From a virus (lineage: Duplodnaviria > Heunggongvirae > Uroviricota > Caudoviricetes), in IMG/VR virus record IMGVR_UViG_3300032294_002926: 64,000 bases of DNA. The stretch is one strand, 5' to 3'. The translations under genes were made by a program, and so were the position numbers. The notes under the pieces are model-generated. The model ran no database searches. It saw only the letters and a program-made list of their open reading frames with translations, and was not told the origin of the DNA. Shown here one piece after another: positions 1 through 64,000 of the stretch (its first letter is position 1; the number at the start of each line of letters is the position of its first letter).

Positions 1-1
1 T

Positions 2-496
2 GCTCACGCTGGACATTTCAAAGCACTTGTGAATGAACTTCATTTGAAAAAATCTTTTAAACCAGATGTTCTGTTTATTGATTATTTAAATATCTGTTCA
101 TCAAGTCGATTCAAATCAAATTCCAACGTAAATTCATATTCTTATGTAAAATCGATTACAGAAGAAGTGAGAGGAATGGTAGTAGAACTTGATATTCCTC
201 TGATTACAGCTACTCAAACGACTAGATGTTTAGGATTAGATTCTGAAGTAATAAAAAAAGATGATGGAAAAATTAAAATAAAAGATATTAAAGTAGGTGA
301 TGAAATTTTATCTCATTCAGAATTTGTGACAGTTGAACATGTTTATCCCATAGAAACACAAAATGTTTATGAAATTACTACAAAATCAGGAAAAAAAATT
401 ATTTGTTCAGATAAACATATTTTCCCAACTGTTGAAGGTGAAAAGAGTATTAGTTCTGGATTATCTGAAGGTGATAGTTTATTTGTGATAAAATAA
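2..496 (+). CDS. gp41: DnaB-family replicative helicase (T4 gp41-like) N-extein, 5'-truncated by the window edge, fused in frame to an N-terminal split-intein half (IntN ~nt 227-493) and then a stop codon
   Basis: The frame of ORF 29..496 stays open back to nt 2. DnaB motifs DVLFIDYLNI and ELDIPLITATQTTR are followed by a Cys-initiated Hint block CLGLDSEV...KKIICSDKHIFPT of ~89 aa and then TAA. Length and sequence closely match the N-half of the gp41-1 split intein. Confidence 0.8.
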   Translation, partial: AHAGHFKALVNELHLKKSFKPDVLFIDYLNICSSSRFKSNSNVNSYSYVKSITEEVRGMVVELDIPLITATQTTRCLGLDSEVIKKDDGKIKIKDIKVGDEILSHSEFVTVEHVYPIETQNVYEITTKSGKKIICSDKHIFPTVEGEKSISSGLSEGDSLFVIK

Positions 497-549
497 TAAA
501 CAGAAACGCAAATTAAAAAATAATAAATAATTGTGTCGCTGTTAAAAAA

Positions 550-1191
550 ATGGAAGTTAACTACGTTTTAAATAAAATAAAAATTCTAACAGGTTTGGAA
601 TGTTTGGATTTTTATAAAAAAGATATTGAAAAATTAGTCGATTGTCACAATAAAGGAGAGTTTTCTCTTTATACTAAAATGAAAATATTATCAAAACAAA
701 TTTCTATAGGATTACCTGATCCTTATGATAGAATAATTAAATTGAAAAAATATGGAAGAGATTCTTCTTCTATAGAAGCATGTAAACTTAGATATGGAGA
801 TATTGAAGGAGTTAGAGTTTATAATGAAAAGATATTTAAATCTAAACAAACATTAGAAAAATACATTGAAAAATATGGAGAAATTGATGGAAAGATAAAA
901 TATAAAGAATACTGCAAGTCAAAGTCAATGTCTTTGGAAATGTGTATAAAAAGACATGGTGAAACTGAAGGTAAAATAGTATATGAAAAATTTTGGAAAA
1001 ATACTGGATTTGGAACTTCTAAGAGAGCATTTAAAAAAAGGCATGGAAATGACTGGGGAAAATATTACAATCAATTTGTAATAAATCAAGGAAAAAATAA
1101 TACTTTGGATGGAAAAATATTAAAATATGGAGAAGAATTAGGTAAGAAAAAATATAAAGAATTAAATGAAAAAAAAAACAAAATCATCTAA
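550..1191 (+). CDS. Hypothetical protein built from ~25-aa tandem modules (consensus ..YGExEGKIKYxEY..); probably the N-terminal part of a frameshifted free-standing endonuclease gene
   Basis: The repeated YG..EGK..KY.EY motif occurs at least 5 times and continues into the next ORF (1166..1882) in a different frame. The two ORFs overlap at an A10 homopolymer (nt ~1173-1182). Confidence 0.45.
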   Translation: MEVNYVLNKIKILTGLECLDFYKKDIEKLVDCHNKGEFSLYTKMKILSKQISIGLPDPYDRIIKLKKYGRDSSSIEACKLRYGDIEGVRVYNEKIFKSKQTLEKYIEKYGEIDGKIKYKEYCKSKSMSLEMCIKRHGETEGKIVYEKFWKNTGFGTSKRAFKKRHGNDWGKYYNQFVINQGKNNTLDGKILKYGEELGKKKYKELNEKKNKII

Positions 1192-1882
1192 TAAAGAATA
1201 TTTTATAAAAAAATTATTAGAATCTGGTTTTTCTTTTAATGAAATACAAAATATGATAATCGATAGATGGGACAATACATCTTTGAAATCTTTTATTTCT
1301 AGATATGGAGAATTTGAGGGAAAAATAAAATATGAGGAATATATTAAAAAAATCAGAAAATCAAATCCACTTTGTTTGGAGTATTATGAGGAGAGAAATA
1401 TAAAAGAGGATATTGCTTTTGACATTATTTCTACAATACAATGGCAAAATAATAAAAAAATATCTAGATATTCAAAAGAATCTCTGAAATATTTTGACAA
1501 ATTAAATGAAATATTTCAAAATAGAGGTTATGCATGTCTTTATAAAAAAAATGAACTTGGAATAAAACTTACTAAAAAAGAATATGATTTGTATAAAAAA
1601 AATAGATTTTTTTTCTATGATTTTTTCATTCCGGATATAAATTTAATTATAGAATATCATGGTTTTAGATTTCATGATAATATTGATTATGATTCAACCT
1701 TAAACGTATCTGAAAATGAAATACAAAAAATAGAATACAACAGAGATTTTTATAAAAAATGGATAGCAGAATTTAGAGGATATAAAGTTTTCATTCTTAG
1801 ATCTTGGTTTTTGAATGAAGATTTAAATAGATTATTTGAAGAATTAAATTTTACGGAGGAAGAAAAGTGCAAATTAATCTAG
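1166..1882 (+). CDS. Putative homing endonuclease, Vsr/DUF559-like PD-(D/E)xK nuclease domain, lying between the two split-intein halves
   Basis: C-terminal region FFFYDFFIPDINLIIEYHGFRFHDN...RDFYKKWIAEFRGYKVFILRSW fits the Vsr/DUF559 very-short-patch-repair-like endonuclease fold. Its position between IntN and IntC is the arrangement described for fractured gp41 genes. Confidence 0.5.
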   Translation: MKKKTKSSNKEYFIKKLLESGFSFNEIQNMIIDRWDNTSLKSFISRYGEFEGKIKYEEYIKKIRKSNPLCLEYYEERNIKEDIAFDIISTIQWQNNKKISRYSKESLKYFDKLNEIFQNRGYACLYKKNELGIKLTKKEYDLYKKNRFFFYDFFIPDINLIIEYHGFRFHDNIDYDSTLNVSENEIQKIEYNRDFYKKWIAEFRGYKVFILRSWFLNEDLNRLFEELNFTEEEKCKLI

Positions 1883-2307
1883 ATGAAATTATTTCAATCA
1901 AAAAAATAGGAAAAAAAGAGACTATAGATATTACAGTTTCTGGAGATAATTTATTTTTTGCAAATGATATTTTGACTCATAATAGTGGATTTTCATCTTC
2001 GGATGTTGAGATGACTGATATTTCTGAAAGTTTTGGTACAGCAGCAACTGCTGATCTACTTCTTGCTCTTATTACTACAGAAGAATTAGATAATCTTGGT
2101 CAAATTATGATTAAACAACTGAAAAATAGATATGCAGATAAATCAATTAATAAACGTTTTGTCGTAGGAATTGATCGTTCAAAAATGAGACTTTTTGATG
2201 TTGAGCAATCTGCTCAAAAAGATTTAGTTGACTCTGGACAAGAAGAGGAGTATAATACTTCCGAAACAAACAAACCTAAAAAAATATTTGAGGCATTTAA
2301 ATTCTGA
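1867..2307 (+). CDS. gp41: C-terminal split-intein half (IntC, nt 1867-1983, ~39 aa) fused to the gp41 helicase C-extein (nt 1984-2307)
   Basis: Intein blocks F/G: ETIDITVSGDNLFFANDILTHN followed by a +1 Ser. The extein SGFSSSDVEMTDISESFGTAATADLLLALITTEE matches the DnaB helicase C-terminus (SDLRESGSIEQDAD region). Confidence 0.8.
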   Translation: MQINLDEIISIKKIGKKETIDITVSGDNLFFANDILTHNSGFSSSDVEMTDISESFGTAATADLLLALITTEELDNLGQIMIKQLKNRYADKSINKRFVVGIDRSKMRLFDVEQSAQKDLVDSGQEEEYNTSETNKPKKIFEAFKF

Positions 2308-2723
2308 TGGATTCTAAAACTACAATTGAAATAACTGATTATAAAAATTTTGTAAATACTATAACTTCAAAACCGTCTACAAATCTCGACTGTTTAATCT
2401 CAAGATTGAATGAACTTCAAGACCAAGGCGTTAATGTTCCTCAACTTATGACTAGCGCATATGGCATTTCGTCTGAATCTGGTGAATTTACAGAATTGGT
2501 AAAAAAAATAATTTTTCAAGGGAAACCTTATACTGAAGACAATGTAAGACATCTTAAAATTGAATTATCCGATATTCTTTTTTATTTTCAATTAGCTTGT
2601 ATTGCTTTAGATACAACAATTGAAGAAATTATGCAAATTAATTTTGAAAAATTATCTTCTCGTTATCCAGAAGGTACCTTTACTATCAATCGTTCTGAAA
2701 ATCGTAGAGAAGGTGATCTATAA
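2307..2723 (+). CDS. mazG: MazG-like nucleoside triphosphate pyrophosphohydrolase
   Basis: ELSDILFYFQLACIALDTTIEEIMQINFEKL is the typical MazG EExxE/D-helix motif. MazG is a common cyanophage gene. Confidence 0.7.
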   Translation: MDSKTTIEITDYKNFVNTITSKPSTNLDCLISRLNELQDQGVNVPQLMTSAYGISSESGEFTELVKKIIFQGKPYTEDNVRHLKIELSDILFYFQLACIALDTTIEEIMQINFEKLSSRYPEGTFTINRSENRREGDL

Positions 2724-2753
2724 ACATAAATGATCGAATAAATACCATTAAAA

Positions 2754-3155
2754 ATGTCTTTAACCAGTAAAAATAAGGGAAGATCTCTTTCAAGAAATCA
2801 TTTTAATTTTATACTTAAAAGATTTCTTCTCTTTCTGAAAAGAGAACTTCGTATAGCATATGATATACCAATTATTCTTATTGACGACTCGGAGTTCTCT
2901 AAAAAAATAAAAGCATTTGGTGAACTCTCTAATAATATCATATATGTAAGTATTATTAATAGACATCCAGTGGATATTTTAAGAACTATTGCACATGAGT
3001 GTATACATTATAAACAGAATATCGAAGGTAAAAAAGGTAGTTCTCGTCCTGGTAGTTTAATAGAGAATCAAGCAAACGCAAAGGCTGGAGAATTGATAAG
3101 AAAATATGGAGATATTCATCCAGAATTATTTGATTTAACTTCAATTAAATTATAA
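2754..3155 (+). CDS. Hypothetical protein
   Basis: ORF with start codon, compact spacing to neighbours, HExxH-like IAHECIHY. Confidence 0.4.
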   Translation: MSLTSKNKGRSLSRNHFNFILKRFLLFLKRELRIAYDIPIILIDDSEFSKKIKAFGELSNNIIYVSIINRHPVDILRTIAHECIHYKQNIEGKKGSSRPGSLIENQANAKAGELIRKYGDIHPELFDLTSIKL

Positions 3156-3188
3156 TTCTAAATAATTTAGATTTAAATTTTTGAATAT

Positions 3189-4340
3189 ATGCCTCTTGAG
3201 TATAACAAAGGTAACATTTCTGAAGCAGTCTTAGCGGCTGCAATTGGTGCAAGATTTAAAAAAAGATTCCAACAACCTGATTTTAAAAAATCATCTGAAT
3301 CTATTAAAATTGGAATGCTCCCTCAAATTGGTCTAAATGATGTTAAATTAGTTTTACGTGATATAGTCAGAAATCAAGGGAGTTCATATACAGTTTATGA
3401 TTTTGACAGAAAGGAAAAAAAGATTGCTAATATTACAGATAACATAAATTTAAATATTTCTATTCCAGCAAGAGATTTTGAATTTCTTAGATTGGAATCT
3501 AACTGGTCAAAGATCAGTGAAATATTTTCATCTGCATTGAATAAGATTAATAGCGATGGTAAAATTAAATCACAAGCATATGGACTCGCTGTAAATAAAA
3601 AATATGATACAATTAATATTGTGGCACAAGGAACTCAAGGCACAAAAATTGATATAGATGTTTCATTTTTTAGTAGAGATCCATCAAAAAAAATAAGTTC
3701 CGCCTTAAGAGGTAGTCAAATTTCACTTAAATATGATTCTCCTCAATTTGCTCAATCTGTAGGAATAGAGTTTGAAAATTTTGGAAAAATTTTTGATGAA
3801 TTGGGATTAAATGATTATAAACAATATTCAGAATTGTTTTTAAATGAAGTTATGAAAGTTTATCCTGACATTTTAGGTAAAAGATTTTCCGATACGGAAC
3901 AAATAAAATCTTCAAATGAAGTTAAAGCATTGAGAAAAGTTGCAAAAGTAATTTTTGGTAAAATTAATTCTGAATTAAATGTAAAGTTAAAAACTCCAGA
4001 ATTTAAATCCGTTCTTGCTCAATATTGTATAAATAAATCAATTTCAAATCAAAGTGGTGTTGAACTAGTACAATTTACAAAAAAAGGTACATCAGTTACT
4101 CAAAGTTTTAAACCAACTTTTACTGAAAACTTAATTAATTCTGATTTAAAATCTACTTTTATAGATTCTATAGCAGATCCAAAAGTAATCATTCATTTGT
4201 CTGGAAAATCTTCAACAAAACCAGATATGTTAATTCAATTTAGATATAGAACTGATGCATCACAAAAAAATAAAGCAGGGTTTCATAGACTTGTTATGAG
4301 AACTTATGTGGAATCTGGGGATCTTATATATGAACTATAA
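3189..4340 (+). CDS. Hypothetical protein (383 aa)
   Basis: Long ORF with no recognisable motif. Confidence 0.45.
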   Translation: MPLEYNKGNISEAVLAAAIGARFKKRFQQPDFKKSSESIKIGMLPQIGLNDVKLVLRDIVRNQGSSYTVYDFDRKEKKIANITDNINLNISIPARDFEFLRLESNWSKISEIFSSALNKINSDGKIKSQAYGLAVNKKYDTINIVAQGTQGTKIDIDVSFFSRDPSKKISSALRGSQISLKYDSPQFAQSVGIEFENFGKIFDELGLNDYKQYSELFLNEVMKVYPDILGKRFSDTEQIKSSNEVKALRKVAKVIFGKINSELNVKLKTPEFKSVLAQYCINKSISNQSGVELVQFTKKGTSVTQSFKPTFTENLINSDLKSTFIDSIADPKVIIHLSGKSSTKPDMLIQFRYRTDASQKNKAGFHRLVMRTYVESGDLIYEL

Positions 4341-4393
4341 TTCATAAATAGTTGAACGATTTATTATAACTAATAATAATCATTAAATAAATA

Positions 4394-5713
4394 ATGAAAA
4401 CTTTTTTAAACTTCTTATCGGAAAATTCTGCCGCTCAGCAAGCAAAACGTTTTGGTCTTGTTGGTGATGGTCATGGTGGATGGTATGATAGACAAGGTGA
4501 ATTTGTGGCAAAGACTGAAGGTGGTGAAATAAAATTTTACAATAAGCGTCAAATTATTGGTAGTAAAGATCCAAAACAAACAGAAAAAGAAAAAGATATT
4601 CCATCTTCTCAATATAATGATCCAGCATTAATGCAACAAAATTCTGCCCCTCAAGTAGAACCGTCTCCACAGCAACCAGAATCTCCAGATTCACAGCAAA
4701 CAGTATCACAATTTTTACCTATATCAAAAACAAAAGGAACTCTTACAGTTGCTTTTGGTAGATTCAATCCTCCTACTATAGGGCATGAAGAACTTATGAA
4801 TGTTGCCGCAGCAGCAGCATCCAAAGATAAGAATGGTCAATATTTAATTTTCCCATCAAGGAGTCATGATAAGAAAAAAAATCCACTAGATCCTGAAACA
4901 AAAATTGCATTTATGCAAAAATTTTATCCAGATCATTCGGACAATATTGTAAATGATCCCAATATCAGAACAATATTTGATGTCTTAACTATTGCTCATA
5001 ACAATGGTTATTCTGGGGTTAGAATTGTTAGTGGGTCGGATCGAGTTAAAGAATTTGAAAAACTTTCCAATCAATATAATGGTCAACTTTATCAATTTGA
5101 CACTATTGAAGTTATTTCATCTGGAGAAAGAGATCCGGATTCAAAAGGTGTGGAAGGTATGTCTGCATCAAGAATGAGACTAGCAGCATCTGAAGGTGAT
5201 TTCAGAACTTTTAAATCTGGACTACCACAAAATATTAAAACATCAGATGCAAAAGAATTATTTTATAGTTTACGGGGTGCCATGAATATGGCAGAAAATC
5301 ATGATACTTGGGAAATTGCACCAAAGTTTGATTATCAGAATCTTCGTGAACAATATGTTCAAGAAAGTATTTTTAAAATTGGTGAAATGGTTGAAAATTT
5401 AAATACTGGAATGATTGGGAAAATTATTCGCAGAGGTACAAATTACTTGATTTGTGTGACTGAATCTGGACAAATGTTTAAATCCTGGATTAAAGATATT
5501 TCAGAATATACTGAAGTGAAAATGAATAGAAAAATGAGACTTCCTGGGAAACCAAATACTCTTACAGGTACTTCTGGTGCATTTAAACATTTTTCAGATA
5601 TGACTCCTAGTGCAATTGAAGTAGGTAAGAAAAATCTTCAATTTGGTGGCAAACCTTATTTGGGTTATAATGTAAAAGAATTCATAAATAAATATAGAAA
5701 AAATAAAAAATAA
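4394..5713 (+). CDS. Protein with a cytidylyl/adenylyl-transferase-like (HxGH) nucleotidyltransferase domain, preceded by a Q/P-rich linker
   Basis: [18 protein letters not shown] matches the (G)xFxPxHxGH signature of class I nucleotidyltransferases. Confidence 0.5.
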
Positions 5714-5723
5714 AAAGTTTCTT

Positions 5724-7169
5724 ATGAAAAACCACATTGTAGAGGAACTTCCTCAGAGACAAGTTCCACAAGGAAGTATGCCTCGACAAGAAGTTGATCG
5801 AAAAAGAATGAGTGGTAAAACTCCAGAACAAAAAGTAAGGCAAGCAGTATATGATATTCGTTATCGTGCGAGACGTGAAGATATATCTCTTAGTCAAGCA
5901 TATGCACAATATATGCAAAATAGTAATATGAGTCCAAAAGAGAAGACTTTAGTAAGAGAAAAAATCTTTGGTAAAAATGGTGTTCAATCTGAAGATTATG
6001 GATTGAAATCTTTAGTTACTTCTAGTATTGCCAATACTTTATATAAAGTATTTGTTGAAAATGAACAATTAGATGAACCAATTTCTTTGACTTATTTGGA
6101 GGATATGTCGATTCTTGATGATCGTAAATATAAAGTTAAAGTTGTTGATAGAAATGGTAGAAGTTACGTAAGATATGCTACTCGTGAAAAAATTAGAACT
6201 CTTCGTAGTAATCCAAATATCGAGTCTGTAGAAATGGTTAGATATGGTGAACCTTATGAAGGTGAAAGAAAGAGAGGTGAATTAACCGCTGCTGCAACTA
6301 GAGGGGATAAACTTGATCCAGTTGGCAAAGAAGATTCTGATGTAAATAATGATGGTAAAGTTAATTCAACAGATAAGTATTTAAAACATCGTAGAGATGT
6401 CCGTGGGTCTGAAATATCAAAAAGAAAAAAAGTTAAAGAAGAATTTTTACATGAAATTAAGAGAGGCGTCGTAGACGGTTCTAGAAAAAAAATTGATGTT
6501 ATGAAAGGAAAGAACAAGGTAATTGTTGGACCTGAAATTCCTGGAAGTTCTAAAAATTACGGTTCTAGTCTTCAAATGTCTCATTATATTCCTGACGGAA
6601 ATTACGTAAATGAATCTGAAGGATATTCTGAGTTTCTTCGTATGATTAATGAGAAAAAATTAACAAAAAAAGAAAAACAAAAGAAAGAAGAAATTGTAAA
6701 AAGTTTGAAACCACAATATGGTAAAACTTCAAAAACTTATGCCATTGCAACTTCAGTGGCAAAAAGAGTTGCAGAAAATTGTGAAAATAGAGATGATAAT
6801 AAAAAGGAAGATCCAAGAAGTATTCCCACTAAAGTTAATGTAGTTAAAAACAAATTAAGATCAGTGGGACTCAAAATGTCTCATGATCTTGAAGGAAATC
6901 AAATTGATGAATTAAATCGTTTAGAACGCGAACAAGGAAAAGAAAGTGGTGGTAGTGTAAATCCTGCTATTCGATCTGTGAAAAAATCTATTCGTTCTAT
7001 TGAAGGAAAACCCGAAGGTCAACGTAAAAAGGTACGCGGACAAAAACCACCTAGAGCAGGTGAATATGGATCAGAAAGATTATCTCCAAGTCAAATTGTA
7101 GATAGAAGAAAAAGAGATAAAAAATCTGCAGATTCAATGTATCGTGCGAGATCTGGAGAGTCTGATTAA
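5724..7169 (+). CDS. Hypothetical highly charged/basic protein (481 aa)
   Basis: Long ORF, K/R/E-rich, no motif recognised. Confidence 0.45.
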
Positions 7170-7395
7170 TCTAAATACTTATGAATCCATAAATAAGTAA
7201 AAATATGGTATCCTCTACACTTTTTTTAGTTGCAGTTAATAACTTATCTGCGGCAAATTTACAATTAATTTTAGCTATTCTTTTAGCTATTTCGGAAGCC
7301 TTAGGTGCTGACCCTAGAGTAAAAGCAAACGGAATTCTTTCTTTTATTTTAATTCAAGTAAGAGCATTGATTCGTAACCAAAAAAAATAATAAAA

Positions 7396-7419
7396 AGAAT
7401 ATTTAGCATATTCTTTTTA
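7396..7419 (+). terminator. Rho-independent terminator hairpin (agaatat-ttagc-atattct + T-run)
   Basis: Perfect 7-bp stem followed by TTTTT, immediately upstream of a TATAAATA box. Confidence 0.5.
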
Positions 7420-7425
7420 TAAATA
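7418..7425 (+). promoter_or_regulatory. T4-type late promoter box TATAAATA upstream of the 7456 gene
   Basis: Exact TATAAATA ~30 nt upstream of the ATG. Confidence 0.45.
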
Positions 7426-7455
7426 TTTTCAGAAAAGAATTATTAGGTAAAACAC

Positions 7456-8028
7456 ATGTCTCTATGGGGCAAGAAAGATTCAGTTTATTCAGCTGGAACA
7501 ATATCCGTTAATTTATCAACCAATACTGTTACTGGTGCATTAGGTGTAGTTACTTTTACGACTGCAGGAATTGCTACAGGAGACGTAATTACCGTTGGCA
7601 CTGGTGCAACTTATGGTTATGCTGTAGTTACGGGATTTACTTCCACCACGATTTCTATTGCAAATACAGAAAATTTTGTTTCTGGGTTAACGACAGTACC
7701 ATCTGGAACTTCATATAATATTTCTGAAGAACCACTTTATACACTTAAAGATTCTGTATATAGAGCGCCGGAACTAAAAACGACTGGTTTCTCTACAAAT
7801 AGATTTTTCACAGGTGTATTTGGTGTAGATACTACAGAAACTGGAATTGCTCGTACAACAACAGTTGGGGGTAAAGCGGGTGCATATGGAATTGCTCATG
7901 CTGGATGGGTAGGTGTAACTACTTATATTGACACTCATGGCAACTTTAGAGTTAAATCAGAGACATTAGTTGCTGGAAGTAGTATTACTAATGATGCAAA
8001 TGATAATAGTCAATTCCCCAACAGTTAA
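7456..8028 (+). CDS. Hypothetical Gly/Thr/Val-rich protein, possibly structural
   Basis: ORF preceded by a late-promoter box; beta-rich low-complexity composition. Confidence 0.4.
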   Translation: MSLWGKKDSVYSAGTISVNLSTNTVTGALGVVTFTTAGIATGDVITVGTGATYGYAVVTGFTSTTISIANTENFVSGLTTVPSGTSYNISEEPLYTLKDSVYRAPELKTTGFSTNRFFTGVFGVDTTETGIARTTTVGGKAGAYGIAHAGWVGVTTYIDTHGNFRVKSETLVAGSSITNDANDNSQFPNS

Positions 8029-8040
8029 AGACAATTAAAT

Positions 8041-8412
8041 ATGAAATTTAATGAATTGAATGAAAATAATTATTTGTTATTTGCTATAAAATTTTATAAT
8101 AATCCTCAGGCACTGACTTATGAAGATTTTGAGGCGGATTTAAAAAGAATACGTTATATTAAAAGATTATTAAAAAAATATAAAAATAAAGGTGAACTTA
8201 AAACTCATTTAATTCTGAATCACTTAGTTATACTTTTTAATGTTTTTAATGATGCTGCGGTACCTTTATTATTTTATAATTTAGATAAAGATCTTTGGCC
8301 ATGTATTAAAAGTTTTTTAATTTTTATCAATCGTTTCCCAGAATATCCAAAAACTAAAATTCATTCAATAGAAGAAGATATGAACTGTTTGGCTGAATTG
8401 CAAAAAATATAA
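8041..8412 (+). CDS. Hypothetical protein
   Basis: ORF tightly packed with its neighbours. Confidence 0.4.
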   Translation: MKFNELNENNYLLFAIKFYNNPQALTYEDFEADLKRIRYIKRLLKKYKNKGELKTHLILNHLVILFNVFNDAAVPLLFYNLDKDLWPCIKSFLIFINRFPEYPKTKIHSIEEDMNCLAELQKI

Positions 8413-8621
8413 TGGATAAAATAGATAGACTCATTCAAATCATAAGAATCATAAAAGAAGAAGGTGGAATGATTGCTGGGTCAGGTGGATTTACTGGATC
8501 CGCAGATTCTAAAGGTCCAGTTGCTGGATATGATCCCGTTATGGGTTTGACTAAAAGAAAAAAAATAATTGGATTAGGGAAAGGGTCACGTAAAAGGTGG
8601 ATGCAACCAAAATATAAATAA
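8412..8621 (+). CDS. Hypothetical small basic protein
   Basis: ATGA start/stop overlap with the upstream ORF. Confidence 0.3.
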   Translation: MDKIDRLIQIIRIIKEEGGMIAGSGGFTGSADSKGPVAGYDPVMGLTKRKKIIGLGKGSRKRWMQPKYK

Positions 8622-8679
8622 TTATACTACTTGAGTTGTTTATTTTTGTAGTATAAAAACAATAACTCAGGTGTAAAAA

Positions 8680-9117
8680 ATGTTTAGTCAAAACACAATA
8701 ACTAATACTAGAATTGCAGTTTTAGAAGAACGTTTATCCTCATACGAAGCTATGACAAAAAAGATCGATGAAGCAATTCAAGTCATGGGTAAAACAAGTC
8801 AAAATATGAGTAAAATGATTGCAATTCATGAAGAAAGAATTGATCAATGTCATAAAACAGATGATTCTTTAGTCAGTATGATTAACGATCTAAAACTTGA
8901 AAATAAAACTCAACATGACGGCGTTTCACAAAGAATAAAAATTATAGAAGATGAAGTTAAGGATATTTCTAAAATTAAATGGATGACTCTTGGATGTGGT
9001 ACACTTTTAATGGTTTTAGTTGCCGCTTTTGCAAGTCTGGCATCTGGGTTGTGGACTCCTTCTGAAATGAGAATGCAACATCAGGGACACAATCATACAC
9101 TGTCTACTCCAAATTGA
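8680..9117 (+). CDS. Hypothetical coiled-coil protein with a C-terminal transmembrane helix
   Basis: Hydrophobic segment LGCGTLLMVLVAAFASLASGLW near the C-terminus. Confidence 0.4.
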   Translation: MFSQNTITNTRIAVLEERLSSYEAMTKKIDEAIQVMGKTSQNMSKMIAIHEERIDQCHKTDDSLVSMINDLKLENKTQHDGVSQRIKIIEDEVKDISKIKWMTLGCGTLLMVLVAAFASLASGLWTPSEMRMQHQGHNHTLSTPN

Positions 9118-9163
9118 CATCGATTAGAAATCATGGTAAAGTGACATCACTGAAAATTTTTGA

Positions 9164-10135
9164 ATGGATTTTATTGATTCGAAATACATTGGAATAATCT
9201 CACATAATCTTAAAAACTTTAAGAAAGTTAATAACAATACTTATAACTTTAGATGCTGTTTCTGCGGTGATTCTCAAAGAAATAAATCTAAAGCAAGAGG
9301 TTATTTCTATACAGTTAAAAATAATACCAACTTTAAATGCCACAATTGTGGCATGAGTTTATCTTTGAATAATTTTATAAAAACTTTAGATGAATCTATC
9401 CATAAGCAATATGTTTTAGATAAATTTAAAGAAGGGCATTCTGGAAAAAATTTCCCAACACCTGCACCAAAACTTATTTTTAAGAAACCATCTTTTCGGG
9501 AAAAAATAGATTTACCTAAAGCATCTGCAAATGAGTATGCCAAAAATTATTTACTAAAGAGAAAAATAAATCCTGATAATTTTTATTATGCTGAAAAGTT
9601 TAAAGAATGGGTAAACACAAAAAAATCTACTTTTTCTGAAATTAAATATGAAGAATCCAGAATTATAATTCCTTTATATAATTCTAAAAGTGAACTTATA
9701 GGGTTTCAAGGAAGAAGCATTCAATATTCATCAAATAAATATATCACAGTTATGCTTTCTGAAAATGATCCCAAAATATATGGACTTCATAAAGTGGATT
9801 TCGAAAAACCGATATACATCGTTGAAGGTCCCTTTGATTCCGAATTCGTCGAAAACTCCATTGCTATGTGTGGGTCTGATATTGATATTGGGGCGTTTGG
9901 CTGGAGCAATTATATTTGGGTATTTGATAACGAACCTCGCAATCGAGAAATCGTCTCAAAATTATCAAAAACCATTGATAGAGGGGATAAAGTAGTAATT
10001 TGGCCGTCCAACATTCAGCAAAAAGACATCAACGATATTGCATTAAGTGGACTTAATGTTATGAATGTGTTAAAATCAAACATCTATTCTGGTTTAGAAG
10101 CAAAAATCAAATTTAACAATTGGAAAAAAGTATGA
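9164..10135 (+). CDS. DNA primase (T4 gp61-like; Zn-ribbon + Toprim)
   Basis: CCFCGDS...CHNCG zinc ribbon; Toprim motifs IYIVEGPFDS and VFDNEP. Confidence 0.75.
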   Translation: MDFIDSKYIGIISHNLKNFKKVNNNTYNFRCCFCGDSQRNKSKARGYFYTVKNNTNFKCHNCGMSLSLNNFIKTLDESIHKQYVLDKFKEGHSGKNFPTPAPKLIFKKPSFREKIDLPKASANEYAKNYLLKRKINPDNFYYAEKFKEWVNTKKSTFSEIKYEESRIIIPLYNSKSELIGFQGRSIQYSSNKYITVMLSENDPKIYGLHKVDFEKPIYIVEGPFDSEFVENSIAMCGSDIDIGAFGWSNYIWVFDNEPRNREIVSKLSKTIDRGDKVVIWPSNIQQKDINDIALSGLNVMNVLKSNIYSGLEAKIKFNNWKKV

Positions 10136-12867
10136 GTAATAGTACAAGTGTAGTCAAAAGAAACGGGTCTATTGAATATCTTGATTTGAATAAACTTCAT
10201 CTCATGGTTGACGAGGCTTGTAAAGACTTGTCAGGAGTATCTGCAAGTCAAGTCGAAATGACTTCTGGTATTCAATTTTATGATGGAATCACAACAGCAG
10301 AAATTCAAGAAATTTTAATTAAATCTGCATCGGATTTAATTAGTTTAGATCATCCAAATTATCAGTATGTTGCATCTCGTCTATTATTGTTTTCAATTCG
10401 TAAAAGTCTTTATGGTGGACGAATTGATCTTCCGAGTTTATATGACCATATTAAAAAAGTAATTGATTTGGGATTTTATGATTCAAATATTTTGAATCTT
10501 TATACAGAAGAAGAATTTAATGAAATTAATTCTTATATTGATCATGATAGAGATTTCTTGTTCACTTATGCTGGTCTTCGTGAAATTGTAGACAAATATC
10601 TTGTTCAAGATAGAAGTAAAAAACAAGTATTTGAAACTCCTCAATACATGTACATGCTTGTTGCTTTAATTACATTTTCATCTTATCCAAAAGAATCTAG
10701 ATTAAATTATGTGAAGCGTTATTATGATGCTATCAGTAAACATAAAATTAATATTCCTACGCCGATTATGGCAGGAGTAAGAACGAATAAAAAACAATAT
10801 GCAAGTTGCACTCTTCTAGATTGTGGCGATTCTATGGAATCAATTATTGCAACGACAGGAGCATTAATGCGATATGTTGCAGCTAAATCCGGAATTGGAT
10901 TAAATGTAGGAAGAATTCGGGGATTAGGTTCTAAAATTCGTAATGGAGAAGTAGTTCATACCGGAATTGTTCCATTTATTAAAGCATTTGAAGGTGTTTT
11001 GAATTCATGTTGTGTAACTCCAGATACTTGGGTTGAGATATTAGAACCATTGCAAGATCTGAGCACGAAAATGACAAAAACTAAAAAAATTAAAATTAAA
11101 GACCTCCAGATTGGAGAAAAGATTAAGACTAAGGATGAAAATGGAAATATTGTTTTTAAAAGGGTGACTGATAAATTCAATACTATAGTATCTTCAGAGA
11201 ATCAAGTACTTTTAAGATTTACTAATGGGTCAAAATTAAATTGTTCTACTAATCATCCTATTTTGATTCTTGGTGATGGTGGCGAGTTTATAGAGAAATT
11301 GCCAATGGATATTTCTGATTCTGATAAAATTATCACAGAATCGGGTGTTACTAATTTATTATCTATAGATAACTACCAACAAAACGATATCAATTATATA
11401 GATATAACAGTAGAAGATTGCCATACATTCTTTGCTTCAGATACTGAATTCGAAGAAATGATTTTAACTCATAACAGTCAAGGAGGTCTTCGTAAAGGAT
11501 CTGCAACCTTGTTTTTTCCCATTTGGCATCAAGAAATCAAAGAATTAATAGTGCTTAAAAATGAAAAAGGAAATGATGAGAATCGTGCTCGTTCTTTAGA
11601 TTATGCCGTGTCCATCTCAAAAATTTTCTATGAGAGATTTATCAACAATGAAGAAATTACTCTCTTCTCTCCACATGACGTTCTTGGTCTGTATGATGCT
11701 TTTGGTACTGATAGATTTGACGAGTTATATGTTCATTATGAACGAGATGAGTCTATTCCAAAGAAAACTGTTAATGCTCAGGAACTCATTCTTGAGATTT
11801 TAAATGAAAGAAGTGATACTGGTCGAATTTATATTCTGAATATTGATCATGCAAATAGTCATGGTCCATATACAAAAACGATTCGTATGAGTAATCTTTG
11901 TTTAGAAATTTGTTTGTTGACGGATCCTATTGAACATATTGATGATATAAATGGTGCTATTGCTCTTTGCATTCTTTCTGCATTAAATGCAGGAACTATC
12001 AAGAATGAAAAAGAATTGGAAGAATGTTGTGATCTTTCCGTGAGATCTTTGGATGAATTGATTGACATTCAAGAATATCCAGTAAAAGCAGCTGAAATTG
12101 CAACAAAAAGATATAGACCTCTTGGAATTGGCATCATTGGACTTGCACATTATCTTGCAAAATTAGGATATAATTACGAAGATTCTGATGCATGTAATTC
12201 TGTTCATAGGTTGTCAGAAAGTCTTCAATATTATCTTTTGAAAGCATCAAATCAACTTGCAAAAGAAAAAGGTATTTGCGAAGGTTTCAGTGATACGAAA
12301 TATTCACAAGGAATTCTTCCAATTGATACTTATAAAAAAGATGTTGATGAATTTTGTACAGAACCCTTACAACATGACTGGGAATCTTTGAGAAGAAATA
12401 TTATGGAATATGGTTTGAGGAATACAACTCTCACTGCAGCTATGCCATCAGAGACATCATCAAAAACGTCTAATGCCACTAATGGAATTGAACCTCCAAG
12501 AGGATATCTTTCTGTAAAGAGAAAAATCAAACAAATAGTTCCTCAATATTCAACACTCAAAAATAATTACACACTTCTTTGGGATATGAAGTCAAATGAA
12601 GGATACTTTAATATTGTTGCAGTGATGCAAAAATTCTTCGATCAATCTATTAGTGCGAATTGGAGTTATAATCCAGAAAATTATCCAGATAAAAAAGTAC
12701 CAATGAGTGTTGTCGTGAACGATTTTCTTCAAGCATACAAAAAGGGACATAAGACAGCATACTATATGAATACCTATGATGGTAAGAAAGATGATATGCA
12801 ATTAGATGATTTAATAAACGAAATTTTAGAACAAGGGGAAGAATCCTGTGAATCCTGCAAAATCTGA
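10120..12867 (+). CDS. nrdA: Ribonucleoside-diphosphate reductase alpha subunit (class Ia) carrying an in-frame mini-intein
   Basis: N-terminal ATP-cone; active-site regions QYASCTLLDCGDS, NLCLEICLL and GGLRKGSATLFFPIWH. Over 900 aa because of the intein insertion. Confidence 0.9.
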   Translation: MEKSMSNSTSVVKRNGSIEYLDLNKLHLMVDEACKDLSGVSASQVEMTSGIQFYDGITTAEIQEILIKSASDLISLDHPNYQYVASRLLLFSIRKSLYGGRIDLPSLYDHIKKVIDLGFYDSNILNLYTEEEFNEINSYIDHDRDFLFTYAGLREIVDKYLVQDRSKKQVFETPQYMYMLVALITFSSYPKESRLNYVKRYYDAISKHKINIPTPIMAGVRTNKKQYASCTLLDCGDSMESIIATTGALMRYVAAKSGIGLNVGRIRGLGSKIRNGEVVHTGIVPFIKAFEGVLNSCCVTPDTWVEILEPLQDLSTKMTKTKKIKIKDLQIGEKIKTKDENGNIVFKRVTDKFNTIVSSENQVLLRFTNGSKLNCSTNHPILILGDGGEFIEKLPMDISDSDKIITESGVTNLLSIDNYQQNDINYIDITVEDCHTFFASDTEFEEMILTHNSQGGLRKGSATLFFPIWHQEIKELIVLKNEKGNDENRARSLDYAVSISKIFYERFINNEEITLFSPHDVLGLYDAFGTDRFDELYVHYERDESIPKKTVNAQELILEILNERSDTGRIYILNIDHANSHGPYTKTIRMSNLCLEICLLTDPIEHIDDINGAIALCILSALNAGTIKNEKELEECCDLSVRSLDELIDIQEYPVKAAEIATKRYRPLGIGIIGLAHYLAKLGYNYEDSDACNSVHRLSESLQYYLLKASNQLAKEKGICEGFSDTKYSQGILPIDTYKKDVDEFCTEPLQHDWESLRRNIMEYGLRNTTLTAAMPSETSSKTSNATNGIEPPRGYLSVKRKIKQIVPQYSTLKNNYTLLWDMKSNEGYFNIVAVMQKFFDQSISANWSYNPENYPDKKVPMSVVVNDFLQAYKKGHKTAYYMNTYDGKKDDMQLDDLINEILEQGEESCESCKI
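11011..11475 (+). other. Mini-intein (155 aa, no endonuclease domain) inserted in nrdA between ...LNSC and SQGG...
   Basis: Starts CVTPDTWVEIL (block A) and ends ILTHN with +1 Ser (block G). The insertion sits just before the conserved GG(L/I)RxG extein motif. Confidence 0.75.
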
Positions 12868-14011
12868 TATCGAGGGTATGACTGTTTTCAATTCAAACAA
12901 TTCGGATTATACTAAACAAAATATGTTCTTTGGATCTCCTTTAGGAATTCAAAGATATGACATTCATAAGTTTCCGGTCTTTTATAAATTAACTCAAGAT
13001 CAACTTGGTGCTTTCTGGAGACCGGAAGCATATCCACTCACAAAAGATAGAGCGGATTATCAAAAACTTAGGCCAGAACAAAAGCATATTTTTACTTCAA
13101 ATTTGAAGTATCAGATTATGCTTGATTCTGTTCAGGGTAGAGGCCCTGGATTGGCATTTTTACCATATTGTTCATTGCCAGAACTTGAATCAGCAATGAT
13201 TGTCTGGGAATTTATGGAGATGATTCATAGTTATTCATATACTTATATCATTAAAAATGTTTATTCAAATCCTTCTGAAGTATTTGATAAAATTATTGAT
13301 GATGAAAATATTTTGGAAAGATCAAAAACTGTTACAAGTTCTTATGATGATTATATTCAATCAGCACAAAATTATTCATCATCGAATCTTTGGAAATTCA
13401 ATAATGAAGGTGTTCCCTTAGGTAAAGACGAACTTTATGAAGTTAAAAGAAAATTATATCGTGCTGTTGCTAATGTAAATATTTTAGAAGGAATTCGTTT
13501 TTATGTTTCCTTTGCATGTTCATTTGCATTTGGTGAACTTCATTTGATGGAAGGATCGGCAAAGATTATTTCTAAGATTGCTTTAGACGAAAGACTTCAT
13601 CTTTTCCTTACTCAAAATATTCTAACAAAATGGAAAAATGGATCCGATGATCCAGATATGAAAAAAATTGCCATTGAAGAAGAACCTTATTTCTATGAAA
13701 TGTTTAGAAAAACTGCAGATGAAGAAAAGAAATGGGCGCAATATCTTTTTAAAGATGGATCTATGATTGGATTGAATGATAAACTCCTTTGTAATTATGT
13801 TGAATGGATTACAAACCGTAGAATGAAAGCAATTGGATTGAAACCAATTTATGATATTGCAGCAAATAATAATCCTCTTCCTTGGACCGAAGATTGGTTG
13901 AATAGTAAAAATGTACAGAATCCTCCGCAAGAAGAACCTTTAGAGGCTTATATTGTTGGTGGAATTAAGTCGGATGTGAAACCAAATAGTTTTTCTGGAT
14001 TTAAGTTATGA
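12848..14011 (+). CDS. nrdB: Ribonucleoside-diphosphate reductase beta subunit
   Basis: Ferritin-like di-iron ligand regions (EGIRFYVSFACSFAFGELH, ALDERLHL); follows nrdA with an overlapping start. Confidence 0.85.
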   Translation: MNPAKSDIEGMTVFNSNNSDYTKQNMFFGSPLGIQRYDIHKFPVFYKLTQDQLGAFWRPEAYPLTKDRADYQKLRPEQKHIFTSNLKYQIMLDSVQGRGPGLAFLPYCSLPELESAMIVWEFMEMIHSYSYTYIIKNVYSNPSEVFDKIIDDENILERSKTVTSSYDDYIQSAQNYSSSNLWKFNNEGVPLGKDELYEVKRKLYRAVANVNILEGIRFYVSFACSFAFGELHLMEGSAKIISKIALDERLHLFLTQNILTKWKNGSDDPDMKKIAIEEEPYFYEMFRKTADEEKKWAQYLFKDGSMIGLNDKLLCNYVEWITNRRMKAIGLKPIYDIAANNNPLPWTEDWLNSKNVQNPPQEEPLEAYIVGGIKSDVKPNSFSGFKL

Positions 14012-14176
14012 GATAAATGAAACCAACATTACTAATTCAAGATAGTAATTATGATGAATGGTGTGAAGAAGAAATTAGAATAGCACATAAAAATGCTGCA
14101 ACTTTTGATAATTTTATGTTCGGTGATTATGATTACCAGGAATTATGGTTAGATAATACCTCAAACGATACTTTTT

Positions 14177-14200
14177 AAGAGTCTTTTAGACTCTTTTTTT
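14177..14200 (+). terminator. Rho-independent terminator after nrdB
   Basis: aagagtc-tttt-agactct hairpin followed by a T-run. Confidence 0.5.
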
Positions 14201-14209
14201 ATAAATATT

Positions 14210-14217
14210 TTCATAAG
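14210..14217 (+). promoter_or_regulatory. T4-type late promoter box TATAAATA
   Basis: Exact TATAAATA directly after the terminator, upstream of the 14231 ATG. Confidence 0.45.
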
Positions 14218-14230
14218 AATAGATGTAAAA

Positions 14231-15385
14231 ATGTCAAAAATTACTGTTGATGAAGTTAAAGATTTAATGGAAGCATATTCTTCTGTGTATAATGAATCTG
14301 AATTTACAGAAGATGAAACTTGGGAACAGGTGGAAAAATGGGTAAACAATCTTGTAGATGAAGGATATGATCTTAGTGATTATAGTTGGAGCGATATGTA
14401 TGAAGAATATTTGAATGAAATAGCTGTAAATATGGGCGGGAAAAAACAATTGGAAAAGCAGCAAAAAGATAAAGAATTTCGAAGTAAAGTAGATAAATTA
14501 AGGCAGCAAAGATTTGGTGGAAGTAAAAAATCTACTGGATCTTCTGTCGATATTCTTTCAAGAAATCCTATTACTTCAGGAATTGAAAAATATAAATCTG
14601 CTGGACCTCGTGATGTAAAAGGGCGACCACTCAATAATCTTTTTGCAAAAACTAAACCATCTGATACTGCTAAAGAACCGCCATCTACCAAGGGTGGTAC
14701 AACTACTAAAGCACCTCCAGCACCTTCTGCTAAACCATCTGCTCCAGTTAAAGAGGCACCTAAGGCGTCTCCAGCACCTTCTGCTAAACCATCTGCAGCA
14801 CCTGCTGTCAAGACATCACCCACTGCTAAAGCATCTCCAGCACCTTCTGCTAAACCATCTGCTCCTGTTAAAGCGACACCTGCACCTAAAGGTTCTTCTG
14901 ATGTGAAATCATCTGCAAAAGCATCAACAGCGGAAAAAATCTCTAAAGGAATGAATGTTTGGAAACAACAAAAATCTGCTGGTGATATGAAAGGTGCAAC
15001 TGAAACTGGTAAATCGATTTGGGCACTTAAGAATCCAAAACTTGCGGCATCTGCTGCAGAAAGAGAAAGAACTCGTGGTACAAAACAAACTGACAACCCT
15101 CTTATGAGTGGAATGAAATCAAAACTTCCTGATGCACCTAAAGGTCCAGATGTTGTTGCTAAAACGAAAGAAATTGCATCTAAACCAGTGCAACCTACTG
15201 TAGAACCACCAAAAACAAAATCTCCAAGAGAACTTAGATTAAACATGGAGATGGAGCATGATGCCTATAATGTTGTTTTAGAATATCTCTTCTCACAGGG
15301 GCATGTAGATACCTTAGATGAAGCGCATTATGTTATGATGGAAATGACTGCTGAAACTATTCAGAGTATTTGTGAAGATAAGTGA
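14231..15385 (+). CDS. Hypothetical protein with an acidic N-terminus and a Pro/Ala/Lys/Ser-rich repetitive core
   Basis: SPAPSAKPSA units repeated at least 3 times (DNA repeats ~14717-14880); strong terminator downstream at 15408-15434. Confidence 0.5.
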   Translation: MSKITVDEVKDLMEAYSSVYNESEFTEDETWEQVEKWVNNLVDEGYDLSDYSWSDMYEEYLNEIAVNMGGKKQLEKQQKDKEFRSKVDKLRQQRFGGSKKSTGSSVDILSRNPITSGIEKYKSAGPRDVKGRPLNNLFAKTKPSDTAKEPPSTKGGTTTKAPPAPSAKPSAPVKEAPKASPAPSAKPSAAPAVKTSPTAKASPAPSAKPSAPVKATPAPKGSSDVKSSAKASTAEKISKGMNVWKQQKSAGDMKGATETGKSIWALKNPKLAASAAERERTRGTKQTDNPLMSGMKSKLPDAPKGPDVVAKTKEIASKPVQPTVEPPKTKSPRELRLNMEMEHDAYNVVLEYLFSQGHVDTLDEAHYVMMEMTAETIQSICEDK

Positions 15386-15407
15386 GAATTTCCTGACATA
15401 ATATCTT

Positions 15408-15434
15408 AGAGGTCTTGACAAGACCTCTTTTTTA
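15408..15434 (+). terminator. Rho-independent terminator (agaggtctt-gaca-aagacctct + T6)
   Basis: Perfect 9-bp stem and T-run. Confidence 0.6.
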
Positions 15435-15526
15435 TGATTAGAATAGGTTTGTTACCGATGGTGAATACGTTATAACTAAAAACTTTTAGAGACTCTTAAA
15501 AAGCCTTAAGAAAAAAATAAATATTC

Positions 15527-15967
15527 TTATTCATTTACCAAGGAATGTTCTACTAGATTGTAAATGTTACTAACTTCTGATGAGAAATACTTACCTTCTA
15601 TATTTGTATTATAATAATCTTCTTTAAGAATCACGTCTCTTTTAAATTGCTCCATAGTTTCATAATAAGACATTGATTTTTTATGAGGACATAAATGCAA
15701 TATTTCCTTGAAGAACTTATCTTCACCAAGCATTTTTACATCTTCTTTGAGTTCATCACAAGAACTTAGATATTTTTTCCAATCACTTTCTCTCTTTTTT
15801 CTACGACCAGTTTTACGATCCTTTTGTCTCGTCCAGAAATTCTTTTTACCGATATATTTCTTTTGATTTACTACATTTGTAATAAGATAAACAAATCCTT
15901 CCATATGATCTGGCACCTCATTAAAATCTGAATTACGATACTGCCATTCCATGTAAACGAAATACAT
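15527..15967 (-). CDS. GIY-YIG family homing endonuclease (free-standing)
   Basis: GFVYLITNVVNQKKYIGKK is the GIY-...-YIG motif. Opposite strand to its neighbours, typical of an inserted homing endonuclease gene. Confidence 0.6.
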   Translation of the reverse strand: MYFVYMEWQYRNSDFNEVPDHMEGFVYLITNVVNQKKYIGKKNFWTRQKDRKTGRRKKRESDWKKYLSSCDELKEDVKMLGEDKFFKEILHLCPHKKSMSYYETMEQFKRDVILKEDYYNTNIEGKYFSSEVSNIYNLVEHSLVNE

Positions 15968-16248
15968 TTGCTCAAGTAATATTTATGAGTCTTGACAGAA
16001 TCCAGGAAATCATGGTAACGTCATAGCAGTCACTCAAAAAATATGAATTATAGTGAAGTCTTATCGGATACATATGAATGGGTAAATTTAAGAATTGAAA
16101 CTTTGAACTTAAAAAATCGAAAAGAGGATGCAGATTCTTTAAGAATTGAATTTTATGAATGGTTAAACGAGGATATCTCATGTCACGATATTTTCTTTAT
16201 TTAATATTATCTAAAAACTAAATAATTAAGAGTTTCATTTTCATCGAA

Positions 16249-16758
16249 ATGATTGGGCCAAATAAAAGACCACAAGACTTTGGTTTTAAAAAAGGTGATA
16301 GTCATTTAATCGTCAATGATATTAAAGAAACCATTAAAGGATTTAATTTTGAAGGTAAACTTTTATGGGAACTTCCTGCTTTAGCAAGAGGCCAGGGAAG
16401 TGATTATGAATATAAGTATACTAATACAGATACTCCACCAGGTCTTTACAAGATTTCTACCATTTATAAAGATTACGAAAATAATCCAAATCCTGCCTAT
16501 GATCGAACTTTAATGGCATATGGATGGTATAGTTTTGATTTAATCGATTTAGAAGGACAAGAAGGTAGATATTCTCGTGGTGGAATTATGATTCACGGTG
16601 GAGGTTCTGCTTGTGGATGGCCTGGTGCCTGGGATCCTTATCAGACATTATATTCTACTCATGGATGTGTTCGTCTCAAGAATATTCATTTAAGAGATTA
16701 TATTTTACCTCTTACAAAAAAAGGAACCGTTTATGTTTCCGTTTATCAAGAAGGTTGA
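16249..16758 (+). CDS. L,D-transpeptidase (YkuD) catalytic-domain protein
   Basis: IHGGGSACGWPGAWDPYQTLYSTHGCVRLKN gives the H...SHGC(V/I)RL catalytic signature. Confidence 0.65.
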   Translation: MIGPNKRPQDFGFKKGDSHLIVNDIKETIKGFNFEGKLLWELPALARGQGSDYEYKYTNTDTPPGLYKISTIYKDYENNPNPAYDRTLMAYGWYSFDLIDLEGQEGRYSRGGIMIHGGGSACGWPGAWDPYQTLYSTHGCVRLKNIHLRDYILPLTKKGTVYVSVYQEG

Positions 16759-16869
16759 ATCATCTAATTTTAAAAAAGTAATTTTAGACCAAATTCAAAA
16801 ACTTATGAATGAAGGTAATATAGAAGAAGCGGAGTTTCTTTATAAAAAATATTTTTTAGAAAAAAAGAA

Positions 16870-17256
16870 CTAATTTTTAGGATTTCGAATATGAGTATCT
16901 CTGGTAGTAAAATCTCTATTCCTTCCTCTGTTTGATTCAAAACCATGTGATTTATAAAACTTTGCCAGTTTTGCTTTTTTTCCTTTTTCTGGTGCTTGAT
17001 TTAATGTAATTCTTTTTCCTTGCTTATCTGCATATTTTGTCAATCCTTTCATAATTCTTCCTCCAATTCCTTTGTTTCTTTTTTCTGGAGGTAACCAAAT
17101 ATTATTTAAACGAATATCGTCTGTTGAAGTATGATGTGACGCATCTACATTAACTCCACGATGTTTTTTGGAATAAGCAGAAGATATTTTGTTCAAAACT
17201 TCTTTGGGTGATTTTGCTGCTTTTGCTTCCGAGATGAATTGTGAATATGTTTTCAT
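16870..17256 (-). CDS. Basic protein with a GNAT-like acetyltransferase motif; a 36-aa K/G-rich micro-ORF (17262-17370) lies upstream with an ATGA overlap
   Basis: RNKGIGGRIMKGLTKYADKQGKRITL resembles GNAT motif A (R/Q-x-x-G-x-G/A). Confidence 0.4.
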   Translation of the reverse strand: MKTYSQFISEAKAAKSPKEVLNKISSAYSKKHRGVNVDASHHTSTDDIRLNNIWLPPEKRNKGIGGRIMKGLTKYADKQGKRITLNQAPEKGKKAKLAKFYKSHGFESNRGRNRDFTTRDTHIRNPKN

Positions 17257-17586
17257 TTTCTTTTACCACCATTTTTTGCTTTTTTTGCCGTTGCATTGCC
17301 TTGATTTTGTTTATGTCGTTTATCACCAGAATTCCCTTTCTTTCCTTTATTCGGGGATTTTGACATTTTTATGATCACATTGTTACATACTATTTATTTT
17401 AGAGTCCACTTTCATAACTGGTTGACGTTATTGACAGATTCTAAATACTGGTATATTATGAGTTCACTCAGATAAAACTGAGTTTTCGTTATGAGTCATT
17501 GATTGACTTTTAGAGCCGTGGAGATTGCCTTCTGAAAAGAAGGATGTGCGCTTTCTTTATACGGATGTAGAGTTCTATTTACCCTA

Positions 17587-18225
17587 ATGCTTAAAACACT
17601 CACAAATGTAACCGTTGCACTTTTGAGCACGGTTGTAACATCAACGGCAATGCTGCCAACACCTAGTTTTGCAACTTCTTCGAATATTTTACAAGAAGTT
17701 ACATCTAAAGAGACAGGACTACCGAATACCAAAATTGGTGTTCCCGTAAAACCAAAAGCAAAACGATTAATTTGTAAGAGTTGTAATCGAAATGAGATTG
17801 TAACTTTAAATTTCCTTCAGGATCATGGCATCACCGATAAAAAGGCACTGGCCACAATCATGGGAAATATAAGACAAGAATCAACTTTTATTCCAAATAT
17901 ATGTGAAGGTGGATCCAGGGTCCCCTATCATCAGTGTAAATCTGGTGGAGTGGGAATTTTACAATGGACAGACCATACGCGATATTATGGGTTGGGTAGA
18001 TTCGCTGCCCGTATTGGAGGTGATCCATCATCTCTAGACACTCAATTACGTTATATGATGCACGAAATTGATTGGAAAAACATTGAACAACGAATGAAAA
18101 CTCCGGGCGGAAGTATCGAATACTATATGCGTTTAGCACGAACATGGATTCGATGGGGGCATAAAGGTCCAAGAACCGATTATGCTTATGATTATGTAAA
18201 ACGAATAGGTTTCTCTGAAACCTGA
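17587..18225 (+). CDS. Secreted peptidoglycan-hydrolase-like protein (phage-tail-lysozyme-like GNIxxES motif) with a signal peptide
   Basis: N-terminal signal peptide MLKTLTNVTVALLSTVVTSTAMLPTPSFA; ALATIMGNIRQESTFIPN resembles the phage tail lysozyme (PF18013-like) motif. Confidence 0.45.
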   Translation: MLKTLTNVTVALLSTVVTSTAMLPTPSFATSSNILQEVTSKETGLPNTKIGVPVKPKAKRLICKSCNRNEIVTLNFLQDHGITDKKALATIMGNIRQESTFIPNICEGGSRVPYHQCKSGGVGILQWTDHTRYYGLGRFAARIGGDPSSLDTQLRYMMHEIDWKNIEQRMKTPGGSIEYYMRLARTWIRWGHKGPRTDYAYDYVKRIGFSET

Positions 18226-18394
18226 TGTAAATGAGACACTTTTCATGAGTGTCTCACTCCAAGGCGGCAGACTAGAATCTGCATAAGGGGGGATCCAAAT
18301 CCCCCATGCCTACTTGTCAATTGTCTGACTTTATGTTATGATGATGCTGCAATTAAATACGCTCGCGTAGCCCAGCGGAAGAGGCAGTGGACTT

Positions 18395-19233
18395 ATGAAA
18401 AAAATGAGCCTCATTTGAGAAATCTTATGAGTGTAATTCCTCAAATTCGGTGAAACCTGTAAAATGGCAATACCGAGCCAAGCATCGTAAGATGAAGGTG
18501 TAGAGACTATTTTCTAATAATTAAAACCACATCTAGAATGTAGGAAAGAACAATGACAACTAAACGAGCAAAAAGTCTTTTATTAGCTATGTCCATTGGT
18601 GATGGAACAGTTCGCAAGGATAGTCCAGAACTTCAAATTGGTCATAGTGTAAAACAAAAAGATTATTGTCAGCAAAAAGCAAAACTTCTTGGAGAATGCC
18701 TAGAACGAAACATTAATACTCATCAAAAAACATATGGTGATTATGATTGTGTTCGTTTTAGTGTTTATCATCCATATTTAAAATTTGTTAGAAATTGGTT
18801 GTATAAAAACAATCAAAAAACTCTCACTATTAAAGTTTTGAGAAGGCTAACAGACGAAGCAATTGCTATTTGGTATATGGATAATGGAAGTCTTTATACT
18901 AAAAAAAGAAATGGAATTCCTCACGCATTTGAACTTGTTATTTCAACTTGTTGTTCTACAATAGAAGAAGCACAACCAATTTGTGATTTCTTTTATGAAA
19001 GATATGAAGTTAAAATGAAAATTAAAAAAATGAAAGGAGGATTTTCCATTCGTTGCGGAACACAAAATGCTCGTAAGTTAATTTCTATTTTAGAACCTTA
19101 TTGTATGTCTGGAATGGAATATAAGTTCAAACCAATTTTAGAAAACTAGACGGGGAACACCTAAACCGAAAGGTATGGTGAAGATATAGTCCAGACCACA
19201 AACCGAAAGGGTAGTGAAAACTATAGTGGTATG
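18395..19233 (+). mobile_element. Putative group I intron (839 nt) in the tRNA anticodon loop, carrying a LAGLIDADG homing endonuclease ORF
   Basis: Exon halves flank it precisely; terminal G before exon 2; internal repeated aaaccgaaagg elements. Confidence 0.55.
18553..19149 (+). CDS. LAGLIDADG homing endonuclease (two-motif, single-chain) encoded in the tRNA intron
   Basis: LLLAMSIGDGTV (motif 1) and AIAIWYMDNGSL (motif 2). Confidence 0.7.
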   Translation: MTTKRAKSLLLAMSIGDGTVRKDSPELQIGHSVKQKDYCQQKAKLLGECLERNINTHQKTYGDYDCVRFSVYHPYLKFVRNWLYKNNQKTLTIKVLRRLTDEAIAIWYMDNGSLYTKKRNGIPHAFELVISTCCSTIEEAQPICDFFYERYEVKMKIKKMKGGFSIRCGTQNARKLISILEPYCMSGMEYKFKPILEN

Positions 19234-19305
19234 AAAATCCACCCAGGGTCGGTTCGAATCCGACCGCGAGTATTGAACTGGTAAACATAATAAATAACCT
19301 ATGAT

Positions 19306-20013
19306 GTGTTTACCAGTATGAAATATTCATATAATATAGAAGAATTCAAAAAAGCAGTAGAAGAAAGTTATTCTATTGCTCAGGCACTAACAAAATTAGG
19401 TTTATCTCCTAAAGGTGGAAATTATCGTGTGTTTAAAAAATTTAAAAAACTTTATGAAATAGATACTTCACATTTCACTGGTCAAGGTCATTTAAAAGGA
19501 AAAACTCACAACTTTAATACAATACCATTAAGTGAAATACTTGTTAAAAATTATGAGTATAGTTCTAATAGGTTGAGAAAAAGATTAATTTCTGAAGGAT
19601 TAAAACAACACAAATGTGAATGTTGTAAATTAACTAAATGGTTAGGTGAACTTATACCATTAGAACTAGATCATATCGATGGAGATCATTGTAATAATAC
19701 TTTAGAAAATTTAAAAATATTATGTCCCAATTGTCATGCAAAAACTCCAACATATCGAGGTAAAAATAAAAAGAATAAAAACTCTGAAACTACGTCAACA
19801 AAAAAAGTTTATAATTGCTCTTTCTGTCAAATTGAATTAAAGACAAGATGTAAAACTGGTCTCTGTAAATCCTGTTTTTCGAAATCACAAAGAAAAGTGA
19901 AAAGACCTTCAAAAGAACAATTGATTAAAGAAATTCAAGAAAGTTCTTATCTTACTGTAAGTCGAAAATATGGAGTTAGTGATAATGCCATTCGTAAATG
20001 GATTAATAAATAA
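19306..20013 (+). CDS. HNH homing endonuclease (free-standing) with a C-terminal helix-turn-helix-like tail
   Basis: ELDHIDGDHCNNTLENLKILCPNCHA is a classic HNH with Zn-coordinating Cys pairs. Confidence 0.7.
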   Translation: MFTSMKYSYNIEEFKKAVEESYSIAQALTKLGLSPKGGNYRVFKKFKKLYEIDTSHFTGQGHLKGKTHNFNTIPLSEILVKNYEYSSNRLRKRLISEGLKQHKCECCKLTKWLGELIPLELDHIDGDHCNNTLENLKILCPNCHAKTPTYRGKNKKNKNSETTSTKKVYNCSFCQIELKTRCKTGLCKSCFSKSQRKVKRPSKEQLIKEIQESSYLTVSRKYGVSDNAIRKWINK

Positions 20014-20258
20014 AATAGGTCTAAGTCAACTCAGTCCAATAACTAGTATTAAAACAAAGGTAATAATTTTATAATTAAAACCTATTAATTCTATTTACTT
20101 TTGATAACTCTTTCTTTTAGATCCACTTTTTAAACTGACACAAACTACTTGATTCAGAGTAAGAATGGTGGTATTCTTAGAAAGTTGGTGAGGAATTTGT
20201 CATTTTCCATCACCGCTACTTGATTATCTAAAGTTTATACTTTATGATTTTCAATCAT

Positions 20259-20331
20259 GGGCGTATAGTGAAGTGGATCATCACACGGCTCTTCTAAAGC
20301 CTTATCCCTGGTTCGAATCCAGGTACGCCTG
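20259..20331 (+). tRNA. tRNA-Arg (anticodon UCU)
   Basis: Acceptor gggcgta/tacgcct; D-arm gtga-agtggatca-tcac; anticodon loop cuUCUaa; T-arm cctgg-ttcgaat-ccagg. Confidence 0.7.
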
Positions 20332-20392
20332 TTAACAACATAATATAAGTTGTTGATCTTAATTAATCTGAAATATTCATGAGGTTATTTGA

Positions 20393-20716
20393 ATGTCCGA
20401 CAAATTCATTCTATCTTCTAGTCTAAATGATCTGCGTAATCAATGGTTATCTGAACCTGAATATGCAACTCTAGGAATGAGTAGTGTTTATACGCTCTCT
20501 CAGAATAAACTTGACTCAATGCTTGAATCTGCTATAAAATGGGGAGCAATTGAAGCACTTTTTCATTTCGCAGAAAGAATTGGTGATCACACTTATCGCT
20601 ATCAATGTGAAGGAATGACATATGAAGAAAAATCTGATGATTTATTTCAATATGTTCTTCATCTTGAAAAGAGAGCAAAAGAAGAAGTACTGTACAACAT
20701 GAATCATCATGAATAA
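20393..20716 (+). CDS. Hypothetical protein
   Basis: ORF with a start; overlaps the downstream PTH2 gene start. Confidence 0.4.
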   Translation: MSDKFILSSSLNDLRNQWLSEPEYATLGMSSVYTLSQNKLDSMLESAIKWGAIEALFHFAERIGDHTYRYQCEGMTYEEKSDDLFQYVLHLEKRAKEEVLYNMNHHE

Positions 20717-21062
20717 TCTTCAACAAGTTATTGTAATGAGAAAAGATTTGAATATGCGTAAGGGTAAAATGATTGCTCAGGCATGCCACGCATCAGTCAA
20801 ATCTATTCTGGAAAATCAGAATGATGATAGAGTTAAAAACTGGATTGAAAATAATTATACTAAAATCTGCGTTTCCGTAAATTCGGAAAAAGAACTTCTT
20901 TCAGTTTATGAAAAAGCAAAATCATCAAATATGATATGCACATTAGTCGAAGATCTCGGATTCACTGAGTTCAATGGAATTCCCACTCTTACATGTTGTT
21001 CTATTGGACCCGCAACAAAAGATGAACTTCAGACTATTACTGGAGATCTTAAATTACTTTAA
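20709..21062 (+). CDS. Peptidyl-tRNA hydrolase, PTH2 (archaeal/eukaryotic type) family
   Basis: VIVMRKDLNMRKGKMIAQACHAS matches the PTH2 N-terminal core (..VVRTDLGMGKGKIAAQCSHAA..). Confidence 0.7.
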   Translation: MNNLQQVIVMRKDLNMRKGKMIAQACHASVKSILENQNDDRVKNWIENNYTKICVSVNSEKELLSVYEKAKSSNMICTLVEDLGFTEFNGIPTLTCCSIGPATKDELQTITGDLKLL

Positions 21063-21072
21063 ATTTAAATAA

Positions 21073-22254
21073 ATGAGCACATTTATAGGAAAAGATTCTG
21101 AATTGATGAAAGGTGTGATTGAAGTTTTTCCTCAGACCGATAAATTCAATAATCATCTTAGAATTAAACTTGGTTTTGATCCAACATCAGATCGTTTACA
21201 TTTGGGGCATCTAGTTCTTTTAAATAAAATTAAACAATTTCAATCTCATGGGCATCATGCCTGTATTATCATTGGAGATTTTACTGCTAAAGTGGGAGAT
21301 CCTACCGGAAGAAATGAAACAAGACCACAACTTTCTGATGAAGAAATTGATTTCAATGTAAACTCTATTTTAAAAATTATAAAAAAATTTCTTGATCCAG
21401 AAGTAGAAATTTTCAAAAATAGTTCTTGGCTATTTAAACAAACTCCAGATTCTCTATTATCTTTAATGAGTCTCTTTACAGTAAATCAAATGCTTGCCAA
21501 AGAAGACTTTGGAAATCGATATAAAGATGGCAATCCTATTGGAATGCATGAGTTTATGTATCCTCTTCTTCAGGGTCTAGATAGTTTAATTATAAAGTCT
21601 GATGTAGAAATTGGTGGTAGTGATCAAAAATTTAATATTGGTATTGGTCGAGATATACAAAAAAAGTTTAATTCTTCGGAAAAATCTCAAATAGGAATTC
21701 TTATGCCAATTCTTCAAGGAAGAGATGGATCATCTAAAATGTCAAAGTCAAAGAATAACACAATAAATCTTGACGATGAACCTTTAGAAATGTATTCTAA
21801 ATTGGAGAAAATTCCTGATCATATTGTCTTAGATTATTTGAACTTGCTGACAGATGTTCCGCAATCCGAATATCCCAAAGAAAATAGAGAGAGGCAAAGG
21901 TTCATGGCATTTAAAGTGACCGAATCTATACATGGATTAGATAAAACTCAAGAAGCACAAAAAATTTCAGAGAAGATTGTACTTAAAGGTCAAACTTCAG
22001 ATGACATGAATATTCCTGAGATTTATATTCCAGAAAATTTGGAATTTCCTATTCCTTTATGTGTCTTTATGTTTATGATGGGAATGTCTACAAGTATAAG
22101 TGATTCTAAACGTAAGATTCAATCTGGTGCAGTGAGACTTAATGATGAAAAAATTGTGGATGTCGAAAAAATTCTCGATACTGCACAAAGTATGAATGGT
22201 GTTATACTCAGAACAAGCCGAACAAATTTTAAAAAAATTCTTTTGAAATCATGA
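21073..22254 (+). CDS. tyrS: Tyrosyl-tRNA synthetase (class I aaRS) with a C-terminal S4-like domain
   Basis: GFDPTSDRLHLGHLV (HIGH), GDFTAKVGDPTGRN, KMSKSK (KMSKS); C-terminal SDSKRKIQSGAVRLNDEKIVD is S4-like. Confidence 0.8.
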   Translation: MSTFIGKDSELMKGVIEVFPQTDKFNNHLRIKLGFDPTSDRLHLGHLVLLNKIKQFQSHGHHACIIIGDFTAKVGDPTGRNETRPQLSDEEIDFNVNSILKIIKKFLDPEVEIFKNSSWLFKQTPDSLLSLMSLFTVNQMLAKEDFGNRYKDGNPIGMHEFMYPLLQGLDSLIIKSDVEIGGSDQKFNIGIGRDIQKKFNSSEKSQIGILMPILQGRDGSSKMSKSKNNTINLDDEPLEMYSKLEKIPDHIVLDYLNLLTDVPQSEYPKENRERQRFMAFKVTESIHGLDKTQEAQKISEKIVLKGQTSDDMNIPEIYIPENLEFPIPLCVFMFMMGMSTSISDSKRKIQSGAVRLNDEKIVDVEKILDTAQSMNGVILRTSRTNFKKILLKS

Positions 22255-23024
22255 AAGTTTACATATTATCTGATCTTCATTTAGAACACTTCTCGTCATT
22301 TCAGGTTTTTAATCCTGGAGAAGGTGATATTTTAATTTTGGCTGGAGATATTCTTCGTGTAAAACATTTTAAGAAGAATGGATATCTTCATGCGGTATAT
22401 GATAGATTCTTAAATGATTGTAGTGAAAACTATAATCATATTCTTTATGTAATGGGTAATCATGAAAGTTATGGGTATCATTATCAAAAAACAAAGAATA
22501 AATTAAAGAAACATCTCCCATATAATTTTCATTTACTTGATAATGATACTGTTACTATTAATAATTGGAACTTTATTGGATTTACATTATGGACTGATTT
22601 TAGAAATGAAAATCCTTTAGAAATGATGGATGCCCAAGTTACAATGAATGATTATAAAGTAATTCGCTGTGATTCAAGTTTTCGTAAATTAACAGTGAAT
22701 GATACTCTTGAATTTCATAAAAGAAGTAAAGAATATCTCTTAAAACAATTGGAAATTTTTAAAGAGAATGTTTTCGTGATTAGTCATCATACTCCTAGTT
22801 ATCAATCTATACCGGATGAGTATAAAAATTCAGCAAATGGTGCATATAGTAATAATCTAGACGATTTAATTATTACAAATTCTCAGATTAAGTATTTTAT
22901 TCACGGACATACTCATAATTTTTTTGACTATATGATTGAACAATGTAGAGTTATTTGTAATCCAGTGGGTTATCCTGGACAGGTCACTGGTTATGATTCC
23001 AAACTCGTCTTAGAACTGACTTGA
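22251..23024 (+). CDS. Calcineurin-like metallophosphoesterase
   Basis: Metal-ligand motifs SDLHLEH, GDI, GNHE, GHTH. Confidence 0.65.
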   Translation: MKVYILSDLHLEHFSSFQVFNPGEGDILILAGDILRVKHFKKNGYLHAVYDRFLNDCSENYNHILYVMGNHESYGYHYQKTKNKLKKHLPYNFHLLDNDTVTINNWNFIGFTLWTDFRNENPLEMMDAQVTMNDYKVIRCDSSFRKLTVNDTLEFHKRSKEYLLKQLEIFKENVFVISHHTPSYQSIPDEYKNSANGAYSNNLDDLIITNSQIKYFIHGHTHNFFDYMIEQCRVICNPVGYPGQVTGYDSKLVLELT

Positions 23025-23085
23025 CGGGATTGATTTTAAATGGTATTATATGTCAGTGACTTTAAAAACCTACTCTTAAAATTCT

Positions 23086-23565
23086 TTGGTAAAAATCATG
23101 ATCACCAAATCTCAACTTGAACAAAAGATTACTGAACTTGAATCCGAACTTCAGGAATTCAAGTCTCAGTTGAATAATTATTCTGAAATTACACTAGAGA
23201 ACTCCAAACCCGGTGATACTCTATCTAATGGAACTGTAGTGATTCATAAGGAATGCAATCGGATTTTGATTGCAGCACCAAAAGAGACTGTAGTGTACTC
23301 TAAATGGACTCCAGAATTTCCAGAAGTATTTGAATCCCTTAAGTCTCATGGATTCATTCCTTCTCAGTGGCATGTTCCTACTATACAGGAAATGAGACTT
23401 GCTTATGAGAATGCAAAAGAATCTTTCTCCGCCGCCAATTATTGGTCTTCTGCGGAGACTAGTGCTACTTGCGGTTGCATTCTGTACTTTGGCTATGGTA
23501 ATACGTACGGCGGCACTAAGCCGAACACCTTCTGCGTGCGTGCCTTCCGGTGGGTGACAGTTTAA
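23086..23565 (+). CDS. DUF1566 (Lcl C-terminal-like) domain protein with an N-terminal coiled coil; paralog 1
   Basis: WHVPTIQEM...YWSSAETS...FCVRAFRWVTV matches the DUF1566 consensus. Confidence 0.5.
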   Translation: MVKIMITKSQLEQKITELESELQEFKSQLNNYSEITLENSKPGDTLSNGTVVIHKECNRILIAAPKETVVYSKWTPEFPEVFESLKSHGFIPSQWHVPTIQEMRLAYENAKESFSAANYWSSAETSATCGCILYFGYGNTYGGTKPNTFCVRAFRWVTV

Positions 23566-23632
23566 TTACTGTCCTAAGAATTTTCAGAGATCTTTAAGAA
23601 TCACTATACTATCTTTAAATTAAACTTCAATC

Positions 23633-24100
23633 ATGATCACCAAAACTCAACTTGAACAAAAGATTACTGAACTTGAATCCGAACTTCAGGAATTCAAGTC
23701 TCAGTTGAATAATTATTCTGAAATTACACTAGAGAACTCCAAACCCGGTGATACTTTGTCCGATGGAACCGTTGTTATCTTCAAAGAATGTAATCGAATT
23801 CTGATTGCTGCTCCAAAAGAGACTGAAGTGTACTCTAAATGGACTCCAGAGTTCTCAGAAGTCTTTGAATCTCTGAAATCTCATGGATTCACCCCTTCTC
23901 AGTGGCATGTTCCCACGATTGAGGAACTTAAACTCGCATATAAGAATGCAAAAGACTCTTTCTCCTCCGCCTATTATTGGTCTTCTACGGAGATTAGTGC
24001 TGCTATCGGTTGTTCTCTGTACTTTGGCTTTGGTAATACGTACAACTTCACTAAGACGGGCACCTTCTGCGTGCGTGCCTTCCGGTGGGTTACTATTTGA
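23633..24100 (+). CDS. DUF1566 domain protein; tandem paralog 2 (~75% identical to 23086..23565)
   Basis: Near-identical N-terminus ITKTQLEQKITELESELQEFKSQLNNYSEITLENSKPGDTL; C-terminal FCVRAFRWVTI. Confidence 0.5.
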   Translation: MITKTQLEQKITELESELQEFKSQLNNYSEITLENSKPGDTLSDGTVVIFKECNRILIAAPKETEVYSKWTPEFSEVFESLKSHGFTPSQWHVPTIEELKLAYKNAKDSFSSAYYWSSTEISAAIGCSLYFGFGNTYNFTKTGTFCVRAFRWVTI

Positions 24101-24460
24101 TTCTTGTTACTTATTTTTTGAAGTATAATTTTTATACTTTAATTAAATAAATAATATGACAGATTTTCAACTGTATGAATAGCGACAAACTAACAACGAG
24201 TAGCAGGATTCAGAATCTTGATTCAACGCTATCTGCACTGAAATCAACATCATCGGCGCTGCAATCCAGCAATAAGGATTTGTCCTTATCCGTATCACAG
24301 ATGGAGTTGCGGTTGAAGATGCGGGGTCACCGGATACAGAGGACCCAGACAACTAGTGATTGAGATACATCACAAAGAACATTGACAATTAAATATAAAT
24401 CCTTTATTATTGAGTTCGTAATTCAATGCTAGAATAACACCCTTTTAACTCTTTCATTAA

Positions 24461-24534
24461 GCGGAATTCGTCTAATGGTAAGACAAGAGATTCCAAACCT
24501 CTTGATGCGAGTTCGATTCTTGCATTCCGTGCCA
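24461..24534 (+). tRNA. tRNA-Trp (anticodon CCA), with encoded CCA
   Basis: gcggaat..attccgt acceptor; D-arm gtct-aatggta-agac; anticodon loop uuCCAaa; T-arm gcgag-ttcgatt-cttgc. Confidence 0.8.
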
Positions 24535-24535
24535 T

Positions 24536-24609
24536 ACCCAATTAGATCAGCGGACTAGAGTACTTGGTTACGACCCAAGGTGCCCCAGGTTCAAATCCTG
24601 GATTGGGTG
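24536..24609 (+). tRNA. tRNA-Arg (anticodon ACG)
   Basis: Acceptor acccaat/attgggt; anticodon arm cttgg-ttACGac-ccaag; T-arm ccagg-ttcaaat-cctgg. Body closely resembles bacterial tRNA-Arg(ACG). Confidence 0.75.
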
Positions 24610-24656
24610 TAGGGTGTTATGTTTTTCAGTTTCTCGATGCCCTCTAAAAATAGTAG

Positions 24657-24743
24657 AAACTGATATGGAAGTGTGGCAGAGTCTGGTTTATTGCGTTTGT
24701 CTTGAAAACAAATGAGGGTAACACCTCCACTAGTTCGAATCTA
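24657..24743 (+). tRNA. tRNA-Ser (anticodon UGA), type II
   Basis: Acceptor ggaagtg/cacttct; anticodon arm tttgt-cuUGAaa-acaaa; long variable arm; T-arm ctagt-tcgaatc-(ctag). Confidence 0.75.
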
Positions 24744-24759
24744 GTCACTTCTGCTTACT

Positions 24760-25365
24760 TTATAATTTATTAAATATAATATTTTCTATTATATTTAAAA
24801 TCTTTATAAAGTTTTGAATTTTATTGTACTTTATCCAAGATGTATCTATGACGCAAAGTTCAATCTTTTCTTCTAGACAAGACTGAAACTTACGATTATC
24901 GTTATTTTGGATTTGATTCAATTTTTCTTGCCCATATATAGGTTCATAATGAAAAATTCCGTTAAGTTCAAACGCCAATTTGAGTTCAGGTATATAAATG
25001 TCTAATTCGGAATTGATAGCATCTTTTCGATTGAAAAGAAACTCATAGGAATACCTTTTGGTCAATTCTTCTTGTAAGAATAACTCTAGTTTGGAAACTC
25101 TTGTTCCTTGAGTTTTGTGAGTATTGTTATAAGTTGCAGCACAACTTCTGGAACAAAAATCATTTTTTGTTTTCTTTTGGTCTACCGGTCTTTTGTAAAA
25201 TTTTTTTCCGCAGTATTTACACTCTTTTATATTGTTTTTTCTATCACTTCTTTGATGATTATTGAAACAATCTCTGGAGCAAAAATTTCTATTTTTAGTT
25301 CTTTTAATTTCATATGGTGCTTTTTTAAAAATTTTATTACAGTGTAGACATTTTACGTCTATCAT
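24760..25365 (-). CDS. Putative homing endonuclease: N-terminal tandem Cys4 zinc fingers plus a C-terminal Vsr/DUF559-like PD-(D/E)xK domain; same family as ORF 1166..1882
   Basis: CLHCNK..CSRDC and CKYCGK..CSRSC; ELDIYIPELKLAFELNGIFHYEP...IELCVID parallels FIPDINLIIEYHGFRFHDN of the ORF in the intein gap. Opposite strand, embedded among tRNA genes. Confidence 0.55.
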   Translation of the reverse strand: MIDVKCLHCNKIFKKAPYEIKRTKNRNFCSRDCFNNHQRSDRKNNIKECKYCGKKFYKRPVDQKKTKNDFCSRSCAATYNNTHKTQGTRVSKLELFLQEELTKRYSYEFLFNRKDAINSELDIYIPELKLAFELNGIFHYEPIYGQEKLNQIQNNDNRKFQSCLEEKIELCVIDTSWIKYNKIQNFIKILNIIENIIFNKL

Positions 25366-25444
25366 TTATAATATAAGGAAAGTGATGTATTATTTATATA
25401 TTTTCAATTCTTTTACTTTCCGTTAATATTTAAAATTTCATTAT

Positions 25445-25520
25445 GGCGTAGTAGACAAATTGGATAAAGTCTCCACACTTTCAATGTGGATTTTTGAGGG
25501 TTCGAGTCCCTTCTACGCTT
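25445..25520 (+). tRNA. tRNA-Glu (anticodon UUC)
   Basis: Acceptor ggcgtag/ctacgct (G1-U72); anticodon arm ccaca-cuUUCaa-tgtgg perfect; T-arm gaggg-ttcgagt-ccctt. Confidence 0.6.
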
Positions 25521-25642
25521 TTTAGGTTTCTAGATAACCTAAACGTATAAGATTATCGTTAAATCTTCGACGACCTCCTCACAGTGTCGTAATATGCGAG
25601 GTGCTTAACGTTAAGATTGTTCCTCTTTATTGGGGAACTTCA

Positions 25643-25714
25643 CCAGGAGTAAGTCAGAGGTAGACGGCACCGTTTGGGGCGGTGAAGGCATTGGTTCGAT
25701 CCCAATCTTCTGGA
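25643..25714 (+). tRNA. tRNA-Pro (anticodon UGG)
   Basis: C1-G72 acceptor ccaggag/cttctgg; anticodon arm caccg-uuUGGgg-cggtg; T-arm attgg-ttcgatc-ccaat. Confidence 0.65.
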
Positions 25715-25790
25715 CTTGAAGAATACTAGTAAAACTTCAACCGATTTTACATGCGTCGGATAATATTCTAAAATATAGAATGCATTGTGT

Positions 25791-25875
25791 GCTGGAGTTA
25801 GCGTAGAGGTCGAACGCACGGCACTTGTAACGCCGCTCCGAAAGGACACCGCAGGTTCAAATCCTGTCTCCAGCT
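25791..25875 (+). tRNA. tRNA with a long variable arm (type II-like); anticodon loop CUUGUAA, so isotype unresolved (UGU/Thr by register, GUA/Tyr if shifted); anticodon stem has an A31-C39 mismatch
   Basis: Perfect 7-bp acceptor gctggag/ctccagc; T-arm gcagg-ttcaaat-cctgt; 15-nt variable region ctccgaaaggacacc; loop identical to T4 tRNA-Thr CUUGUAA. Confidence 0.5.
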
Positions 25876-26010
25876 TGACTTTTTATCAGAGAGATTTATG
25901 ATGAATTTTTAAAATTTATACATGAATCTTGACTAAAGGTCTCACATATATTATGATTATAAAATCAAAGATAGACTTTGATTAACAACTATTTCTAAGG
26001 AGTTTAGAAA

Positions 26011-27036
26011 ATGAAAAAATACGATGTAATTGTTTTTATTGGTAGATTTCAACCATTTCATAATGCTCATTTAGAGATCATTAAACGAGCAACAGAACTT
26101 GCAGAACACATTGCAATTATTGTTGGATCTGCAAATCAACCCAGAACATTTAAGAATCCTTTCTCTTATGAGGAAAGAGAAGATTTAATCAATAAAACTT
26201 TAATGATGATGAAGATGAACACTAATTACAGTATTCATCCAAACCAAGATACTATTTACAATGACGATTCTTGGGCAACAAGAGTTCAAAATGTTGTAAA
26301 CAAAATTAATCCTTTTGAAAGTTCTAGAATTGGAATCATTGGGCATAAAAAGGACGAGTCTTCTTTCTACCTTGATATGTTTCCTCAATGGAACTTAATT
26401 GAAGTTCCTTTGATTGAAGAATTAAGTGCATCTCAGATTCGTCAACTTTATTTTAAACGAGACTTTAATTCAAATTTTATTAAGAATGTTCTTCCTCAAG
26501 AAGTTCTGGACTTTCTCAATAAATTTTCTCAAACAGAAGATTATCAACAAATTCTGAAAGAGATTAATTTTGTTGAGAAATACAAATCTCAATATGCTTC
26601 TTTCCCATATCCTCCAACCTTCGTGACTGTGGATGCTGTTATAGTGCAATCGGGGCATATTCTAATGATTCGTCGTCGTGCAGAACCTGGAAAAGGACTT
26701 CTTGCTCTACCTGGTGGATTCTTAGACGCTTTGAGTGATAAATCTTTAGAGGATGCTATGATACGGGAGGTAAGGGAAGAAACTCAACTCAAGGTGCCTG
26801 CTCCAGTTCTTCGTGGTAGTATTGAGGAAGCAAAAGTTTTTGATGCTATTGAACGTAGCACAAGAGGTAGAACAATCACTCATGCATTTCACATCAAACT
26901 TCCTAACGGAGAACTTCCAAAAGTGAAGGGAGGAAGTGATGCTACATCTGCAAAGTGGATTCCAATTTCTAAAATCACTCCAAATGAGTGCTTTGAAGAC
27001 CACTATGAAATCATTAATTATTTTACTGGAGTCTAA
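26011..27036 (+). CDS. Bifunctional NMN adenylyltransferase / Nudix ADP-ribose pyrophosphatase (NadM-Nudix, NatV-like)
   Basis: N-terminal VIVFIGRFQPFHNAHLEII (HxGH nucleotidyltransferase); C-terminal Nudix box GGFLDALSDKSLEDAMIREVREETQL. Confidence 0.8.
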   Translation: MKKYDVIVFIGRFQPFHNAHLEIIKRATELAEHIAIIVGSANQPRTFKNPFSYEEREDLINKTLMMMKMNTNYSIHPNQDTIYNDDSWATRVQNVVNKINPFESSRIGIIGHKKDESSFYLDMFPQWNLIEVPLIEELSASQIRQLYFKRDFNSNFIKNVLPQEVLDFLNKFSQTEDYQQILKEINFVEKYKSQYASFPYPPTFVTVDAVIVQSGHILMIRRRAEPGKGLLALPGGFLDALSDKSLEDAMIREVREETQLKVPAPVLRGSIEEAKVFDAIERSTRGRTITHAFHIKLPNGELPKVKGGSDATSAKWIPISKITPNECFEDHYEIINYFTGV

Positions 27037-27567
27037 ATGAAAACCATCAAAGGAGACTTAATCAAACTTGCCGAACAAGGCGAGTTTAATATGATTGTGC
27101 AAGGATGCAATTGCTTTCATACTCAATCTTCTGGGTTGGCAGGACAACTTGTATCAAAGTATCCACAAGTATTAGAAGCAGATAAAACACAATCCAAATA
27201 TGGAGACAAAGAAAAATTAGGAACTTGGAGTGTTGCTGAGATTGGTAATTTTACTGTCATTAACGCATATACTCAATACTCTTTTAGTCGTAAAAAAGAT
27301 GTTTTTGAGTATGATGCTTTCGATAAATTTCTAAATGACTTTACGAATATGATAGAATATTATGATTCAATGGCAAATTTTGACTGGAAACCAGATGGAA
27401 ATAATGTTCGTGTTCGTGAATTTAAAAGATTTAGAATTGGTTTTCCTCAAATCGGTGCTGGACTTGCTGGTGGCGATTGGAGTAGAATTTCCAAGATGAT
27501 TGAAAAGTTTTCAGAAGATGTCTCTGATTATGCTGACGTAACTGTGGTGGAATATCAACCTTACTGA
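27037..27567 (+). CDS. Macro-domain (ADP-ribose binding/processing) protein
   Basis: GDLIKLAEQGEFNMIVQGCNCFHTQSSGLAGQL parallels the macro-domain GDIT..DAIVNAAN..GGGGVAGAI core. Confidence 0.55.
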   Translation: MKTIKGDLIKLAEQGEFNMIVQGCNCFHTQSSGLAGQLVSKYPQVLEADKTQSKYGDKEKLGTWSVAEIGNFTVINAYTQYSFSRKKDVFEYDAFDKFLNDFTNMIEYYDSMANFDWKPDGNNVRVREFKRFRIGFPQIGAGLAGGDWSRISKMIEKFSEDVSDYADVTVVEYQPY

Positions 27568-27711
27568 ATTTTGTTACTAGTTACAAGGAAAATATTGGGT
27601 CCATGTTAAATAACATGTCCTTTGATTAATTTGATAGTCAGGTGTAAAGACTATAAAACACGAACTAACGATAGACGTTAGTTTATTCATTAACATTTTA
27701 AGGAGTTTAAA

Positions 27712-28248
27712 ATGACTATTAATAAAACAATTCTGTTGAACACCGATTCTTACAAGTTTTCGCAATACAATCAATATCCCGAAGGGACTACGAATGTATA
27801 TTCCTATGTAGAAAGTCGTGGAGGTACTTGGAACCAAACTGTTTTCTTCGGACTTCAAATCTTTCTGAAAGAGTATCTGTCTAATCCTATTACTCAGGAT
27901 GATATTGATACCGCAGAACTTATTACTCAAGCACACGGAGAACCTTTCAATCGTGAAGGTTGGGAGTATATTCTTCGTGAACACGGTGGTAAGTTGCCTA
28001 TTCGTATTAAAGCAGTTCCCGAAGGTTCTGTAATTCCTGTAAAGAATGTTCTTGCGACTGTTGAGAACACTGACCCTCAATGTGCCTGGATTACAAGTTA
28101 CATTGAGACTTCACTTCTCAGGAGTATTTGGTATGGAACTACTGTTGCTACCAACTCTTATGAGAGCAAGAGGATTATTCACGATTACTTGGTGAAGACT
28201 GGAGACCCAAGTTTGATTGAGTTCAAACTGCACGATTTCGGTGCTTAA
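27712..28248 (+). CDS. nadV: Nicotinamide phosphoribosyltransferase (NadV/NAMPT), exon 1; reading frame runs into an in-frame stop inside the intron
   Basis: LLNTDSYKFSQY...KLHDFG aligns with the NAMPT N-terminus up to the conserved HDFG(Y/A)RGVSS junction. Confidence 0.8.
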   Translation: MTINKTILLNTDSYKFSQYNQYPEGTTNVYSYVESRGGTWNQTVFFGLQIFLKEYLSNPITQDDIDTAELITQAHGEPFNREGWEYILREHGGKLPIRIKAVPEGSVIPVKNVLATVENTDPQCAWITSYIETSLLRSIWYGTTVATNSYESKRIIHDYLVKTGDPSLIEFKLHDFGA

Positions 28249-29171
28249 TTAACTTCGGGCACCTAACTTTGTGAACTGCTGGAACCCCTAAGTTGCTTAG
28301 GTAATATGGAAATCAGCATCCAAGACTACTATTTTAGTAGTAAGGTTCAGAGACCATCGAAAAGGTTATTTACAAATAACACTTAGTAGAGTACACTCAA
28401 GCGAGTGGAAGCGCAAAGGCGATACTATGTATCGTAAGATATGGTCCAATCTTCATTGAAAAATGAAGCAGTTCATACTCAGCATAAATACTTCCAGACC
28501 AAAATTGTAAAATATTTATGTTGAAACTATTAGAAACTATACCTAGTTTAGAAACATTTAAGGGGTATTCGATTTCAGATGATGGTAGAATCTTTTCACA
28601 TAAGACTAACAAATTTCTGAAAACGAGTATAAGAATGGGAAATGGATGTGCTTATGGAAGAATTGGATTAAACGATTCTAACGGAATCCGTAAAACAATT
28701 TCAATTCATAGACTCGTTTGTTTAGCATTTAAATATAACCCCAACCACAAAAATCTAACTGTGAATCACATAGACGAAAACACTTTTAATAATCATATTG
28801 ATAACTTAGAGTGGATGCCTCTTTCTGAAAACATTAGATATTCTCAGGCAAACAAAAGTTATGTCGGAGACCCAGATAAACTTACATTAGAGTTTAATGA
28901 AGGAAACTACACGGTACAGGAGTTTGCCAAAAAGTATAATACTCCATTAAATACTATGTGGGATATTCTAAACAAATTAGGTTCAGTCAAAAACAACAAA
29001 AAAAGAAGAGTCTTTGGTAAAAAAATACGACTTGAAATTGCTTTAATGAGAAAATCAGGAAAAGCACTAAAAGAAGTATCTGAAAAGTATCAATGTTCTC
29101 AATCTTTTGTTTCTTTAGTTTTTAAAGAGTATGAACGGGGTATGCTTAGCGAACATGCCTGAATAACTCCG
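28246..29171 (+). mobile_element. Putative group I intron (~0.92 kb) splitting nadV, carrying an HNH homing endonuclease ORF
   Basis: The NAMPT alignment breaks after LHDFG(A) and resumes at RGVSSFESAGIGG ~925 nt later. ~270 nt non-coding structured leader; boundaries follow U (5') and G (3'). Confidence 0.55.
28518..29162 (+). CDS. HNH homing endonuclease (HNH_3 / AP2-domain type, I-HmuI-like) inside the nadV intron
   Basis: SIHRLVCLAFKYNPNHKNLTVNHIDENTFNNHIDNLEWMP is the HNH_3 core; C-terminal helix-turn-helix-like basic tail. Confidence 0.7.
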   Translation: MLKLLETIPSLETFKGYSISDDGRIFSHKTNKFLKTSIRMGNGCAYGRIGLNDSNGIRKTISIHRLVCLAFKYNPNHKNLTVNHIDENTFNNHIDNLEWMPLSENIRYSQANKSYVGDPDKLTLEFNEGNYTVQEFAKKYNTPLNTMWDILNKLGSVKNNKKRRVFGKKIRLEIALMRKSGKALKEVSEKYQCSQSFVSLVFKEYERGMLSEHA

Positions 29172-29177
29172 CGAGGA

Positions 29178-30014
29178 GTGTCCTCTTTTGAGTCTGCTGG
29201 TATCGGTGGTCTCGCACACCTTGTAAACTTCAAGGGAACGGATACAGTCACCGCTCTTCTTTACGGTAAAGAATACTACGACATTTATATGGCAGGATTC
29301 TCTATTCCCGCCAGTGAACATAGTACCTGCACCTCTTGGGGTAGGGAAGGTGAAGAAGATTCTTACCGTAATATGGTAAAACTCTACGGCAAACCTGGTT
29401 CTCTATTTGCTTGCGTAAGTGATAGTTATAACATTTACGATGCTTGTCATATGTGGGGCACTGTGTTAAAGGATGATATAATCAACTCTGGTGCAACTCT
29501 TGTAGTTCGCCCAGATAGTGGACATCCACCAGAAGTGGTAATAAATTGCCTTCAACTTTTAGACAAATATTTTGGACACACGATCAATGAGAAAGGATTC
29601 AAAGTTCTTAATTATGTTCGTGTAATTCAGGGTGATGGTATTACTCAAGATACGATTGACCGTATTCTTTATAGAGCAATGACTGCTGGTTATTCTTCAG
29701 ACAACATTGCTTTCGGTCAAGGTGGTAAACTGCTTCAGAGTATTGACCGAGACACTCAAAAGTTTGCTATGAAGTGTTCTTCTATTGAAGTTAACGGAGA
29801 GCAACGCGATGTCTATAAGAGTCCGATTACCGATATGGGTAAAGAATCCAAGAAAGGTCGTGTAACTCTCTATCGTAATGATGAAGGTTACTTCACCGAC
29901 TTGGAAGGTAGGACTGATGCGGTAGAAGTTCTTGAAACTGTATTTGAGAAAGGTGAACTGGTCAAAGAATATACCTTTGATGAGGTTCGTAAAAATGCTT
30001 CGGTGATTATCTAA
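29178..30014 (+). CDS. nadV: Nicotinamide phosphoribosyltransferase (NadV), exon 2 (true exon start ~29172 at Arg-Gly-Val; the tracked ORF starts at an internal GTG)
   Basis: [25 protein letters not shown]... matches the NAMPT C-terminal half through to the end. Confidence 0.8.
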   Translation: [278 protein letters not shown]

Positions 30015-30095
30015 AGACACTTGAGCAACTGGCATAAGGGCACTTTGCGGGTGCCCTTTTTTAATGTATAATGATTTCATATACACAGACACTTT
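30015..30095 (+). repeat. Duplicated intergenic element (copy 1; copy 2 at ~30468-30550): ...aagacacttga(g/a)(c/g)aact...tataatga(t/c)tt(c/t)atacacag..
   Basis: ~70% identical 80-nt blocks following two consecutive genes, each holding a hairpin/terminator and a TATAAT-like box. Confidence 0.45.
30038..30062 (+). terminator. Rho-independent terminator after nadV
   Basis: gggcac-loop-gtgccc followed by T6. Confidence 0.55.
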
Positions 30096-30467
30096 ATGTT
30101 TTTTGCAATCAAACTGAAAGATTTTGATGTATGGTTGGGTAAAAAAAATCTTTCTTATTTTATAACAGACGATGCTCGTTTCACACTTGAACCAGAAAAA
30201 GAAACTATGGAATGTGTATTAAGGTTTGGAGTTTCTGAAAAACGACGAAGAGTATTTTCATCCACTGATGAAATTCGTCGTTCTCTTAGATGTTGTAATA
30301 AAGAAACCGTTGTTAAACCTATTGTTTTGCCACCGAATAGTATTATGCTTAACCGCCAGGTTTTAATCCAAGGAAATTCTTTTGGTAAATTTAGTAAATT
30401 CGTTGTTGTTGAATTGACTAATGATAAAACATATCCACTTGATGATGTGATAAGTGGTCTTGTTTAA
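30096..30467 (+). CDS. Hypothetical protein
   Basis: ORF flanked by duplicated intergenic elements. Confidence 0.4.
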   Translation: MFFAIKLKDFDVWLGKKNLSYFITDDARFTLEPEKETMECVLRFGVSEKRRRVFSSTDEIRRSLRCCNKETVVKPIVLPPNSIMLNRQVLIQGNSFGKFSKFVVVELTNDKTYPLDDVISGLV

Positions 30468-30617
30468 AGACACTTGAAGAACTAACCTAGGATCACCCCA
30501 TAGGTATTCTTTTTGGTTTATAATGACTTTATACACACAGAAACCTATCGACATCTTCATAATTCTTTCACTAAATAAAAAAATATTTGGGCACTCTAAA
30601 GTGTCCATTATTTTTCT

Positions 30618-30690
30618 GCTCGATGACTCAGCTAGTGAAGAGATCTGCCTTACAAGCAGACATTGACAGGGGCAGTACCTGTATCGAGCA
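30618..30690 (+). ncRNA. tRNA-like cloverleaf (anticodon loop cuUACaa, Val-like) with a non-canonical T-loop GGCAGTA; possible degenerate tRNA or tRNA-like regulatory RNA
   Basis: 7-bp acceptor gctcgat/atcgagc; D-arm ctc-agctagtgaa-gag; anticodon arm tctgc/gcaga; T-stem acagg/cctgt; discriminator A. Confidence 0.35.
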
Positions 30691-30785
30691 TTATGATTTA
30701 CTGTGACAGTTGAAGATCTGGTACTTCTGATAAAAAAATGACACCATATCAATTAAAATTGAAAGAGTAAAGGAGAAAAAGTCTC

Positions 30786-31334
30786 ATGATTAAACCTAAA
30801 ATTTTTCTAACGTCGGATACTCATTTTGGACATCATGGCGTTTGTCAATTTCTGAAGAGTGACGGAACAAAACTTCGTCCATGGACTGATATTAAAGACA
30901 TGGACGAGGCATTGATTGATTTTTGGAATGAAACAGTATCTCCAAATGATAAAGTTTATCATCTAGGTGATTTTGTAATCAATCGAAGATCCCTAAACAT
31001 TGCTTCTAAACTAAATGGTAAAAAATGTTTGATAAAAGGAAATCATGATATTTTTAGACTCAATGAATATGCTGAGCATTTTTATGATATTCGTTCATAT
31101 CACATGATGAATATTGATGTACATGATAAAAAAACAAATATCATCATGAGTCATATTCCAATTCATGAACAAGAACTTAAAAGATTTGGCATTAATGTTC
31201 ATGGACATCTTCATGCAAATAGAGTTTTAAACTCTTCAAATGAGATCGATGAAAGATATCAATGTGTTTGTGTTGAACAAACTAACTTTAGACCGATTTC
31301 TTTAGAAGAAGTCATTTCAAAAATTAAAATTTGA
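30786..31334 (+). CDS. Calcineurin-like metallophosphoesterase
   Basis: LTSDTHFGHHG, LGDFV, GNHD, GHLH. Confidence 0.6.
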   Translation: MIKPKIFLTSDTHFGHHGVCQFLKSDGTKLRPWTDIKDMDEALIDFWNETVSPNDKVYHLGDFVINRRSLNIASKLNGKKCLIKGNHDIFRLNEYAEHFYDIRSYHMMNIDVHDKKTNIIMSHIPIHEQELKRFGINVHGHLHANRVLNSSNEIDERYQCVCVEQTNFRPISLEEVISKIKI

Positions 31335-31343
31335 TAATTATTC

Positions 31344-31823
31344 ATGGAATTCGTCGAACCTCATTCTACTATATTAGTTTTAAATAGTTCATATGAACCA
31401 TTGAATTTTGTAAGTTGGAAAAGAGCAATTGTTTTACTTCTTAAAGAAAAAGCAAAATTGATTTCAAAAAGAACAATTCGTTTGATAAATTTTGTAAAAA
31501 TTCCATCTAAGAACTATAGAAATTATTTTCCAACAAAATCTCTAATTCATAAAAGAGATGATTTTCAGTGCCAATATTGCGGTGCTTATAGAAATCTTAC
31601 AATTGATCATGTAATACCCAAATCTAAGGGGGGTGGAGATACTTGGGATAATCTTGTTTGTTGTTGTTATCGTTGTAATATAAAAAAGGGTGATCTTTTA
31701 TTACATGAAACTGATATGATTCTTCATACCAGACCTTATTCACCTCTAAATCCCCTTCATTTGAAAATGGAAAGAAGTATGGTATCTGAATGGAAAGATT
31801 ATCTAATAGCATCAAAAACTTAA
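31344..31823 (+). CDS. HNH endonuclease (McrA/HNH_5-like)
   Basis: CQYCGAYRNLTIDHVIPKSKGGGDTWDNLVCCCYRCNIKKGD. Confidence 0.7.
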   Translation: MEFVEPHSTILVLNSSYEPLNFVSWKRAIVLLLKEKAKLISKRTIRLINFVKIPSKNYRNYFPTKSLIHKRDDFQCQYCGAYRNLTIDHVIPKSKGGGDTWDNLVCCCYRCNIKKGDLLLHETDMILHTRPYSPLNPLHLKMERSMVSEWKDYLIASKT

Positions 31824-32058
31824 TAGAAATTTCATTTTTCATGTGTGCACTTTTAAAACTGTCACACTGTTTTGATTAAACTTAAAATATGGTATATAAT
31901 ACCTAAGCACTATAAGATGAATCTTTGACTTTATCTGATGTGTAACTACCGAATTTTATTTCAATAATTTCTAAAAGTTTATTGAAATAAATATCATGAA
32001 GTAATAATGTCTAATACATAATTACTTCCCTTATACTATCGTTTAGTAAAAAATCTTT

Positions 32059-33561
32059 ATGAAACTTAATTCATTAATTCTTGCATCTGCTGTTCTTGGT
32101 TCAATTTTCCCAGTTTCTTCTAATGCATCTGAATTAAAAATTTCGGAAGTGTCTCAATACTCTTCTGATCAAGTAACAAGCATCTCTCAATTTAGTGATG
32201 TAAAACCAACGGATTGGTCGTATCAAGCACTGAGTAATCTTATTGAAAGGTATGGTTGCGTTGCAGGTTATCCGAATGGAACCTATGCTGGAAGTCAATC
32301 CATGACTCGCTATGAAGCAGCTGCTCTCTTGAATTCTTGCTTGGATAGAGTAACTGAAGTGACTGATGAACTTAAGAGACTTCTCACCGAATTTTCGAAA
32401 GAACTTTCTGTAATTCGAGGTCGAGTTGATGTTGCTGAAGCGAAAATTGGAGTACTTGAATCAAATCAATTTTCTACGACTACCAAACTTCGTGGAGAAT
32501 CTAGTTTTGTTCTTGGTGGTGTTCCAGGTGCTCGTCTCAATCCAACATCTCTTTATCAAAATGGTCAAAATGTAGGAAATACTGCATTTAATTATGATCT
32601 TCGTCTGAATTTTGATACATCGTTTAATGGTGAAGACTTGCTTCGTACTCGTATCCGATCGGGTAATTTTTCTTCTCAACCATTTGGTTCAAGTTCTTCT
32701 ATTCTGAAATTGGATAAAGCAGAAACCACGACTTCCAATTCAGCGATTATTGATCGCCTTTATTATAGTTTTCCCGCTCTTACTAAAGGTTTGACTCTTA
32801 CTGCTGGTCCACTGGTTCGTAATACTGAAATGGCATGGGTGCCTACTGCATATCGTTCGGAAATCTTGGATTTCTTTACTACTGCAGGTGTTCCAGGTGT
32901 TTATAATAAAGCAACTGGTTCTGGATTCGGCGCACAATGGGTTCAACCTGGAAAAAGAGGTTTTGTTGCGGGAGTGAACTATGTTGCTCAGAACGGTTCA
33001 GATTCATCCAAAGGTGTATTTGATGAAACTGGTGGGTTGAATGCAATGGTTCAACTTGGTTATCGTGCTCCTAACTATGGTATTGCATTCGGTTACCGTT
33101 ACGGTACTGAAGGGACAAGAGTTCGTACTTATAATGGTCCTTTGGGTGCAAGTGGTGTTCTTACTCCAGAGCAAACTTCGAACGGATATGGAGTGAATGC
33201 ATACTGGCAACCTTCTCAGGGTGGTACTCTTATGCCATCAATTAGTGCAGGATATGGATGGAATACTGTGAGTGATTCGACTTCGATTTCTAACAGTGCC
33301 ACGAATACATCTACGTGGTTTGCCGGACTCCAATGGAGTGACGTGTTTGTGAGTGGAAATTCTGCTGGCGTTGCATATGGTCAACCCGGAAATTATTCTG
33401 GTTTGAGTGATAAAGCATCTCTTCTTGAAATTTTCTATAAATTTAGAGTTGGGGACAATGTGAGTATCACTCCTGCAATCATCTATGTTCAAAATAATCA
33501 AGCATTTAAAGATGTAGAATCTAGATGGGGTGGGATCGTTCAGACGAAATTTACTTTCTAA
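32059..33561 (+). CDS. Cyanobacterial-type outer-membrane porin: signal peptide + SLH domain + OprB-like beta-barrel
   Basis: Signal peptide MKLNSLILASAVLGSIFPVSSNA; SLH motif FSDVKPTDWSYQALSNLIERYGCVAGYPNGTYAGSQSMTRYEAAALL; C-terminal Gly/aromatic-rich alternating beta-strands ending in a terminal Phe (QTKFTF). Confidence 0.6.
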   Translation: MKLNSLILASAVLGSIFPVSSNASELKISEVSQYSSDQVTSISQFSDVKPTDWSYQALSNLIERYGCVAGYPNGTYAGSQSMTRYEAAALLNSCLDRVTEVTDELKRLLTEFSKELSVIRGRVDVAEAKIGVLESNQFSTTTKLRGESSFVLGGVPGARLNPTSLYQNGQNVGNTAFNYDLRLNFDTSFNGEDLLRTRIRSGNFSSQPFGSSSSILKLDKAETTTSNSAIIDRLYYSFPALTKGLTLTAGPLVRNTEMAWVPTAYRSEILDFFTTAGVPGVYNKATGSGFGAQWVQPGKRGFVAGVNYVAQNGSDSSKGVFDETGGLNAMVQLGYRAPNYGIAFGYRYGTEGTRVRTYNGPLGASGVLTPEQTSNGYGVNAYWQPSQGGTLMPSISAGYGWNTVSDSTSISNSATNTSTWFAGLQWSDVFVSGNSAGVAYGQPGNYSGLSDKASLLEIFYKFRVGDNVSITPAIIYVQNNQAFKDVESRWGGIVQTKFTF

Positions 33562-33581
33562 AGAAAATTTTGTCTTCTTAA

Positions 33582-33610
33582 ACACCCTCTGAATCTGGGG
33601 GGTGTTTTTT
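33582..33610 (+). terminator. Rho-independent terminator after the porin gene
   Basis: acaccc-loop-gggtgt followed by T7. Confidence 0.5.
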
Positions 33611-33618
33611 TATAAATA
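33611..33618 (+). promoter_or_regulatory. T4-type late promoter box TATAAATA upstream of dps
   Basis: Exact match ~15 nt upstream of the ATG at 33634. Confidence 0.4.
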
Positions 33619-33633
33619 CATAAAAAAGGTGAA

Positions 33634-34077
33634 ATGGAAAAACTTTTTAAACTTTTGAGTGATTCTCAATCCACGCTTTTTGTACTTTTTCAAAAAACTT
33701 GGATGTATCATTGGAATGTAGTTGGTTCGGATTTTCAACAATTACATACTCTTTTTGGGGACCAATACGAAAAAATGTTTGAAGAGATTGATTCACTCAC
33801 TGAACATATGAGATACTTGGGTATTAAACCTGTAAGTACTCTTTCTAGAATTGTAGAAGTATCTCATATTGAGCAGGCTTCAAATAGTTCTCAGGAAATT
33901 GATTCCAGAGAAATGGTTAGACAATTAAGAGATGATAATAAAAAAATCATTGATTTATTTTCTAGTGTTTCTGAAGAAGCAGATAAGCAAAAACAATTTG
34001 CAACTTCAAATCTTGTTCAGAGTTTAATGGAAACTCATGGAAAATTTCTGTGGATGTTAAGATCAGTATTAGAGTAA
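33634..34077 (+). CDS. dps: Dps-family ferritin-like protein (DNA protection during starvation)
   Basis: LFVLFQKTWMYHWNVVGSDFQQLHTLFGDQYEKMFEEIDSLTEHMRYLG matches the Dps ferroxidase-site helices. Confidence 0.75.
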   Translation: MEKLFKLLSDSQSTLFVLFQKTWMYHWNVVGSDFQQLHTLFGDQYEKMFEEIDSLTEHMRYLGIKPVSTLSRIVEVSHIEQASNSSQEIDSREMVRQLRDDNKKIIDLFSSVSEEADKQKQFATSNLVQSLMETHGKFLWMLRSVLE

Positions 34078-34086
34078 AAGTGTAAA

Positions 34087-34350
34087 ATGGAAAATTTAAA
34101 AGTTCAGTGTCGTTCTTGTGGCAAAGAAATTCAGGCATATTCAAATAAAACCGTAACTTGCGGATGTTCGAATATGACCACTATTTGTGGTGAGAAAATT
34201 TCCGCGATTGATTTGGCGAATGTTATTATGGTGACAGATCCCAAAAGTTTATTTTCATCGAAAACTAATGTTCTTTCAAATGAAGATATTCAATGGCAAG
34301 AAGAAAGAAAGAAAAGAAAAATTCGTAAAATAGATTTTGAAGAGAGATGA
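34087..34350 (+). CDS. Hypothetical small protein with a CxxC...C zinc-ribbon-like N-terminus
   Basis: CRSCGK...CGCSN..CGE. Confidence 0.35.
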   Translation: MENLKVQCRSCGKEIQAYSNKTVTCGCSNMTTICGEKISAIDLANVIMVTDPKSLFSSKTNVLSNEDIQWQEERKKRKIRKIDFEER

Positions 34351-34577
34351 TTTAAAATGTTTTTGTATCAACATAAACACTAGAAATCAAAATATATTCT
34401 AATATAAATTATTAGTGTATAGATACAAAAACATGGACGATAGAAGTCTCAAAAATTGGATCAAGATCAAAGAAACCTTTGAACAATCCGGTAATACTGA
34501 TAATATGTTTTATAAAAGAGCATGTCAGATAGTTAAAACTGGAAAAGATCCATATGCAAAATTTTTAGGCGAAATTC

Positions 34578-34778
34578 ATGAATGATGATAATGATTTTGT
34601 AACTAGAGACGAAGTTCAGGAGATGATTGATTCTGCAATAAGAATACATAATAGAAATGCCTCAATTATTTCAATGTGTGTTGGTTGGGTAGTTCTTGGA
34701 TTATTCGCTGAAGGTCTTCTTAGATTAATAGGCGTCATTCCTCCTTTATTTCCATGGCTCAAAATTACTCTTCAATAA
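34578..34778 (+). CDS. Hypothetical small membrane protein
   Basis: C-terminal transmembrane helix. Confidence 0.3.
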   Translation: MNDDNDFVTRDEVQEMIDSAIRIHNRNASIISMCVGWVVLGLFAEGLLRLIGVIPPLFPWLKITLQ

Positions 34779-35044
34779 TTTTTTTAATACCATGGTTTGT
34801 TTTTGCATTAATTGCGATTTCAATGTTCATACAAGGTTGGATGATAATGAACTCTAAATATGGATATTCTAAATATCCAAAAATTAAACATCCAGAAATG
34901 AAAAATTATAAAATAGGAGAAGGATTACTGGTGATCAAATTTACAGAAGAAGATTTAAATGAATTACAGGAAAGAATTATAAAATTAAAAATGGATGAAT
35001 TGTTCGAAGAACCTTCGAGTTACGAAGATGAAGACGAAGAATAA
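34754..35044 (+). CDS. Hypothetical small membrane protein with an acidic tail
   Basis: N-terminal transmembrane helix, C-terminal EDEDEE. Confidence 0.35.
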   Translation: MAQNYSSIIFLIPWFVFALIAISMFIQGWMIMNSKYGYSKYPKIKHPEMKNYKIGEGLLVIKFTEEDLNELQERIIKLKMDELFEEPSSYEDEDEE

Positions 35045-35328
35045 TAACGAGTTAATCGCTTCTACAGTTATACTTTTTTTCATATTTGTTCTATTAATTT
35101 ATATTTCACTTAATTTTGGATATGCACGATAAAATATTTCATATTGTAGAAATTCTAGCTAAAAGTCCCGTATGGTTGGGATTATGTGGAATGGGATTAA
35201 TAGTAGTTCCAATTATAGGAATTGCTAGAATTCACAAAAAATGAATCTGACTGTGCCAATTTTTAAATTGGAAGACTTGACAGATTTTCTCAGACGTTCT
35301 ACAATTACTTCGTAAACAAAGCACGACT

Positions 35329-35547
35329 ATGACTCTGACTCAAAAATTCAAGAAAGATGTACGCACTCTTCGTGGTGCTGTAGATGGCGAATTTTATCTT
35401 GATGTGAAGAATCCAAAACTTTATAGAAAACTTCTTCAATACTATAACAAAAAAGGAGTTATATTTTCTGATGATCCTCTTGATAACTATGAAATCGTCA
35501 TGGATCAAATTGACTCTGACCTTCAATCTATTGAAGTTGTGCAATGA
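35329..35547 (+). CDS. Hypothetical small protein
   Basis: ORF; ATGA-type overlap with the next ORF. Confidence 0.3.
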   Translation: MTLTQKFKKDVRTLRGAVDGEFYLDVKNPKLYRKLLQYYNKKGVIFSDDPLDNYEIVMDQIDSDLQSIEVVQ

Positions 35548-35807
35548 AACTAATTCAAAAACCAATTGTTTTAATGGAGAAATTCCCCTACCGATATGTC
35601 GAGGTGGGGGTTCTTGAAATTAATGGTATGCCTGATTATCGAATTCAAAAAATGGATTCCTATACAGGACGATACAAAGACATGTATCTTTTGGATAACA
35701 AAGATCAACTGATTACTGCAATGGATAACTTTTCTTATACCTGTTGGTTGGACCCTGATGGAGTTGCTTGTTATGCTAAGAAAGATGAGGATGATGATGG
35801 CACCTAA
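35544..35807 (+). CDS. Hypothetical small protein
   Basis: ORF. Confidence 0.35.
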   Translation: MKLIQKPIVLMEKFPYRYVEVGVLEINGMPDYRIQKMDSYTGRYKDMYLLDNKDQLITAMDNFSYTCWLDPDGVACYAKKDEDDDGT

Positions 35808-35895
35808 ATAATAATTGATGAATTTATAAAACATAAAAGTTTTATAGATAAATCAATTTTCTAAAAATACAAAAAGTCTTTAAAAGTATTGTTTA

Positions 35896-36141
35896 GTGTT
35901 AAAGCATCTCCTTATAAAAAATACAGATTTATTAAGATACATTGGAAATATTTTTCTTTTATCTGGATATTTCATCCTTTTATGGGGGGATCCCAAAATC
36001 GGATTAATTGCAAAATGTATTGGTAACGCTTGTGTCATACCTTTTGCAATCAAGTATAAATTTTGGGACATTCTTGTTATTTGTGGATTTTATGCCGCAA
36101 TTGAGATTCCGAAACTCATTCAATTAACTTTTCCTAGTTAG
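35896..36141 (+). CDS. Hypothetical small membrane protein
   Basis: Two predicted transmembrane helices. Confidence 0.3.
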   Translation: MLKHLLIKNTDLLRYIGNIFLLSGYFILLWGDPKIGLIAKCIGNACVIPFAIKYKFWDILVICGFYAAIEIPKLIQLTFPS

Positions 36142-36276
36142 TATAAACTAGGTGGTGGAGTCAATGACCCGTTTTGATCCTTTGGCAAGGATCTTTAAAT
36201 ATGTTAAATTGTTTTTAATAATTGAAATTAAATAATGTCTAGAAAATCGGATTCAATAATAATACAGGAGTTGTAA

Positions 36277-37059
36277 GTGATTGGATTTAATTATCTCGGT
36301 CAACATGGTAGATTGGCTAATCAAATGTTTCAATATGCAGCATTGAGGGGGATTGCGGATTATAAAAATTATGAGTTTTGTATTCCACAAACTAATTATA
36401 ATGATAAGTGGAAGGATAATAAGCTTTTTGAAATCTTTGAATTAAAAAATCTTGAGAATATTTGTTATTTACCTGGACAATTTTATCAAGAAAGACAGTA
36501 CCATTATGATGAAGAATATGTTCAAAATTGCCCTGATAATGTAAATTTGCATGGATATTTTCAGACTGAAAAATATTTCAAGCATATCGAGGATAGCATA
36601 AGAGAAGATTTTACTTTTAAGGAATATATACTAGAACCTTGCACTAAAAATTTTAATTTTGATGAAATTATTGCTTTACATGTAAGAAGAACTGATTATG
36701 TCTATAATTCAATAAATCATCCTCTATGTGATATAAATTATTATGATATGGCATTAAAACATTTTGACGATACTATTCCTGTAATGATTTTTTCTGATGA
36801 TATTGAATGGTGTAATATGCAAAATATATTTAAGTCAGATAGATTTTTGGTATCAGAATCATATAATACATATATTGATTTGTGTTTAATGAGTATGTGT
36901 CATTATCATATTATTGCTAATAGTTCTTTTAGTTGGTGGGGTGCATGGTTAGCTAAATCTAAAAAAGTAATAGCTCCCCAAAAATGGTATGGAACTACTG
37001 GCGATACTTCTAAAAATAAAACTCACGATCTTTATTTAAATGAGTGGATTGTTATATGA
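36277..37059 (+). CDS. Glycosyltransferase family 11 (alpha-1,2-fucosyltransferase-like)
   Basis: N-terminal GRLANQMFQYAALRGIA is the GT11 signature (GRLGNQMFQYA). Confidence 0.6.
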   Translation: MIGFNYLGQHGRLANQMFQYAALRGIADYKNYEFCIPQTNYNDKWKDNKLFEIFELKNLENICYLPGQFYQERQYHYDEEYVQNCPDNVNLHGYFQTEKYFKHIEDSIREDFTFKEYILEPCTKNFNFDEIIALHVRRTDYVYNSINHPLCDINYYDMALKHFDDTIPVMIFSDDIEWCNMQNIFKSDRFLVSESYNTYIDLCLMSMCHYHIIANSSFSWWGAWLAKSKKVIAPQKWYGTTGDTSKNKTHDLYLNEWIVI

Positions 37060-37895
37060 GTAATAAAATTGATTTGTCGAAATTAACTTTTTTAATTCCC
37101 ATCAGAATTGATTCTGACGATAGAATTAGAAATATAATTACTGTTCTTTGTTATCTTTTAAAAAATTTTAATACCAATATAATTTTAAAAGAAGTTGATA
37201 ATGAAAAATATTTTCAGAGTTATGCTCTACCTCAGATTAAAGAATTTGTAGAAGATGATATTAATCAATTAGATTATATTTTTGAGAAATCAAATGATCC
37301 TGTTTTTTATAGAATGCAAATCATAAATGAAATGTTGGAACGATCGAAAACTGAAGTTATTGTTAATTATGATTGTGATGTTCTACTAAAACCGGATACT
37401 TATATAAAGTGCTATAATCTAATTATAGATAAAACTTACGATGTAATATATCCTTATGGATTTGGTTATTATCAAAAACAAATTTATGCTAATGATGAAC
37501 TCGTAAGTGAATTTTTAAATAATAATTTTAATTTTTCAATTTTAGAACAACAACAAAATACTGAAATCTCTCAGTATGGACATGTCCAATTTTTTAATAG
37601 AAGAGTTTATATTGAAGGTGGGATGGAAAATGAAAATTTTCGAGGATCTTCACCGGAAGATAAAGAAAGATTTTTTAGATTTAATAAATTAGGATACAAT
37701 GTTGGTAGAATAGATGATCATGTTTATCATTTGGAACATAGTAGAGGCGATAATTCTTGGCCAGTTTCATATCAAAAGAATCCATATATGAAAGAAAATC
37801 TTGAATTGTGGGACTTTTTACAGAGATTGGATAAAAAACAACTTATTAATTACTATACTAGTCAAAAATATTTGAGAAAATATTCTGAGGAATAA
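37044..37895 (+). CDS. Putative glycosyltransferase (family not assigned)
   Basis: Lies within the glycosylation cluster; LTFLIPIRIDSDDR resembles a GT-A N-terminal beta-strand/DxD region. Confidence 0.35.
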   Translation: MDCYMSNKIDLSKLTFLIPIRIDSDDRIRNIITVLCYLLKNFNTNIILKEVDNEKYFQSYALPQIKEFVEDDINQLDYIFEKSNDPVFYRMQIINEMLERSKTEVIVNYDCDVLLKPDTYIKCYNLIIDKTYDVIYPYGFGYYQKQIYANDELVSEFLNNNFNFSILEQQQNTEISQYGHVQFFNRRVYIEGGMENENFRGSSPEDKERFFRFNKLGYNVGRIDDHVYHLEHSRGDNSWPVSYQKNPYMKENLELWDFLQRLDKKQLINYYTSQKYLRKYSEE

Positions 37896-37898
37896 TTT

Positions 37899-39485
37899 AT
37901 GTGGAATTTAGTTACTTTTTCTTATGGCGGAAATATTTTTTCAAATTATCAAAAATTTATTTCCAATTTATTGAAAAGTCAGGGATTAAAATCTTTTGAG
38001 TATGATGTTGAATTTTTAAAAAATACTGAAGTATATAAAAATAACGTAGAATACTTTACAGAAAACAACAAATATGGTTGGTGTTCTTGGAAACCAATTT
38101 TATTACTTGAGACCATGAAAGTATTAGACGATGGAGACAAAATTCTTTTATGTGACGTTGAAGATCTTTTTCATCCAGAAATATTTAATTATGTTGATTC
38201 CGTAATGGAAGATGATCCATGTCTTTTTGTTTTGGGATTTGATAAAAATAAAAAGACTACGAAAAGAGATTGTTTTGTTTTTATGGATTGTGATGATGAA
38301 GATTATTGGAATTCTCCACAACTTGAGGCTGGAGTTACTTTTTGGAAAGTATGTGATGAATCTAAGAGAATCATAAATGAGTGGTTGAAATGGTGTTTAG
38401 ATGAGAGAGTTAATGGAGAAGATTCACATTTCTCTCAAAAAGAAAATTTTCCTGAATTTTCTGGATATTCATCAAAAGATCAAAGTATTTTAACAAATTT
38501 GGCAATAAAAGAAGGTCTTTTTGTCGATAATGGTACTATTAGAAATTACATGGAATGTAATGCTGATTATTGGTATGATAGATATTTTGATAATAAAGTA
38601 AACATATATAGACCCATTGATCAATATATGATTCAAATTCAGAATCAGTGTCCCTATATAAAAGGAAATTTAATTAAACATAGTCTAGTTCTTACAGTTC
38701 ATAATAAAGAGTTTTTAATTAAAAAAGTTATAGATGGAATTGTAAACAACACTACTGGCGATTATGAGTTAATCTTAGTGTTTGATGGATGCATTGATCA
38801 ATCTGAAAAAATTGCTTCTGATATGTTAGAGAACATTGATATAGATTATAAGATATTATATGCATCTGATGTATTCGAAACCAAATCAAATAATATTGGA
38901 TTGAGGGAATGTACTGGTAGATATGCAATTATCATTCAAGATGATATGGTAATTCAGGAACTCGGATGGAATCGTAGAATGCAAAAACCATTCCTAAAGT
39001 TTGATGATGTATTTGCTGTTACTGCTAGAACATCTCACAATTGGATTTATAATGAAGATTCGAAACATATTGGAATGCTTGAGAATCTTGATAATTGCTA
39101 TTGTGATATATTAATACACTGTGATCATTCGGATAAATCTAATACACCAAGAGATACTTTTTCTGTCAGAGGATCTGTAAATAGAGGACCTTTAATGATG
39201 AATCTTGACGATCTTAAAACTTTAAATTATTTTGATGAGGAATACGCTCCGCTTGATATGGATGATCATGATCTTATGTTTAGGGCAAGAACTGAACTTA
39301 ATAAAGTTTGTGGATGTTATTGGATCAATTATCAATCAGAGAGTGAATGGGGTGGTACAAGAATTAATGGATTCCCTGCTCCATGGTATTTAAAATCTCA
39401 ACATAAAAATGTTAAAATATTTTATGATAGATACAAAGATGTTTTGGAATCTTATAGAATTATTGAAAACAGAAAGGTTAGTTAA
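37899..39485 (+). CDS. Large glycosyltransferase with a GT2-like (GT-A fold) domain
   Basis: SLVLTVHNKEFLIKKVIDGIVNNTTGDYELILVFDGCIDQS (GT2 N-terminal signature and DxD). Confidence 0.5.
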   Translation: MWNLVTFSYGGNIFSNYQKFISNLLKSQGLKSFEYDVEFLKNTEVYKNNVEYFTENNKYGWCSWKPILLLETMKVLDDGDKILLCDVEDLFHPEIFNYVDSVMEDDPCLFVLGFDKNKKTTKRDCFVFMDCDDEDYWNSPQLEAGVTFWKVCDESKRIINEWLKWCLDERVNGEDSHFSQKENFPEFSGYSSKDQSILTNLAIKEGLFVDNGTIRNYMECNADYWYDRYFDNKVNIYRPIDQYMIQIQNQCPYIKGNLIKHSLVLTVHNKEFLIKKVIDGIVNNTTGDYELILVFDGCIDQSEKIASDMLENIDIDYKILYASDVFETKSNNIGLRECTGRYAIIIQDDMVIQELGWNRRMQKPFLKFDDVFAVTARTSHNWIYNEDSKHIGMLENLDNCYCDILIHCDHSDKSNTPRDTFSVRGSVNRGPLMMNLDDLKTLNYFDEEYAPLDMDDHDLMFRARTELNKVCGCYWINYQSESEWGGTRINGFPAPWYLKSQHKNVKIFYDRYKDVLESYRIIENRKVS

Positions 39486-39556
39486 AAAATAATAACTCTA
39501 TTTTACTAAATTTATTAAAATGATTAAGGATAAACTTCAAATGGATTTAAATTAAT

Positions 39557-40171
39557 ATGAAAATATCTAGAGAAAGATGGGAATATGCTCAAAGAGCAGA
39601 AATTTCTGAATTGAATGAAAGTACTGATCCTGGAGAAAAAGCATATAAGTATGCTGTAGAAGTAACTTTTAATCTTCTTGGTGCAGATTTACAAAAAGAT
39701 TTCAAAGATAAAGTTATTGTTGAAGTTGGTTGCGGATTTTACCCAGCTCTTCTTTGGACAAAAGATACCAAAAGATCTATTGGCGTCGATCCATTATTTA
39801 ATCAATGGCCTAAAAAATATATTGATAGGTGTAATGAGGCTAGAATTGAAATGATTTCTCATCCATATGAGGATCTTGAGATTGATGAGGATGTTGATGA
39901 AACCTGGTTTTTCAATTGTTTCCAACATGTTATTTCACCTGAAGAACAAATGATAAAATCTATGGAAACTTCTAAAGTTGTCCGTATTTTTGAACCAATT
40001 GGATGGGGGAATGGACTAAATTTAACTGAAAATGATGCTCATCCTCATATTATCACTAAAGAAACTATAATAGATATTATGGGGGATTTTGGATTTGTTT
40101 ATACGGCAAATTCGGTAGAAAAATTTCACCAAGCTGAATGTTATTACGGGACATGGAGTAAAACTAAATGA
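39557..40171 (+). CDS. Putative SAM-dependent methyltransferase-like protein (paralog A)
   Basis: VIVEVGCGFYPALL is a motif I-like glycine loop. Confidence 0.4.
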   Translation: MKISRERWEYAQRAEISELNESTDPGEKAYKYAVEVTFNLLGADLQKDFKDKVIVEVGCGFYPALLWTKDTKRSIGVDPLFNQWPKKYIDRCNEARIEMISHPYEDLEIDEDVDETWFFNCFQHVISPEEQMIKSMETSKVVRIFEPIGWGNGLNLTENDAHPHIITKETIIDIMGDFGFVYTANSVEKFHQAECYYGTWSKTK

Positions 40172-40761
40172 AAATCACTGAAGAACGTTGGGTACAAGCT
40201 CAAGAAGAAGAATTGAGATTGTCTTCTATTAATATTGATCCCAAATATTATGAGATGATGTATTTTACAATGGCAAAATTGATGAATATTGATTTTGATA
40301 CTGATTTTATCGGTAAATCAATAATTGAGATTGGACCAGGACCATTGGGTGTCACTCTCTTAACTGAGAAGTTTTCTAAGGCTATAATTGTTGAACCATT
40401 GATTTATAAATGGGGTCAAGAATACGTAAATCTTTACATGGAAAAAAATATCATTATTGAAACAACTCCTTATGAAAATTTGACAATTGAGGAAAAGGTA
40501 GATGAAACTTGGTTTTTTAATGTTCTTCAACACGTAATTGATCCAGAATTGCAACTAAGAAAAGCGAAAGAGACTTCAAAGGTAGTTAGAATTTTTGAAC
40601 CCATTAATTATCCTATTGAATTAGCCCACCCACATTTGTTGACAAAAGATTTATTTACTGGAATTTTTGGTGAAGATTTTGGCACTACTTACATTGGAAG
40701 TTCAATACCAAATTTTCATACAGCAGATTGTTATTATGGAACTTGGATTAATCCTGGGTGA
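40168..40761 (+). CDS. Putative SAM-dependent methyltransferase-like protein (paralog B, tandem duplicate)
   Basis: IIEIGPGPLGVTLL; shared C-terminus ...ETWFFN..QHVI.PE...K..ETSKVVRIFEPI...HPH..TKE....FG..CYYGTW. Confidence 0.4.
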   Translation: MKITEERWVQAQEEELRLSSINIDPKYYEMMYFTMAKLMNIDFDTDFIGKSIIEIGPGPLGVTLLTEKFSKAIIVEPLIYKWGQEYVNLYMEKNIIIETTPYENLTIEEKVDETWFFNVLQHVIDPELQLRKAKETSKVVRIFEPINYPIELAHPHLLTKDLFTGIFGEDFGTTYIGSSIPNFHTADCYYGTWINPG

Positions 40762-40764
40762 TCT

Positions 40765-41712
40765 ATGTACATAGCATCATGCCCTCTTAGAGTTTCTTTA
40801 TTTGGTGGATCAACAGACAATCCTTATTTTGTGGAAAAATTTGGATATGGATCTGTGATTAGTTTTACTTGTAATCTTAAAACTTATGTAACTATTAGTC
40901 AAGATAAATTTGGATTTAATAGTTATCAGCGCAAATATATTGTCAATTACTCAATAAGAGAAGAAGTGTCCAATATTCATGAGATAAAAAATGATGTGGT
41001 TAGAGTAGTTCTTGATTATTTCAATATGCCTCCAGTTCAAGTAACGCTTACAAGTGATGCATATTCTCAAGGTAGTGGTCTCGCATCTTCATCTTCTTAT
41101 ATTATTAGTTTGATTAAGGCATGTATTCTTTTTCTTGACATTCGTATGACGGATATAGAGATCTGTAAACTTGCCTATGAATTAGAATTGAAATTTAATT
41201 CATATTGTGGATATCAAGATCCTTACGGTTGTGGGATTGGTGGATTTAAAAAAATTGAATTTATTAGGGGTGGAGGTGTTAAATATGATTTTCTCTCCAC
41301 TAAAATGTTTAATAATTATGATGCTCATTTAGTTTTTACTGGAGTTACAAGAAACTCAAAAAATGTTTTAAAAGATATTACAGATAATATCGATAAAGCA
41401 AAACCACTTTTGGGTACACTTGACAAATCCTATAATGCAATTATGCAAGATGATTATGGAACTTTTTTAAATTATCTGAATAAAAGTTGGATTCAAAAAA
41501 AACATACTAGTTCAACTATTACTGAAAACTTAATTATTAAAAATATGGATCAATTTTTGAGTGAAAATGGGACTGTAATATCTCATAAATTATGTGGTGC
41601 GGGTAATGGTGGATTTTTTCTTGTTTTCTCTGAAAAAGGAAACTTGAATATTTCCTATCAATCTGTTAAAATAGATGTAACACCTAATGGAGTTTCTGGG
41701 AAAATGCTATGA
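40765..41712 (+). CDS. GHMP-family sugar kinase (D-glycero-D-manno-heptose 7-phosphate kinase HddA-like)
   Basis: PLRVSLFGGSTDNPYF N-terminal motif; SQGSGLASSSS ATP-binding P-loop of GHMP kinases. Confidence 0.6.
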   Translation: MYIASCPLRVSLFGGSTDNPYFVEKFGYGSVISFTCNLKTYVTISQDKFGFNSYQRKYIVNYSIREEVSNIHEIKNDVVRVVLDYFNMPPVQVTLTSDAYSQGSGLASSSSYIISLIKACILFLDIRMTDIEICKLAYELELKFNSYCGYQDPYGCGIGGFKKIEFIRGGGVKYDFLSTKMFNNYDAHLVFTGVTRNSKNVLKDITDNIDKAKPLLGTLDKSYNAIMQDDYGTFLNYLNKSWIQKKHTSSTITENLIIKNMDQFLSENGTVISHKLCGAGNGGFFLVFSEKGNLNISYQSVKIDVTPNGVSGKML

Positions 41713-42212
41713 ATCCATTTATAGAATATATTGAAGCACTTCAGGGTGCTCATATAGAAGAAGAGTTTGAAAAATTTTATAATGCATTTATCTCTTATTC
41801 AAGAATTATTATTCTCGGTAATGGCGGAAGTAATTCTGTGGCGTCTCATATTTCGCAAGATTATATGAAGTTTCATGGAAAAAAGGTATCTATTCTTTCT
41901 GATCCTTCAATGCTAACCATGTTGACAAATGATTTTGGATATGAGAATGCTTATCAAAAGTTTTTAGAGTATTATGTTGAAAAAGATACACTTGTAATTA
42001 TTGTGAGTTCTGGTGGGGAGTCTAAAAATATGATAAATTCTCAGAAATGGTGTGAAAAAAACAATGTTCCATATGGGGTTCTGACTGGTTTTAAACCGGA
42101 TAATACACTAAGAAAAACTTCAACAAATTCTCTATGGAATTACTATATTAGTAGTTATGATTATGGTGTCGTAGAATGTGTACATCAAATTTTTCTTCAC
42201 GGAGTAGTATGA
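41709..42212 (+). CDS. gmhA: Sedoheptulose-7-phosphate isomerase (SIS domain, GmhA)
   Basis: ILGNGGSNSVASHISQD matches GNGGSAADAQH of GmhA. Confidence 0.65.
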   Translation: MNPFIEYIEALQGAHIEEEFEKFYNAFISYSRIIILGNGGSNSVASHISQDYMKFHGKKVSILSDPSMLTMLTNDFGYENAYQKFLEYYVEKDTLVIIVSSGGESKNMINSQKWCEKNNVPYGVLTGFKPDNTLRKTSTNSLWNYYISSYDYGVVECVHQIFLHGVV

Positions 42213-42964
42213 GATATTGTTTTGATATTGATGGTACTCTTTGTGATACTCCAAATAATGAATTCGGCAAACCTGATTATATGAACGCAAAACCTGTTTC
42301 ATTTATGGTGGAACAAGTTAACCGTTTATATCATGAAGGTCATTATATTATTATGCAAACTGCAAGAGGTAAAGGATCCGGTATAGATCATACGGACCTT
42401 ACTAAAAGTCAATTAGATGAATGGGGGTACAAATATCATGAGTTATTTCCCATGTTCTCTAAACCAACTGCAGATATTTTTGTAGATGATAAAGCAATAA
42501 ATGTGGAAGATTGGAAAAAAATGCAACCATTGAAGTCCGGAATTATTGCTGGTGCATTCGATATAATTCACCCTGGATATATCCGTATATTTAAAGAATC
42601 TAAATTTTATTGTAATCATTTAACTGTGGCACTTCATGAAGATCCTTCTACAGAAAGATTAATTAAATTAAAACCAGTTCAAACAGTAGAAGAAAGAAAA
42701 GAAATACTTCAAAGTATTAAATACATTGATAAAATAGTTACATATAAAGTAGAAAATGAATATCTTGACTATTTGAAGAGTGGTAATTATAATGTTAGAT
42801 TCTTGGGTACAGATTATAAGACAAAAATTTATTCTGGATCAGAGATACCAATTGATATTGTGTGGTTGGACAGAGAATCGCATGATTATTCTTCAACTAG
42901 ATTGAAGAATCAAATTTATGAATCCATAAAAGCAAAAAAAGAACAAATTAAAAAATATGACTAA
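42176..42964 (+). CDS. Bifunctional HAD-like phosphatase / heptose-1-phosphate nucleotidyltransferase (cytidylyltransferase fold, HldE domain II-like)
   Basis: N-terminal FDIDGTLCD (HAD motif I); C-terminal IIAGAFDIIHPGYIRIFKESK (GxFDxxHxGH nucleotidyltransferase). Confidence 0.55.
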   Translation: MCTSNFSSRSSMRYCFDIDGTLCDTPNNEFGKPDYMNAKPVSFMVEQVNRLYHEGHYIIMQTARGKGSGIDHTDLTKSQLDEWGYKYHELFPMFSKPTADIFVDDKAINVEDWKKMQPLKSGIIAGAFDIIHPGYIRIFKESKFYCNHLTVALHEDPSTERLIKLKPVQTVEERKEILQSIKYIDKIVTYKVENEYLDYLKSGNYNVRFLGTDYKTKIYSGSEIPIDIVWLDRESHDYSSTRLKNQIYESIKAKKEQIKKYD

Positions 42965-43856
42965 AAGTTTAGTAACTGGTGGTGCTGGATTTATTGGATC
43001 TAATTTAGTAGATTCATTAATTGATCTCGGGCATGAAGTTATTGTAATTGATAATGAGAGTGCTGAGTGTAATGAAAAATTTTATTGGAATGATAAAGCA
43101 AAAAATTATAAATTAGATATTTGTGATTACGAATTTACTAGAGACTTGTATAATGATGTAGATTATGTCTTTCATCTTGCAGCTGAATCAAGACTTCAAC
43201 CTGCAATTTTAAATCCAATTAATGCAGTGATAAAAAATACTGTAGGTACTTGTACTGTTCTTCAATGTTCTAGAGAGTCTGGAGTTAAAAAGGTAATGTA
43301 TTCATCTACATCTTCTGCTTATGGTCTGAACAAATTTCCAAATTATGAAACTGATCCCAATGATTGTTTGAATCCATATTCAGTATCAAAAGTTTCTGGT
43401 GAAGAACTTTGCAAACTTTATACGAAAATGTATGGATTGAAAACAATTATTTTTAGATATTTTAACGTTTACGGTGATCGATCTCCAACTACAGGACAAT
43501 ATGCACCAGTTATTGGAATTTTTAAGAGGCAAAAAGAAAATAATCAATCATTGACTATCGTTGGTGATGGTCTTCAACGTCGAGATTTTGTAAATGTTAA
43601 AGATGTTGTTGATGCAAATATTATGGTAATGTCTGCTGATATTGCAGATTTTTGTTATGGTGAAGTTTATAATATTGGTAGTGGAGTAAATATTTCAATT
43701 TTAGAAATTGCTAAAATGATATCCGATGATTATATTCATCTTCCATCAAGAGACGGTGAAGCAAGGACAACACTTGCTAATATTGATAAGATGAAAAAAA
43801 CTTTTGGATGGTATCCAAAAATAAACATACTGGATTGGATTAATGGACAAAAATAA
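42957..43856 (+). CDS. NAD-dependent sugar-nucleotide epimerase/dehydratase (SDR family)
   Basis: LVTGGAGFIGSNLVDSL Rossmann motif; YSVSK catalytic YxxxK. Confidence 0.75.
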   Translation: MTKSLVTGGAGFIGSNLVDSLIDLGHEVIVIDNESAECNEKFYWNDKAKNYKLDICDYEFTRDLYNDVDYVFHLAAESRLQPAILNPINAVIKNTVGTCTVLQCSRESGVKKVMYSSTSSAYGLNKFPNYETDPNDCLNPYSVSKVSGEELCKLYTKMYGLKTIIFRYFNVYGDRSPTTGQYAPVIGIFKRQKENNQSLTIVGDGLQRRDFVNVKDVVDANIMVMSADIADFCYGEVYNIGSGVNISILEIAKMISDDYIHLPSRDGEARTTLANIDKMKKTFGWYPKINILDWINGQK

Positions 43857-44634
43857 ATCAGCATATAAACTTCAAAATCTTCCTCCGATTTATTATATTA
43901 ATCTGGATGATCAACCAGAAAGAAAAGAATATATGGAAGAACAGTTTAAATATTGGGAAATTGAAAATTACACTCGTATCTCAGCGTATGATGGTCGTAA
44001 TGATGACCTAAGTGACTTTCTTAAAGGGAAATACCCAGATGGAATGTCTTCTGGTGAAGTTGGATGTACATTATCACACTTAAAAGCAATTCAACATTGG
44101 TATGATACTACTGATTCATCTTATGCTCTTTTTTTAGAGGATGATGTAAATTTTGATTTGGTCAAATTTTGGAATTTTACTTGGAAAGATTTTATTTCTA
44201 AGATTCCTTATGATTGGGATGTAATTCAATTGGCAATTATTTGCACTGGTGATCTTCATATTAAACTTCACAAAAGATTTATAAATGATTTTTCTACTGC
44301 TGCTTATATTTTAACGAGACATCATGCAGAAAAACTTCTTAAGTTTCATGTTAAAAATGGAAAGTATAAATTAGATCAAGGAGTTAGACCTAGAGCAGTT
44401 GCAGATGATCTAATTTATAACTCAGGTAATACTTTTTCTATTCCTTTGTTTCTTTATAGAATTGAATTGGGTTCATCTATTCATCAAGAACACATTGATG
44501 TTTATCATCGTTCTAGTCATCAAGGATTGTTGCAATTTTGGCAGAATCAAGGATTCAATATGAAAATTGATGATTTGATGAATTATGACCCATATCTAGG
44601 TCGGATCACAGGAACATTTGAATTAAATCAATGA
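43843..44634 (+). CDS. Glycosyltransferase family 25 (LPS/LOS glycosyltransferase)
   Basis: IYYINLDDQPERKEYMEEQF matches the GT25 N-terminus. Confidence 0.6.
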   Translation: MDKNKSAYKLQNLPPIYYINLDDQPERKEYMEEQFKYWEIENYTRISAYDGRNDDLSDFLKGKYPDGMSSGEVGCTLSHLKAIQHWYDTTDSSYALFLEDDVNFDLVKFWNFTWKDFISKIPYDWDVIQLAIICTGDLHIKLHKRFINDFSTAAYILTRHHAEKLLKFHVKNGKYKLDQGVRPRAVADDLIYNSGNTFSIPLFLYRIELGSSIHQEHIDVYHRSSHQGLLQFWQNQGFNMKIDDLMNYDPYLGRITGTFELNQ

Positions 44635-44647
44635 TGTATCAGCAAAT

Positions 44648-44929
44648 GTGAACATTGGGATTCTTGACAGGATTTTTTTCTTAGGGTATGATACTCGGGT
44701 AAATCTTCACAAAAGGTTAATGACTGTTACAAAAAATGAAAATCAGCAAATGAATGTGTTTGCGAAAGAACCTCCAATGTATATTTCAAACGAGGATATG
44801 ACTCGATACGAACAGCAACCCTATGCAGAAAGATCGGAAATTATGAATTCTCGATTTGCAATGATCGGAGTTGTTTCAGGTGTAATTTCTTATATAATTA
44901 CCGGTAAATTTTTCTTTGGCGTATTTTAA
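44648..44929 (+). CDS. hli: High-light-inducible protein (HLIP, one-helix CAB-like)
   Basis: AERSEIMNSRFAMIGVVSGVISYIITG core motif (E..N.R.AM.G). Confidence 0.75.
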   Translation: MNIGILDRIFFLGYDTRVNLHKRLMTVTKNENQQMNVFAKEPPMYISNEDMTRYEQQPYAERSEIMNSRFAMIGVVSGVISYIITGKFFFGVF

Positions 44930-44946
44930 TTAAGGAGTAAAGTATT

Positions 44947-45066
44947 ATGAAATTTGGTTTTACTAAACAAGCAGAACTTCTGAATGGAAGAATTGCGATG
45001 ATTTCTTTTTTGATTATGACTGGAGTGTATCTCAAAACTGGTCATCTGTTGCCAGGAATCTTTTGA
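44947..45066 (+). CDS. hli: High-light-inducible protein (39 aa) not in the ORF track
   Basis: MKFGFTKQAELLNGRIAMISFLIMTGVYLKTGHLLPGIF: AE..NGR.AM helix plus the G..LPG tail typical of cyanophage HLIPs. Confidence 0.7.
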   Translation: MKFGFTKQAELLNGRIAMISFLIMTGVYLKTGHLLPGIF

Positions 45067-45097
45067 TGTATTATAATTCCCTTTTAAGGGAGGCGTT

Positions 45098-45259
45098 ATG
45101 CCTAGAAATAATTTAACAAAAGATGAAATTCGCTGTCAAGTTTTAAAAATAAAAAATCAATTAGATCAAGAAAACGTTAATTTTACTTCCGATCCAAAAG
45201 GACTAGTTCATAAATATTTGGATTTGGTTCTCTCTAAAATAGAAGAATATCGAAATTAA
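45098..45259 (+). CDS. Hypothetical small protein (53 aa)
   Basis: GGAGG ribosome-binding site 6 nt upstream of the ATG. Confidence 0.35.
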   Translation: MPRNNLTKDEIRCQVLKIKNQLDQENVNFTSDPKGLVHKYLDLVLSKIEEYRN

Positions 45260-45538
45260 TTTTTTTCCTTGGAATGAATCCAAGTTTTTAATTCATGTAA
45301 ATATGATCTTAACATCTCTGCCTTCTCTAGATGCCATGAATTCTTGGTCTTGAAATACTGAGTGTTATGATTGTCAATTGCTTTCAAAATCTGATGTATT
45401 GGAGCATTCCAAGGTTCCCTAACCGGAGTATTGAACTCTCTCGGCATTGTTTTAAGATCATATTTACTTTATTTATTTAAAAACTTGACATGAGTTTAAA
45501 TTTATTCTAGTGTAAAAAGATGAACTTAAAAATTAATT

Positions 45539-45859
45539 ATGAATTCTATTATTGCTTGTAATCCCAACACATCACCAAAGACTCTAGAATCTCTAGTGAC
45601 TGATGAGGACTGGTGTGTTCGTTATGAAGTTGCTCGTAATCCCAACACATCATCAGAGACTCTAGAATCTCTAGCGACTGATAAGGATTGGAGTGTTCGT
45701 GTGGGAGTTGCTTCTAATCCCAACACATCATCAAAGACTCTAGAATCTCTAGCGACTGATGAAGATTGGGAGATTCGTATGTTAGTTGGCGAAAATCCAA
45801 AGTCATCAGAACTTGCACGACGACTGGTTCTGATGACAAATAATAAACCGTCCACCTGA
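45539..45859 (+). CDS. HEAT-repeat (PBS-lyase HEAT-like) protein, three ~33-aa repeats
   Basis: Repeated D(E/K)DW.VR..VA.NPNTSS.TLESLAT units. Confidence 0.55.
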   Translation: MNSIIACNPNTSPKTLESLVTDEDWCVRYEVARNPNTSSETLESLATDKDWSVRVGVASNPNTSSKTLESLATDEDWEIRMLVGENPKSSELARRLVLMTNNKPST

Positions 45860-45911
45860 GTTCTTCAGAACTCTCAGGTGTCTTATACTTTTTTAATTCA
45901 ACTCTTGAGTT

Positions 45912-46268
45912 ATGTATTTTTATCAAAAAATCGAACTTGCTGAAAATCCCAACACACCATTAAAAACTCTAGAAATCTTAGCGACTGATCATGATTGGCG
46001 TGTTCGTGATGGAGTTGCTTCTAATCCCAGCACATCATCAAAAATTCTAGAATTTTTAGCAACTGATGAGGACTGGTGTGTTCGTTATGAAGTTGCTGAA
46101 AATCCCAACACATCATCAAAGACTCTAGAATCTCTAGCGACTGATACCGATTTTTATATTCGTAGCGAAGTTGCTTATAATCCCAACTCAACTGAACTTG
46201 CAAGAAGACTGGTTCTGATGACAAATAATCGATCAGTAAGTAAACTGTCACAGTGCTCATCAAACTAA
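45912..46268 (+). CDS. HEAT-repeat (PBS-lyase HEAT-like) protein, tandem paralog
   Basis: Same repeat unit and the same C-terminal ELARRLVLMTNN. Confidence 0.55.
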   Translation: MYFYQKIELAENPNTPLKTLEILATDHDWRVRDGVASNPSTSSKILEFLATDEDWCVRYEVAENPNTSSKTLESLATDTDFYIRSEVAYNPNSTELARRLVLMTNNRSVSKLSQCSSN

Positions 46269-46341
46269 GAAATTTTCGTTCTATAATTCATTCGTTTAAA
46301 GTTGATTCAGCAGAAAACATAGTCTTCCACTTTCTTTTTCT

Positions 46342-47856
46342 GTGAAAATCGACCAATTCACAATCAACTTGGAGAACATCATGACTTTTATTACTGCATT
46401 AGAAAATGAACTGAATACCACCGAGACTTTGAATGGAGCAAAAGCATATTCTTCGACTTTGAATTATTGCCTAGATCTTTTTGGTAAGATCGGATCATGT
46501 CGTAATGATATGAATCAAGCAAAGAAACTCTTTGCTCGCGCTTATCAAGTAAATCCTGAAACTGCTACTCGTATTTTGTTCTGGGTGCGCGATATTCGGG
46601 GTGGGCAAGGTGAACGTGAAGTTTTTCGTCAACTATTTAAATATCTTGTAGAACAGGATTCACAAATTGCCGTAAAACTTGTTTCTCTAGTGCCTGAATA
46701 TGGTCGTTGGGATGATCTTCTTATTCTGGAGGATACTTCTGCATGGGAAGCAGTTCTTGATCTTATCAAAACTCAATTACTTCAAGATGTTGCAGTTCTT
46801 GCTGATCAATCATCTAATCAAGTAAGTTTAATTAGCAAATGGTTGCCTTCAATCAATGCTTCTAGTAAAGACAGTAAGCGTTTAGGGCGTAAGATTGCAT
46901 CTTATCTTGGTATGACAGAACGTCAGTATCGTCAAACTCTGTCGAAACTCCGTAATCATATTAAGATTATTGAAACTGCAATGTGTTCTAGAGAATGGTC
47001 TGCAATTGACTATTCAAAAGTACCTTCTCGTGCTTCATTTATGTACCGTAAGGCATTTGCAAAGCAGGATGCAACTCGTTATGCTCAGTATCTGAGTTCT
47101 GTTGAAAAGGGTGAAGCAAAAATCAACGCTGCAACTCTTTATCCTTATGATATTGTTTATCAGTATCTCCACAACGGTGCTCGTAACGATAAGACTATTG
47201 ATCTTCAATGGAATGCTCTGCCTAATTATATGGGAGATCAAACTTTCAACGGTCTAGTAGTTGCAGATGTTTCAGGGTCTATGTATGGTATGCCTATGGC
47301 AGTTTCCATCTCTCTTGCGATGTATATTGCAGAACGCAATACCTCTCCTGCTTGGAAAAATAAGTTTCTAACTTTTTCTGCACAACCTAAATTGCAAACT
47401 ATTGTTGGTTCTACGATTGGAAAACGTATTGAGAATCTTTCCCGTGCTGATTGGGATATGAATACTGATTTGATTGCAGTATTTAAAACTATTCTAAGCG
47501 CAGCTGAGAAAAACTCTGTTGCATCCGAAGACATGCCTCAGAAATTGATTATTGTTTCTGATATGCAATTTGATCGATGCTGCTTTTCTAATAAGAGAAC
47601 TAATTTTGAGCAAATTCAAAAACTCTATCGTAAGGCGGGTTATGAGATGCCTCAATTGGTATTCTGGAATGTGAATTCTCATTCAAACGTTCCTATTACC
47701 TCTCACGATACTGGTACTTGTCTTGTGTCCGGTTGTAGTCCTTCTATTCTTAAAACCGTACTTACTGGTGGTACTCTGTCACCTGTTGACATTATGAACG
47801 ATGCGGTGTATAATAACAGGTATGATGAGATCGGTCGAGTCTTTAACACCCCTTAA
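46342..47856 (+). CDS. von Willebrand factor A (vWA/MIDAS) domain protein
   Basis: LVVADVSGSMYG is a MIDAS DxSxS motif preceded by a hydrophobic beta-strand. Confidence 0.5.
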   Translation: MKIDQFTINLENIMTFITALENELNTTETLNGAKAYSSTLNYCLDLFGKIGSCRNDMNQAKKLFARAYQVNPETATRILFWVRDIRGGQGEREVFRQLFKYLVEQDSQIAVKLVSLVPEYGRWDDLLILEDTSAWEAVLDLIKTQLLQDVAVLADQSSNQVSLISKWLPSINASSKDSKRLGRKIASYLGMTERQYRQTLSKLRNHIKIIETAMCSREWSAIDYSKVPSRASFMYRKAFAKQDATRYAQYLSSVEKGEAKINAATLYPYDIVYQYLHNGARNDKTIDLQWNALPNYMGDQTFNGLVVADVSGSMYGMPMAVSISLAMYIAERNTSPAWKNKFLTFSAQPKLQTIVGSTIGKRIENLSRADWDMNTDLIAVFKTILSAAEKNSVASEDMPQKLIIVSDMQFDRCCFSNKRTNFEQIQKLYRKAGYEMPQLVFWNVNSHSNVPITSHDTGTCLVSGCSPSILKTVLTGGTLSPVDIMNDAVYNNRYDEIGRVFNTP

Positions 47857-47894
47857 TAGGGGTTGACAAACTCAGATTTTCATCTTATAATCTC

Positions 47895-48012
47895 TTTAGA
47901 TGGTTCAGCAATCAAATCTCTTTTTTGGATAAAGATCAAACACCATCTAGTTAATACGTATATTTCCTCTAATTTGCACCCATAGATAGTTCAGCAATCA
48001 AACTCTTTTATC
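47895..48012 (+). repeat. Intergenic direct repeats: gat(g/a)gttcagcaatcaaa(t)ctctttt twice, ~85 nt apart
   Basis: Copies at ~47900-47925 and ~47986-48011, upstream of the tRNA-like element. Confidence 0.4.
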
Positions 48013-48069
48013 CGTTTTGGAAACTTTCAAAAGAACAACTACTATCTAGTTTTTAAAACTTCCTTCATC

Positions 48070-48189
48070 CGGGGGGTGGCCTAATTGGAAAAGGCAACAG
48101 TTAAAAATTTATCTAGATTATAGATAATAACAGCAATTAATAAACCACTAAGAAACAGTTTATTGTAGGTTCGAGTCCTACTCCCCCGA
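48070..48189 (+). ncRNA. tRNA-like element (120 nt) with canonical acceptor, D-arm and T-arm but a ~50-nt AT-rich insertion in place of a recognisable anticodon arm
   Basis: cgggggg/tcccccg acceptor; D-arm gcct-aattggaaa-aggc; T-arm gtagg-ttcgagt-cctac; no complementary anticodon stem found. Confidence 0.3.
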
Positions 48190-48489
48190 ATAAAGATGAG
48201 ACAGCAATTTAATACACAACATATATTCTCATATTTGTTTTAAATTCTCATCTTGTTTACACTCAAAAAGTGTCTTTTGATTATTGGAGGTACATATTTT
48301 TTATTTTATCATAATTTTTGTTTTTTATATAATGTTTACAAGTAACCGTTGGTATTTTAGGTAATAGGCACTTATTATCTAAGATACCAATTTTTTTTTT
48401 TAGAAAGAGTAAACTTCTCTTTGGATTCTTAAACAATCTGAATAAAGTTAAAAAGTATTTTCACTATTTTTGATATAACTTATTTTTTT

Positions 48490-50025
48490 ATGAAATTCAA
48501 TCACAAAATTGCAAGTCTAATCATTCCTGCAGTTATTGCTTCTTCTTCTTCTTTTCTTCCAGTAGAAAGTGTGAAAGCAGATGTAGTTCCTCTAAACACG
48601 CAATCACAGGTATCTAAAGCATCAGAATCTCCAGTATTCTTTATTCTTAAATATGCATTGTTGTTTGGAGGTGTATCAGGAACTTTGTTGATTTTGATAT
48701 CTTTCTTTTTCAGAAAAGTTGTCAATACCAACATGGTCCATATTGTTCAGAATGGTAAAACTACAGTTCCTTATGGATCAAATTTGCCTAATGGAAATGT
48801 TTATTATGAAATTCCTTCCTGGGTTCCAAAGTTTGGTGTTTCTGTTATCAAACTTCCGGTAAATAATTTTGATCTGTCTCTTCAAGATTATGAAGCTTAT
48901 GATGAAGATAGAGTTCCTTTTTTGGTAGATGTTACGGCATTTTTTAGAATCATTGATCCCACTGTTGCATCTCAAAGAATTTCTAACATCTCAAGTCTTG
49001 AACAGCAATTGACACTCATCGTTCAGGGTGCTGTGAGAAGGGTTCTCGCCTCTGAGAAAATTGATAACATCATGACTCAAAGATCTACTTTTGGTGAGAG
49101 TTTTTCGAATGAAGTTAGAGATCAATTAGCTGAATGGGGAGTAAGTTCTGTGAGAAATATGGAACTTATGGACATTCGTGATTCTCCTAAATCTTCGGTA
49201 ATTTCTAATATTATGGCTAAAAAGATCTCAGAGATTGAGAAAGATAGTCGTATTACTGTTGCTGAGAATAATCGTCTAGCAACTGTTGCTGAAGTTGAAA
49301 ATAAGCGTACATCTGAAATTTCTTCAGTGGAAGCAAATCGTGAAATCGCACTCAGTAAACAACTTGCTGAACAACAAGTTGGAGAAAGATCTGCTGAGAA
49401 AGATAAAGTAATTGGTATAGCACAAGAACAATCAAAGCAACAAGTTCTTCTGCAACAAGCTGAGACCAAAGAAAAGGATCTTGCAGTTCAGAGAGTTCAA
49501 GAAATCAAATCCGCTGAAATTACACGAGACAGAGCACTTGTTCAGGCTGAAGAATTGCAAAAAGTTGCTAAAATTAGTAAAGAAACTGCATTGATTGAGG
49601 CATCTCAGCAAAAAGAAACTTCTATTCTTATTGCTGATGGTAAGTTGGAATCCGAGAAAAGAAACGCTGAAGCTATTCAGACTACTGGTATTGCTAAGGC
49701 AGAAGCTGATAAAGCTATGCAACTTGCACCAGTTAGTGCTCAAATTGCTCTTTCACAAGAGATTGGTAATAATGAATCTTATCAGAAGTATCTTGTTCTC
49801 GTTGAAGCACTTAAATCTTATATGTCTGTAGGTGTTGAACAAGCTAAGGCACTTCAATCTGCGGAAGTTAAGGTTATTGCCAATGGTGGATCTACCTCTG
49901 ATGGTGTGAAAAATGTGATGGATCTCTTTAGTTCTAAAGGTGGAACTTCTCTTGCATCTGCATTTGAAGCATTTGCTCAAAGTGATCTTGGGGCAGATTT
50001 GTTGAATAAAATTACTCAATCTTGA
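48490..50025 (+). CDS. SPFH/Band-7 (flotillin-like) membrane protein with a long C-terminal coiled coil
   Basis: Signal/anchor plus a second transmembrane helix; SPFH core PFLVDVTAFFRIIDP...; extended E/A/Q/K-rich coiled-coil tail as in flotillins. Confidence 0.6.
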   Translation: MKFNHKIASLIIPAVIASSSSFLPVESVKADVVPLNTQSQVSKASESPVFFILKYALLFGGVSGTLLILISFFFRKVVNTNMVHIVQNGKTTVPYGSNLPNGNVYYEIPSWVPKFGVSVIKLPVNNFDLSLQDYEAYDEDRVPFLVDVTAFFRIIDPTVASQRISNISSLEQQLTLIVQGAVRRVLASEKIDNIMTQRSTFGESFSNEVRDQLAEWGVSSVRNMELMDIRDSPKSSVISNIMAKKISEIEKDSRITVAENNRLATVAEVENKRTSEISSVEANREIALSKQLAEQQVGERSAEKDKVIGIAQEQSKQQVLLQQAETKEKDLAVQRVQEIKSAEITRDRALVQAEELQKVAKISKETALIEASQQKETSILIADGKLESEKRNAEAIQTTGIAKAEADKAMQLAPVSAQIALSQEIGNNESYQKYLVLVEALKSYMSVGVEQAKALQSAEVKVIANGGSTSDGVKNVMDLFSSKGGTSLASAFEAFAQSDLGADLLNKITQS

Positions 50026-50125
50026 TATTTGTAGGAAGCGAACACCTCTCTTTGGGTTCTTTGAGAAACTGAATGAAGTGAAAGAGGAGAATTACTTGCG
50101 CTTTAGACTCTCCCTCCTACCCCAT

Positions 50126-50197
50126 ATTCGGGTAGTCTAGTGGTCAGGACGAGCAGACAATGCATATGGAGTTCGGGTTCGATTCCCGATCCGAATA
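50126..50197 (+). pseudogene. Degenerate tRNA-like sequence (Glu/Asp-type D-arm, canonical T-arm, no pairable anticodon stem)
   Basis: Acceptor attcggg/tccgaat; D-arm gtc-tagtggtcag-gac; T-arm tcggg-ttcgatt-cccga; central region agcag-acaatgc-atatg cannot pair. Confidence 0.3.
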
Positions 50198-50221
50198 TTT
50201 GACTAAATATTTATTATCTTT

Positions 50222-50292
50222 GCGGATATAGTGTAGTGGTAACATATGATCCTTCCAAGTTCCAGTCACGGGTTCGAATCCCGTTATCCGCT
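50222..50292 (+). tRNA. tRNA-Gly (anticodon UCC)-like, homologous to T4 tRNA-Gly, with a weak anticodon stem (3/5 pairs)
   Basis: gcggata...tatccgc acceptor identical to T4 tRNA-Gly ends; anticodon loop cuUCCaa; T-arm acggg-ttcgaat-cccgt. Confidence 0.5.
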
Positions 50293-50517
50293 TTCAAATC
50301 TCATGAGTCCGCTGAGTACAAATACGGATTGTCAGGATCTCATGATGGTGTTATGATAAGTACATCGGAAAAAAGGAAAACCTGATTCTGATACTCCCGT
50401 TAACCGAGACCTATGGGGAGTCTAAACACGTCTCTTATCTTGCCTTCTCTTGAGGGTGGAGAAGGAAAATAACGTAAAGAATCTTCCCTAGATTCACTTT
50501 ATTTTCTTTAAATTCTT

Positions 50518-51597
50518 ATGACTGCTACAATTGCTACACGTTCACAAAGTAACGCTTGGGAAGATTTTTGCCAGTGGGTTACTTCAACCAATAATAGGTT
50601 GTACGTTGGGTGGTCGGGAACCATTATGATTCCTTGCCTTCTTGCTGCTACTATTTGCTTTATTCTTGCTTTTATTGCAGCACCTCCCGTTGACATAGAT
50701 GGCATTAGAGAACCTGTTGCTGGGTCTCTTATGTGGGGGAATAACATTATCTCGGGTAATGTTATTCCAAGTTCTAATGCTATCGGACTTCATTTTTATC
50801 CTATCTGGGAAGCACAATCTCTTGAAGAATGGTGTTACAACGGAGGTGAATATCAACTCATCATCTTCCATTTTCTAATTGGTATTTGGATGTATGCTAT
50901 GAGAGAGTGGGAACTTTCTTACCGTCTTGGAATGCGCCCTTGGATTTTTGTTGCATATTCTGCTCCTGCCATTGCAGCAACTGCGGTATTTCTTCTTTAT
51001 CCTATTGGTCAAGGTTCTTTCTCTGATGGTATGCCTCTGGGTATTTCTGGAACCTTTAATTTTATGCTTGTCTTCCAAGCAGAACATAATATCCTTATGC
51101 ACCCCTTCCATCAAATGGGAGTTATCGGTGTTTTCGGTGGTGCTTTTGCTGGAGCAATGCATGGTTCCCTCGTAACCTCTTCAATTGTTCGTGAAACCAC
51201 TGAGACTGAATCTCAGAACTATGGTTACAAGTTCGGACAAGAGGAAGAAACTTATAACATTGTTGCTGCACATGGTTATTTCGGTCGTCTTATTTTCCAA
51301 TATGCGTCCTTCAATAACTCACGTTCACTACATTTCTTCCTTGCTGCACTTCCTGTAATTGGCATTTGGTTTACTTCTCTTGGCATTGCCACTATGAGTT
51401 ATAACCTCAACGGGTTTAACTTCCAACATAGTGTTCAAGATGCACAAGGACGAGTTATTCCTACTTGGGCAGATGTTCTCGGAAGAGCAAATTTGGGTCT
51501 AGAAGTCATCCACGAACGTAACGCACACAATTTTGCATTGGATTTGGCGACAGTATCAACTACAGAAGTAGCACTCATTGCACCTGAAATTGGTTGA
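50518..51597 (+). CDS. psbA: Photosystem II reaction-centre protein D1, full length and uninterrupted
   Basis: 359-aa product with diagnostic D1 motifs ([10 protein letters not shown]..., [26 protein letters not shown], ...ALIAPEIG). Confidence 0.95.
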
Positions 51598-51622
51598 TAA
51601 AATAGTGTAATCTCTTTATATA

Positions 51623-51661
51623 ATCTCTCTTATGGTGTATAATCATAAGAGAGATTTTTTG
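51623..51661 (+). terminator. Rho-independent terminator after psbA
   Basis: 12-bp stem atctctcttatg/cataagagagat followed by T6. Confidence 0.6.
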
Positions 51662-51669
51662 TTTATAAA

Positions 51670-52266
51670 ATGATAACATATATTGCAACAAATACTTTGA
51701 ATGGAAAGTTTTATATTGGAAGCACTTTTAATTTTGAAAGAAGAAAACAAGAACATTTAGAATCAAAAAATAATTATCCATTTCAAAACTCTCTCCGTAA
51801 AAATCCAGATAAGTTTGAATGGGAAACTTACATTGATGAATATGATGAACCAATTTTAGAGCAATCATTATTGGATGTGTGGTGGGGGAAGTCGCAATGT
51901 TATAATATAAATCAATATGCTTCTCGTCCACCAGACCCAACGGGAAGAATTCTTAGTAAAGTGTCAAAAGATAAAATAAGTAAAAAATTAAAGGGTAGAG
52001 TAATAAATGAAAAAACTAGAAAGGCAGTTTCATACTCAAATAAAACTAGACATCTTAATGAAGAAACTTTAAAGATAAAATCTGATGCTATACTTGGAGA
52101 AAAGAACCCATTTTATGGAAAAAAACATAGTGAAGAAACTATTCGTAATTTATCCGAAAAAAGAAAAGGTTTAAAATGGTGGTATAATGAGAAAACTAAA
52201 AAAACTTGTATGTCTAAAGAATTGCCGGGTGAAGGATGGAGACGGGGTAGAAAATACTCATCTTGA
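51670..52266 (+). CDS. GIY-YIG homing endonuclease with NUMOD3-like DNA-binding repeats, immediately downstream of psbA
   Basis: MITYIATNTLNGKFYIGST (GIY-YIG); repeated ..KNPFYGKKHSEETIRNLSEKRKG.. NUMOD3-like units. Confidence 0.65.
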   Translation: MITYIATNTLNGKFYIGSTFNFERRKQEHLESKNNYPFQNSLRKNPDKFEWETYIDEYDEPILEQSLLDVWWGKSQCYNINQYASRPPDPTGRILSKVSKDKISKKLKGRVINEKTRKAVSYSNKTRHLNEETLKIKSDAILGEKNPFYGKKHSEETIRNLSEKRKGLKWWYNEKTKKTCMSKELPGEGWRRGRKYSS

Positions 52267-52309
52267 CATAAGACCCCCAACCCTGCTAAGATATTCATAA
52301 ATTCCAAAT

Positions 52310-53182
52310 ATGCCTCAAATTCAAAAACCTCTTCTTGCTGGAAAATTTGATGCTTCTAAAGCAAAATTTCCATATATTGTAACGCCAAAGATTGATGGTG
52401 TTCGATTCTTAATGGTCAACGGTGTTGCAGTATCTCGTACATTTAAACCTATTCGGAATGTTTATATTCAGAATTTACTTCAACAATATTTACCTGATGG
52501 AGTTGATGGAGAAATTACATCTGGAGACACGTTTCAGTCTTCTACATCTGCAGTGATGACAATCGAAGGATCTTCGAATTTTAAGGTATGGTTGTTTGAT
52601 TATGTAAATCCAGAAAATGATATAATTGAACCTTTTATGAAACGTTTGAAGAAGATGCCAACTCTTCCTTCCACTCCATTTGAGTATGAGATTCTTTATG
52701 GATCTTTGAAAAATACAATTGAAGAAGTGGAGGATTTTGAAAAAATATGTCTTCTCAAAGGATATGAAGGAGTGATGTTGCGGTCTCCTTCAGGAACTTA
52801 TAAGTTCGGTCGTTCTACTATCAACGATAATATTCTTTTAAAACTTAAAAGATTTGAAGATTCTGAAGCAATTCTTATTGATATAGAAGAGAAGATGAGT
52901 AATCAAAACCCGGAAAAACTTGATGCCTTTGGATATATTAAAAGATCCTCTGCATTGGATGGTATGATTTCTATGAATACTACTGGCGCTCTTATAGTTA
53001 AGGATGAGCATAATCAATTTAAAATTGGTAGTGGATTGGATGATAAAATGAGAGAAGAAATATGGAATAATAAGAGTTCTTATATCGGGAAAATTGTAAA
53101 GTACAAATATTTTCCAGTAGGAGTGAAAGAACTTCCAAGGCATCCTGTGTTTCTTGGGTTTCGTGATAAAGAAGATTTCTGA
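52310..53182 (+). CDS. ATP-dependent DNA ligase-like nucleotidyltransferase (small T7/Chlorella-virus type)
   Basis: Motif I KIDGVR; motif III GVDGEIT; motif IV WLFDYV; motif V ILLKLKRF. Confidence 0.55.
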   Translation: MPQIQKPLLAGKFDASKAKFPYIVTPKIDGVRFLMVNGVAVSRTFKPIRNVYIQNLLQQYLPDGVDGEITSGDTFQSSTSAVMTIEGSSNFKVWLFDYVNPENDIIEPFMKRLKKMPTLPSTPFEYEILYGSLKNTIEEVEDFEKICLLKGYEGVMLRSPSGTYKFGRSTINDNILLKLKRFEDSEAILIDIEEKMSNQNPEKLDAFGYIKRSSALDGMISMNTTGALIVKDEHNQFKIGSGLDDKMREEIWNNKSSYIGKIVKYKYFPVGVKELPRHPVFLGFRDKEDF

Positions 53183-53220
53183 TAATATATAATATTATTC
53201 CTTAGACGATGTGAGGTATT

Positions 53221-54048
53221 ATGACCATTGAAGATAAAATAAAAGAATTTCAAAAATGTAAAGATGATCCAATATATTTTATCAATACTTACGTGAAATG
53301 TGCATCACCACAATCATCACAATCAATAGTAAAACTTTATGATTATCAAGAAGATATCATAAGAAGATATCATAATAATCGATTTACTATTGTAAAAGGC
53401 TGTAGACAATCTGGAAAATCATTCACTGGAATTTTATATATTCTTCATTATATTCTTTTTAATGAAAATGTAATTGTAGGACTTTTTTCTCATAATCGAT
53501 CAGCTGCTGTAGATCTGTTAACTAGACTATCAGACATTTATCTAGAACTTCCGAGTTGGATGAGAATGGAAGTGATTAAATATAACAAAACAGAACTTGA
53601 ACTTGGAAATGGATCTAAAATCTGTGCATCATCTGTGAATCTAACTTCAGCACATGCAACTATTTTTGATTTAATTTTTCTTGATGAATTTGCATTTGTG
53701 AATGATGAGATTGCAGGAAATTTTTGGGAAATGATGATTCCCACAGTTTTTTCTAGAAGAACAAAACTTATTGTTTCTTCGACTCCTTTTTATAGTCATA
53801 AACTGACTGTAGATGATGAAGGTAACATCATTACTATTAAAGTTCCAACTCTTTTTTATGTTTTATGGATTGATGCAATATTTGGAAGAAATACCTTTAT
53901 TCCTTATGAGATTTCTTGGAGGATTTTACTTCCTGAAAAGGATGAGCAATGGAAAGAAAAACAAATTGCTTATATTGGTAAAGACAAATTCGACAATGAA
54001 TATGAATGTAAATTTTTAGACAATGTTTCAACTTCTAATATTTTTTGA
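53221..54048 (+). CDS. Terminase large subunit (T4 gp17-like) ATPase domain only; the nuclease domain is absent
   Basis: DYQEDIIRRYHNNRFTIVKGCRQSGKSFTGI (Walker A), LIFLDEFAFV (Walker B), IVSSTPF (motif III) align to T4 gp17 residues ~130-290. The ORF ends where the gp17 nuclease domain should begin, with no continuation in any frame. Confidence 0.65.
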   Translation: MTIEDKIKEFQKCKDDPIYFINTYVKCASPQSSQSIVKLYDYQEDIIRRYHNNRFTIVKGCRQSGKSFTGILYILHYILFNENVIVGLFSHNRSAAVDLLTRLSDIYLELPSWMRMEVIKYNKTELELGNGSKICASSVNLTSAHATIFDLIFLDEFAFVNDEIAGNFWEMMIPTVFSRRTKLIVSSTPFYSHKLTVDDEGNIITIKVPTLFYVLWIDAIFGRNTFIPYEISWRILLPEKDEQWKEKQIAYIGKDKFDNEYECKFLDNVSTSNIF

Positions 54049-54087
54049 ACTCTTTGGACTGTTCCTTTTCATTATGTCTCTGTTTCC

Positions 54088-54116
54088 TTGACATAATTCT
54101 GAATACTCGCTAAAAT
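54088..54116 (+). promoter_or_regulatory. Sigma-70-like promoter (TTGACA-17 nt-TAAAAT)
   Basis: ttgaca taattctgaatactcgc taaaat ~75 nt upstream of the 54195 ATG. Confidence 0.4.
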
Positions 54117-54194
54117 ACTTATAGATTCGTGATGCAAATGAATTATCGGAAAGAAACACTTAGAGAATATACTGAAAGAGACTGAAAAAATATT

Positions 54195-54896
54195 ATGTAC
54201 GATGCAACTTTTATAAGCGATGTTCATCTCGGATCTCCTAGATGTAACACGAAAAAGTTTTTAAAATTTTTGAAAGAACTTCAAACTAAAAAACTAATAA
54301 TGGTGGGTGATATTATAGACATCTATTGTATGGAGAAATATAATACTCGCTGGACAAAAGAACATACTGAATGTGTTCATCAGATTTTAGAACTTCTCAA
54401 AAAAGGCACGGAAGTTGTTTATATTCTTGGAAATCATGAGGCACAAATTCGTAGATACTGTAATTTTTCTCATGAAAATTTTAAGATGGTGAATGAATAT
54501 ACTCATATGGATTCAAGAGGAAATAAGATTCTTTGTGTTCATGGAGATAAGTATTCGCAGTATTCATCTGGTTCCTGGAAACAATTGTTATTTAATAAAG
54601 GATATGAATATATTACTCCAATGAGTGTATTTTTAGAAAAATTTTTAAAAATTTCTTTGATTCATATTCTTAAAAATACGTCTCGTGGTAGAAAATATAT
54701 TAATCATTATGAGACTGATATTGCATCATATGGTGTTCGAAGAGAAGAGAAATATAATGGAATAATTTGTGGACATATTCATCACGCAAAGATTCGAGAA
54801 TTTGGTACAATCACGTATATGTGTTGTGGAGACTGGTGTGATCAATGTACGTATATTACAGAAATGAATGGCGAATATAAATTATTATTTTATTGA
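54195..54896 (+). CDS. Calcineurin-like metallophosphoesterase (LpxH-like layout)
   Basis: ISDVHLGSP, MVGDIID, GNHE, HGD, GHIH motifs. Confidence 0.6.
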   Translation: MYDATFISDVHLGSPRCNTKKFLKFLKELQTKKLIMVGDIIDIYCMEKYNTRWTKEHTECVHQILELLKKGTEVVYILGNHEAQIRRYCNFSHENFKMVNEYTHMDSRGNKILCVHGDKYSQYSSGSWKQLLFNKGYEYITPMSVFLEKFLKISLIHILKNTSRGRKYINHYETDIASYGVRREEKYNGIICGHIHHAKIREFGTITYMCCGDWCDQCTYITEMNGEYKLLFY

Positions 54897-54936
54897 TTCA
54901 AATAGTACAATAAATAATCATAAGTCTCGGTAACTT

Positions 54937-55272
54937 ATGGATCTTCTCCATTCTCCCTCAGAGTATTTGTTTAATTTACACACAACAAGTTCGGCAGAAG
55001 CAAAAAAAATATGGAGAAATCAAATAAAACAAAGATGGAATTACAAATGTGCTTATTGTGATTCAGAGAAAAATCTGACAATCGATCATATTATACCTCA
55101 GTCGAAGGGTGGAACAAATTTTACAACAAATGTTCTTTGCTGTTGTCATTCTTGTAATCAATCAAAAAATCATACTCCTTGGGAAGAATGGTATACATCT
55201 CAGAGTTTTTTCTGTGAGAATCGATTCTCTAAAATTAAAAAATGGATGAATATGAATCTACCTGAAAATTAA
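54937..55272 (+). CDS. HNH endonuclease (McrA/HNH_5-like; paralog of 31344..31823)
   Basis: CAYCDSEKNLTIDHIIPQSKGGTNFTTNVLCCCHSCNQSKNH. Confidence 0.7.
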   Translation: MDLLHSPSEYLFNLHTTSSAEAKKIWRNQIKQRWNYKCAYCDSEKNLTIDHIIPQSKGGTNFTTNVLCCCHSCNQSKNHTPWEEWYTSQSFFCENRFSKIKKWMNMNLPEN

Positions 55273-55342
55273 TTTTTAACGAATAAAAACATGAATAAAT
55301 ATATGAAAGCACTTTTAATATTGAGAGCGATATCGAACAATA

Positions 55343-58300
55343 ATGTCAACACGTATTAGACTAAAGAGGTCTTCTGTACCCGGAAAAATACCTTTACCAG
55401 GTCAACTAAAAAATGCGGAAGTCGCTTATAATACGTATGATGGTGAATTATATGGAAAAAGAGAAAGAGTAGGAATTGGAACTGATATTGTTCGCATTGG
55501 ATCAGGTGCAACAGTTACAAATATTCTTTATGTTACAGAAGATGGAAAAGACGAAAACACAGGTAAAAAACTCGGAGACGCAAAAGCGACAATTAAAGGA
55601 GCAATCGCAGCAGCAACAACAGGAACAGTTATTAAAGTTAGTGCTGGATCTTATATAGAAGATAATCCTTTAATCATACCGGAACAAGTTTCTATTGTAG
55701 GAGATTCTCTTCGAGAAGTGTCAGTATCTCCATTAAATGCGAATCAAGATTTATTCTATGTTTCAAATGGAAATTATGTTGCAGAAATGTCTTATACTGG
55801 ATCATTGAATTCGGGTAAGGCAATTTTTGCATTTAATTCAGAACAAATTGGATATTTTGATCAGTCTCCATATATTCAGAATTGTACGAATTTTATTCCT
55901 AATAGTATTGGTTTAAAAATTGATGGTAACAATGCAATAGGACCATTAAAATCAATGGTTCTAGATAGTTATACTCAATATAATCAAGGAGGTATTGGTG
56001 TTTCTATCACCAATGAAGGATATGCTCAATTGGTATCCTTGTTTACAATTTGTTGTGATGTTGCAGTTTATTGTGGATCAGGTGCAGCATGTGATCTTAC
56101 AAACTCAAATTCTTCTTTTGGTAACTATGCTTTAGTTGCAAATGGTACAAGCCCAAAAAAATATTCTGGAATTATTACACAAAATTCATTAGAAAATGAT
56201 GACACCTTTGTTATAGATTTAAATACGCCAACTTTAAATGTCACAAATGCTTTATATGATAATACTTCTGGAATTTTAACTGCATATACAAGTACTCCTC
56301 ATAACTTTTCAGTTGGAATGGGAGTTTCTTTATCCAATTTACAATTTACTTGTCAGGGAATTGGAGGAATAAACACTTATCCAAGTGGAAAATATGGTTA
56401 TATTTTTGAAGTTAAAACTGTTGCTCCAGGAAGATATGTAGACTCTTATAATTTAATTCAAAATAATAAATTAGAAATTCAGGATAAATCTTTAGCGGCA
56501 ATTGCATTAAATCATCCAGATTTCATTTTTCCAGGAAATTCATCATCTGATTTAAGATATCGATATTATGATTCTTATCGTTTGATTCAAAAAAATAAAC
56601 AAGAAATTGTAGATAAATCTCTTGCTTCTATTGCAGTTGGATTTCCTTCTAATTTTAAATTTCCGGATGATCCAGTTCCATTTGAAAGAAATCGTTTTTA
56701 TGATGCATCTGGATTAATTCAAAGAAATAAACAAGAAATTATTGATAAATCAATTGGGGCAATTGCAATTGCTCATACGAATTTTTATTTTCCAGGAGAT
56801 TTTCAAACAAATTCAAGATCTCGTTATTTTGATTCTTATCGTTTAATTCAAAAAAATAAGAATGTAATTGTTTCTATTGCATGGACAAATACTGTTTCAG
56901 TTTATCCTGAAATTTCAAGCACTCAGAATAAATGTAAAAGGGATTTAGATTTTTTTGTAGATGCAATTTCTGCTGATGTTTTAACGGGTGGTAATAATTA
57001 TTCTAGAGAGTTTACTTTACAATACTTTAATAATGGATCTTTAATTGTAAATGGATTATTGGGTGAGCAGACTCAATCAAATTATGCTTTTAATCAAGTT
57101 AGAAATTTGATGAAAAATGCAGTCACAAATACTCTTGTTGGTGCAGCATATAGTGATCTTTCAATTACTCCAGATTCCTTAACTGGTTTCAATACTTCTC
57201 CAAATTCTTGTGCAGACGTAAGATCAAATATTGATAATCTAGTTTCAATTGTAACTACCTCTATAGGATCAGGTAATACAAGTTCTCTACCTTCTCCAAA
57301 TTTTGGATATTTTGTTGGTATAGGTAGTACAAGTTCTCCAGGTGGATTAAAATGTGCGAGAGATCTTGGTTTTATGATTGAAGCAATCTCTACGGATATT
57401 TTTACTGGTGGAAATAAGTATTCGAGAGATTTTACTCTTCAATATTTCAACAATAATTCTCCAATTTCAAATGGATTATTGGGTGAAGAATCACAATCTA
57501 TTACTGCATTTCTTTCTGCAAGTGAATTTGCGAAGAAAGCAGTTACGAATCAATTGAACATTAAAAATTTGGGAATTAGTTCCGGTCCTGCAATTTACAA
57601 TGGTCCTGGTATTGCTTATACTGTCTATGCTTCAGGTAATCCAGATTCTTGTGCAGATGTAAGATCGAATATTGATAATTTAGTTGGAATTATTACCACT
57701 GTAATTGGTGCAGGTAGTACCGTTAGTCTTCAGATTTTTAATGAAAATCTTGGAATTTCAACTACAAATATTTGTGCAAGAGATTTATCATATCTTGTAG
57801 ATGCGATTTCTACTGATATTTTTACAGGAGGTAACAAGTACTCTAGAGACTTTACTGATTTTTATTTCAATGGGGCATCTTCTGTTGGAATTGGTACAAG
57901 TGAAAGACTTCAATCTGTATATGCATTTAATACTTTGGGTACTTATGCAAAAAAAGCAATTACGAATCAATTGAATTATAAAGAAATTGGAATTAGTTCT
58001 GGACCTGCAAATTATAATTCCGGTGGACCAAATATTCCTGTATTACCTTCAGGAAATTCTGAATCCTGTACTGATGTTCAAAGTGCAATTAATACTCTTG
58101 TGGGAATTGTAACAACTGTTATCGGAAGTGGATCACAGTCTTTTCTGAATACTTTTAGTGAAAATTCAGGCACTTTCTCATTAGGTATTAGTAAATGTTA
58201 TAGAGATATTGGTTATTTAATTGATGCATTATCTTTGGATGTGCGAGATTATACAAATGAGAATATTCGCGACTTTATAAGTGGATATTTTAATGCAAAT

Positions 58301-59338
58301 GGTGTTCCCATTTTAAACGGAATTTCCGGTGAAGTTATAGAATCAAAAACTGCTTTTAATGCTGTAAGAGATTATGCAAAGAAGGCAATCACAAATCAAT
58401 TAAATTATCAAGATCTTACTTTACAAGGAGATCCAACAAATAAAGATGTTAATTCATGTGCAAATGTACAAAGTTTTATTGATAACTTAATTGCAACGGT
58501 AAACTCAGACTCGGTTGGAATTGGAACTACTCAATTGTCATTACCTTCTGTTTCAATGGCAAGTACAGTATTTACTTGTAATGTTGGAGTTTCTACTACA
58601 CCAAATCAAGTTTATGTCTCTGGTGGGACCGCAAGAATTAATACAGTTCGTCCATTTGATGGACAGGTGATATACTTTGGTGATCTTTATTATACTGTTG
58701 GAAACATTCAAATTTTAAATAACGGTTCTGGATATATCACTAGTCCAATTATTGAAATTCAAGAACCCGACGTATCTTGGGGAATTCCTGCTACTTCTGT
58801 TGCGGAAATTCGAAATGGATCTTTGACAAATATTGAAATTGTTTCGAGTGGTAGAGGATATAAAAATGTTCCGAAAATTACGATTAGTTCTCCTGATGTG
58901 GGTGTGAATACTGCTACTGCAATTGTTGAATTAATTCCTACTTATTATTCTATTCTTTCTTCCACTCCTGTATCCTCTGGAATTTGTACAGTTACAATTA
59001 ATCAAACTTTACCGTACGCTTTAAATTCTGGTACAAGAGTTGACATATATAAACAAAGTAGAATTTTAGCTTCCGGTCACTCTTTAGAATATATTGGTTC
59101 TGGAGTTAATATTTCAAGTGCTCTTCCCGCAGGAGGAGGTGTTCCAATTCAAGAAAATGAAACTGTATCTAAAAACGGAGGAATAGTGATATACACAACT
59201 ACAGATCAATCTGGTAATTTTAGAATTGGTGATGGAGTTGTTATTAATCAACAGACTGGAACAATTTCTGGTGATTTCTATTCTAAGAGTTTATTCTCAA
59301 CAGTTACACCATTTATCTTAGCATTAGGAGGAGAGTAA
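55343..59338 (+). CDS. Giant structural protein (1331 aa) with two internal tandem-repeat arrays; putative tail fibre/baseplate component
   Basis: Four ~42-aa repeats (YxDSYxLIQxNKxEIxDKSLAxIA...FPG) and five ~125-aa repeats (C.RDL.F..DAIS.D..TGGN.YSR.FT..YFN...NGLLGE..QS..AF.....AKKA.TNQLN...SGP..YN...SC.DV.S.I..LV.I.T). Confidence 0.6.
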   Translation: MSTRIRLKRSSVPGKIPLPGQLKNAEVAYNTYDGELYGKRERVGIGTDIVRIGSGATVTNILYVTEDGKDENTGKKLGDAKATIKGAIAAATTGTVIKVSAGSYIEDNPLIIPEQVSIVGDSLREVSVSPLNANQDLFYVSNGNYVAEMSYTGSLNSGKAIFAFNSEQIGYFDQSPYIQNCTNFIPNSIGLKIDGNNAIGPLKSMVLDSYTQYNQGGIGVSITNEGYAQLVSLFTICCDVAVYCGSGAACDLTNSNSSFGNYALVANGTSPKKYSGIITQNSLENDDTFVIDLNTPTLNVTNALYDNTSGILTAYTSTPHNFSVGMGVSLSNLQFTCQGIGGINTYPSGKYGYIFEVKTVAPGRYVDSYNLIQNNKLEIQDKSLAAIALNHPDFIFPGNSSSDLRYRYYDSYRLIQKNKQEIVDKSLASIAVGFPSNFKFPDDPVPFERNRFYDASGLIQRNKQEIIDKSIGAIAIAHTNFYFPGDFQTNSRSRYFDSYRLIQKNKNVIVSIAWTNTVSVYPEISSTQNKCKRDLDFFVDAISADVLTGGNNYSREFTLQYFNNGSLIVNGLLGEQTQSNYAFNQVRNLMKNAVTNTLVGAAYSDLSITPDSLTGFNTSPNSCADVRSNIDNLVSIVTTSIGSGNTSSLPSPNFGYFVGIGSTSSPGGLKCARDLGFMIEAISTDIFTGGNKYSRDFTLQYFNNNSPISNGLLGEESQSITAFLSASEFAKKAVTNQLNIKNLGISSGPAIYNGPGIAYTVYASGNPDSCADVRSNIDNLVGIITTVIGAGSTVSLQIFNENLGISTTNICARDLSYLVDAISTDIFTGGNKYSRDFTDFYFNGASSVGIGTSERLQSVYAFNTLGTYAKKAITNQLNYKEIGISSGPANYNSGGPNIPVLPSGNSESCTDVQSAINTLVGIVTTVIGSGSQSFLNTFSENSGTFSLGISKCYRDIGYLIDALSLDVRDYTNENIRDFISGYFNANGVPILNGISGEVIESKTAFNAVRDYAKKAITNQLNYQDLTLQGDPTNKDVNSCANVQSFIDNLIATVNSDSVGIGTTQLSLPSVSMASTVFTCNVGVSTTPNQVYVSGGTARINTVRPFDGQVIYFGDLYYTVGNIQILNNGSGYITSPIIEIQEPDVSWGIPATSVAEIRNGSLTNIEIVSSGRGYKNVPKITISSPDVGVNTATAIVELIPTYYSILSSTPVSSGICTVTINQTLPYALNSGTRVDIYKQSRILASGHSLEYIGSGVNISSALPAGGGVPIQENETVSKNGGIVIYTTTDQSGNFRIGDGVVINQQTGTISGDFYSKSLFSTVTPFILALGGE

Positions 59339-59339
59339 C

Positions 59340-59669
59340 ATGGCTTTAGCACTTAATATATTCAAAACAGTTACAAAAGTTGTGACTCTTACTCCTTCAA
59401 TTGTTTATACTGCTCCTGTAGGTTATACTGGTGTGGTTCTTTTGTCTCAGGTGACAAATACAGGTCCAGTTACATATGATGTGACTTTATTACATCGAAG
59501 AGGTAATGTTGATAGTGAAATTGCATATCAATTACCGGTGGAATCTCATGACACTCTTAATTTAATTCGGGGGAAATTGTGTCTTGAGAGTGGAGATAAA
59601 TTAGTATTGTATGGTAATAATGACACTCATTTAAAATTTGTTGTAAGTATTTTAGCTACACTTAATTAA
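59340..59669 (+). CDS. Hypothetical small protein (possible structural accessory)
   Basis: ATGA-type junction with the upstream giant ORF. Confidence 0.35.
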   Translation: MALALNIFKTVTKVVTLTPSIVYTAPVGYTGVVLLSQVTNTGPVTYDVTLLHRRGNVDSEIAYQLPVESHDTLNLIRGKLCLESGDKLVLYGNNDTHLKFVVSILATLN

Positions 59670-59677
59670 TTTTTAAT

Positions 59678-62600
59678 ATGCCCGAAAGATATCTAAGTAA
59701 TCGTCAAAAAAATCTCAAAGTTGGTATCAGTTCTTACACTGAGAATCAAACAGTAGTTCAGATTACTGGAAATGTTGGAATAGGAACAACATATTCTGGA
59801 GGACGATCTCTTTATGCAATTGGAGATGGAGAATTTACTGGTGTTCTTACTGCAAAGAATTTCATAGGAAACGTGACGGGTGATTCCGTATCTGTAACTT
59901 CTCTGAACGTTTCAGGAATTTCAACTTTAGGTACGGTAAGAATTTCTAGTGGAATTATTACATCAACTGTAGGAGTTGTTACTTATTATGGAGATGGTTC
60001 CAATTTAACTGGAGTTATTGCACAATCTCTTGTTGGAGTTGTTTCTTATTCTGATAGATCTGGAATTGCAACTTATTCTAATTTTGCAGGAATTGCTACG
60101 TATTCAGATACTTCTGGAATTGCTACTTATTCTAATTTTGCAGGCATTTCTACTTATTCTGAAAAATCTGGAGTATCCACTGCATTAGAAACTCCGAGAA
60201 CTTTTCAAATTACAGGAGATATTGTTGCGTCTCCAGTAATATTTGATGGTACAAATAATGTTTCACTTGCAGCGACAATTCAACCAAATAGTGTTGAATT
60301 GGGTCAAGATACGACTGGGGATTATGTTAAAGATATTTCTGGTACATCTCAGCAAATTGTTGTCACAAATGGGACCGGTGAAGGATCTACTTCAATAATA
60401 AGTCTTCCAACAAATTTATTCGCACCTCAAGATTTAACTGTTACAAGAGATTTACAAGTAAATAGAAATTTAAATGTTTCTGGAAATATTACTATTGGTG
60501 GTACTTCAGCAATCATTTATGCAACGGAATTAAGAGTTTCTGATTCAGATATTATTCTTGGATTTAGAAGTGATGTAAATGGAAATGATGTATCAAATGA
60601 TAATACTGCGAATCACGGAGGTGTTGCTTTAGCTTCTACTGAAGGTAGTCCTTTAGTGAATTTGTATATACCTGGAATTGAAGAAATTTCACCCACATAT
60701 AAAAAAATTATGTGGTTTAAAGAGGGTACTTTTTCTGGACTTGGGACTGATGCTTGGTTATTTAATTATGCAGTTGGTATTGGATCCACTCAATTTCCTA
60801 ATGGAACTAGACTTGCAGTTGGAGAAATTAAATTCACGGAAAAAGATTTATCTATCATAAGAAATATTAATTCTTATGGTATTATTACTGCAAGTAATTT
60901 TTATGGAGATGGTTCGAATTTAACGGGAATTGTCGCTTCTTCTATTGTTGGAATTGTCTCTTATGCAGATAGATCTGGAACTTCAACAAATGTATCAGGA
61001 GGAATTGCATCTGTAACTTCTCTAAATGTTTCAGGAATTTCAACTTTAGGTACGGTAAGAATTTCTGATGGAATTATCACATCAACTGTAGGAATTGTCA
61101 CTTATTATGGAGATGGTTCTAATTTAATTGGAGTTGCTGCATCTTCTCTTGTCGGATTTGCTTCGTATTCTGATAGATCTGGAATTGCAACTTATTCTGA
61201 TTTTTCAGGCATCTCTACTTATTCTAATTTTGCGGGAATTGCTACTTTTTCGAATAGATCTGGAATTGCAACTTATTCTGATTTTTCAGGCATCTCTACT
61301 TATTCTAATTTTGCGGGGATATCTACTTATTCTAATTTCTCAGGTATTGCTACTTTCTCGAATAGATCGGGAATTGCAACCTACTCTGATTTTTCAGGCA
61401 TCGCCACTTTCTCAAATAGATCTGGAGTTGCAACTTATTCTAATTTTGCTGGAATTGCAACCTACTCTGATTTTTCAGGTATCGCCACTTTCTCAAATAG
61501 ATCTGGAGTTGCAACTTATTCTAATTTTGCGGGAATTGCTACATATTCTGATTTTTCAGGTATCGCCACTTTCTCGAATAGATCGGGAATTGCAACCTAC
61601 TCTGATTTTTCTGGAATTGCTACTTTTTCAAGCAGATCTGGAATTGCTACATATTCAGATAGATCAGGAATTGCAACAAATGTATCAGGGGGAATTGCAT
61701 CTGTAACTTCTCTGAATGTTTCAGGAATTTCAACTTTAGGAACGGTAAGAATTTCTAGTGGAATTATTACATCAACTGTAGGAGTTGTTACTTATTATGG
61801 AGATGGTTCCAATTTAACGGGAATTGCTGTCACTATAGCAGTTGGAGTCACAACAAATGCTGATTATGCAACATCCTCTGGAGTAATTGCAACAACAAAT
61901 CTAAATCAATCTTTTAATATTCCATATCTTTTAAACAGTAGCGGATCTATATCCACGACTTATGTTTCACCATCAACTCTAACTTTTAATCCATCTACCA
62001 ATAATTTAGGTATAGGTACTAATATTCCTTTACAGAGAATTCAAGTTAATTCTAGAAATCAATTTATACCAAGTATTGTATCGATTGCTTCTTCTATTGG
62101 TATTTCTACAACTTTTATTACAGGTGTTAGCACTTCAGGTCTTTCTATTGGATTGGAATTACAACAAATTAATAATATTATTTCCTCTGGGACGACAATA
62201 ACATCTATTGGAATCAATACAATTGGAATAGGAACTACATCATTAAATAGTACTGCATTAGGTATAACTACTCTCACTTTTGGATCTAGAAGTGATTCTA
62301 GAGTGATTACATTCACTTCTGATGGTTCTATTGGAATAGGAACCACAAATCCTACTGTGAATTCTAAATTAGATGTATTTGGGTCTTTATTTTTAAGTTC
62401 TCCTGTTGGAACTGCGATAACGAATAAGGTAAGATTATCTTCTGTTCCTAGAGATAATGGAACTTTTGAAGTTGCTGGATTATATGGAAATCTTTCTAGT
62501 AATACTGGAAATCAATTATTTACAGCAAACAATACGAAAACAGGCGACTTTTTTAGAGTTACTGATTGGGATTCTACTTTAGGATTATCAACTTATTTAA

Positions 62601-64000
62601 GTGTTTCTAACACTGGTATTACTAGAGTTGATAAAATTTCAATTGGAAGAACTTCAGTAAATTCTTTTTATTCTCACGATTTATATAATAGATTAAATCT
62701 CAGATCTGCTTTTTCTACAACTACAAACTATATGTTTGTTGCTCCGAAAACATTAGACAGCGGATCAATCAGTTTTAATGCACCAGTAGGCGCTGCACAA
62801 ACAAATCAAGAAACTCAGATATTTAGTATTACTAATAATCTCACTTCTAGTATTTTTAGAGTAAATGATATTAATAGATCACCTATTTTTGAGGCAAGTT
62901 CTTCTGGGAATGTTGGCATAGGTATTACAAATCCTCTTGTCAGATTTCAAGTAAATGATAGAAATAATTTTATTCCAAGTTTTGTTGCAACAGCATCTAC
63001 AATTGGAGTAACAACAACAATAATTACCGGAGTTTCAACTGTTGGAATTTCGACGAATTTATCGATTCGAGATATTTTTGGTATTATTCGTGATAATACC
63101 ATTATTACTTCAGTAGGTATAAGTCAAATTGGAATTAATACAACTACATTAAATACTGGAATACAAACTAATATAAATTTAACTTTTGGTACCAGATCTG
63201 ATACTGGAATTGTTGCAATTACTTCTACTGGAAATGTGGGACTAGGTACAACCAGTCCTCAAGTAAAATTAGATGTATATGGATCAGCAAGAATTAATTC
63301 TGTAGGTTCTACTGCATTTCAACAGATTACTGCATCTCATTTTGCAAGAACTGGAGTTAATACAGTTAATCCAATTCGAGGATCACTTGTTCTTGATGGT
63401 ATTATAGATGCAACTACACTTAATGGTGGTCAATTAATAAGTATTCTGAATGATAACAATAGTCTATTATCTATTAATAGATATTCCAAATCTTTTCCGT
63501 CCGTTCAATCTGTTTTAGAAGTAACTCAATCTGGTAATATTGGTATCGGTACTACTTTACCAACTAATCTAATTGAGATTAATTCTACGAATGTATTTGT
63601 TACAACGGTTATTGCTTATGGTTCGACAATTGGAATTACAACGACTACGATAATTGGTATTAATACTAGTGGACTTAGAACAGGACTTGAAGTACAATCA
63701 TTAGTTTCTGGTATTGTTACTTCTGGGACCACTGTTACATCTATTGGTAGCAGTTCAATTGGTATTGGTAGAAGTACTTTGAATACTGGAATACAAACTA
63801 ATATTCCTTTTGTTTTCGGTACCAGAGATAATAATAGAGTTATTTCTATAACGTCACAAGGGTCTGTGGGACTAGGTACAACCAGTCCTCAAGTAAAATT
63901 AGATGTATATGGATCAGCGAAGATTAATTCTGTAGGTTCTGCTACATCTCAGCAAATTACTATATCTCATGAGGCCAGAACTGCACTTAATGCCATTAAT
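59678..64000 (+). CDS. Very large repeat-rich fibre-like protein, 3'-truncated by the window edge (>1440 aa)
   Basis: The open frame runs from ATG 59678 to the window end. It is Gly/Ser/Thr/Ile/Val-rich. ~27-aa (81-nt) units RSGIATYSDFSGISTYSNFAGIATFSN repeat ~7 times (61140-61700). The module VTYYGDGSNLTG...SLNVSGISTLGTVRISSGIITSTVG repeats 3 times. Modules like IGI.T..P..LQVNDRNNFIPS recur. Confidence 0.6.
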   Translation, partial: MPERYLSNRQKNLKVGISSYTENQTVVQITGNVGIGTTYSGGRSLYAIGDGEFTGVLTAKNFIGNVTGDSVSVTSLNVSGISTLGTVRISSGIITSTVGVVTYYGDGSNLTGVIAQSLVGVVSYSDRSGIATYSNFAGIATYSDTSGIATYSNFAGISTYSEKSGVSTALETPRTFQITGDIVASPVIFDGTNNVSLAATIQPNSVELGQDTTGDYVKDISGTSQQIVVTNGTGEGSTSIISLPTNLFAPQDLTVTRDLQVNRNLNVSGNITIGGTSAIIYATELRVSDSDIILGFRSDVNGNDVSNDNTANHGGVALASTEGSPLVNLYIPGIEEISPTYKKIMWFKEGTFSGLGTDAWLFNYAVGIGSTQFPNGTRLAVGEIKFTEKDLSIIRNINSYGIITASNFYGDGSNLTGIVASSIVGIVSYADRSGTSTNVSGGIASVTSLNVSGISTLGTVRISDGIITSTVGIVTYYGDGSNLIGVAASSLVGFASYSDRSGIATYSDFSGISTYSNFAGIATFSNRSGIATYSDFSGISTYSNFAGISTYSNFSGIATFSNRSGIATYSDFSGIATFSNRSGVATYSNFAGIATYSDFSGIATFSNRSGVATYSNFAGIATYSDFSGIATFSNRSGIATYSDFSGIATFSSRSGIATYSDRSGIATNVSGGIASVTSLNVSGISTLGTVRISSGIITSTVGVVTYYGDGSNLTGIAVTIAVGVTTNADYATSSGVIATTNLNQSFNIPYLLNSSGSISTTYVSPSTLTFNPSTNNLGIGTNIPLQRIQVNSRNQFIPSIVSIASSIGISTTFITGVSTSGLSIGLELQQINNIISSGTTITSIGINTIGIGTTSLNSTALGITTLTFGSRSDSRVITFTSDGSIGIGTTNPTVNSKLDVFGSLFLSSPVGTAITNKVRLSSVPRDNGTFEVAGLYGNLSSNTGNQLFTANNTKTGDFFRVTDWDSTLGLSTYLSVSNTGITRVDKISIGRTSVNSFYSHDLYNRLNLRSAFSTTTNYMFVAPKTLDSGSISFNAPVGAAQTNQETQIFSITNNLTSSIFRVNDINRSPIFEASSSGNVGIGITNPLVRFQVNDRNNFIPSFVATASTIGVTTTIITGVSTVGISTNLSIRDIFGIIRDNTIITSVGISQIGINTTTLNTGIQTNINLTFGTRSDTGIVAITSTGNVGLGTTSPQVKLDVYGSARINSVGSTAFQQITASHFARTGVNTVNPIRGSLVLDGIIDATTLNGGQLISILNDNNSLLSINRYSKSFPSVQSVLEVTQSGNIGIGTTLPTNLIEINSTNVFVTTVIAYGSTIGITTTTIIGINTSGLRTGLEVQSLVSGIVTSGTTVTSIGSSSIGIGRSTLNTGIQTNIPFVFGTRDNNRVISITSQGSVGLGTTSPQVKLDVYGSAKINSVGSATSQQITISHEARTALNAIN

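What the first reader, a model, noticed from the sequence alone, without database searches (positions are those of the whole stretch)
32059..33561. Phage-encoded cyanobacterial-type porin (SLH + OprB-like barrel)
The ORF has a Sec signal peptide, an S-layer-homology motif and a long Gly/aromatic-rich C-terminal region. The sequence ends in Phe, the signature of Omp85-targeted beta-barrels. This is the architecture of Synechococcus/Prochlorococcus Som porins. A virus-encoded outer-membrane porin could remodel nutrient uptake during infection or alter receptor availability (superinfection exclusion). The region is noticeably less AT-rich than its surroundings, consistent with host acquisition.
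Basis: partly seen in the sequence, partly recalled or inferred. Interest (0 to 1): 0.7.

Follow-up and report, generated by a model that had tools for sequence, protein, structure and literature searches.

The report
Cyanophage copy of host phosphate-island porin
A large cyanobacterial virus carries an intact, selection-maintained copy of the outer-membrane pore that its hosts keep next to their phosphate-uptake genes, which suggests the virus boosts nutrient entry at the outer membrane of infected cells.

Summary
ORF 32059-33561 (+) encodes a 500-aa protein with a Sec signal peptide, an SLH domain, a helical stalk, a predicted 16-strand OprB-type barrel and a C-terminal Phe. It scores 265 bits on NCBIfam por_somb (cutoff 100). 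The window is a T4-like cyanomyovirus.

The gene is not a recent pickup. Its GC3 is 22%, like other window genes and unlike cellular porins (83%). The 82 viral copies analysed form one clade (100/100 bootstrap), with dN/dS about 0.23. The putative constriction loop L3 is as conserved as the SLH domain.

New here: the closest cellular porins (freshwater Cyanobium/Prochlorococcaceae, at most 57% identity) sit in a phosphate island directly upstream of pstS. 42 of 83 viral loci keep the same porin-pstS order. The window copy has lost pstS and now abuts a Dps gene.

Best reading: a functional outer-membrane porin and wall tether made in infected cells. It most likely supports phosphate entry, and possibly iron entry.

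Only one cultured phage (S-SRM01) has a full-length homologue. It is annotated "porin" but never discussed in the papers I could search. I rate it a new member of a known kind, of moderate interest.

The parts
31344..31823 (+). Free-standing HNH endonuclease gene directly upstream (context; possible driver of local gene shuffling)
   Evidence: Pfam HNH_5/HNH E about 1e-13; phrog_16726 E=3e-54. A homologue lies upstream of the porin in L004 (65%) and L003 (42%).
31872..31900 (+). Sigma-70-like promoter match TTGATT-17-TATAAT (10 of 12)
   Evidence: This is a consensus match only; the region as a whole has no excess of such sites over shuffles.
31986..31993 (+). AATAAATA, a T4-type late-promoter-like octamer just 5' of the hairpin
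   Evidence: Read from the sequence. CTAAATA/ATAAATA occupies the same position in many related leaders. Its function is inferred.
31998..32028 (+). Leader hairpin (GAAGTAAT...ATTACTTC plus an inner 4-bp stem)
   Evidence: RNAfold dG -9.5 kcal/mol, z=-4.4. A hairpin sits at the same place in most of the 38 unique related leaders, with at least 8 unrelated stem sequences (median dG -10; 20 of 38 with z<-2).
32032..32037 (+). -10-like hexamer TATACT immediately 5' of the conserved motif
   Evidence: Read from the sequence. The equivalent position in relatives reads TATAAT, CAGTAT, TACAAT or CATTAT. Inference.
32039..32048 (+). Conserved porin-leader motif TCGTTTAGTA, 20 nt before the ATG
   Evidence: It is the only exact hit in the window; one-mismatch hits are at chance level. 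It occurs 19-27 nt upstream of the ATG in 48 of 82 viral loci (strict pattern) and 65 with a relaxed pattern, and in 0 of 79 cellular loci.
32059..33561 (+). Porin CDS (500 aa plus stop)
32059..32127 (+). Sec signal peptide (aa 1-23, predicted cleavage SNA|SE)
   Evidence: Sequence inspection; A23 is invariant in 60 homologues.
32191..32322 (+). SLH domain (aa 45-88) with a TRYE motif at aa 83-86
   Evidence: Pfam SLH E=1e-8. Matches the OmpM1 SLH/stalk (8BYM) at E=1.5e-12. Mean conservation in the viral clade is 0.91.
32323..32469 (+). Helical (coiled-coil type) periplasmic stalk (aa 89-137)
   Evidence: AF2 helix at aa 84-137; aligned to the OmpM1 stalk.
32479..33558 (+). 16-strand OprB-type beta-barrel (aa 141-500)
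   Evidence: Pfam OprB. AF2 gives 16 strands with barrel pLDDT about 80. Foldseek top hit is OprB 4GEY at E=1.4e-12, followed by OmpF and OmpM1.
32815..32919 (+). Loop L3 (aa 253-287), the putative pore-constriction loop
   Evidence: It is the longest loop, has a fixed length of 35 aa in all viral copies, and its conservation (0.91) equals that of SLH. The assignment comes from the model topology; parts of the loop have pLDDT below 50.
33529..33558 (+). C-terminal beta-signal-like strand ...GGIVQTKFTF
   Evidence: F498 is invariant and F500 at least 90% conserved.
33580..33607 (+). Intrinsic terminator (12-bp stem, 5 G-C pairs, followed by a T-run)
   Evidence: 47 of 54 unique viral downstream flanks have a hairpin of <= -8 kcal/mol plus a T-run.
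33634..34077 (+). Dps (mini-ferritin) gene, 73 bp after the porin stop
   Evidence: Pfam Ferritin E=7e-23. PDB Dps 8FF9 E=1.2e-17, with the HWNVxGxxFxxLH motif aligned. Within 6 kb downstream of the porin in 29 of 83 viral loci and in no cellular locus.
34087..34350 (+). Small Cys-rich ORF (CxxC...CGC) that follows Dps in the related phages inspected
   Evidence: phrog_8074 E=6e-25; homologues sit after Dps in the viral loci.

Best explanation
The gene encodes a functional outer-membrane porin of the cyanobacterial SLH-OprB type, expressed by a T4-like cyanomyovirus inside infected freshwater-type picocyanobacteria. Proposed steps, all inferred: the precursor is exported by Sec and inserted into the host outer membrane by BamA through its C-terminal Phe signal. 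Its SLH domain and stalk attach it to the cell wall, and its 16-strand barrel forms a diffusion channel. The gene descends from the porin that sits directly upstream of pstS in the hosts' phosphate island, and half of the related phage loci still carry porin-pstS together. The most likely benefit is therefore to keep or raise phosphate flux across the outer membrane to PstS/PstCAB while the phage replicates its DNA. Small cations such as iron may also pass, and the tether function is retained. The architecture, ancestry, selection and synteny are shown here. The localisation, substrate and fitness effect are inferred.
For: Architecture: Pfam SLH + OprB; NCBIfam por_somb 265 bits against a cutoff of 100; AF2 stalk plus 16 strands; Foldseek top hits OprB, OmpF and OmpM1. 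Phage residency and age: the window carries phage hallmark genes; GC3 is 22% against 83% in cellular porins; 82 viral copies form one clade at 100/100 NJ bootstrap. Maintained function: median dN/dS is 0.23 and the maximum 0.41; L3 and SLH are both 0.91 conserved, while surface loops are 0.51-0.65. Phosphate link: pstS lies 250-357 bp downstream in 9 cellular loci, all inside the 14-member sister group (100/100). Those loci read Na/Pi cotransporter (L087 only)-CorA-CHAD-porin-PstS x3, with Pho boxes in the porin-pstS spacer. 42 of 83 viral loci keep porin-pstS, with Pho-box-like repeats in the spacer. The phage porin-linked PstS is 64-66% identical to the cellular porin-linked PstS but only 52-56% to marine cyanophage PstS. 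Literature: the SLH/OprB porin Slr1908 is PhoB-bound and induced 4.6-7.5-fold by P deficiency (PMC11126600). P-SSM2 g247, immediately upstream of pstS, is co-induced under P limitation (bioRxiv 10.1101/2021.07.20.453049). The S-SRM01 latent period is 6-8 h.
Against: The window copy has no pstS within 64 kb and no Pho box upstream (17 of 24, p=0.33). Even in the cellular sister group the Pho box lies before pstS, not before the porin. The NCBIfam label is 'iron uptake porin' and the immediate neighbour here is Dps. No expression, localisation or conductance data exist for any phage copy. The AF2 model has only moderate confidence (pLDDT 66.8, and below 50 in parts of L3). The trees are NJ on the 80 best hits per collection, not ML on full sampling.
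Confidence: 0.6

Rival explanations
1. It is an iron-acquisition module. The porin admits inorganic iron, and the adjacent Dps stores or detoxifies it for iron-demanding phage enzymes such as RNR, 2OG-Fe(II) oxygenases and PSII repair.
For: NCBIfam names the family 'iron uptake porin'. Dps starts 73 bp after the porin in the window and lies within 6 kb in 29 of 83 viral loci. Loss of Slr1908 lowers cellular iron by about 40% (PMC8707739).
Against: Dps is absent from all cellular porin loci, so the pairing arose inside phages. In most phages pstS and two small ORFs separate the two genes. In the window a strong terminator separates them. The family name is a broad subfamily label, and orthology to Slr1908 was not tested.
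Confidence: 0.12
2. It is mainly an envelope tether. The phage supplies an SLH-anchored outer-membrane protein to keep the outer membrane attached to the wall, which limits vesiculation or premature leakage after host gene expression is shut off. The pore is secondary.
For: The SLH domain and stalk are highly conserved and match the tethering porin OmpM1. The marine/estuarine phages S-PM2 and S-CREM1 keep signal peptide + SLH + stalk with only a short C-terminal region ending GLG(F/I)KF and no OprB barrel. [quoted passage not shown] The slr1908 mutant hypervesiculates.
Against: L3 and the barrel strands are as conserved as SLH, and L3 length is invariant. That is not expected if only anchoring mattered. 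The pstS synteny points to transport.
Confidence: 0.13
3. It remodels the cell surface for superinfection exclusion or grazing protection. The phage porin displaces or masks host porins that serve as receptors.
For: Surface loops L1, L6, L7 and L8 are the most variable parts. A protective role was proposed for the S-PM2 SLH protein (PMC2984593). The window also carries a large glycosyltransferase block.
Against: Variable surface loops are typical of all porins. Loop lengths are largely inherited from the cellular sister group. No known receptor link exists, and this reading does not explain the pstS pairing.
Confidence: 0.1
4. It is a non-functional hitch-hiker or a virion component.
For: None specific. 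The gene has no PHROG family.
Against: The ORF is intact in 82 viral copies analysed, with dN/dS about 0.23, fully phage-like codon usage, its own terminator and a conserved leader. Structural matches are all porins.
Confidence: 0.03

Closest known systems
Synechococcus phage S-SRM01 'porin' (QPX48248.1; MW015081 184931-186391)
   Same: Full-length homologue at 68% identity, within the same viral clade. Dps and the same small Cys-rich ORF lie downstream, the leader motif is the same, and a terminator-like hairpin follows the gene.
   Different: Two small ORFs lie between its porin and Dps, and about 900 bp upstream is unannotated. It is the only cultured phage with the gene. The describing paper does not mention porin, Dps, iron or pstS.
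Phosphate-island porins of freshwater/brackish Cyanobium and Prochlorococcaceae (e.g. Cyanobium sp. ATX 6A2, L087)
   Same: They are the sister group (100/100), with the same compact length (about 495 aa) and loop plan, and lie directly upstream of pstS as in half of the phage loci.
   Different: Identity is at most 57%, with GC3 about 83% against 22%. They lack the phage leader motif (0 of 79) and have no Dps neighbour. The island contains three tandem pstS genes plus CHAD, CorA and (in L087) a Na/Pi transporter.
Synechocystis SLH/OprB porins Slr1908 and Slr1841
   Same: Same domain architecture. They have a dual role in ion/iron uptake and outer-membrane stability, and slr1908 is PhoB-regulated (PMC8707739, PMC11126600).
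   Different: They are chromosomal genes of a distant cyanobacterium. Orthology to the phage clade was not tested here.
OmpM1 of Veillonella parvula (PDB 8BYM/8BYS/8BYT)
   Same: SLH + stalk + 16-strand porin barrel. There is sequence similarity over the SLH/stalk (E=1.5e-12) and fold similarity over the barrel (E about 1e-10).
   Different: It comes from a different phylum, barrel identity is about 12%, and the top barrel match here is OprB (4GEY).
S-PM2 p170 'putative S-layer protein' and S-CREM1_199 'iron uptake porin'
   Same: They share the signal peptide, the SLH domain (50-54% identity), the stalk, a hairpin-containing leader and a C-terminal Phe.
   Different: They are only 279-292 aa with no detectable OprB barrel. 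After the stalk comes about 165 aa of Gly/aromatic-rich sequence. They are not next to pstS.
P-SSM2 gp247 (DUF680), proposed 'porin-like' partner of phage PstS
   Same: It sits immediately upstream of phage pstS and is co-induced with it under P limitation. The idea of a phage pore feeding PstS was proposed for it.
   Different: It is 118 aa with no significant similarity to this porin (E=0.5) and is too small for a 16-strand barrel.
Porins of lambdoid prophages (Lc of PA-2, NmpC); from my own knowledge, not tested here
   Same: They are phage-borne general porins expressed in the host outer membrane.
   Different: They are OmpC/OmpF-family proteins from temperate phages (lysogenic conversion) with no SLH tether. 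BFVD also holds OmpC-like and OprO/P-like phage proteins, at only 10-14% identity over partial alignments.

Membership tests
Cyanobacterial SLH-OprB porins (NCBIfam NF033921 por_somb; Som/Slr1908 type) | Whole-protein score above the curated family cutoff | tested here: met
   265.2 bits against a cutoff of 100, covering aa 39-500 of the protein and positions 1-485 of 485 in the profile.
Cyanobacterial SLH-OprB porins (NCBIfam NF033921 por_somb; Som/Slr1908 type) | A single N-terminal SLH domain with a TRAE-type motif | tested here: met
   Pfam SLH at aa 45-88, E=1e-8. The motif is TRYE at aa 83-86: T83 and R84 are at least 90% conserved and E86 is invariant.
Cyanobacterial SLH-OprB porins (NCBIfam NF033921 por_somb; Som/Slr1908 type) | OprB-type beta-barrel | tested here: met
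   Pfam OprB at aa 104-500, E=3.9e-13. AF2 gives 16 strands. The Foldseek top hit is OprB 4GEY.
Cyanobacterial SLH-OprB porins (NCBIfam NF033921 por_somb; Som/Slr1908 type) | Sec signal peptide and a C-terminal aromatic beta-signal | tested here: met
   Sequence inspection and conservation of A23, F498 and F500. No dedicated predictor was available.
Cyanobacterial SLH-OprB porins (NCBIfam NF033921 por_somb; Som/Slr1908 type) | Outer-membrane localisation, trimer formation and channel conductance | not testable with these tools
   These need fractionation with mass spectrometry, native PAGE or cryo-EM, and bilayer or liposome-swelling assays.
Phosphate-stress (Pho-regulon / P-island) porin | Genomic linkage to pstS or other phosphate-uptake genes | tested here: inconclusive
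   Met for the clade (42 of 83 viral loci; 9 cellular loci, all in the sister group, inside a phosphate island). Not met in this window, which has no pstS in 64 kb.
Phosphate-stress (Pho-regulon / P-island) porin | Pho box (three YTTAAYYW repeats at 11-bp spacing) in its promoter | tested here: not met
   The window upstream region scores 17 of 24, p=0.33. Only 22% of phage porin upstream regions reach p<=0.05. Cellular sister porins show none upstream; their Pho boxes lie before pstS.
Phosphate-stress (Pho-regulon / P-island) porin | Anion/phosphate permeation and induction under P limitation | not testable with these tools
   These need electrophysiology and infection transcriptomics under +P and -P.
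Iron-selective porin (Slr1908 type) | Orthology to Slr1908, iron-responsive regulation and iron selectivity | not tested
   Only the NCBIfam subfamily name and the Dps adjacency point this way.
Phage auxiliary metabolic gene (host-derived, maintained in phage) | Located in a bona fide phage genome, with cellular homologues as the outgroup | tested here: met
   Phage hallmark genes flank it. The viral clade is nested beside a cellular sister group.
Phage auxiliary metabolic gene (host-derived, maintained in phage) | Purifying selection and adaptation to the phage genome | tested here: met
   dN/dS median 0.23; GC3 22% against 83% in hosts; a phage-specific leader and terminator.
Phage auxiliary metabolic gene (host-derived, maintained in phage) | Expressed during infection | not testable with these tools
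   The only indirect evidence is that the short S-PM2 SLH homologue is reported as early and abundant (PMC2984593).
OmpM-type outer-membrane tethering porin | SLH + extended stalk + porin barrel in one chain | tested here: met
   Binding to wall polymers is not testable here.

The most novel reading that the evidence does not exclude
SLH-anchored outer-membrane proteins may be a general cyanomyovirus device for re-tethering and re-surfacing the host outer membrane early in infection. They appear as a full porin in this freshwater-type clade and as a short form in S-PM2 and S-CREM1. They would be driven by a dedicated phage-specific leader (variable hairpin, then a -10-like hexamer, then TCGTTTAGTAC) that acts as a new cis-regulatory element. 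In this reading, control of vesicle shedding, superinfection or envelope integrity is the primary selected function, and nutrient entry is a bonus.
Probability: 0.15. Interest if true: 0.75.

Novelty: new member of a known kind. Interest (0 to 1): 0.55.

Why it matters
Cyanophage phosphate genes (pstS, phoA, phoH) are a textbook case of viral metabolic reprogramming, but all known ones act at or inside the periplasm. A bona fide, selection-maintained outer-membrane porin extends that reprogramming to the outermost barrier. It was captured together with pstS from a host phosphate island and occurs in at least 267 viral contigs. It implies that outer-membrane permeability can limit nutrient supply in infected picocyanobacteria. 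It also gives a far firmer candidate than P-SSM2 gp247 for a "phage pore that feeds PstS". It can be tested in a cultured system, S-SRM01 on Synechococcus KCZYC6. It also warns that porin-bearing contigs can be misread as cellular DNA.

Tried and rejected
1. GC content as a sign of recent transfer: rejected, because GC3 is phage-like.
2. Near-identity DNA search of the region against isolate phages: no match.
3. PHROG assignment for the porin: none.
4. Consensus RNA structure for the leader: MAFFT could not register hairpins of variable position, and RNAalifold gave 0 pairs. The hairpin evidence rests on single-sequence folds. I did not build a covariance model.
5. Leader motif as a general phage signal: rejected. 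There is one exact copy in the window, one-mismatch hits are at chance, and the 14 other copies in 851 kb of viral loci compare with roughly 25 that I estimate by chance.
6. Pho box upstream of the porin: not found in the window, weak in other phages, absent in the cellular sister group.
7. P-SSM2 gp247 as a homologue: rejected (E=0.5).
8. Short SLH proteins as truncated OprB barrels: no OprB signal by Pfam or by a family HMM.
9. 'Phage porins have trimmed surface loops': largely rejected. Compactness is shared with the cellular sister group; only L1 is shorter, and L5 and L6 are longer.
10. Look-up of the source contig for the exact protein: nothing on record.
11. Literature: no paper in the searchable library discusses a full-length cyanophage porin.
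Full report
OBSERVATION. Pfam finds one SLH domain (aa 45-88, E=1e-8) and an OprB porin domain (aa 104-500, E=3.9e-13). NCBIfam NF033921 'por_somb, iron uptake porin' scores 265 bits against a curated cutoff of 100 over the whole mature protein. No PHROG family matches. The N-terminus MKLNSLILASAVLGSIFPVSSNA|SE has the layout of a Sec signal peptide (read from the sequence).

The window is a T4-like cyanomyovirus. It carries psbA (phrog_182, E=3e-178), class I RNR, long tail fibres and an RNA-binding protein. It also has 9 tRNAs called by ARAGORN (10 Rfam tRNA matches) and a PhotoRC-II element before psbA.

STRUCTURE. An AlphaFold2 model built from 60 homologues has mean pLDDT 66.8, with the barrel at about 80 and the N-terminal part low. 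It shows a long helix (aa 84-137) followed by 16 beta-strands (aa 141-499). Periplasmic turns are 3-10 residues and extracellular loops 10-35 residues; the third loop is the longest at 35 aa. Foldseek against the PDB returns only porins: OprB 4GEY (E=1.4e-12), OmpF-family porins and the tethering porin OmpM1 of Veillonella (8BYT/8BYM). By sequence, the SLH + stalk region matches OmpM1 at E=1.5e-12.

IS IT A RECENT HOST PICKUP? No. The gene is 39.9% GC against 32.2% for the window, but its third-codon-position GC is 22.2%. That is indistinguishable from other window ORFs (20.2%, sd 6.8) and far from cellular porins (median 83%). Four other window genes have higher total GC. The raised GC reflects the Gly/Ala-rich composition of a barrel protein.

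DISTRIBUTION AND PHYLOGENY. Among 50,697 deposited phage genomes only S-SRM01 has a full-length homologue (68% identity, annotated 'porin'). S-SRM01 is a freshwater Synechococcus myovirus of 240 kb. S-CREM1 and S-PM2 have short SLH-only relatives. In IMG/VR, 267 contigs encode a relative, several of them 100-215 kb long. The protein database lists thousands of homologues, the best non-identical ones at 74-76% identity. In GTDB representative genomes the best cellular matches are freshwater/brackish Cyanobium and Prochlorococcaceae at no more than 57%.

Viral loci are mostly 33-44% GC (L023 is 52%), and cellular loci mostly 54-70% (L113 is 43%). An NJ tree of 159 porins separates the 82 viral copies (including the window and S-SRM01) from the 77 cellular ones with 100/100 bootstrap. 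Viral-viral identity is 67-100% and viral-cellular identity 49-67%. Pairwise dN/dS among viral copies has a median of 0.23 and a maximum of 0.41. Many of these pairs have dS above 1 (1.2-1.4 for the window against its closest relatives), so the ratio is only approximate, but it stays well below 1. So the gene was acquired long ago, diversified within phages and is under purifying selection.

WHAT IS CONSERVED. Within the viral clade, mean column conservation is 0.91 for SLH, 0.91 for loop L3, 0.86 for strands, 0.80 for periplasmic turns and 0.69 for the other extracellular loops (L1 0.51, L6 0.57, L7 0.59). L3 is exactly 35 residues in every viral copy. In classical porins L3 folds into the barrel and sets the constriction; that is established knowledge, and the assignment here is inferred from the model. 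So both the wall anchor and the pore interior appear constrained, which argues against a pure tether or a decaying gene. The compact size (about 499 aa) is shared with the cellular sister group (about 495 aa) and is not a phage innovation.

THE KEY CONTEXT: A PORIN-pstS PAIR. In many related phages the gene just downstream of the porin encodes a secreted protein of about 325 aa (Pfam PBP_like_2, E=1e-42). It is 52-56% identical to annotated cyanophage PstS proteins. 42 of 83 viral loci have this porin-pstS order. The fullest arrangement is porin-pstS-two small ORFs-Dps-small Cys-rich ORF, seen in 18 loci.

Among the cellular loci analysed, pstS lies 250-357 bp downstream on the same strand in nine. 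A tenth case, L096, has a 5'-truncated porin. All nine fall in the 14-member group that joins the viral clade with 100/100 support. In a cultured Cyanobium (L087) and a MAG (L085) the neighbourhood reads Na+/Pi cotransporter (L087 only)-CorA-CHAD-porin-PstS-PstS-PstS, which is a phosphate island.

The cellular porin-pstS spacers carry three-repeat Pho boxes, for example CTTGACCA-GCC-CTTAACGC-AGG-CATAACGA at 19-20 of 24. Phage spacers carry similar repeats at 20-21 of 24, and 52% of unique spacers reach p<=0.05. The phage porin-linked PstS is 64-66% identical to the cellular porin-linked PstS but only 52-56% to marine cyanophage PstS. That suggests the pair was captured together, independently of the marine phage pstS genes. 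This rests on identities only, not on a tree.

THE WINDOW COPY. Here pstS and the two small ORFs are absent, and no pstS is found in the 64 kb. The porin is followed by a strong intrinsic terminator (33580-33607; 12-bp stem plus T-run) and then, 73 bp after the porin stop, by a bona fide Dps (Pfam Ferritin E=7e-23; PDB Dps 8FF9 E=1.2e-17). The window's closest relatives (L003-L006) also lack pstS; L004 has a DUF401 membrane protein in that slot. The porin is thus kept even where phage pstS is lost. The Dps adjacency looks like a product of deletion within a variable island rather than an ancestral pairing, because Dps is absent from all cellular porin loci.

PHAGE-SPECIFIC FLANKS. The 235-bp upstream spacer contains, in order:
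- a sigma-70-like match at 31872-31900;
- AATAAATA at 31986-31993;
- a hairpin at 31998-32028 (dG -9.5, z=-4.4);
- a -10-like TATACT at 32032-32037;
- the motif TCGTTTAGTA at 32039-32048, 20 nt before the ATG.

The motif lies 19-27 nt upstream of the start in 48 of 82 viral loci (65 with a relaxed pattern) and in none of 79 cellular loci. It occurs once in the window. The hairpin recurs at the same place with at least eight unrelated stem sequences. That favours a selected structure, although a formal alignment-based covariation test failed. S-PM2 and S-CREM1 short SLH genes have related leaders. [quoted passage not shown] There is no Pho box upstream of the window porin. Expression is therefore under phage-type control, not inherited host control. 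The timing is unknown.

MECHANISM, WITH STATUS.
Shown:
- an intact SLH-stalk-OprB architecture with export and insertion signals;
- phage residency;
- old single-clade ancestry from a host phosphate-island porin;
- purifying selection on both pore loop and anchor;
- frequent pairing with pstS.

Inferred:
- Sec export, BamA insertion and wall anchoring in the infected cell;
- diffusion of phosphate, and probably other small ions, to PstS/PstCAB;
- a benefit to phage DNA synthesis during a latent period of hours (6-8 h in S-SRM01).

Literature supports plausibility. SLH/OprB porins carry most inorganic-ion flux and also stabilise the outer membrane (PMC8707739). The 'iron-selective' Slr1908 is directly PhoB-regulated and P-inducible (PMC11126600). 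A pore partner for phage PstS was already hypothesised for P-SSM2 gp247, which is in fact a non-homologous 118-aa DUF680 protein in the same position.

RIVALS. Four alternatives remain open: an iron module with Dps, a primary tethering or anti-vesiculation role, surface remodelling for exclusion, and a non-functional or virion protein. The first three are not excluded and could coexist with transport. The evidence for and against each is given in the rival entries.

NOVELTY. Phage-borne porins exist in other families (and lambdoid Lc/NmpC from my own knowledge). Phosphate auxiliary genes are classic in cyanophages. The S-SRM01 homologue is already labelled 'porin' in GenBank. What I could not find in the searchable literature is any description of four things: a full-length SLH-OprB porin as a cyanophage gene, its breadth in viral contigs, its origin from the host phosphate island together with pstS, or its conserved leader. 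I classify it as a new member of a known kind, with moderate interest (0.55).

LIMITS.
- Trees are NJ on the best 80 hits per collection.
- Habitat metadata were not available.
- The model confidence is moderate.
- Signal peptide and beta-signal calls are by inspection.
- No expression, localisation or transport data exist.

Noticed in passing
window 27712-30014: The nicotinamide phosphoribosyltransferase gene is split. The order is the NAMPT N-terminal part (27712-28248), a group I intron (Rfam RF00028, 28184-28468, 61 bits), an intron-borne HNH/NUMOD4 homing endonuclease (28518-29162), then the C-terminal NAPRTase part (29178-30014).
   Followed up: partly
window 26011-27036: A fused cytidylyltransferase-like + NUDIX protein (NadM-Nudix type) lies just upstream of NAMPT. 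Together they would form a phage NAD salvage pair.
   Followed up: no
window 31986-32048 and the equivalent positions in L001-L082, L002, L163: A conserved phage-specific leader precedes SLH-protein genes: an optional CTAAATA/ATAAATA, a hairpin of variable sequence, a -10-like hexamer, TCGTTTAGTAC, an A-rich tract, then the ATG. It is absent from cellular porins. A second leader type (hairpin, TATAAATA, then YGTAGTTGTAA) occurs in L006, L022, L031, L034, L076 and S-PM2. It could be a promoter or a 5'-UTR element.
   Followed up: partly
L081:8656-9022, L016, L011, L004, L001:7559-7862: Two small conserved ORFs (about 50-70 aa; 'MSLISQRDR...' and 'MKINLWFCKDMNQWRWTLTDDHRP...') sit between pstS/porin and Dps in 36-38 viral loci. 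They have no Pfam match and are missing from the window.
   Followed up: no
L004:5352-6392: In the window's close relative L004, a DUF401 polytopic membrane protein occupies the slot that pstS fills in other phages, so this position behaves as a swap site for envelope or transport genes.
   Followed up: no
literature: PMC3322482 (Paulinella ovalis-like single-cell genomes), contig 7191: An 11.6-kb contig at 7,577x coverage encodes an OprB porin, an ABC-transporter subunit, an HNH endonuclease and RNR-beta, and was interpreted as cyanobacterial prey DNA. That gene set resembles the phage loci seen here, so it may be a cyanophage fragment. This is my inference; the sequence was not examined.
   Followed up: no
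window 23086-23565 and 23633-24100: Two tandem small proteins have weak Lcl_C-like matches (below the Pfam cutoff) and the highest GC3 in the window (0.38-0.41 against a mean of 0.20). They are the best candidates in the window for a genuinely recent acquisition.
   Followed up: no
window 50125-50198 and 48070-48189: ARAGORN calls a tRNA-His with anticodon ATG, which is unusual. Rfam also reports a 120-nt tRNA-like match at 48070-48189 that ARAGORN does not call; it may contain an insertion or intron.
   Followed up: no
window 36277-44634: A long run of same-strand ORFs begins with glycosyltransferases (GT11 and GT2 families), possibly for cell-surface or DNA modification. Only the first three ORFs were scanned.
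   Followed up: no
window 48490-50025 and 21073-22254: An SPFH/Band-7 membrane protein and a tyrosyl-tRNA-synthetase-like protein (phrog_9270) are encoded in the phage.
   Followed up: no
L023 (IMGVR_UViG_3300049846_001206): This 'viral' contig has 52% GC around a porin that nevertheless groups inside the viral clade, and it has a different upstream region. It could be a higher-GC phage lineage, a prophage-like region or a chimera.
   Followed up: no
L087:6722-10187 and L085:6681-11439: The cellular phosphate islands carry three consecutive pstS paralogues downstream of the porin. In L085 the third PBP domain sits in a 716-aa ORF call.
   Followed up: no

What the first reader, a model, noticed from the sequence alone, without database searches (positions are those of the whole stretch)
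33634..34077. Dps-family ferritin encoded by the phage, driven by a T4-type late promoter
Clear Dps ferroxidase-helix signature (HWNVVGSDFQQLHTLF…EEID…). An exact TATAAATA box lies directly upstream. A phage-borne Dps could protect replicating DNA from photo-oxidative/Fenton damage during infection of an oxygenic phototroph, or sequester iron. It lies between the porin and the hli genes, that is, in a stress/AMG-like neighbourhood.
Basis: partly seen in the sequence, partly recalled or inferred. Interest (0 to 1): 0.6.

Follow-up and report, generated by a model that had tools for sequence, protein, structure and literature searches.

The report
Late-expressed Dps mini-ferritin in freshwater cyanophage
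A T4-like phage of freshwater picocyanobacteria carries its own Dps iron-detoxifying mini-ferritin behind a conserved late-gene promoter and next to a phage iron-uptake porin. This is a real and well-conserved feature, but it is a new member of an already known kind of phage gene.

Summary
ORF 33634-34077 (+) encodes a 147-aa Dps: it scores 81.6 bits on Pfam PF00210, matches solved Dps proteins over its full length (E 1e-17), and the AlphaFold model matches only Dps structures (TM 0.80-0.84). The four direct ferroxidase ligands (H26, H38, D53, E57) and W27 are invariant. The fifth canonical residue is an invariant Gly (G42), and two of three pore aspartates are lost (F122, N126). The protein is acidic and has no Lys-rich tail, so it probably does not condense DNA.

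The TATAAATA box (33611-33618) follows a terminator hairpin directly. The motif is not enriched in the window overall. However, NATAAATA sits 21-30 nt before the start codon in 58 of 60 distinct homologous loci, whatever lies upstream, and in the window it clusters before gene starts (p = 2e-8). Relatives that carry Dps encode gp55.

The gene belongs to a large clade found almost only on viral contigs: at least 569 IMG/VR contigs and one isolate, S-SRM01, where it is annotated but not discussed. dN/dS is about 0.1. It occupies the island slot that holds pstS in marine relatives and lies beside an "iron uptake porin". The most likely role is buffering of labile iron and H2O2 late in infection. 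It is a new member of a known kind and of moderate interest.

The parts
31986..31993 (+). AATAAATA, a candidate late-promoter box 73 nt upstream of the porin gene
   Evidence: Motif list. It was not tested comparatively.
32059..33561 (+). Phage-encoded outer-membrane porin (SLH + OprB domains; SomB-like 'iron uptake porin' family)
   Evidence: Pfam SLH 1e-08 and OprB 3.9e-13. NCBIfam NF033921 por_somb 'iron uptake porin', 265 bits against a cut-off of 100. A homolog lies within 4 kb upstream of Dps in 27 of 45 related loci that have a full upstream flank.
33580..33607 (+). Intrinsic-terminator-like hairpin (12 pairs, 5 G-C) followed by a T-run. It ends the porin transcript and abuts the promoter box.
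   Evidence: Terminator scan and the sequence itself.
33611..33618 (+). TATAAATA, a T4-type (gp55-dependent) late-promoter box. The predicted transcription start is about 33624-33625.
   Evidence: Exact match. NATAAATA at -21 to -30 in 58 of 60 distinct homologous upstream regions. In the window, 14 of 22 plus-strand copies lie 15-60 nt before gene starts, p = 2e-8 against same-composition 7-mers. No sigma-70-like site lies upstream.
33626..33631 (+). Shine-Dalgarno-like AAGGTG. The GGT at -7 to -5 is shared with most homologs.
   Evidence: Sequence. This is inference.
33634..34077 (+). Dps (mini-ferritin) CDS, 147 aa. Ferroxidase codons: H26 33709-33711, W27 33712-33714, H38 33745-33747, D53 33790-33792, E57 33802-33804. 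Atypical G42 at 33757-33759.
   Evidence: dN/dS about 0.11.
34087..34350 (+). Conserved 87-aa CxxC...CxC zinc-ribbon-like protein with a basic C-terminus (PHROG 8074; T4-GC 244 of P-SSM2). It starts 9 nt after the Dps stop codon and is probably co-transcribed. It is a backbone gene of cyanomyoviruses, not a Dps-specific partner.
   Evidence: It is present downstream of Dps in 74 of 76 loci. It is also present in Dps-less marine cyanomyoviruses.

Best explanation
The ORF encodes a functional, phage-adapted Dps. Dps is a four-helix-bundle mini-ferritin that is expected to assemble into a 12-mer cage, oxidise Fe2+ (preferentially with H2O2) at inter-subunit ferroxidase centres, and store the Fe3+ inside. 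It is transcribed from its own T4-type late promoter (TATAAATA, read by host RNA polymerase carrying phage gp55/gp33). This happens when phage DNA is being replicated and packaged, while photosynthesis still runs and host iron proteins are being dismantled. Because it is acidic and lacks a Lys-rich tail, it most likely protects chemically, by lowering labile Fe2+ and peroxide and so suppressing Fenton chemistry, rather than by coating DNA. It probably works together with the adjacent phage-encoded iron-uptake porin as an iron-handling module of a freshwater cyanomyovirus lineage.

Shown here: Dps identity and fold, conservation of the four direct iron ligands, purifying selection, positional conservation of the promoter box, the upstream terminator, and confinement of the clade to viral contigs.

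Inferred: 12-mer assembly, enzymatic activity, late timing, the physiological role, and coupling to the porin.
For: Identity: PF00210 at 81.6 bits; solved Dps proteins at E 1e-17 over residues 5-146; AlphaFold model with pLDDT 84 showing helices A, B, BC, C and D; the top 50 Foldseek PDB hits are all Dps, TM 0.80-0.84.

Active site: H26, W27, H38, D53 and E57 are invariant in the clade, and H26, H38, D53 and E57 are invariant across 22 Dps down to 31% identity. They map onto E. coli H51, W52, H63, D78, E82 and Listeria H31, H43, D58, E62. This is the canonical ferroxidase centre, not the His-type centre as defined in PMC6675082.

Selection: median dN/dS 0.11 over 47 pairs. More than 1000 protein clusters and at least 569 IMG/VR contigs.

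Promoter. NATAAATA is the documented cyanomyovirus late promoter, and all cyanomyoviruses sequenced at the time of that review carry g55, g33 and g45 (PMC2984593). S-SRM01 has gp55 and gp33 homologs. UViG 3300044632_001003 carries both Dps and gp55.

No DNA-binding tail: helix A starts at residue 2; pI 5.4, 16 K+R against 22 D+E.

Iron context: the porin belongs to NCBIfam 'iron uptake porin'. The SLH/OprB porin Slr1908 is needed for normal iron content in Synechocystis (PMC8707739). The porin lies within 4 kb upstream in 27 of 45 loci.

Precedent: DPS in Gratiaviridae and Lactobacillus phages is interpreted as oxidative-stress protection (PMC8008677), and ferritin is listed among ROS defences of freshwater phages (PMC6802176).
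Against: No expression, assembly or activity data exist for this clade.

The fifth canonical ferroxidase residue (E. coli D67) is an invariant Gly (G42), and the next position varies between G, E and D. Two of the three aspartates that line the iron-entry pore in Listeria Dps are F122 and N126. Iron entry or B-site chemistry may therefore differ or be weakened.

If transcription starts 6-7 nt after the box, the leader is only about 9-10 nt.

TATAAATA is not over-represented in the window as a whole.

gp55 is not inside this 64-kb window, so its presence in this particular genome is inferred from relatives.

The porin is not always adjacent: 18 of 45 loci lack it within 4 kb.
Confidence: 0.6

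Rival explanations
1. It serves iron supply rather than protection. The phage uses the porin to raise iron influx and uses Dps as a reservoir. The stored iron would feed phage iron enzymes made during infection, such as the di-iron NrdB and D1, which are encoded in this window, or would load iron into progeny particles.
For: The adjacent porin belongs to the 'iron uptake porin' family. The window encodes nrdA/nrdB and psbA. The slot is occupied by the nutrient-uptake gene pstS in P-SSM2 and S-SKS1, which suggests a nutrient-acquisition island. Late expression coincides with virion assembly.
Against: Dps cages are small stores of about 500 Fe (PMC6675082), and release is slow compared with a lytic cycle. 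RNR is needed before late genes are expressed. There is no evidence that Dps is in virions. Loss of two pore aspartates argues against optimisation for rapid iron traffic. The mechanism overlaps largely with the best explanation, since the biochemistry is the same and only the benefit differs.
Confidence: 0.2
2. It is a DNA-binding or nucleoid-compacting Dps. It would coat phage DNA physically, or compact host DNA as part of takeover, as E. coli Dps does in stationary phase.
For: The family name and database annotations say so ('DNA binding protein' in PHROG 3636; 'starvation-inducible DNA-binding protein'). HP-NAP, one of the closest solved relatives, is reported to bind DNA through surface charge without a tail (own knowledge).
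Against: There is no N- or C-terminal extension, since helix A begins at residue 2 and helix D ends at 146 of 147. Net charge is about -6 and pI is 5.4. Tail-less acidic Dps such as the Listeria protein do not bind DNA (own knowledge of the Dps literature). Coating DNA late in infection would interfere with packaging.
Confidence: 0.08
3. It has been repurposed, either as a cage or scaffold or as a metal or oxidant sensor. It would keep the Dps fold and A-site ligands but no longer mineralise iron efficiently. Possible uses are binding another metal (Zn, Mn, Cu) or countering a host ROS-based defence.
For: The clade shows invariant departures from canonical Dps at G42, F122 and N126. The protein falls far below the NCBIfam cut-offs for cyanobacterial DpsA (48 against 300 bits) and E. 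coli-type Dps (37 against 114 bits). The nearest non-clade relatives are at most 45% identical.
Against: All four direct iron ligands and the radical-trapping Trp are invariant under strong purifying selection. Gly at the D67 position followed by D/E/N also occurs in the nearest short Dps outside the clade, so it may be a subfamily trait compatible with activity.
Confidence: 0.1

Closest known systems
[quoted passage not shown]
   Same: It is 49.7% identical over the full length. It has the same gene order, porin ... Dps then the orf87 homolog, and TATAAATA at -28. The genome encodes gp55 and gp33 homologs.
   Different: It is only half identical, so the window phage belongs to a different and uncultured branch: there is no megablast match to any GenBank phage. 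In S-SRM01 a tRNA and two small ORFs separate the porin from Dps. The gene appears only in a supplementary table of the S-SRM01 paper and is not discussed.
Tail-less bacterial Dps: P. aeruginosa PA0962 (8ff9), H. pylori HP-NAP (1ji4), B. subtilis MrgA (2chp), Listeria Dps (1qgh), T. elongatus Dps (2c41)
   Same: They share the length (about 145-155 aa), the A-B-BC-C-D helix architecture, and the canonical His/His + Asp/Glu ferroxidase ligands with the conserved Trp.
   Different: Identity is only 22-30%. G42 replaces the D/E that holds the B-site water. F122 and N126 replace two pore aspartates. The gene is encoded by a lytic phage and driven by a late phage promoter rather than by OxyR, PerR or sigma-S.
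Phage-encoded Dps of Lactobacillus plantarum myoviruses, Gratiaviridae/Flandersviridae gut phages, Escherichia phage ECBP2 group and Bacillus phage G (PHROG 3636)
   Same: These are Dps-family proteins carried by virulent phages. They fall in the same PHROG and are interpreted in the literature as protection from iron and oxygen stress (PMC8008677).
   Different: Identity is 23-30%. The hosts and ecology are unrelated (anaerobic gut and lactic-acid bacteria against an oxygenic phototroph). None of the papers read here describes a late promoter or a porin neighbour.
pstS in Prochlorococcus phage P-SSM2 and Synechococcus phage S-SKS1
   Same: pstS occupies the same genomic slot, directly upstream of the conserved orf87 / T4-GC 244 gene and before the nucleotide-sugar cluster. 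It is a niche-specific nutrient-stress gene in the flexible island of a T4-like cyanophage.
   Different: It is an unrelated protein and nutrient (a periplasmic phosphate-binding protein), found in the marine rather than the freshwater lineage.

Membership tests
Dps (mini-ferritin branch of the ferritin-like superfamily) | Sequence profile match above the curated threshold | tested here: met
   PF00210 scores 81.6 bits against a cut-off of 24.5 and covers residues 6-147. There are 74 solved chains matched at E <= 1, and the best are all Dps.
Dps (mini-ferritin branch of the ferritin-like superfamily) | Four-helix bundle with a short BC helix in the long crossover loop | tested here: met
   The AlphaFold2 model has helices 2-28, 34-61, 70-77 (low confidence), 91-118 and 122-146, with pLDDT 84 and pTM 0.79. 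The top 50 Foldseek PDB hits are all Dps, TM 0.80-0.84.
Dps (mini-ferritin branch of the ferritin-like superfamily) | Inter-subunit ferroxidase centre: two His on one subunit, Asp + Glu on the partner | tested here: met
   H26, H38, D53 and E57 are invariant in alignments A1, A2 and A4. They align with E. coli H51, H63, D78 and E82.
Dps (mini-ferritin branch of the ferritin-like superfamily) | Fifth canonical ferroxidase residue (Asp/Glu at E. coli position 67, the water-mediated B-site ligand; PMC6675082) | tested here: not met
   G42 is invariant in the clade, and position 43 varies between D, E and G. The same Gly is seen in the nearest short Dps outside the clade.
Dps (mini-ferritin branch of the ferritin-like superfamily) | Acidic 3-fold 'ferritin-like' pore (Listeria D121, D126, D130) | tested here: inconclusive
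   Only D117 (= Listeria D121) is kept; F122 and N126 replace the other two. The conserved E114/E115 nearby might compensate. A 12-mer model is needed to decide.
Dps (mini-ferritin branch of the ferritin-like superfamily) | Dodecameric cage, ferroxidase activity, iron core | not testable with these tools
   Only a monomer model was made. This needs multimer modelling or biochemistry.
DNA-binding Dps (E. coli type) | Lys/Arg-rich flexible N- or C-terminal tail, or a basic surface | tested here: not met
   No extension is present. pI is 5.4, with 16 K+R against 22 D+E. The protein scores below the NCBIfam Dps equivalog cut-off, 36.6 against 114 bits.
Cyanobacterial DpsA (host-type) / host-derived AMG | Close similarity to a host (picocyanobacterial) Dps | tested here: not met
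   NCBIfam cyanobacterial DpsA equivalog scores 48 bits against a cut-off of 300. A clade-motif scan of 185,579 species genomes found only two contigs of about 1 kb from MAGs. Outside the clade, identity is at most 45% and all hits are metagenomic. Caveat: the genome scan was motif-based, and no explicit phylogeny with Synechococcus Dps was built.
T4-type late promoter (gp55/gp33-dependent) | TATAAATA / NATAAATA box a short distance upstream of the gene, with no -35 element | tested here: met
   There is an exact box at 33611-33618. No sigma-70-like site was reported upstream of the gene. The consensus is as described for cyanomyoviruses (PMC2984593).
T4-type late promoter (gp55/gp33-dependent) | Positional conservation beyond chance | tested here: met
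   The box is present in 58 of 60 distinct homologous upstream regions at -21 to -30, despite different upstream neighbours. In the window, 14 of 22 plus-strand boxes lie 15-60 nt before gene starts, against 12% for same-composition 7-mers (p = 2e-8).
T4-type late promoter (gp55/gp33-dependent) | The genome encodes the late sigma factor gp55 (and gp33, gp45) | tested here: inconclusive
   This is met in Dps-bearing relatives: S-SRM01 and UViG 3300044632_001003, which has gp55 at 94% identity plus Dps on one 205-kb contig. It is not found inside this 64-kb window, and the rest of this genome was not available.
T4-type late promoter (gp55/gp33-dependent) | Late transcript timing and a start site 6-7 nt after the box | not testable with these tools
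   This needs infection time-course RNA-seq or 5' mapping.

The most novel reading that the evidence does not exclude
The porin and Dps together form a viral iron-economy module specific to freshwater cyanomyoviruses. It would consist of a phage-made iron-uptake porin that opens the outer membrane to iron late in infection, and a modified Dps (Gly at the B-site position, de-acidified pores) that captures the iron. The module would have swapped into the same island slot where marine relatives carry the phosphate gene pstS. That would be the first case of a phage taking over both acquisition and sequestration of a trace metal, with consequences for iron cycling when cells lyse.
Probability: 0.2. 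Interest if true: 0.6.

Novelty: new member of a known kind. Interest (0 to 1): 0.35.

Why it matters
Phage-borne Dps genes are already on record, and the idea that freshwater phages carry ferritin-type ROS defences has been published. The gene as such is therefore not a surprise.

This analysis adds four points:
- The cyanophage version is a large, strongly conserved clade found almost only on viral contigs.
- It has its own conserved late promoter.
- It sits in the nutrient-gene island slot that marine relatives use for pstS.
- It is frequently paired with an iron-uptake porin.

Together these make a concrete and testable case that iron and peroxide handling late in infection is under selection in freshwater picocyanobacterial phages. 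A cultured system, S-SRM01 and its Synechococcus host, is available to test it.

Tried and rejected
1. Window-wide enrichment of TATAAATA as evidence for the promoter. This was rejected because there are 6 copies against 10.75 expected. It was replaced by positional and comparative tests.

2. The tightly linked downstream gene orf87 (Zn-ribbon-like, basic C-terminus) as a Dps-specific partner or DNA-tethering adaptor. This was rejected because the same family is a backbone gene in 67 phage records, including Dps-less marine cyanomyoviruses (P-SSM2, S-RSM4, S-SKS1). Dps was simply inserted upstream of it.

3. Recent capture from the host. No close cellular homolog was found. The only two genome hits are contigs of about 1 kb in MAGs, one of them a Vulcanococcus MAG, and these are most simply binned phage fragments.

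4. Megablast of 5 kb around the gene against GenBank phages gave no match, so the window phage is not a sequenced isolate.

5. A genome scan with the broad alignment A2 failed for lack of a conserved stretch. It was repeated with A3, which restricts the result to clade-like sequences.

6. Adjacency to hli. The only hli-type ORF is 10.9 kb away.

7. An Rfam scan of the window found no RNA element at or near the Dps gene.

8. A literature search found no paper that discusses a cyanophage Dps.

Full report
**What is there.** The ORF at 33634-34077 (+) starts with ATG, encodes 147 aa and contains the quoted string.
- It matches Pfam PF00210 at 81.6 bits against a cut-off of 24.5, over residues 6-147.
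- It matches PHROG 3636 at E 8.6e-35.
- It matches solved Dps proteins over its full length: P. aeruginosa PA0962 at 1.2e-17, HP-NAP at 6e-16, B. subtilis MrgA, and Listeria, Thermosynechococcus and E. coli Dps further down the list.
- An AlphaFold2 model (pLDDT 84, pTM 0.79) has the A-B-(BC)-C-D helix layout.
- Its 50 best Foldseek matches in the PDB are all Dps, with TM 0.80-0.84.

The Dps identification is secure.

H26, W27, H38, D53 and E57 are invariant in 16 and 20 clade members. H26, H38, D53 and E57 stay invariant when Dps proteins down to 31% identity are added.

BLASTP against E. coli and Listeria Dps places these residues on H51/W52/H63/D78/E82 and on H31/H43/D58/E62.

By the definitions in PMC6675082 this is a canonical centre, not the cyanobacterial His-type centre. 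Three departures are invariant in the clade:
- G42 stands where canonical Dps have the Asp/Glu that holds the B-site water (E. coli D67).
- F122 and N126 stand where Listeria has two of its three pore aspartates. Only D117 is kept.

Their meaning is unknown. A Gly at the D67 position also occurs in the nearest short Dps outside the clade.

**DNA binding.** The protein has no terminal extension, because the helices span residues 2-146. It is acidic, with pI 5.4 and 16 K+R against 22 D+E. The Lys-tail mechanism of E. coli Dps is therefore absent, and physical DNA coating is unlikely.

**Promoter.** The 72-nt intergenic region has three elements:
- A terminator-like hairpin at 33580-33607 followed by a T-run.
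- The exact TATAAATA at 33611-33618.
- An AAGGTG just before the ATG.

No sigma-70-like site was found there. The box by itself is not significant, since the window holds 6 copies against 10.75 expected. Two other tests are significant.

First, on the plus strand 14 of 22 NATAAATA copies lie 15-60 nt upstream of a gene start. That zone covers 5% of the window and holds 12% of same-composition 7-mers, giving p = 2e-8.

Second, I collected 80 IMG/VR loci plus the isolate S-SRM01. In 58 of 60 distinct upstream sequences, NATAAATA (mostly TATAAATA) sits 21-30 nt before the Dps start codon. The sequence further upstream varies. It is a tRNA gene in 46 of 77 loci, and a terminator or something else in the rest.

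NATAAATA is the documented late promoter of T4-like cyanophages, all of which carry g55, g33 and g45 (PMC2984593). S-SRM01 has gp55 and gp33 homologs. One 205-kb viral contig carries both a gp55 homolog and the Dps. gp55 is not within this window.

Late timing is therefore well supported by inference but has not been measured. If the start site follows the T4 rule, the leader would be only about 9-10 nt long.

**Who carries it.** The window is part of a T4-like cyanomyovirus. It encodes psbA preceded by a PhotoRC-II RNA, an hli gene, nrdA/nrdB, a T4-type terminase domain, a tail fibre and 9-10 tRNAs. It has no megablast match in GenBank phages.

The Dps belongs to a large clade:
- More than 1000 protein clusters at 65-100% identity, on contigs up to 250 kb.
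- At least 569 IMG/VR contigs.
- Among 50,697 GenBank phage records, only S-SRM01 among the cyanophages, at 49.7% identity.

In 1.84 billion representative proteins the score drops sharply after the clade, and everything else is at most 45% identical and known only from metagenomes. A clade-motif scan of 185,579 species genomes found only two contigs of about 1 kb from MAGs, one from Lake Lanier and one from a Vulcanococcus MAG. The protein is far below the NCBIfam cut-offs for cyanobacterial DpsA and E. coli-type Dps.

It is thus an old, viral-lineage gene rather than a recent host copy. Pairwise dN/dS is about 0.11, with dS near saturation, so it is under strong purifying selection. The freshwater or estuarine bias is suggested by S-SRM01 (a Singapore reservoir), by the two MAG sources and by the absence of the gene from marine isolates. 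I could not check sample metadata.

**Neighbourhood.** The upstream gene (32059-33561) is an SLH + OprB porin. It scores 265 bits on NCBIfam NF033921 'iron uptake porin'. SLH/OprB porins contribute to iron uptake in Synechocystis (PMC8707739). A porin homolog lies within 4 kb upstream of Dps in 27 of 45 loci that have a full flank.

The downstream 87-aa Cys-rich gene follows Dps in 74 of 76 loci. It is also present in Dps-less marine cyanomyoviruses, so it is a backbone gene and not a partner. In P-SSM2 and S-SKS1 the slot just upstream of that gene holds pstS, and in S-RSM4 it holds tRNAs.

Dps therefore occupies a flexible nutrient-gene slot of the cyanomyovirus island. The hli gene (44947-45066) is 10.9 kb away, beyond a glycan-biosynthesis cluster.

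**Mechanism.** The best-supported reading is a late-expressed mini-ferritin that does not bind DNA. It would remove Fe2+ and H2O2 from the infected cell while phage DNA is replicated and packaged, and it is probably coupled to the phage iron porin.

The rivals are:
- Iron supply for phage enzymes or for virions.
- Physical DNA coating.
- A repurposed cage with altered metal chemistry.

The first rival shares the same biochemistry and differs only in the benefit to the phage. The second is disfavoured by charge and architecture. The third is kept alive by G42, F122 and N126.

**Comparison with what is known.** Phage-encoded Dps are documented in Lactobacillus phages and in Gratiaviridae and other gut phages, where they are interpreted as oxidative-stress protection (PMC8008677). 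Ferritin is listed among ROS defences of freshwater phages (PMC6802176). S-SRM01's copy is annotated in GenBank and in a supplementary table but is not discussed. I found no paper on a cyanophage Dps.

**Verdict.** It is a new member of a known kind. The conserved late promoter, the confinement of the clade to viral contigs, the pstS-equivalent slot and the iron-porin pairing are the new points. Interest is moderate (0.35).

Noticed in passing
window 27712-30014 (+): The nicotinamide phosphoribosyltransferase (NAMPT) gene is split. The N-terminal domain ORF is at 27712-28248. A group I intron (Rfam RF00028, 61 bits) follows at 28184-28468, then a NUMOD4 + HNH homing-endonuclease ORF at 28518-29162, then the NAPRTase part at 29178-30014. 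A contig with a 100% identical Dps (L002) has an uninterrupted 465-aa NAMPT, so the intron/endonuclease insertion is polymorphic.
   Followed up: partly
window 32059-33561 (+): This is a phage-encoded outer-membrane porin with an N-terminal hydrophobic segment that looks like a signal peptide (read by eye, not tested) and SLH and OprB domains. It scores 265 bits on NCBIfam 'iron uptake porin' (SomB-like). It is 68% identical to the S-SRM01 porin and recurs in about 60% of related loci. An AATAAATA lies 73 nt upstream.
   Followed up: partly
window 34087-34350 (+): This 87-aa protein has an invariant RCxxC...CGC motif and a basic C-terminus (QE.R..RK.R..FE.R). It is conserved across marine and freshwater cyanomyoviruses (67 phage records; T4-GC 244 in P-SSM2; PHROG 8074). 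Its function is unknown.
   Followed up: partly
window 50381-52266 (+): A PhotoRC-II RNA motif (RF01717, 55.6 bits) lies at 50381-50478, directly upstream of psbA (50518-51597). A GIY-YIG + NUMOD3 homing-endonuclease ORF (51670-52266) lies just downstream.
   Followed up: no
window 21073-22254 (+): The phage encodes a full-length tyrosyl-tRNA synthetase (PF00579, E 7e-70), next to clusters of tRNA genes at 20258-25875.
   Followed up: no
window 53221-54048 (+): This ORF of 275 aa has only the N-terminal (ATPase) domain of the T4-type large terminase. The next ORFs are a metallophosphoesterase (54195-54896) and an HNH endonuclease (54937-55272), not the nuclease half. The terminase may be split or interrupted.
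   Followed up: no
window 48070-48189 (+): Rfam reports a tRNA-like match of 120 nt (39.7 bits) that ARAGORN did not call. It may be an intron-containing or degenerate tRNA.
   Followed up: no
window 36277-44634 (+): This 8-kb cluster encodes glycosyltransferases (GT11, GT2, GT25), a GHMP kinase, a SIS-domain protein, a cytidylyltransferase and a GDP-mannose-dehydratase-type epimerase. It looks like an LPS/glycan-modification island between Dps and hli. In strain L002 a methyltransferase and an epimerase occupy the start of this region instead.
   Followed up: no
window 18553-19149 (+), 31344-31823 (+), 54937-55272 (+): There are further free-standing homing-endonuclease-type ORFs (LAGLIDADG, HNH, HNH). 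The window holds at least five such genes in 64 kb.
   Followed up: no
window 46342-47856 (+) and 48490-50025 (+): There is a DUF2828/DUF7788 protein of 504 aa and an SPFH/Band-7 protein of 511 aa, of unknown role in the phage.
   Followed up: no

What the first reader, a model, noticed from the sequence alone, without database searches (positions are those of the whole stretch)
44648..46268. Light-harvesting-related block: two hli genes (one 39-aa, unannotated in the ORF track) followed by tandem HEAT-repeat (PBS-lyase-like) genes
The second hli (44947..45066) is below the ORF-track size cutoff but has the canonical AE..NGR.AM…LPG sequence. Downstream are two paralogous genes made of 33-aa DxDW.VR..VA.NPNTSS.TLESLAT repeats. 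These resemble E/F-type phycobilin-lyase HEAT repeats, suggesting interference with phycobilisome or antenna assembly in addition to the psbA/hli photoprotection set.
Basis: partly seen in the sequence, partly recalled or inferred. Interest (0 to 1): 0.55.

Follow-up and report, generated by a model that had tools for sequence, protein, structure and literature searches.

The report
Cyanophage hli pair and LRV-repeat genes
A cyanophage carries the usual pair of small photoprotection (hli) genes; a separate neighbouring unit holds two small genes built from 26-residue helical 'LRV' repeats with fast-varying exposed positions, which are probably binding modules and not pigment-attaching enzymes.

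Summary
The sequence features are real, but they do not form one light-harvesting block.

- **hli unit.** Both hli genes match phage HLIP family phrog_178. hli1 is 44720..44929 (the true start is this ATG, not the GTG at 44648). hli2 is 44947..45066 (39 aa). With a conserved 53-aa ORF they form a promoter-to-hairpin unit. This tandem pair is ordinary for T4-like cyanophages.
- **Separation.** A convergent 63-aa gene (45256..45447, minus strand) lies between that unit and the repeat genes.
- **Repeat genes.** The genes at 45539..45859 and 45912..46268 each have three 26-aa repeats, not 33-aa, plus a C-terminal cap.
  - They match Pfam LRV (E 1e-18 and 3e-16) and PDB 1LRV.
  - HEAT_PBS gives no hit. 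CpcF scores 20 bits against a cutoff of 220, and NblB scores 18 against 300.
- **Relatives.** Cultured cyanophages lack these genes. At least 141 copies occur in uncultured phage contigs, often several per genome, at varying positions and with varying repeat number.
- **Variation.** It concentrates on one face of helix 2 (repeat positions 18, 19, 22, 23, 26), while scaffold codons stay nearly identical.

Best reading: these are small acidic α-solenoid binding modules under diversifying selection, with unknown targets. They are new members of a known repeat family, of moderate interest.

The parts
44664..44692 (+). sigma-70-like promoter candidate (TTGACA-17-TATGAT) upstream of hli1
   Evidence: Matches 11 of 12 consensus positions. 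The whole 2.1-kb region has no more such sites than shuffled sequence (7 found, 9.0 expected), so this is a consensus match only.
44720..44929 (+). hli1, a 69-aa high-light-inducible protein with an N-terminal extension. The mechanical ORF start is the GTG at 44648.
   Evidence: phrog_178 E 1.6e-25, residues 1-69 aligned to profile positions 1-68 of 68. Pfam Chloroa_b-bind scores 16.6 bits, below its cutoff of 22.3. The motif E-IM-N-S-R-F-A-M-I-G is read directly from the sequence. The N-terminus weakly resembles Psb34 (20 bits against a cutoff of 45).
44947..45066 (+). hli2, a minimal 39-aa high-light-inducible protein
   Evidence: phrog_178 E 3.6e-12. Pfam Chloroa_b-bind scores 20.9 bits against a cutoff of 22.3. 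tblastn finds 286 cyanophage records annotated as HLIP. An AAGGAG site lies 8 nt upstream of the ATG.
45098..45259 (+). 53-aa conserved phage ORF of unknown function, last gene of the hli unit
   Evidence: phrog_566 E 7e-13. It sits next to hli-hli again in IMG/VR locus L054, at 61% identity.
45268..45284 (+). terminator-like hairpin followed by a T run, between convergent genes
   Evidence: 6-bp stem, then TTTTT. Two such sites were found in the region against 0.8 expected, so the evidence is weak.
45256..45447 (-). 63-aa conserved gene on the opposite strand, separating the hli unit from the LRV genes
   Evidence: 75% DNA identity to S-SRM01 CDS QPX48242, which is also 63 aa and on the minus strand. 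Homologues occur in L044, L073 and L078. No Pfam or PHROG family matches.
45539..45859 (+). LRV-A: 106 aa, pI 4.7. It has a short N-cap, three 26-aa LRV repeats (45560..45793) and a C-cap helix NPKSSELARRLVLMTNN (45794..45844) followed by a short tail.
   Evidence: Pfam LRV E 1e-18 (66.8 bits, cutoff 21.6) and LRV_2 E 5e-11. Tandem Repeats Finder period 78, 88% matches. Repeat register. pI.
45912..46268 (+). LRV-B: 118 aa, pI 4.8. It has an N-cap helix, three 26-aa LRV repeats (45945..46178) and a C-cap helix NPNSTELARRLVLMTNN with a tail (46179..46265).
46342..47856 (+). Neighbouring DUF2828/DUF7788 gene (phrog_850, named 'RNA-binding protein'). It shares the raised-GC segment with the LRV genes. 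It is context only; no functional link is shown.
   Evidence: Pfam E 1.9e-51 and 6.5e-42. phrog_850 E 9.5e-148. GC is 0.36-0.40 over about 45400..47900, against 0.28-0.33 in the flanks. Homologues lie within a few kb of LRV genes in L024, L027, L035, L043 and L046.

Best explanation
The interval holds three juxtaposed units in a flexible region of a divergent T4-like cyanomyovirus (Kyanoviridae-like).

**Unit 1: the hli unit.** It is a standard cyanophage photoprotection unit: candidate promoter, hli1, hli2, the phrog_566 ORF, then a hairpin. It encodes one long and one minimal one-helix chlorophyll-binding protein.

**Unit 2.** A 63-aa gene reads convergently into unit 1.

**Unit 3: the LRV genes.** Two tandem paralogues each encode a 12-13 kDa, acidic, soluble α-solenoid of the LRV (leucine-rich repeat variant) family. 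Each has an N-cap, three 26-residue helix-turn-helix repeats (NPNT.P.ETL..LATD.D..VR..VA.) and a subfamily-specific C-terminal capping helix.

- *Shown:* family identity, fold and repeat architecture.
- *Shown:* almost all variation lies at repeat positions 18, 19, 22, 23 and 26. With i, i+1, i+4, i+5, i+8 spacing these sit on one face of helix 2. Scaffold codons stay nearly identical.
- *Shown:* this is a multi-copy gene family in related uncultured phages, with variable copy number and variable repeat number.
- *Inferred:* the stacked helix-2 faces form a ligand-recognition surface, as in designed alphaRep binders.
- *Inferred:* the proteins act as small stoichiometric binders, inhibitors or adaptors of host or competitor macromolecules during infection, and diversify under selection.
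- *Conclusion:* they are not bilin lyases, and nothing ties them functionally to the hli genes.
For: **Family and fold**
- Pfam LRV E 1e-18 and 3e-16, plus LRV_2.
- A profile of the family hits 1LRV at E 7e-17.
- The AlphaFold2 model has pLDDT 95.6 and 8 helices, two per repeat.
- BFVD hits are uncultured-phage 'Leucine rich repeat variant' proteins (E about 1e-6, TM 0.8).

**Architecture**
- The period is 78 nt, with 3 repeats plus a cap in each gene.

**Variation pattern in the window**
- All six repeats use the same codon at 13 of the 26 positions; the five family-wide hypervariable positions (18, 19, 22, 23, 26) each take 2-5 different residues.
- Differing codons are 125 nonsynonymous against 28 synonymous.
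- Nei-Gojobori estimates give hypervariable dN 0.9-1.0 against scaffold dS 0.19.

**Variation pattern across the family**
- 773 distinct repeats from 199 ORFs have entropy of 3.5-3.8 bits at positions 18, 19, 22, 23 and 26. Entropy is below 0.7 bits at positions 4, 9, 12, 13, 15, 20, 21 and 24.
- In 140 of 152 ORFs, hypervariable pN exceeds scaffold pS.
- Repeat pairs with an identical 57-nt scaffold differ at a median of 4.5 of the 21 nt in the variable codons (32 pairs, 17 ORFs).

**Comparison with designed binders**
- The designed alphaRep binders carry their randomised positions at 18, 19, 22, 23, 26 and 30. Crystal structures show that this surface makes the contacts (PMC3754942).

**Multi-copy, mobile family**
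- IMG/VR holds 141 relatives in 73 loci, with up to 10 LRV ORFs per 16-kb locus and 1-23 repeat hits per ORF.
- Positions relative to shared genes differ between relatives.

**Composition**
- pI is 4.7 and 4.8.
- Aromatic residues make up 26% of hypervariable positions in the phage loci, against 13% in cellular arrays.

**Against a lyase role**
- No HEAT_PBS hit.
- CpcF 20 bits against 220, and NblB 18.5 against 300.

**Separate units**
- Promoter and hairpin scan; convergent conserved gene; synteny; GC step at about 45400.
Against: - No target, expression timing or phenotype is known. The binding role is inferred only from fold and variation pattern.
- The same hypervariable positions occur in cellular LRV arrays. 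The pattern is a property of the repeat family and not a phage-specific signature, and surface positions of any solenoid vary most.
- The dN and dS figures come from non-independent repeat pairs and few sites.
- Unit duplication or gene conversion could keep scaffolds identical without any selection on the variable sites.
- No promoter class is enriched upstream of LRV genes.
- No PADLOC or anti-defence match was found.
- Physical proximity to hli and psbA in this phage and in L054 does not exclude a photosynthesis-related target.
- The promoter and terminator calls are consensus matches at about the chance rate.
Confidence: 0.6

Rival explanations
1. One reading: the repeat proteins are E/F-type phycobilin-lyase-like or NblB-like HEAT proteins that interfere with phycobilisome assembly or degradation. 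On this view they form a light-harvesting module together with hli and psbA.
For: - The only NCBIfam models touched at all are CpcF and NblB, very weakly.
- The genes lie about 4-5 kb upstream of psbA and 0.5 kb downstream of the hli pair. An LRV gene is also on the small contig L054 that carries hli and psbA.
Against: - No HEAT_PBS hit at E<=1.
- CpcF scores 20.4 bits against a cutoff of 220, and NblB 18.5 against 300. Each match covers only part of the protein (18 and 36 residues).
- In the Foldseek PDB search, 5n3u_B ranks 48th (E 0.11, TM 0.42).
- The proteins have only 3 repeats in 106-118 aa.
- The family also occurs in phage-like contigs with no cyanophage marker among their called genes, in a Moorella phage, and in cellular genomes of many non-phototrophic phyla.
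- Adjacency to hli is not conserved.
- Cultured cyanophages with hli and psbA lack the family.
Confidence: 0.07
2. The repeats form a modular nucleic-acid reader in the manner of PUF, PPR or TALE proteins. Each repeat would contact one base through the residues at positions 22, 23 and 26, with 18 and 19 assisting. The target might be an RNA handled by the neighbouring DUF2828 (phrog_850, 'RNA-binding') protein.
For: - Near-identical repeat scaffolds with a few hypervariable residues on helix 2 are the hallmark of TALE and PUF codes (my own knowledge).
- Position 26 is dominated by Q, R, E and K, and position 22 by W, Y, C and R.
- An LRV gene lies immediately upstream of the DUF2828 gene here and in L046, and within a few kb in four other loci.
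Against: - Both proteins are acidic (pI 4.7 and 4.8). The family median is 5.3, and only 35 of 199 have pI above 7.
- Every repeat carries a conserved acidic D-E-D patch.
- Three repeats would read only about 3 bases.
- The AlkC names are automatic labels, and the match to AlkC is no better than to dozens of other solenoids.
- Linkage to DUF2828 is not fixed.
Confidence: 0.1
3. The genes are fast-turnover flexible-region cargo with little or no function in this phage. The pattern would then reflect only unit duplication and relaxed constraint on solvent-exposed residues.
For: - dN/dS between LRV-A and LRV-B is about 0.9 over the whole gene.
- Copy number, position and repeat number vary freely between relatives.
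- LRV-A has a truncated N-cap.
- Cultured cyanophages do without the family.
Against: - Reading frames are intact.
- Scaffold residues are strongly conserved: scaffold pN 0.17 is below scaffold pS 0.32 family-wide.
- The predicted fold is very confident.
- The family persists in at least 141 copies in viral contigs.
- Hypervariable-site divergence exceeds synonymous divergence in 140 of 152 ORFs, which relaxed constraint alone does not produce.
Confidence: 0.12
4. A dedicated diversification mechanism writes the variable codons. This could be a DGR-like retroelement or templated micro-conversion from a pool of repeats.
For: - Repeat pairs with zero differences in 57 scaffold nt still differ at a median of 4.5 of 21 variable-codon nt. 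Some differing codons carry 2 nt changes.
- Interleaved scaffold codons (V20, R21, V24, A25) stay identical, so ordinary long-tract conversion cannot explain the pattern.
Against: - No extra template-like copy of the repeat exists in the 64-kb window.
- No reverse-transcriptase family appears among the neighbours listed for related contigs, apart from an RNase H-type RVT_3 hit.
- The variable codons are not of the NNY-from-AAY type only (TGG, AGA, GGA, GAG and CAA are common), and changes are not restricted to adenines.
- Most of the common codons are single-step mutational neighbours (TAT, TGT, TGG, AGT, GGT, GAT, AAT), as expected for point mutation with selection.
Confidence: 0.05

Closest known systems
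Leucine-rich repeat variant (LRV) family: Pfam PF01816 and PF25591, with the Azotobacter vinelandii LRV protein (PDB 1LRV) as structural prototype
   Same: - Same repeat signature (L..L..D.D..VR..VA).
- Scores far above the Pfam cutoff.
   Different: - The period is 26 aa with an NPNT turn, against 24 aa in 1LRV. The alignment shows 2-residue gaps in the 1LRV chain at that turn.
- There is no N-terminal Fe-S domain.
- The proteins have only three repeats and a phage-specific C-cap (ELARRLVLMTNN).
- No member of the family, this one included, has a known function.
Small LRV proteins of uncultured phages (BFVD/UniProt 'Leucine rich repeat variant [uncultured Caudovirales phage]'; IMG/VR contigs; metagenomic proteins P0001-P0032)
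   Same: - Same size class, repeat type and capping helices.
- 50-60% identity. BFVD TM is 0.74-0.81.
- Some sit in T4-like cyanophage contexts: PhoH, Thy1, gp59 and GT25 in L006, and Kyano_Gp96 in L001.
- They are often multi-copy.
   Different: - No protein at 90% identity or more is on record.
- Position in the genome and repeat number (2-3 in the closest subfamily) differ.
- None has been studied experimentally, as far as my paper searches show.
alphaRep designed binders, built on thermostable HEAT-like repeats
   Same: - Two-helix repeats whose variable residues sit at positions 18, 19, 22, 23 and 26 of helix 2 and form the binding surface (PMC3754942).
- Natural variation here falls at the same helical positions.
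   Different: - alphaRep repeats are 31 aa, artificial, and randomised on purpose.
- Sequence identity is only about 20%.
- The resemblance says how the protein may work, not that it belongs to that family.
E/F-type bilin lyases and relatives (CpcE/CpcF, MpeQ, NblB; Pfam HEAT_PBS)
   Different: - No HEAT_PBS hit.
- Equivalog models score less than 10% of their cutoffs.
- The proteins are half the size or less.
- There is no conserved linkage with bilin or phycobiliprotein genes.
TALE, PUF and PPR modular repeat proteins
   Same: Arrays of repeats nearly identical at the DNA level except for a few specificity codons. I make this comparison from my own knowledge of those families.
   Different: - Different folds or repeat lengths.
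- Those proteins are nucleic-acid readers and usually basic. These are acidic and have only three repeats.
- No homology is claimed.
Cyanophage high-light-inducible proteins (HLIPs; phrog_178), typically tandem and near psbA in T4-like cyanophages
   Same: - Full-length profile matches.
- 286 cyanophage records carry homologues of hli2.
- Phage B3 has the same GT25...hli-hli order.
- L054 has hli-hli-phrog_566-psbA.
   Different: Nothing notable. hli1 has NSR instead of NGR in the chlorophyll-binding motif, and hli2 is at the short end of the size range (39 aa).

Membership tests
LRV repeat family (Pfam PF01816) | Profile score above the curated gathering threshold | tested here: met
   66.8 bits (LRV-A) and 59.0 bits (LRV-B) against a cutoff of 21.6, with 3 stretches each. 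LRV_2 scores 42.8 and 37.6 against 27.
LRV repeat family (Pfam PF01816) | Tandem short (about 24-26 aa) repeats, each forming two helices that stack into a right-handed solenoid like 1LRV | tested here: met
   [not shown]
LRV repeat family (Pfam PF01816) | N-terminal 4Fe-4S domain, as in the A. vinelandii prototype. This is a feature of that protein, not of the repeat family. | tested here: not met
   The proteins start 7-11 residues before the first repeat, and no further Pfam domain is found.
HEAT repeat (Pfam PF02985) | Profile score above the gathering threshold | tested here: inconclusive
   LRV-A scores 32.1 bits and LRV-B 23.6 bits against a cutoff of 23.5, but no single stretch passes on its own. 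HEAT_2 is below its cutoff (24.6 and 21.3 against 27.7).
E/F-type phycobilin lyase, NblB (HEAT_PBS) | Match to HEAT_PBS, or to the CpcE, CpcF or NblB equivalog models at their cutoffs | tested here: not met
   No HEAT_PBS hit at E<=1. CpcF scores 20.4 and 15.8 bits against 220, and NblB 18.5 against 300.
E/F-type phycobilin lyase, NblB (HEAT_PBS) | Size and architecture: about 170-270 aa with 5 or more HEAT-like repeats, acting as an E/F heterodimer or a fused chain | tested here: not met
   106 and 118 aa, with 3 repeats plus caps. The 5n3u chains are 170 and 266 residues. Heterodimer formation was not testable.
E/F-type phycobilin lyase, NblB (HEAT_PBS) | Bilin attachment or detachment activity on phycobiliproteins | not testable with these tools
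   This needs co-expression with an apo-phycobiliprotein and bilin, or phycobilisome spectroscopy in a host.
E/F-type phycobilin lyase, NblB (HEAT_PBS) | Structure closer to lyases than to other solenoids | tested here: not met
   [not shown]
High-light-inducible proteins (one-helix Chl a/b-binding family) | Match to an HLIP family profile | tested here: met
   phrog_178 E 1.6e-25 (hli1, full length) and 3.6e-12 (hli2). The general Pfam Chloroa_b-bind model scores 16.6 and 20.9 bits, below its cutoff of 22.3. Falling short of that model is, to my knowledge, usual for these short proteins.
High-light-inducible proteins (one-helix Chl a/b-binding family) | Chlorophyll-binding motif E..N.R.AM..F/G followed by one hydrophobic helix | tested here: met
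   Read from the translations. hli2 reads AELLNGRIAMISFLIMTGVYL. hli1 reads SEIMNSRFAMIGVVSGVISYIITG, with G changed to S in the NGR.
Diversity-generating retroelement target | A template repeat near-identical to the variable region, plus a reverse transcriptase nearby, with adenine-specific differences | tested here: not met
   There is no third copy of the repeat anywhere in the window. Variable-codon changes are not adenine-restricted. No RT family appears in the listed neighbour genes of relatives. The window's other ORFs were not all profile-scanned.

The most novel reading that the evidence does not exclude
A lineage of uncultured cyanomyoviruses, mostly known only from metagenomes, maintains a natural 'binder library'. 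It consists of many small LRV solenoid genes per genome. Their repeats are kept almost identical at the DNA level, while five to seven codons on one helix face are rapidly re-written and enriched in Trp, Tyr, Cys, Ser, Gly and Arg. The library would yield new inhibitors of host defence or metabolic proteins, possibly with help from a still unknown short-patch diversification process. The two window genes would be older, diverged members of that library.
Probability: 0.25. Interest if true: 0.7.

Novelty: new member of a known kind. Interest (0 to 1): 0.4.

Why it matters
**The hli pair.** It is routine cyanophage biology and needs no follow-up.

**Annotation.** The LRV genes correct a tempting misannotation. 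A HEAT-like gene next to photosynthesis genes is not thereby a phycobilisome lyase.

**A family worth a look.** The genes point to a little-noticed family.
- They are small capped α-solenoids, absent from the cultured cyanophages in GenBank.
- They are present in at least 141 copies in viral metagenome contigs, often many per genome.
- Their variation pattern resembles that of engineered binder libraries.

If these proteins prove to be target-specific inhibitors, they would be a compact new source of phage host-takeover or anti-defence factors, and of natural binder scaffolds.

**An evolutionary question.** The contrast between identical scaffolds and divergent specificity codons can be followed up with existing metagenomes.

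Tried and rejected
1. **DNA search in GenBank phages.** Megablast of 44600-46400 found nothing. The distant mode hit only the 63-aa gene and hli1. No close cultured relative is available for a DNA-level comparison of repeat expansion.
2. **Exact-protein look-up of LRV-A.** It is not on record.
3. **The search for related loci.**
   - With the single protein it found nothing.
   - It worked only with the closer alignment A2.
4. **Genome-collection scan with A2.** It used only the C-cap motif and found no relative. This supports 'phage-specific cap', but it is not a general test.
5. **PADLOC.** No meaningful hit.
6. **Literature.**
   - Searches for LRV with phage or cyanophage returned only unrelated NOD2 and plant LRR papers, or nothing.
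   - 'HEAT repeat' with cyanophage gave nothing relevant.
7. **Promoter motifs upstream of 195 LRV ORFs.** Neither sigma-70-like nor T4-late-like motifs are enriched over control ORFs. Expression class remains unknown.
8. **DGR idea.** Rejected for the window (codon patterns).
10. **afdb50 fold library.** It was unavailable.
Full report
**1. What is in the sequence**

The ORF list and raw sequence show, all on the plus strand unless stated:
- a GT25 glycosyltransferase gene ending at 44634;
- an ORF at 44648..44929;
- a 39-aa ORF at 44947..45066;
- a 53-aa ORF at 45098..45259;
- a 63-aa ORF on the minus strand at 45256..45447;
- two ORFs of 106 and 118 aa at 45539..45859 and 45912..46268;
- a 504-aa ORF starting at 46342.

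The window comes from a divergent T4-like cyanomyovirus.
- Megablast of the interval finds nothing in 50,697 GenBank phage records.
- Distant blastn hits only cyanophages: S-SRM01, S-SCSM1 and Sf-CH5/8.
- Elsewhere in the window, nrdA, nrdB and primase match Synechococcus phages B3, B23 and S-RSM4 and Prochlorococcus phage P-TIM68 at 73-76%.

**2. The hli genes**

- Both small proteins match the phage HLIP family phrog_178.
  - The first matches over its whole length when started at the ATG at 44720 (69 aa, E 1.6e-25).
  - The second matches at E 3.6e-12.
- The general Pfam Chloroa_b-bind model falls just below its cutoff for both.
- The chlorophyll-binding motif can be read directly: hli2 has E-LL-N-G-R-I-A-M, and hli1 has E-IM-N-S-R-F-A-M.
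- A TTGACA-17-TATGAT site lies at 44664..44692, inside the GTG-started ORF extension. An AAGGAG site precedes hli2. A hairpin with a T run (45268..45284) follows the 53-aa phrog_566 ORF. The scan finds such sites at about the chance rate, so these are only consistent with a three-gene unit.
- hli2 homologues are annotated as HLIPs in 286 cyanophage records.
- Phage B3 has the same order, GT25, then a lipoprotein gene, then hli-hli.
- The metagenomic locus L054 has hli-hli-phrog_566 followed directly by psbA.

This part of the finding is correct and ordinary.

**3. The repeat genes: observation**

- Tandem Repeats Finder gives a 78-nt period in both genes, with 88% and 80% matches.
- In protein terms, each gene has three 26-residue repeats that begin NPNT, followed by a C-terminal NP(K/N)S.ELARRLVLMTNN cap. 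The '33-aa' period in the finding is wrong.
- The two genes are 69.7% identical in protein, and the window holds no further copy.
- The repeats are not in simple register between the paralogues. A1 is closest to B2 (86% nt identity) and A2 to B1 and B3 (83% each).

**4. The repeat genes: family**

- Pfam places both in LRV (PF01816; E 1e-18 and 3e-16) and LRV_2. HEAT gives weaker cross-hits and HEAT_PBS gives none.
- A profile of the proteins and their metagenomic relatives hits the LRV crystal structure 1LRV at E 7e-17. The only other hits, PP2A-A HEAT repeats and a designed LRV peptide, are marginal.
- The AlphaFold2 model of LRV-B is very confident (pLDDT 95.6) and shows eight helices: an N-cap, two per repeat, and a long C-cap.
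- Foldseek against the PDB gives only weak solenoid hits.
- Foldseek against viral models finds small 'Leucine rich repeat variant' proteins of uncultured phages.
- NCBIfam touches the CpcF and NblB equivalogs at 16-20 bits against cutoffs of 220 and 300.

The proteins are therefore HEAT-like solenoids in the wide sense and members of the LRV family in the narrow sense. They fail every test for the E/F lyase family.

**5. Relatives and context**

- The 5.8-billion-protein search returns 32 relatives, the best at 52-55% identity and all metagenomic.
- An exhaustive scan of 1.84 billion cluster representatives gives 13,843 hits at E<=0.001, including giant multi-repeat proteins. The repeat type is very widespread.
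  - Hits include Campylobacterota, Bifidobacterium, Calothrix, CPR bacteria and Micrarchaeota.
  - No Synechococcus or Prochlorococcus appears among the 80 rows shown.
- The C-cap motif of the window's subfamily is not found in 185,579 species genomes.
- IMG/VR holds 141 relatives in 73 loci.
- The contexts of the relatives are phage-like.
  - L006 is T4-like cyanophage sequence, with PhoH, Thy1, gp59 and GT25.
  - L001 carries Kyano_Gp96.
  - Roughly 30 of the fetched loci share other genes with the window.
- Among cultured phages, only a Moorella phage matches.
- Copy number reaches 10 LRV ORFs in a 16-kb locus, with 1-23 repeat hits per ORF. The closest subfamily has 2 or 3 repeats.

**6. 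No conserved 'block'**

- In L054, the hli unit abuts psbA.
- In B3, hypothetical genes follow the hli pair, and the phage has no LRV gene.
- In L073 and L078, GT25 is followed by the 63-aa minus-strand gene, with no hli.
- In L018, L027 and L078, an LRV gene sits upstream of homologues of window genes at 35329-37059.
- In the window, GC rises from about 0.30 to 0.36-0.40 over the LRV and DUF2828 genes.

The hli unit and the LRV genes are independent modules that happen to be neighbours here.

**7. The variation pattern**

*In the window*
- All six repeats use the same codon at 13 of the 26 positions. Differences concentrate at positions 16, 18, 19, 22, 23 and 26.
- Differing codons are 125 nonsynonymous against 28 synonymous.
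- With the hypervariable set defined from the wider family, dN at those sites is 0.91 and dS at scaffold sites is 0.20.

*Across the family*
- In 773 distinct repeats from 199 ORFs, entropy is 3.5-3.8 bits at positions 18, 19, 22, 23 and 26. It is below 0.7 bits at positions 4, 9, 12, 13, 15, 20, 21 and 24.
- In the model these five positions are residues i, i+1, i+4, i+5 and i+8 of helix 2, that is, one face of that helix.
- In 140 of 152 ORFs, hypervariable pN exceeds scaffold pS.
- In some arrays (L034, L060, L016), the scaffold is nucleotide-identical between repeats while the variable codons are nearly saturated.
- Pairs with 0 differences in 57 scaffold nt differ at a median of 4.5 of 21 variable-codon nt.

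*Comparisons*
- The designed alphaRep libraries randomise positions 18, 19, 22, 23, 26 and 30 of their repeat. Crystal structures show that this surface binds the target (PMC3754942).
- Cellular LRV arrays vary at the same positions. The pattern belongs to the repeat family.
- The phage copies are richer in aromatic residues there (26% against 13%) and in Cys (7% against 2%). Those p-values are inflated because the repeats are related.

**8. Mechanism**

Shown:
- the fold, the repeat architecture and the position of the variation;
- the multi-copy and mobile character of the family;
- acidity (pI 4.7 and 4.8), and no further Pfam domain apart from the repeats.

Inferred:
- the stacked helix-2 faces form a recognition surface;
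- the proteins work as small stoichiometric binders of host or competitor macromolecules;
- the family diversifies under selection after frequent unit and gene duplication.

I put about 0.6 on this reading. The class of target (defence, metabolism or photosynthesis) is open.

Rivals:
- bilin-lyase or NblB-like role, 0.07;
- modular nucleic-acid reader, possibly linked to the adjacent DUF2828 'RNA-binding' gene, 0.10;
- near-neutral flexible cargo, 0.12;
- a dedicated diversification mechanism, 0.05. This one is compatible with the main reading but unsupported: the window has no template copy, the changes are not adenine-restricted, and no RT was seen.

**9. Novelty and verdict**

- The hli pair is already known biology.
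- The LRV genes are new members of a known repeat family whose phage members are already labelled in public databases. I found no paper discussing them in cyanophages.
- The lyase interpretation is not supported.
- The multi-copy family with an identical scaffold and variable codons in related uncultured phages is the most interesting by-product. It lies mostly outside this window.
- Interest: 0.4.

Noticed in passing
L034 5521-6096; L060 7218-7811; L016 7995-8279; L059 3560-4213 (IMG/VR loci): LRV arrays whose 26-aa repeats are nucleotide-identical in the scaffold (pS 0.00-0.03), while codons 16-19, 22, 23 and 26 differ by up to 2 nt per codon (pN 0.25-0.54). Some whole units are exact duplicates. 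The pattern resembles TALE RVDs or a designed library.
   Followed up: partly
window 46342..47856: A DUF2828 plus DUF7788 protein (phrog_850 'RNA-binding protein', with a weak vWA match) lies directly downstream of LRV-B. It is 65-75% conserved in L024, L027, L035, L043 and L046, usually within a few kb of LRV genes. It shares a raised-GC segment (0.36-0.40) with the LRV genes.
   Followed up: partly
window 50381..50478, 50518..51597 and 51670..52266; L054 938-2252: psbA (TIGR01151, 695 bits) is preceded by a PhotoRC-II RNA motif (55.6 bits). It is followed by a free-standing group-I-intron-type (GIY-YIG) homing endonuclease gene (TIGR01453, 68.6 bits). The window's psbA is uninterrupted. In related locus L054 the psbA match is split by about 220 nt, probably an intron.
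   Followed up: no
window 28184..28468: A group I catalytic intron (Rfam RF00028, 61.3 bits) lies across the 3' end of ORF 27712..28248 and ends before ORF 28518..29162, so it probably interrupts a gene.
   Followed up: no
window 20259..20331, 24461..25874, 48070..48189, 50126..50292: Ten tRNA matches, including a cluster of six at 24461..25874. The match at 48070..48189 is unusually long (120 nt) and might carry an insertion or intron.
   Followed up: no
window 44720..44929 (hli1 residues 4-35): The N-terminal extension of hli1 weakly resembles the N-terminal arm of the PSII assembly factor Psb34 (NF033486, 20 bits against a cutoff of 45). A long hli next to a minimal hli recalls the HliA/B-HliC pairing in Synechocystis (my own knowledge). 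This is speculative.
   Followed up: no
window 48490..50025: A 511-aa protein with a weak flotillin/SPFH-like match (FloT, 42 bits against a cutoff of 700), lying between the DUF2828 gene and psbA.
   Followed up: no
window 45560..45793 compared with 45945..46178: Repeats of the two paralogues are not in simple register. A1 is most similar to B2 and shares its specificity residues E-W-C-Y-E. A2 is closest to B1 and B3. This suggests repeat shuffling or a register shift after duplication.
   Followed up: partly
L153 and L130 (Candidatus Micrarchaeota contig JAWDMB010000001.1); L152 (Thermanaerothrix MAG): Cellular genomes hold long arrays of the same NPNT-type 26-aa LRV repeat, with 8 or more pattern matches per locus. 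Their scaffolds are also near-identical and their codons variable at the same positions.
   Followed up: partly
window 45256..45447 (minus strand): A 63-aa ORF with no family match is conserved in freshwater phage S-SRM01 (75% DNA identity) and in L044, L073 and L078. In L073 and L078 it follows the GT25 gene within about 250 nt.
   Followed up: partly
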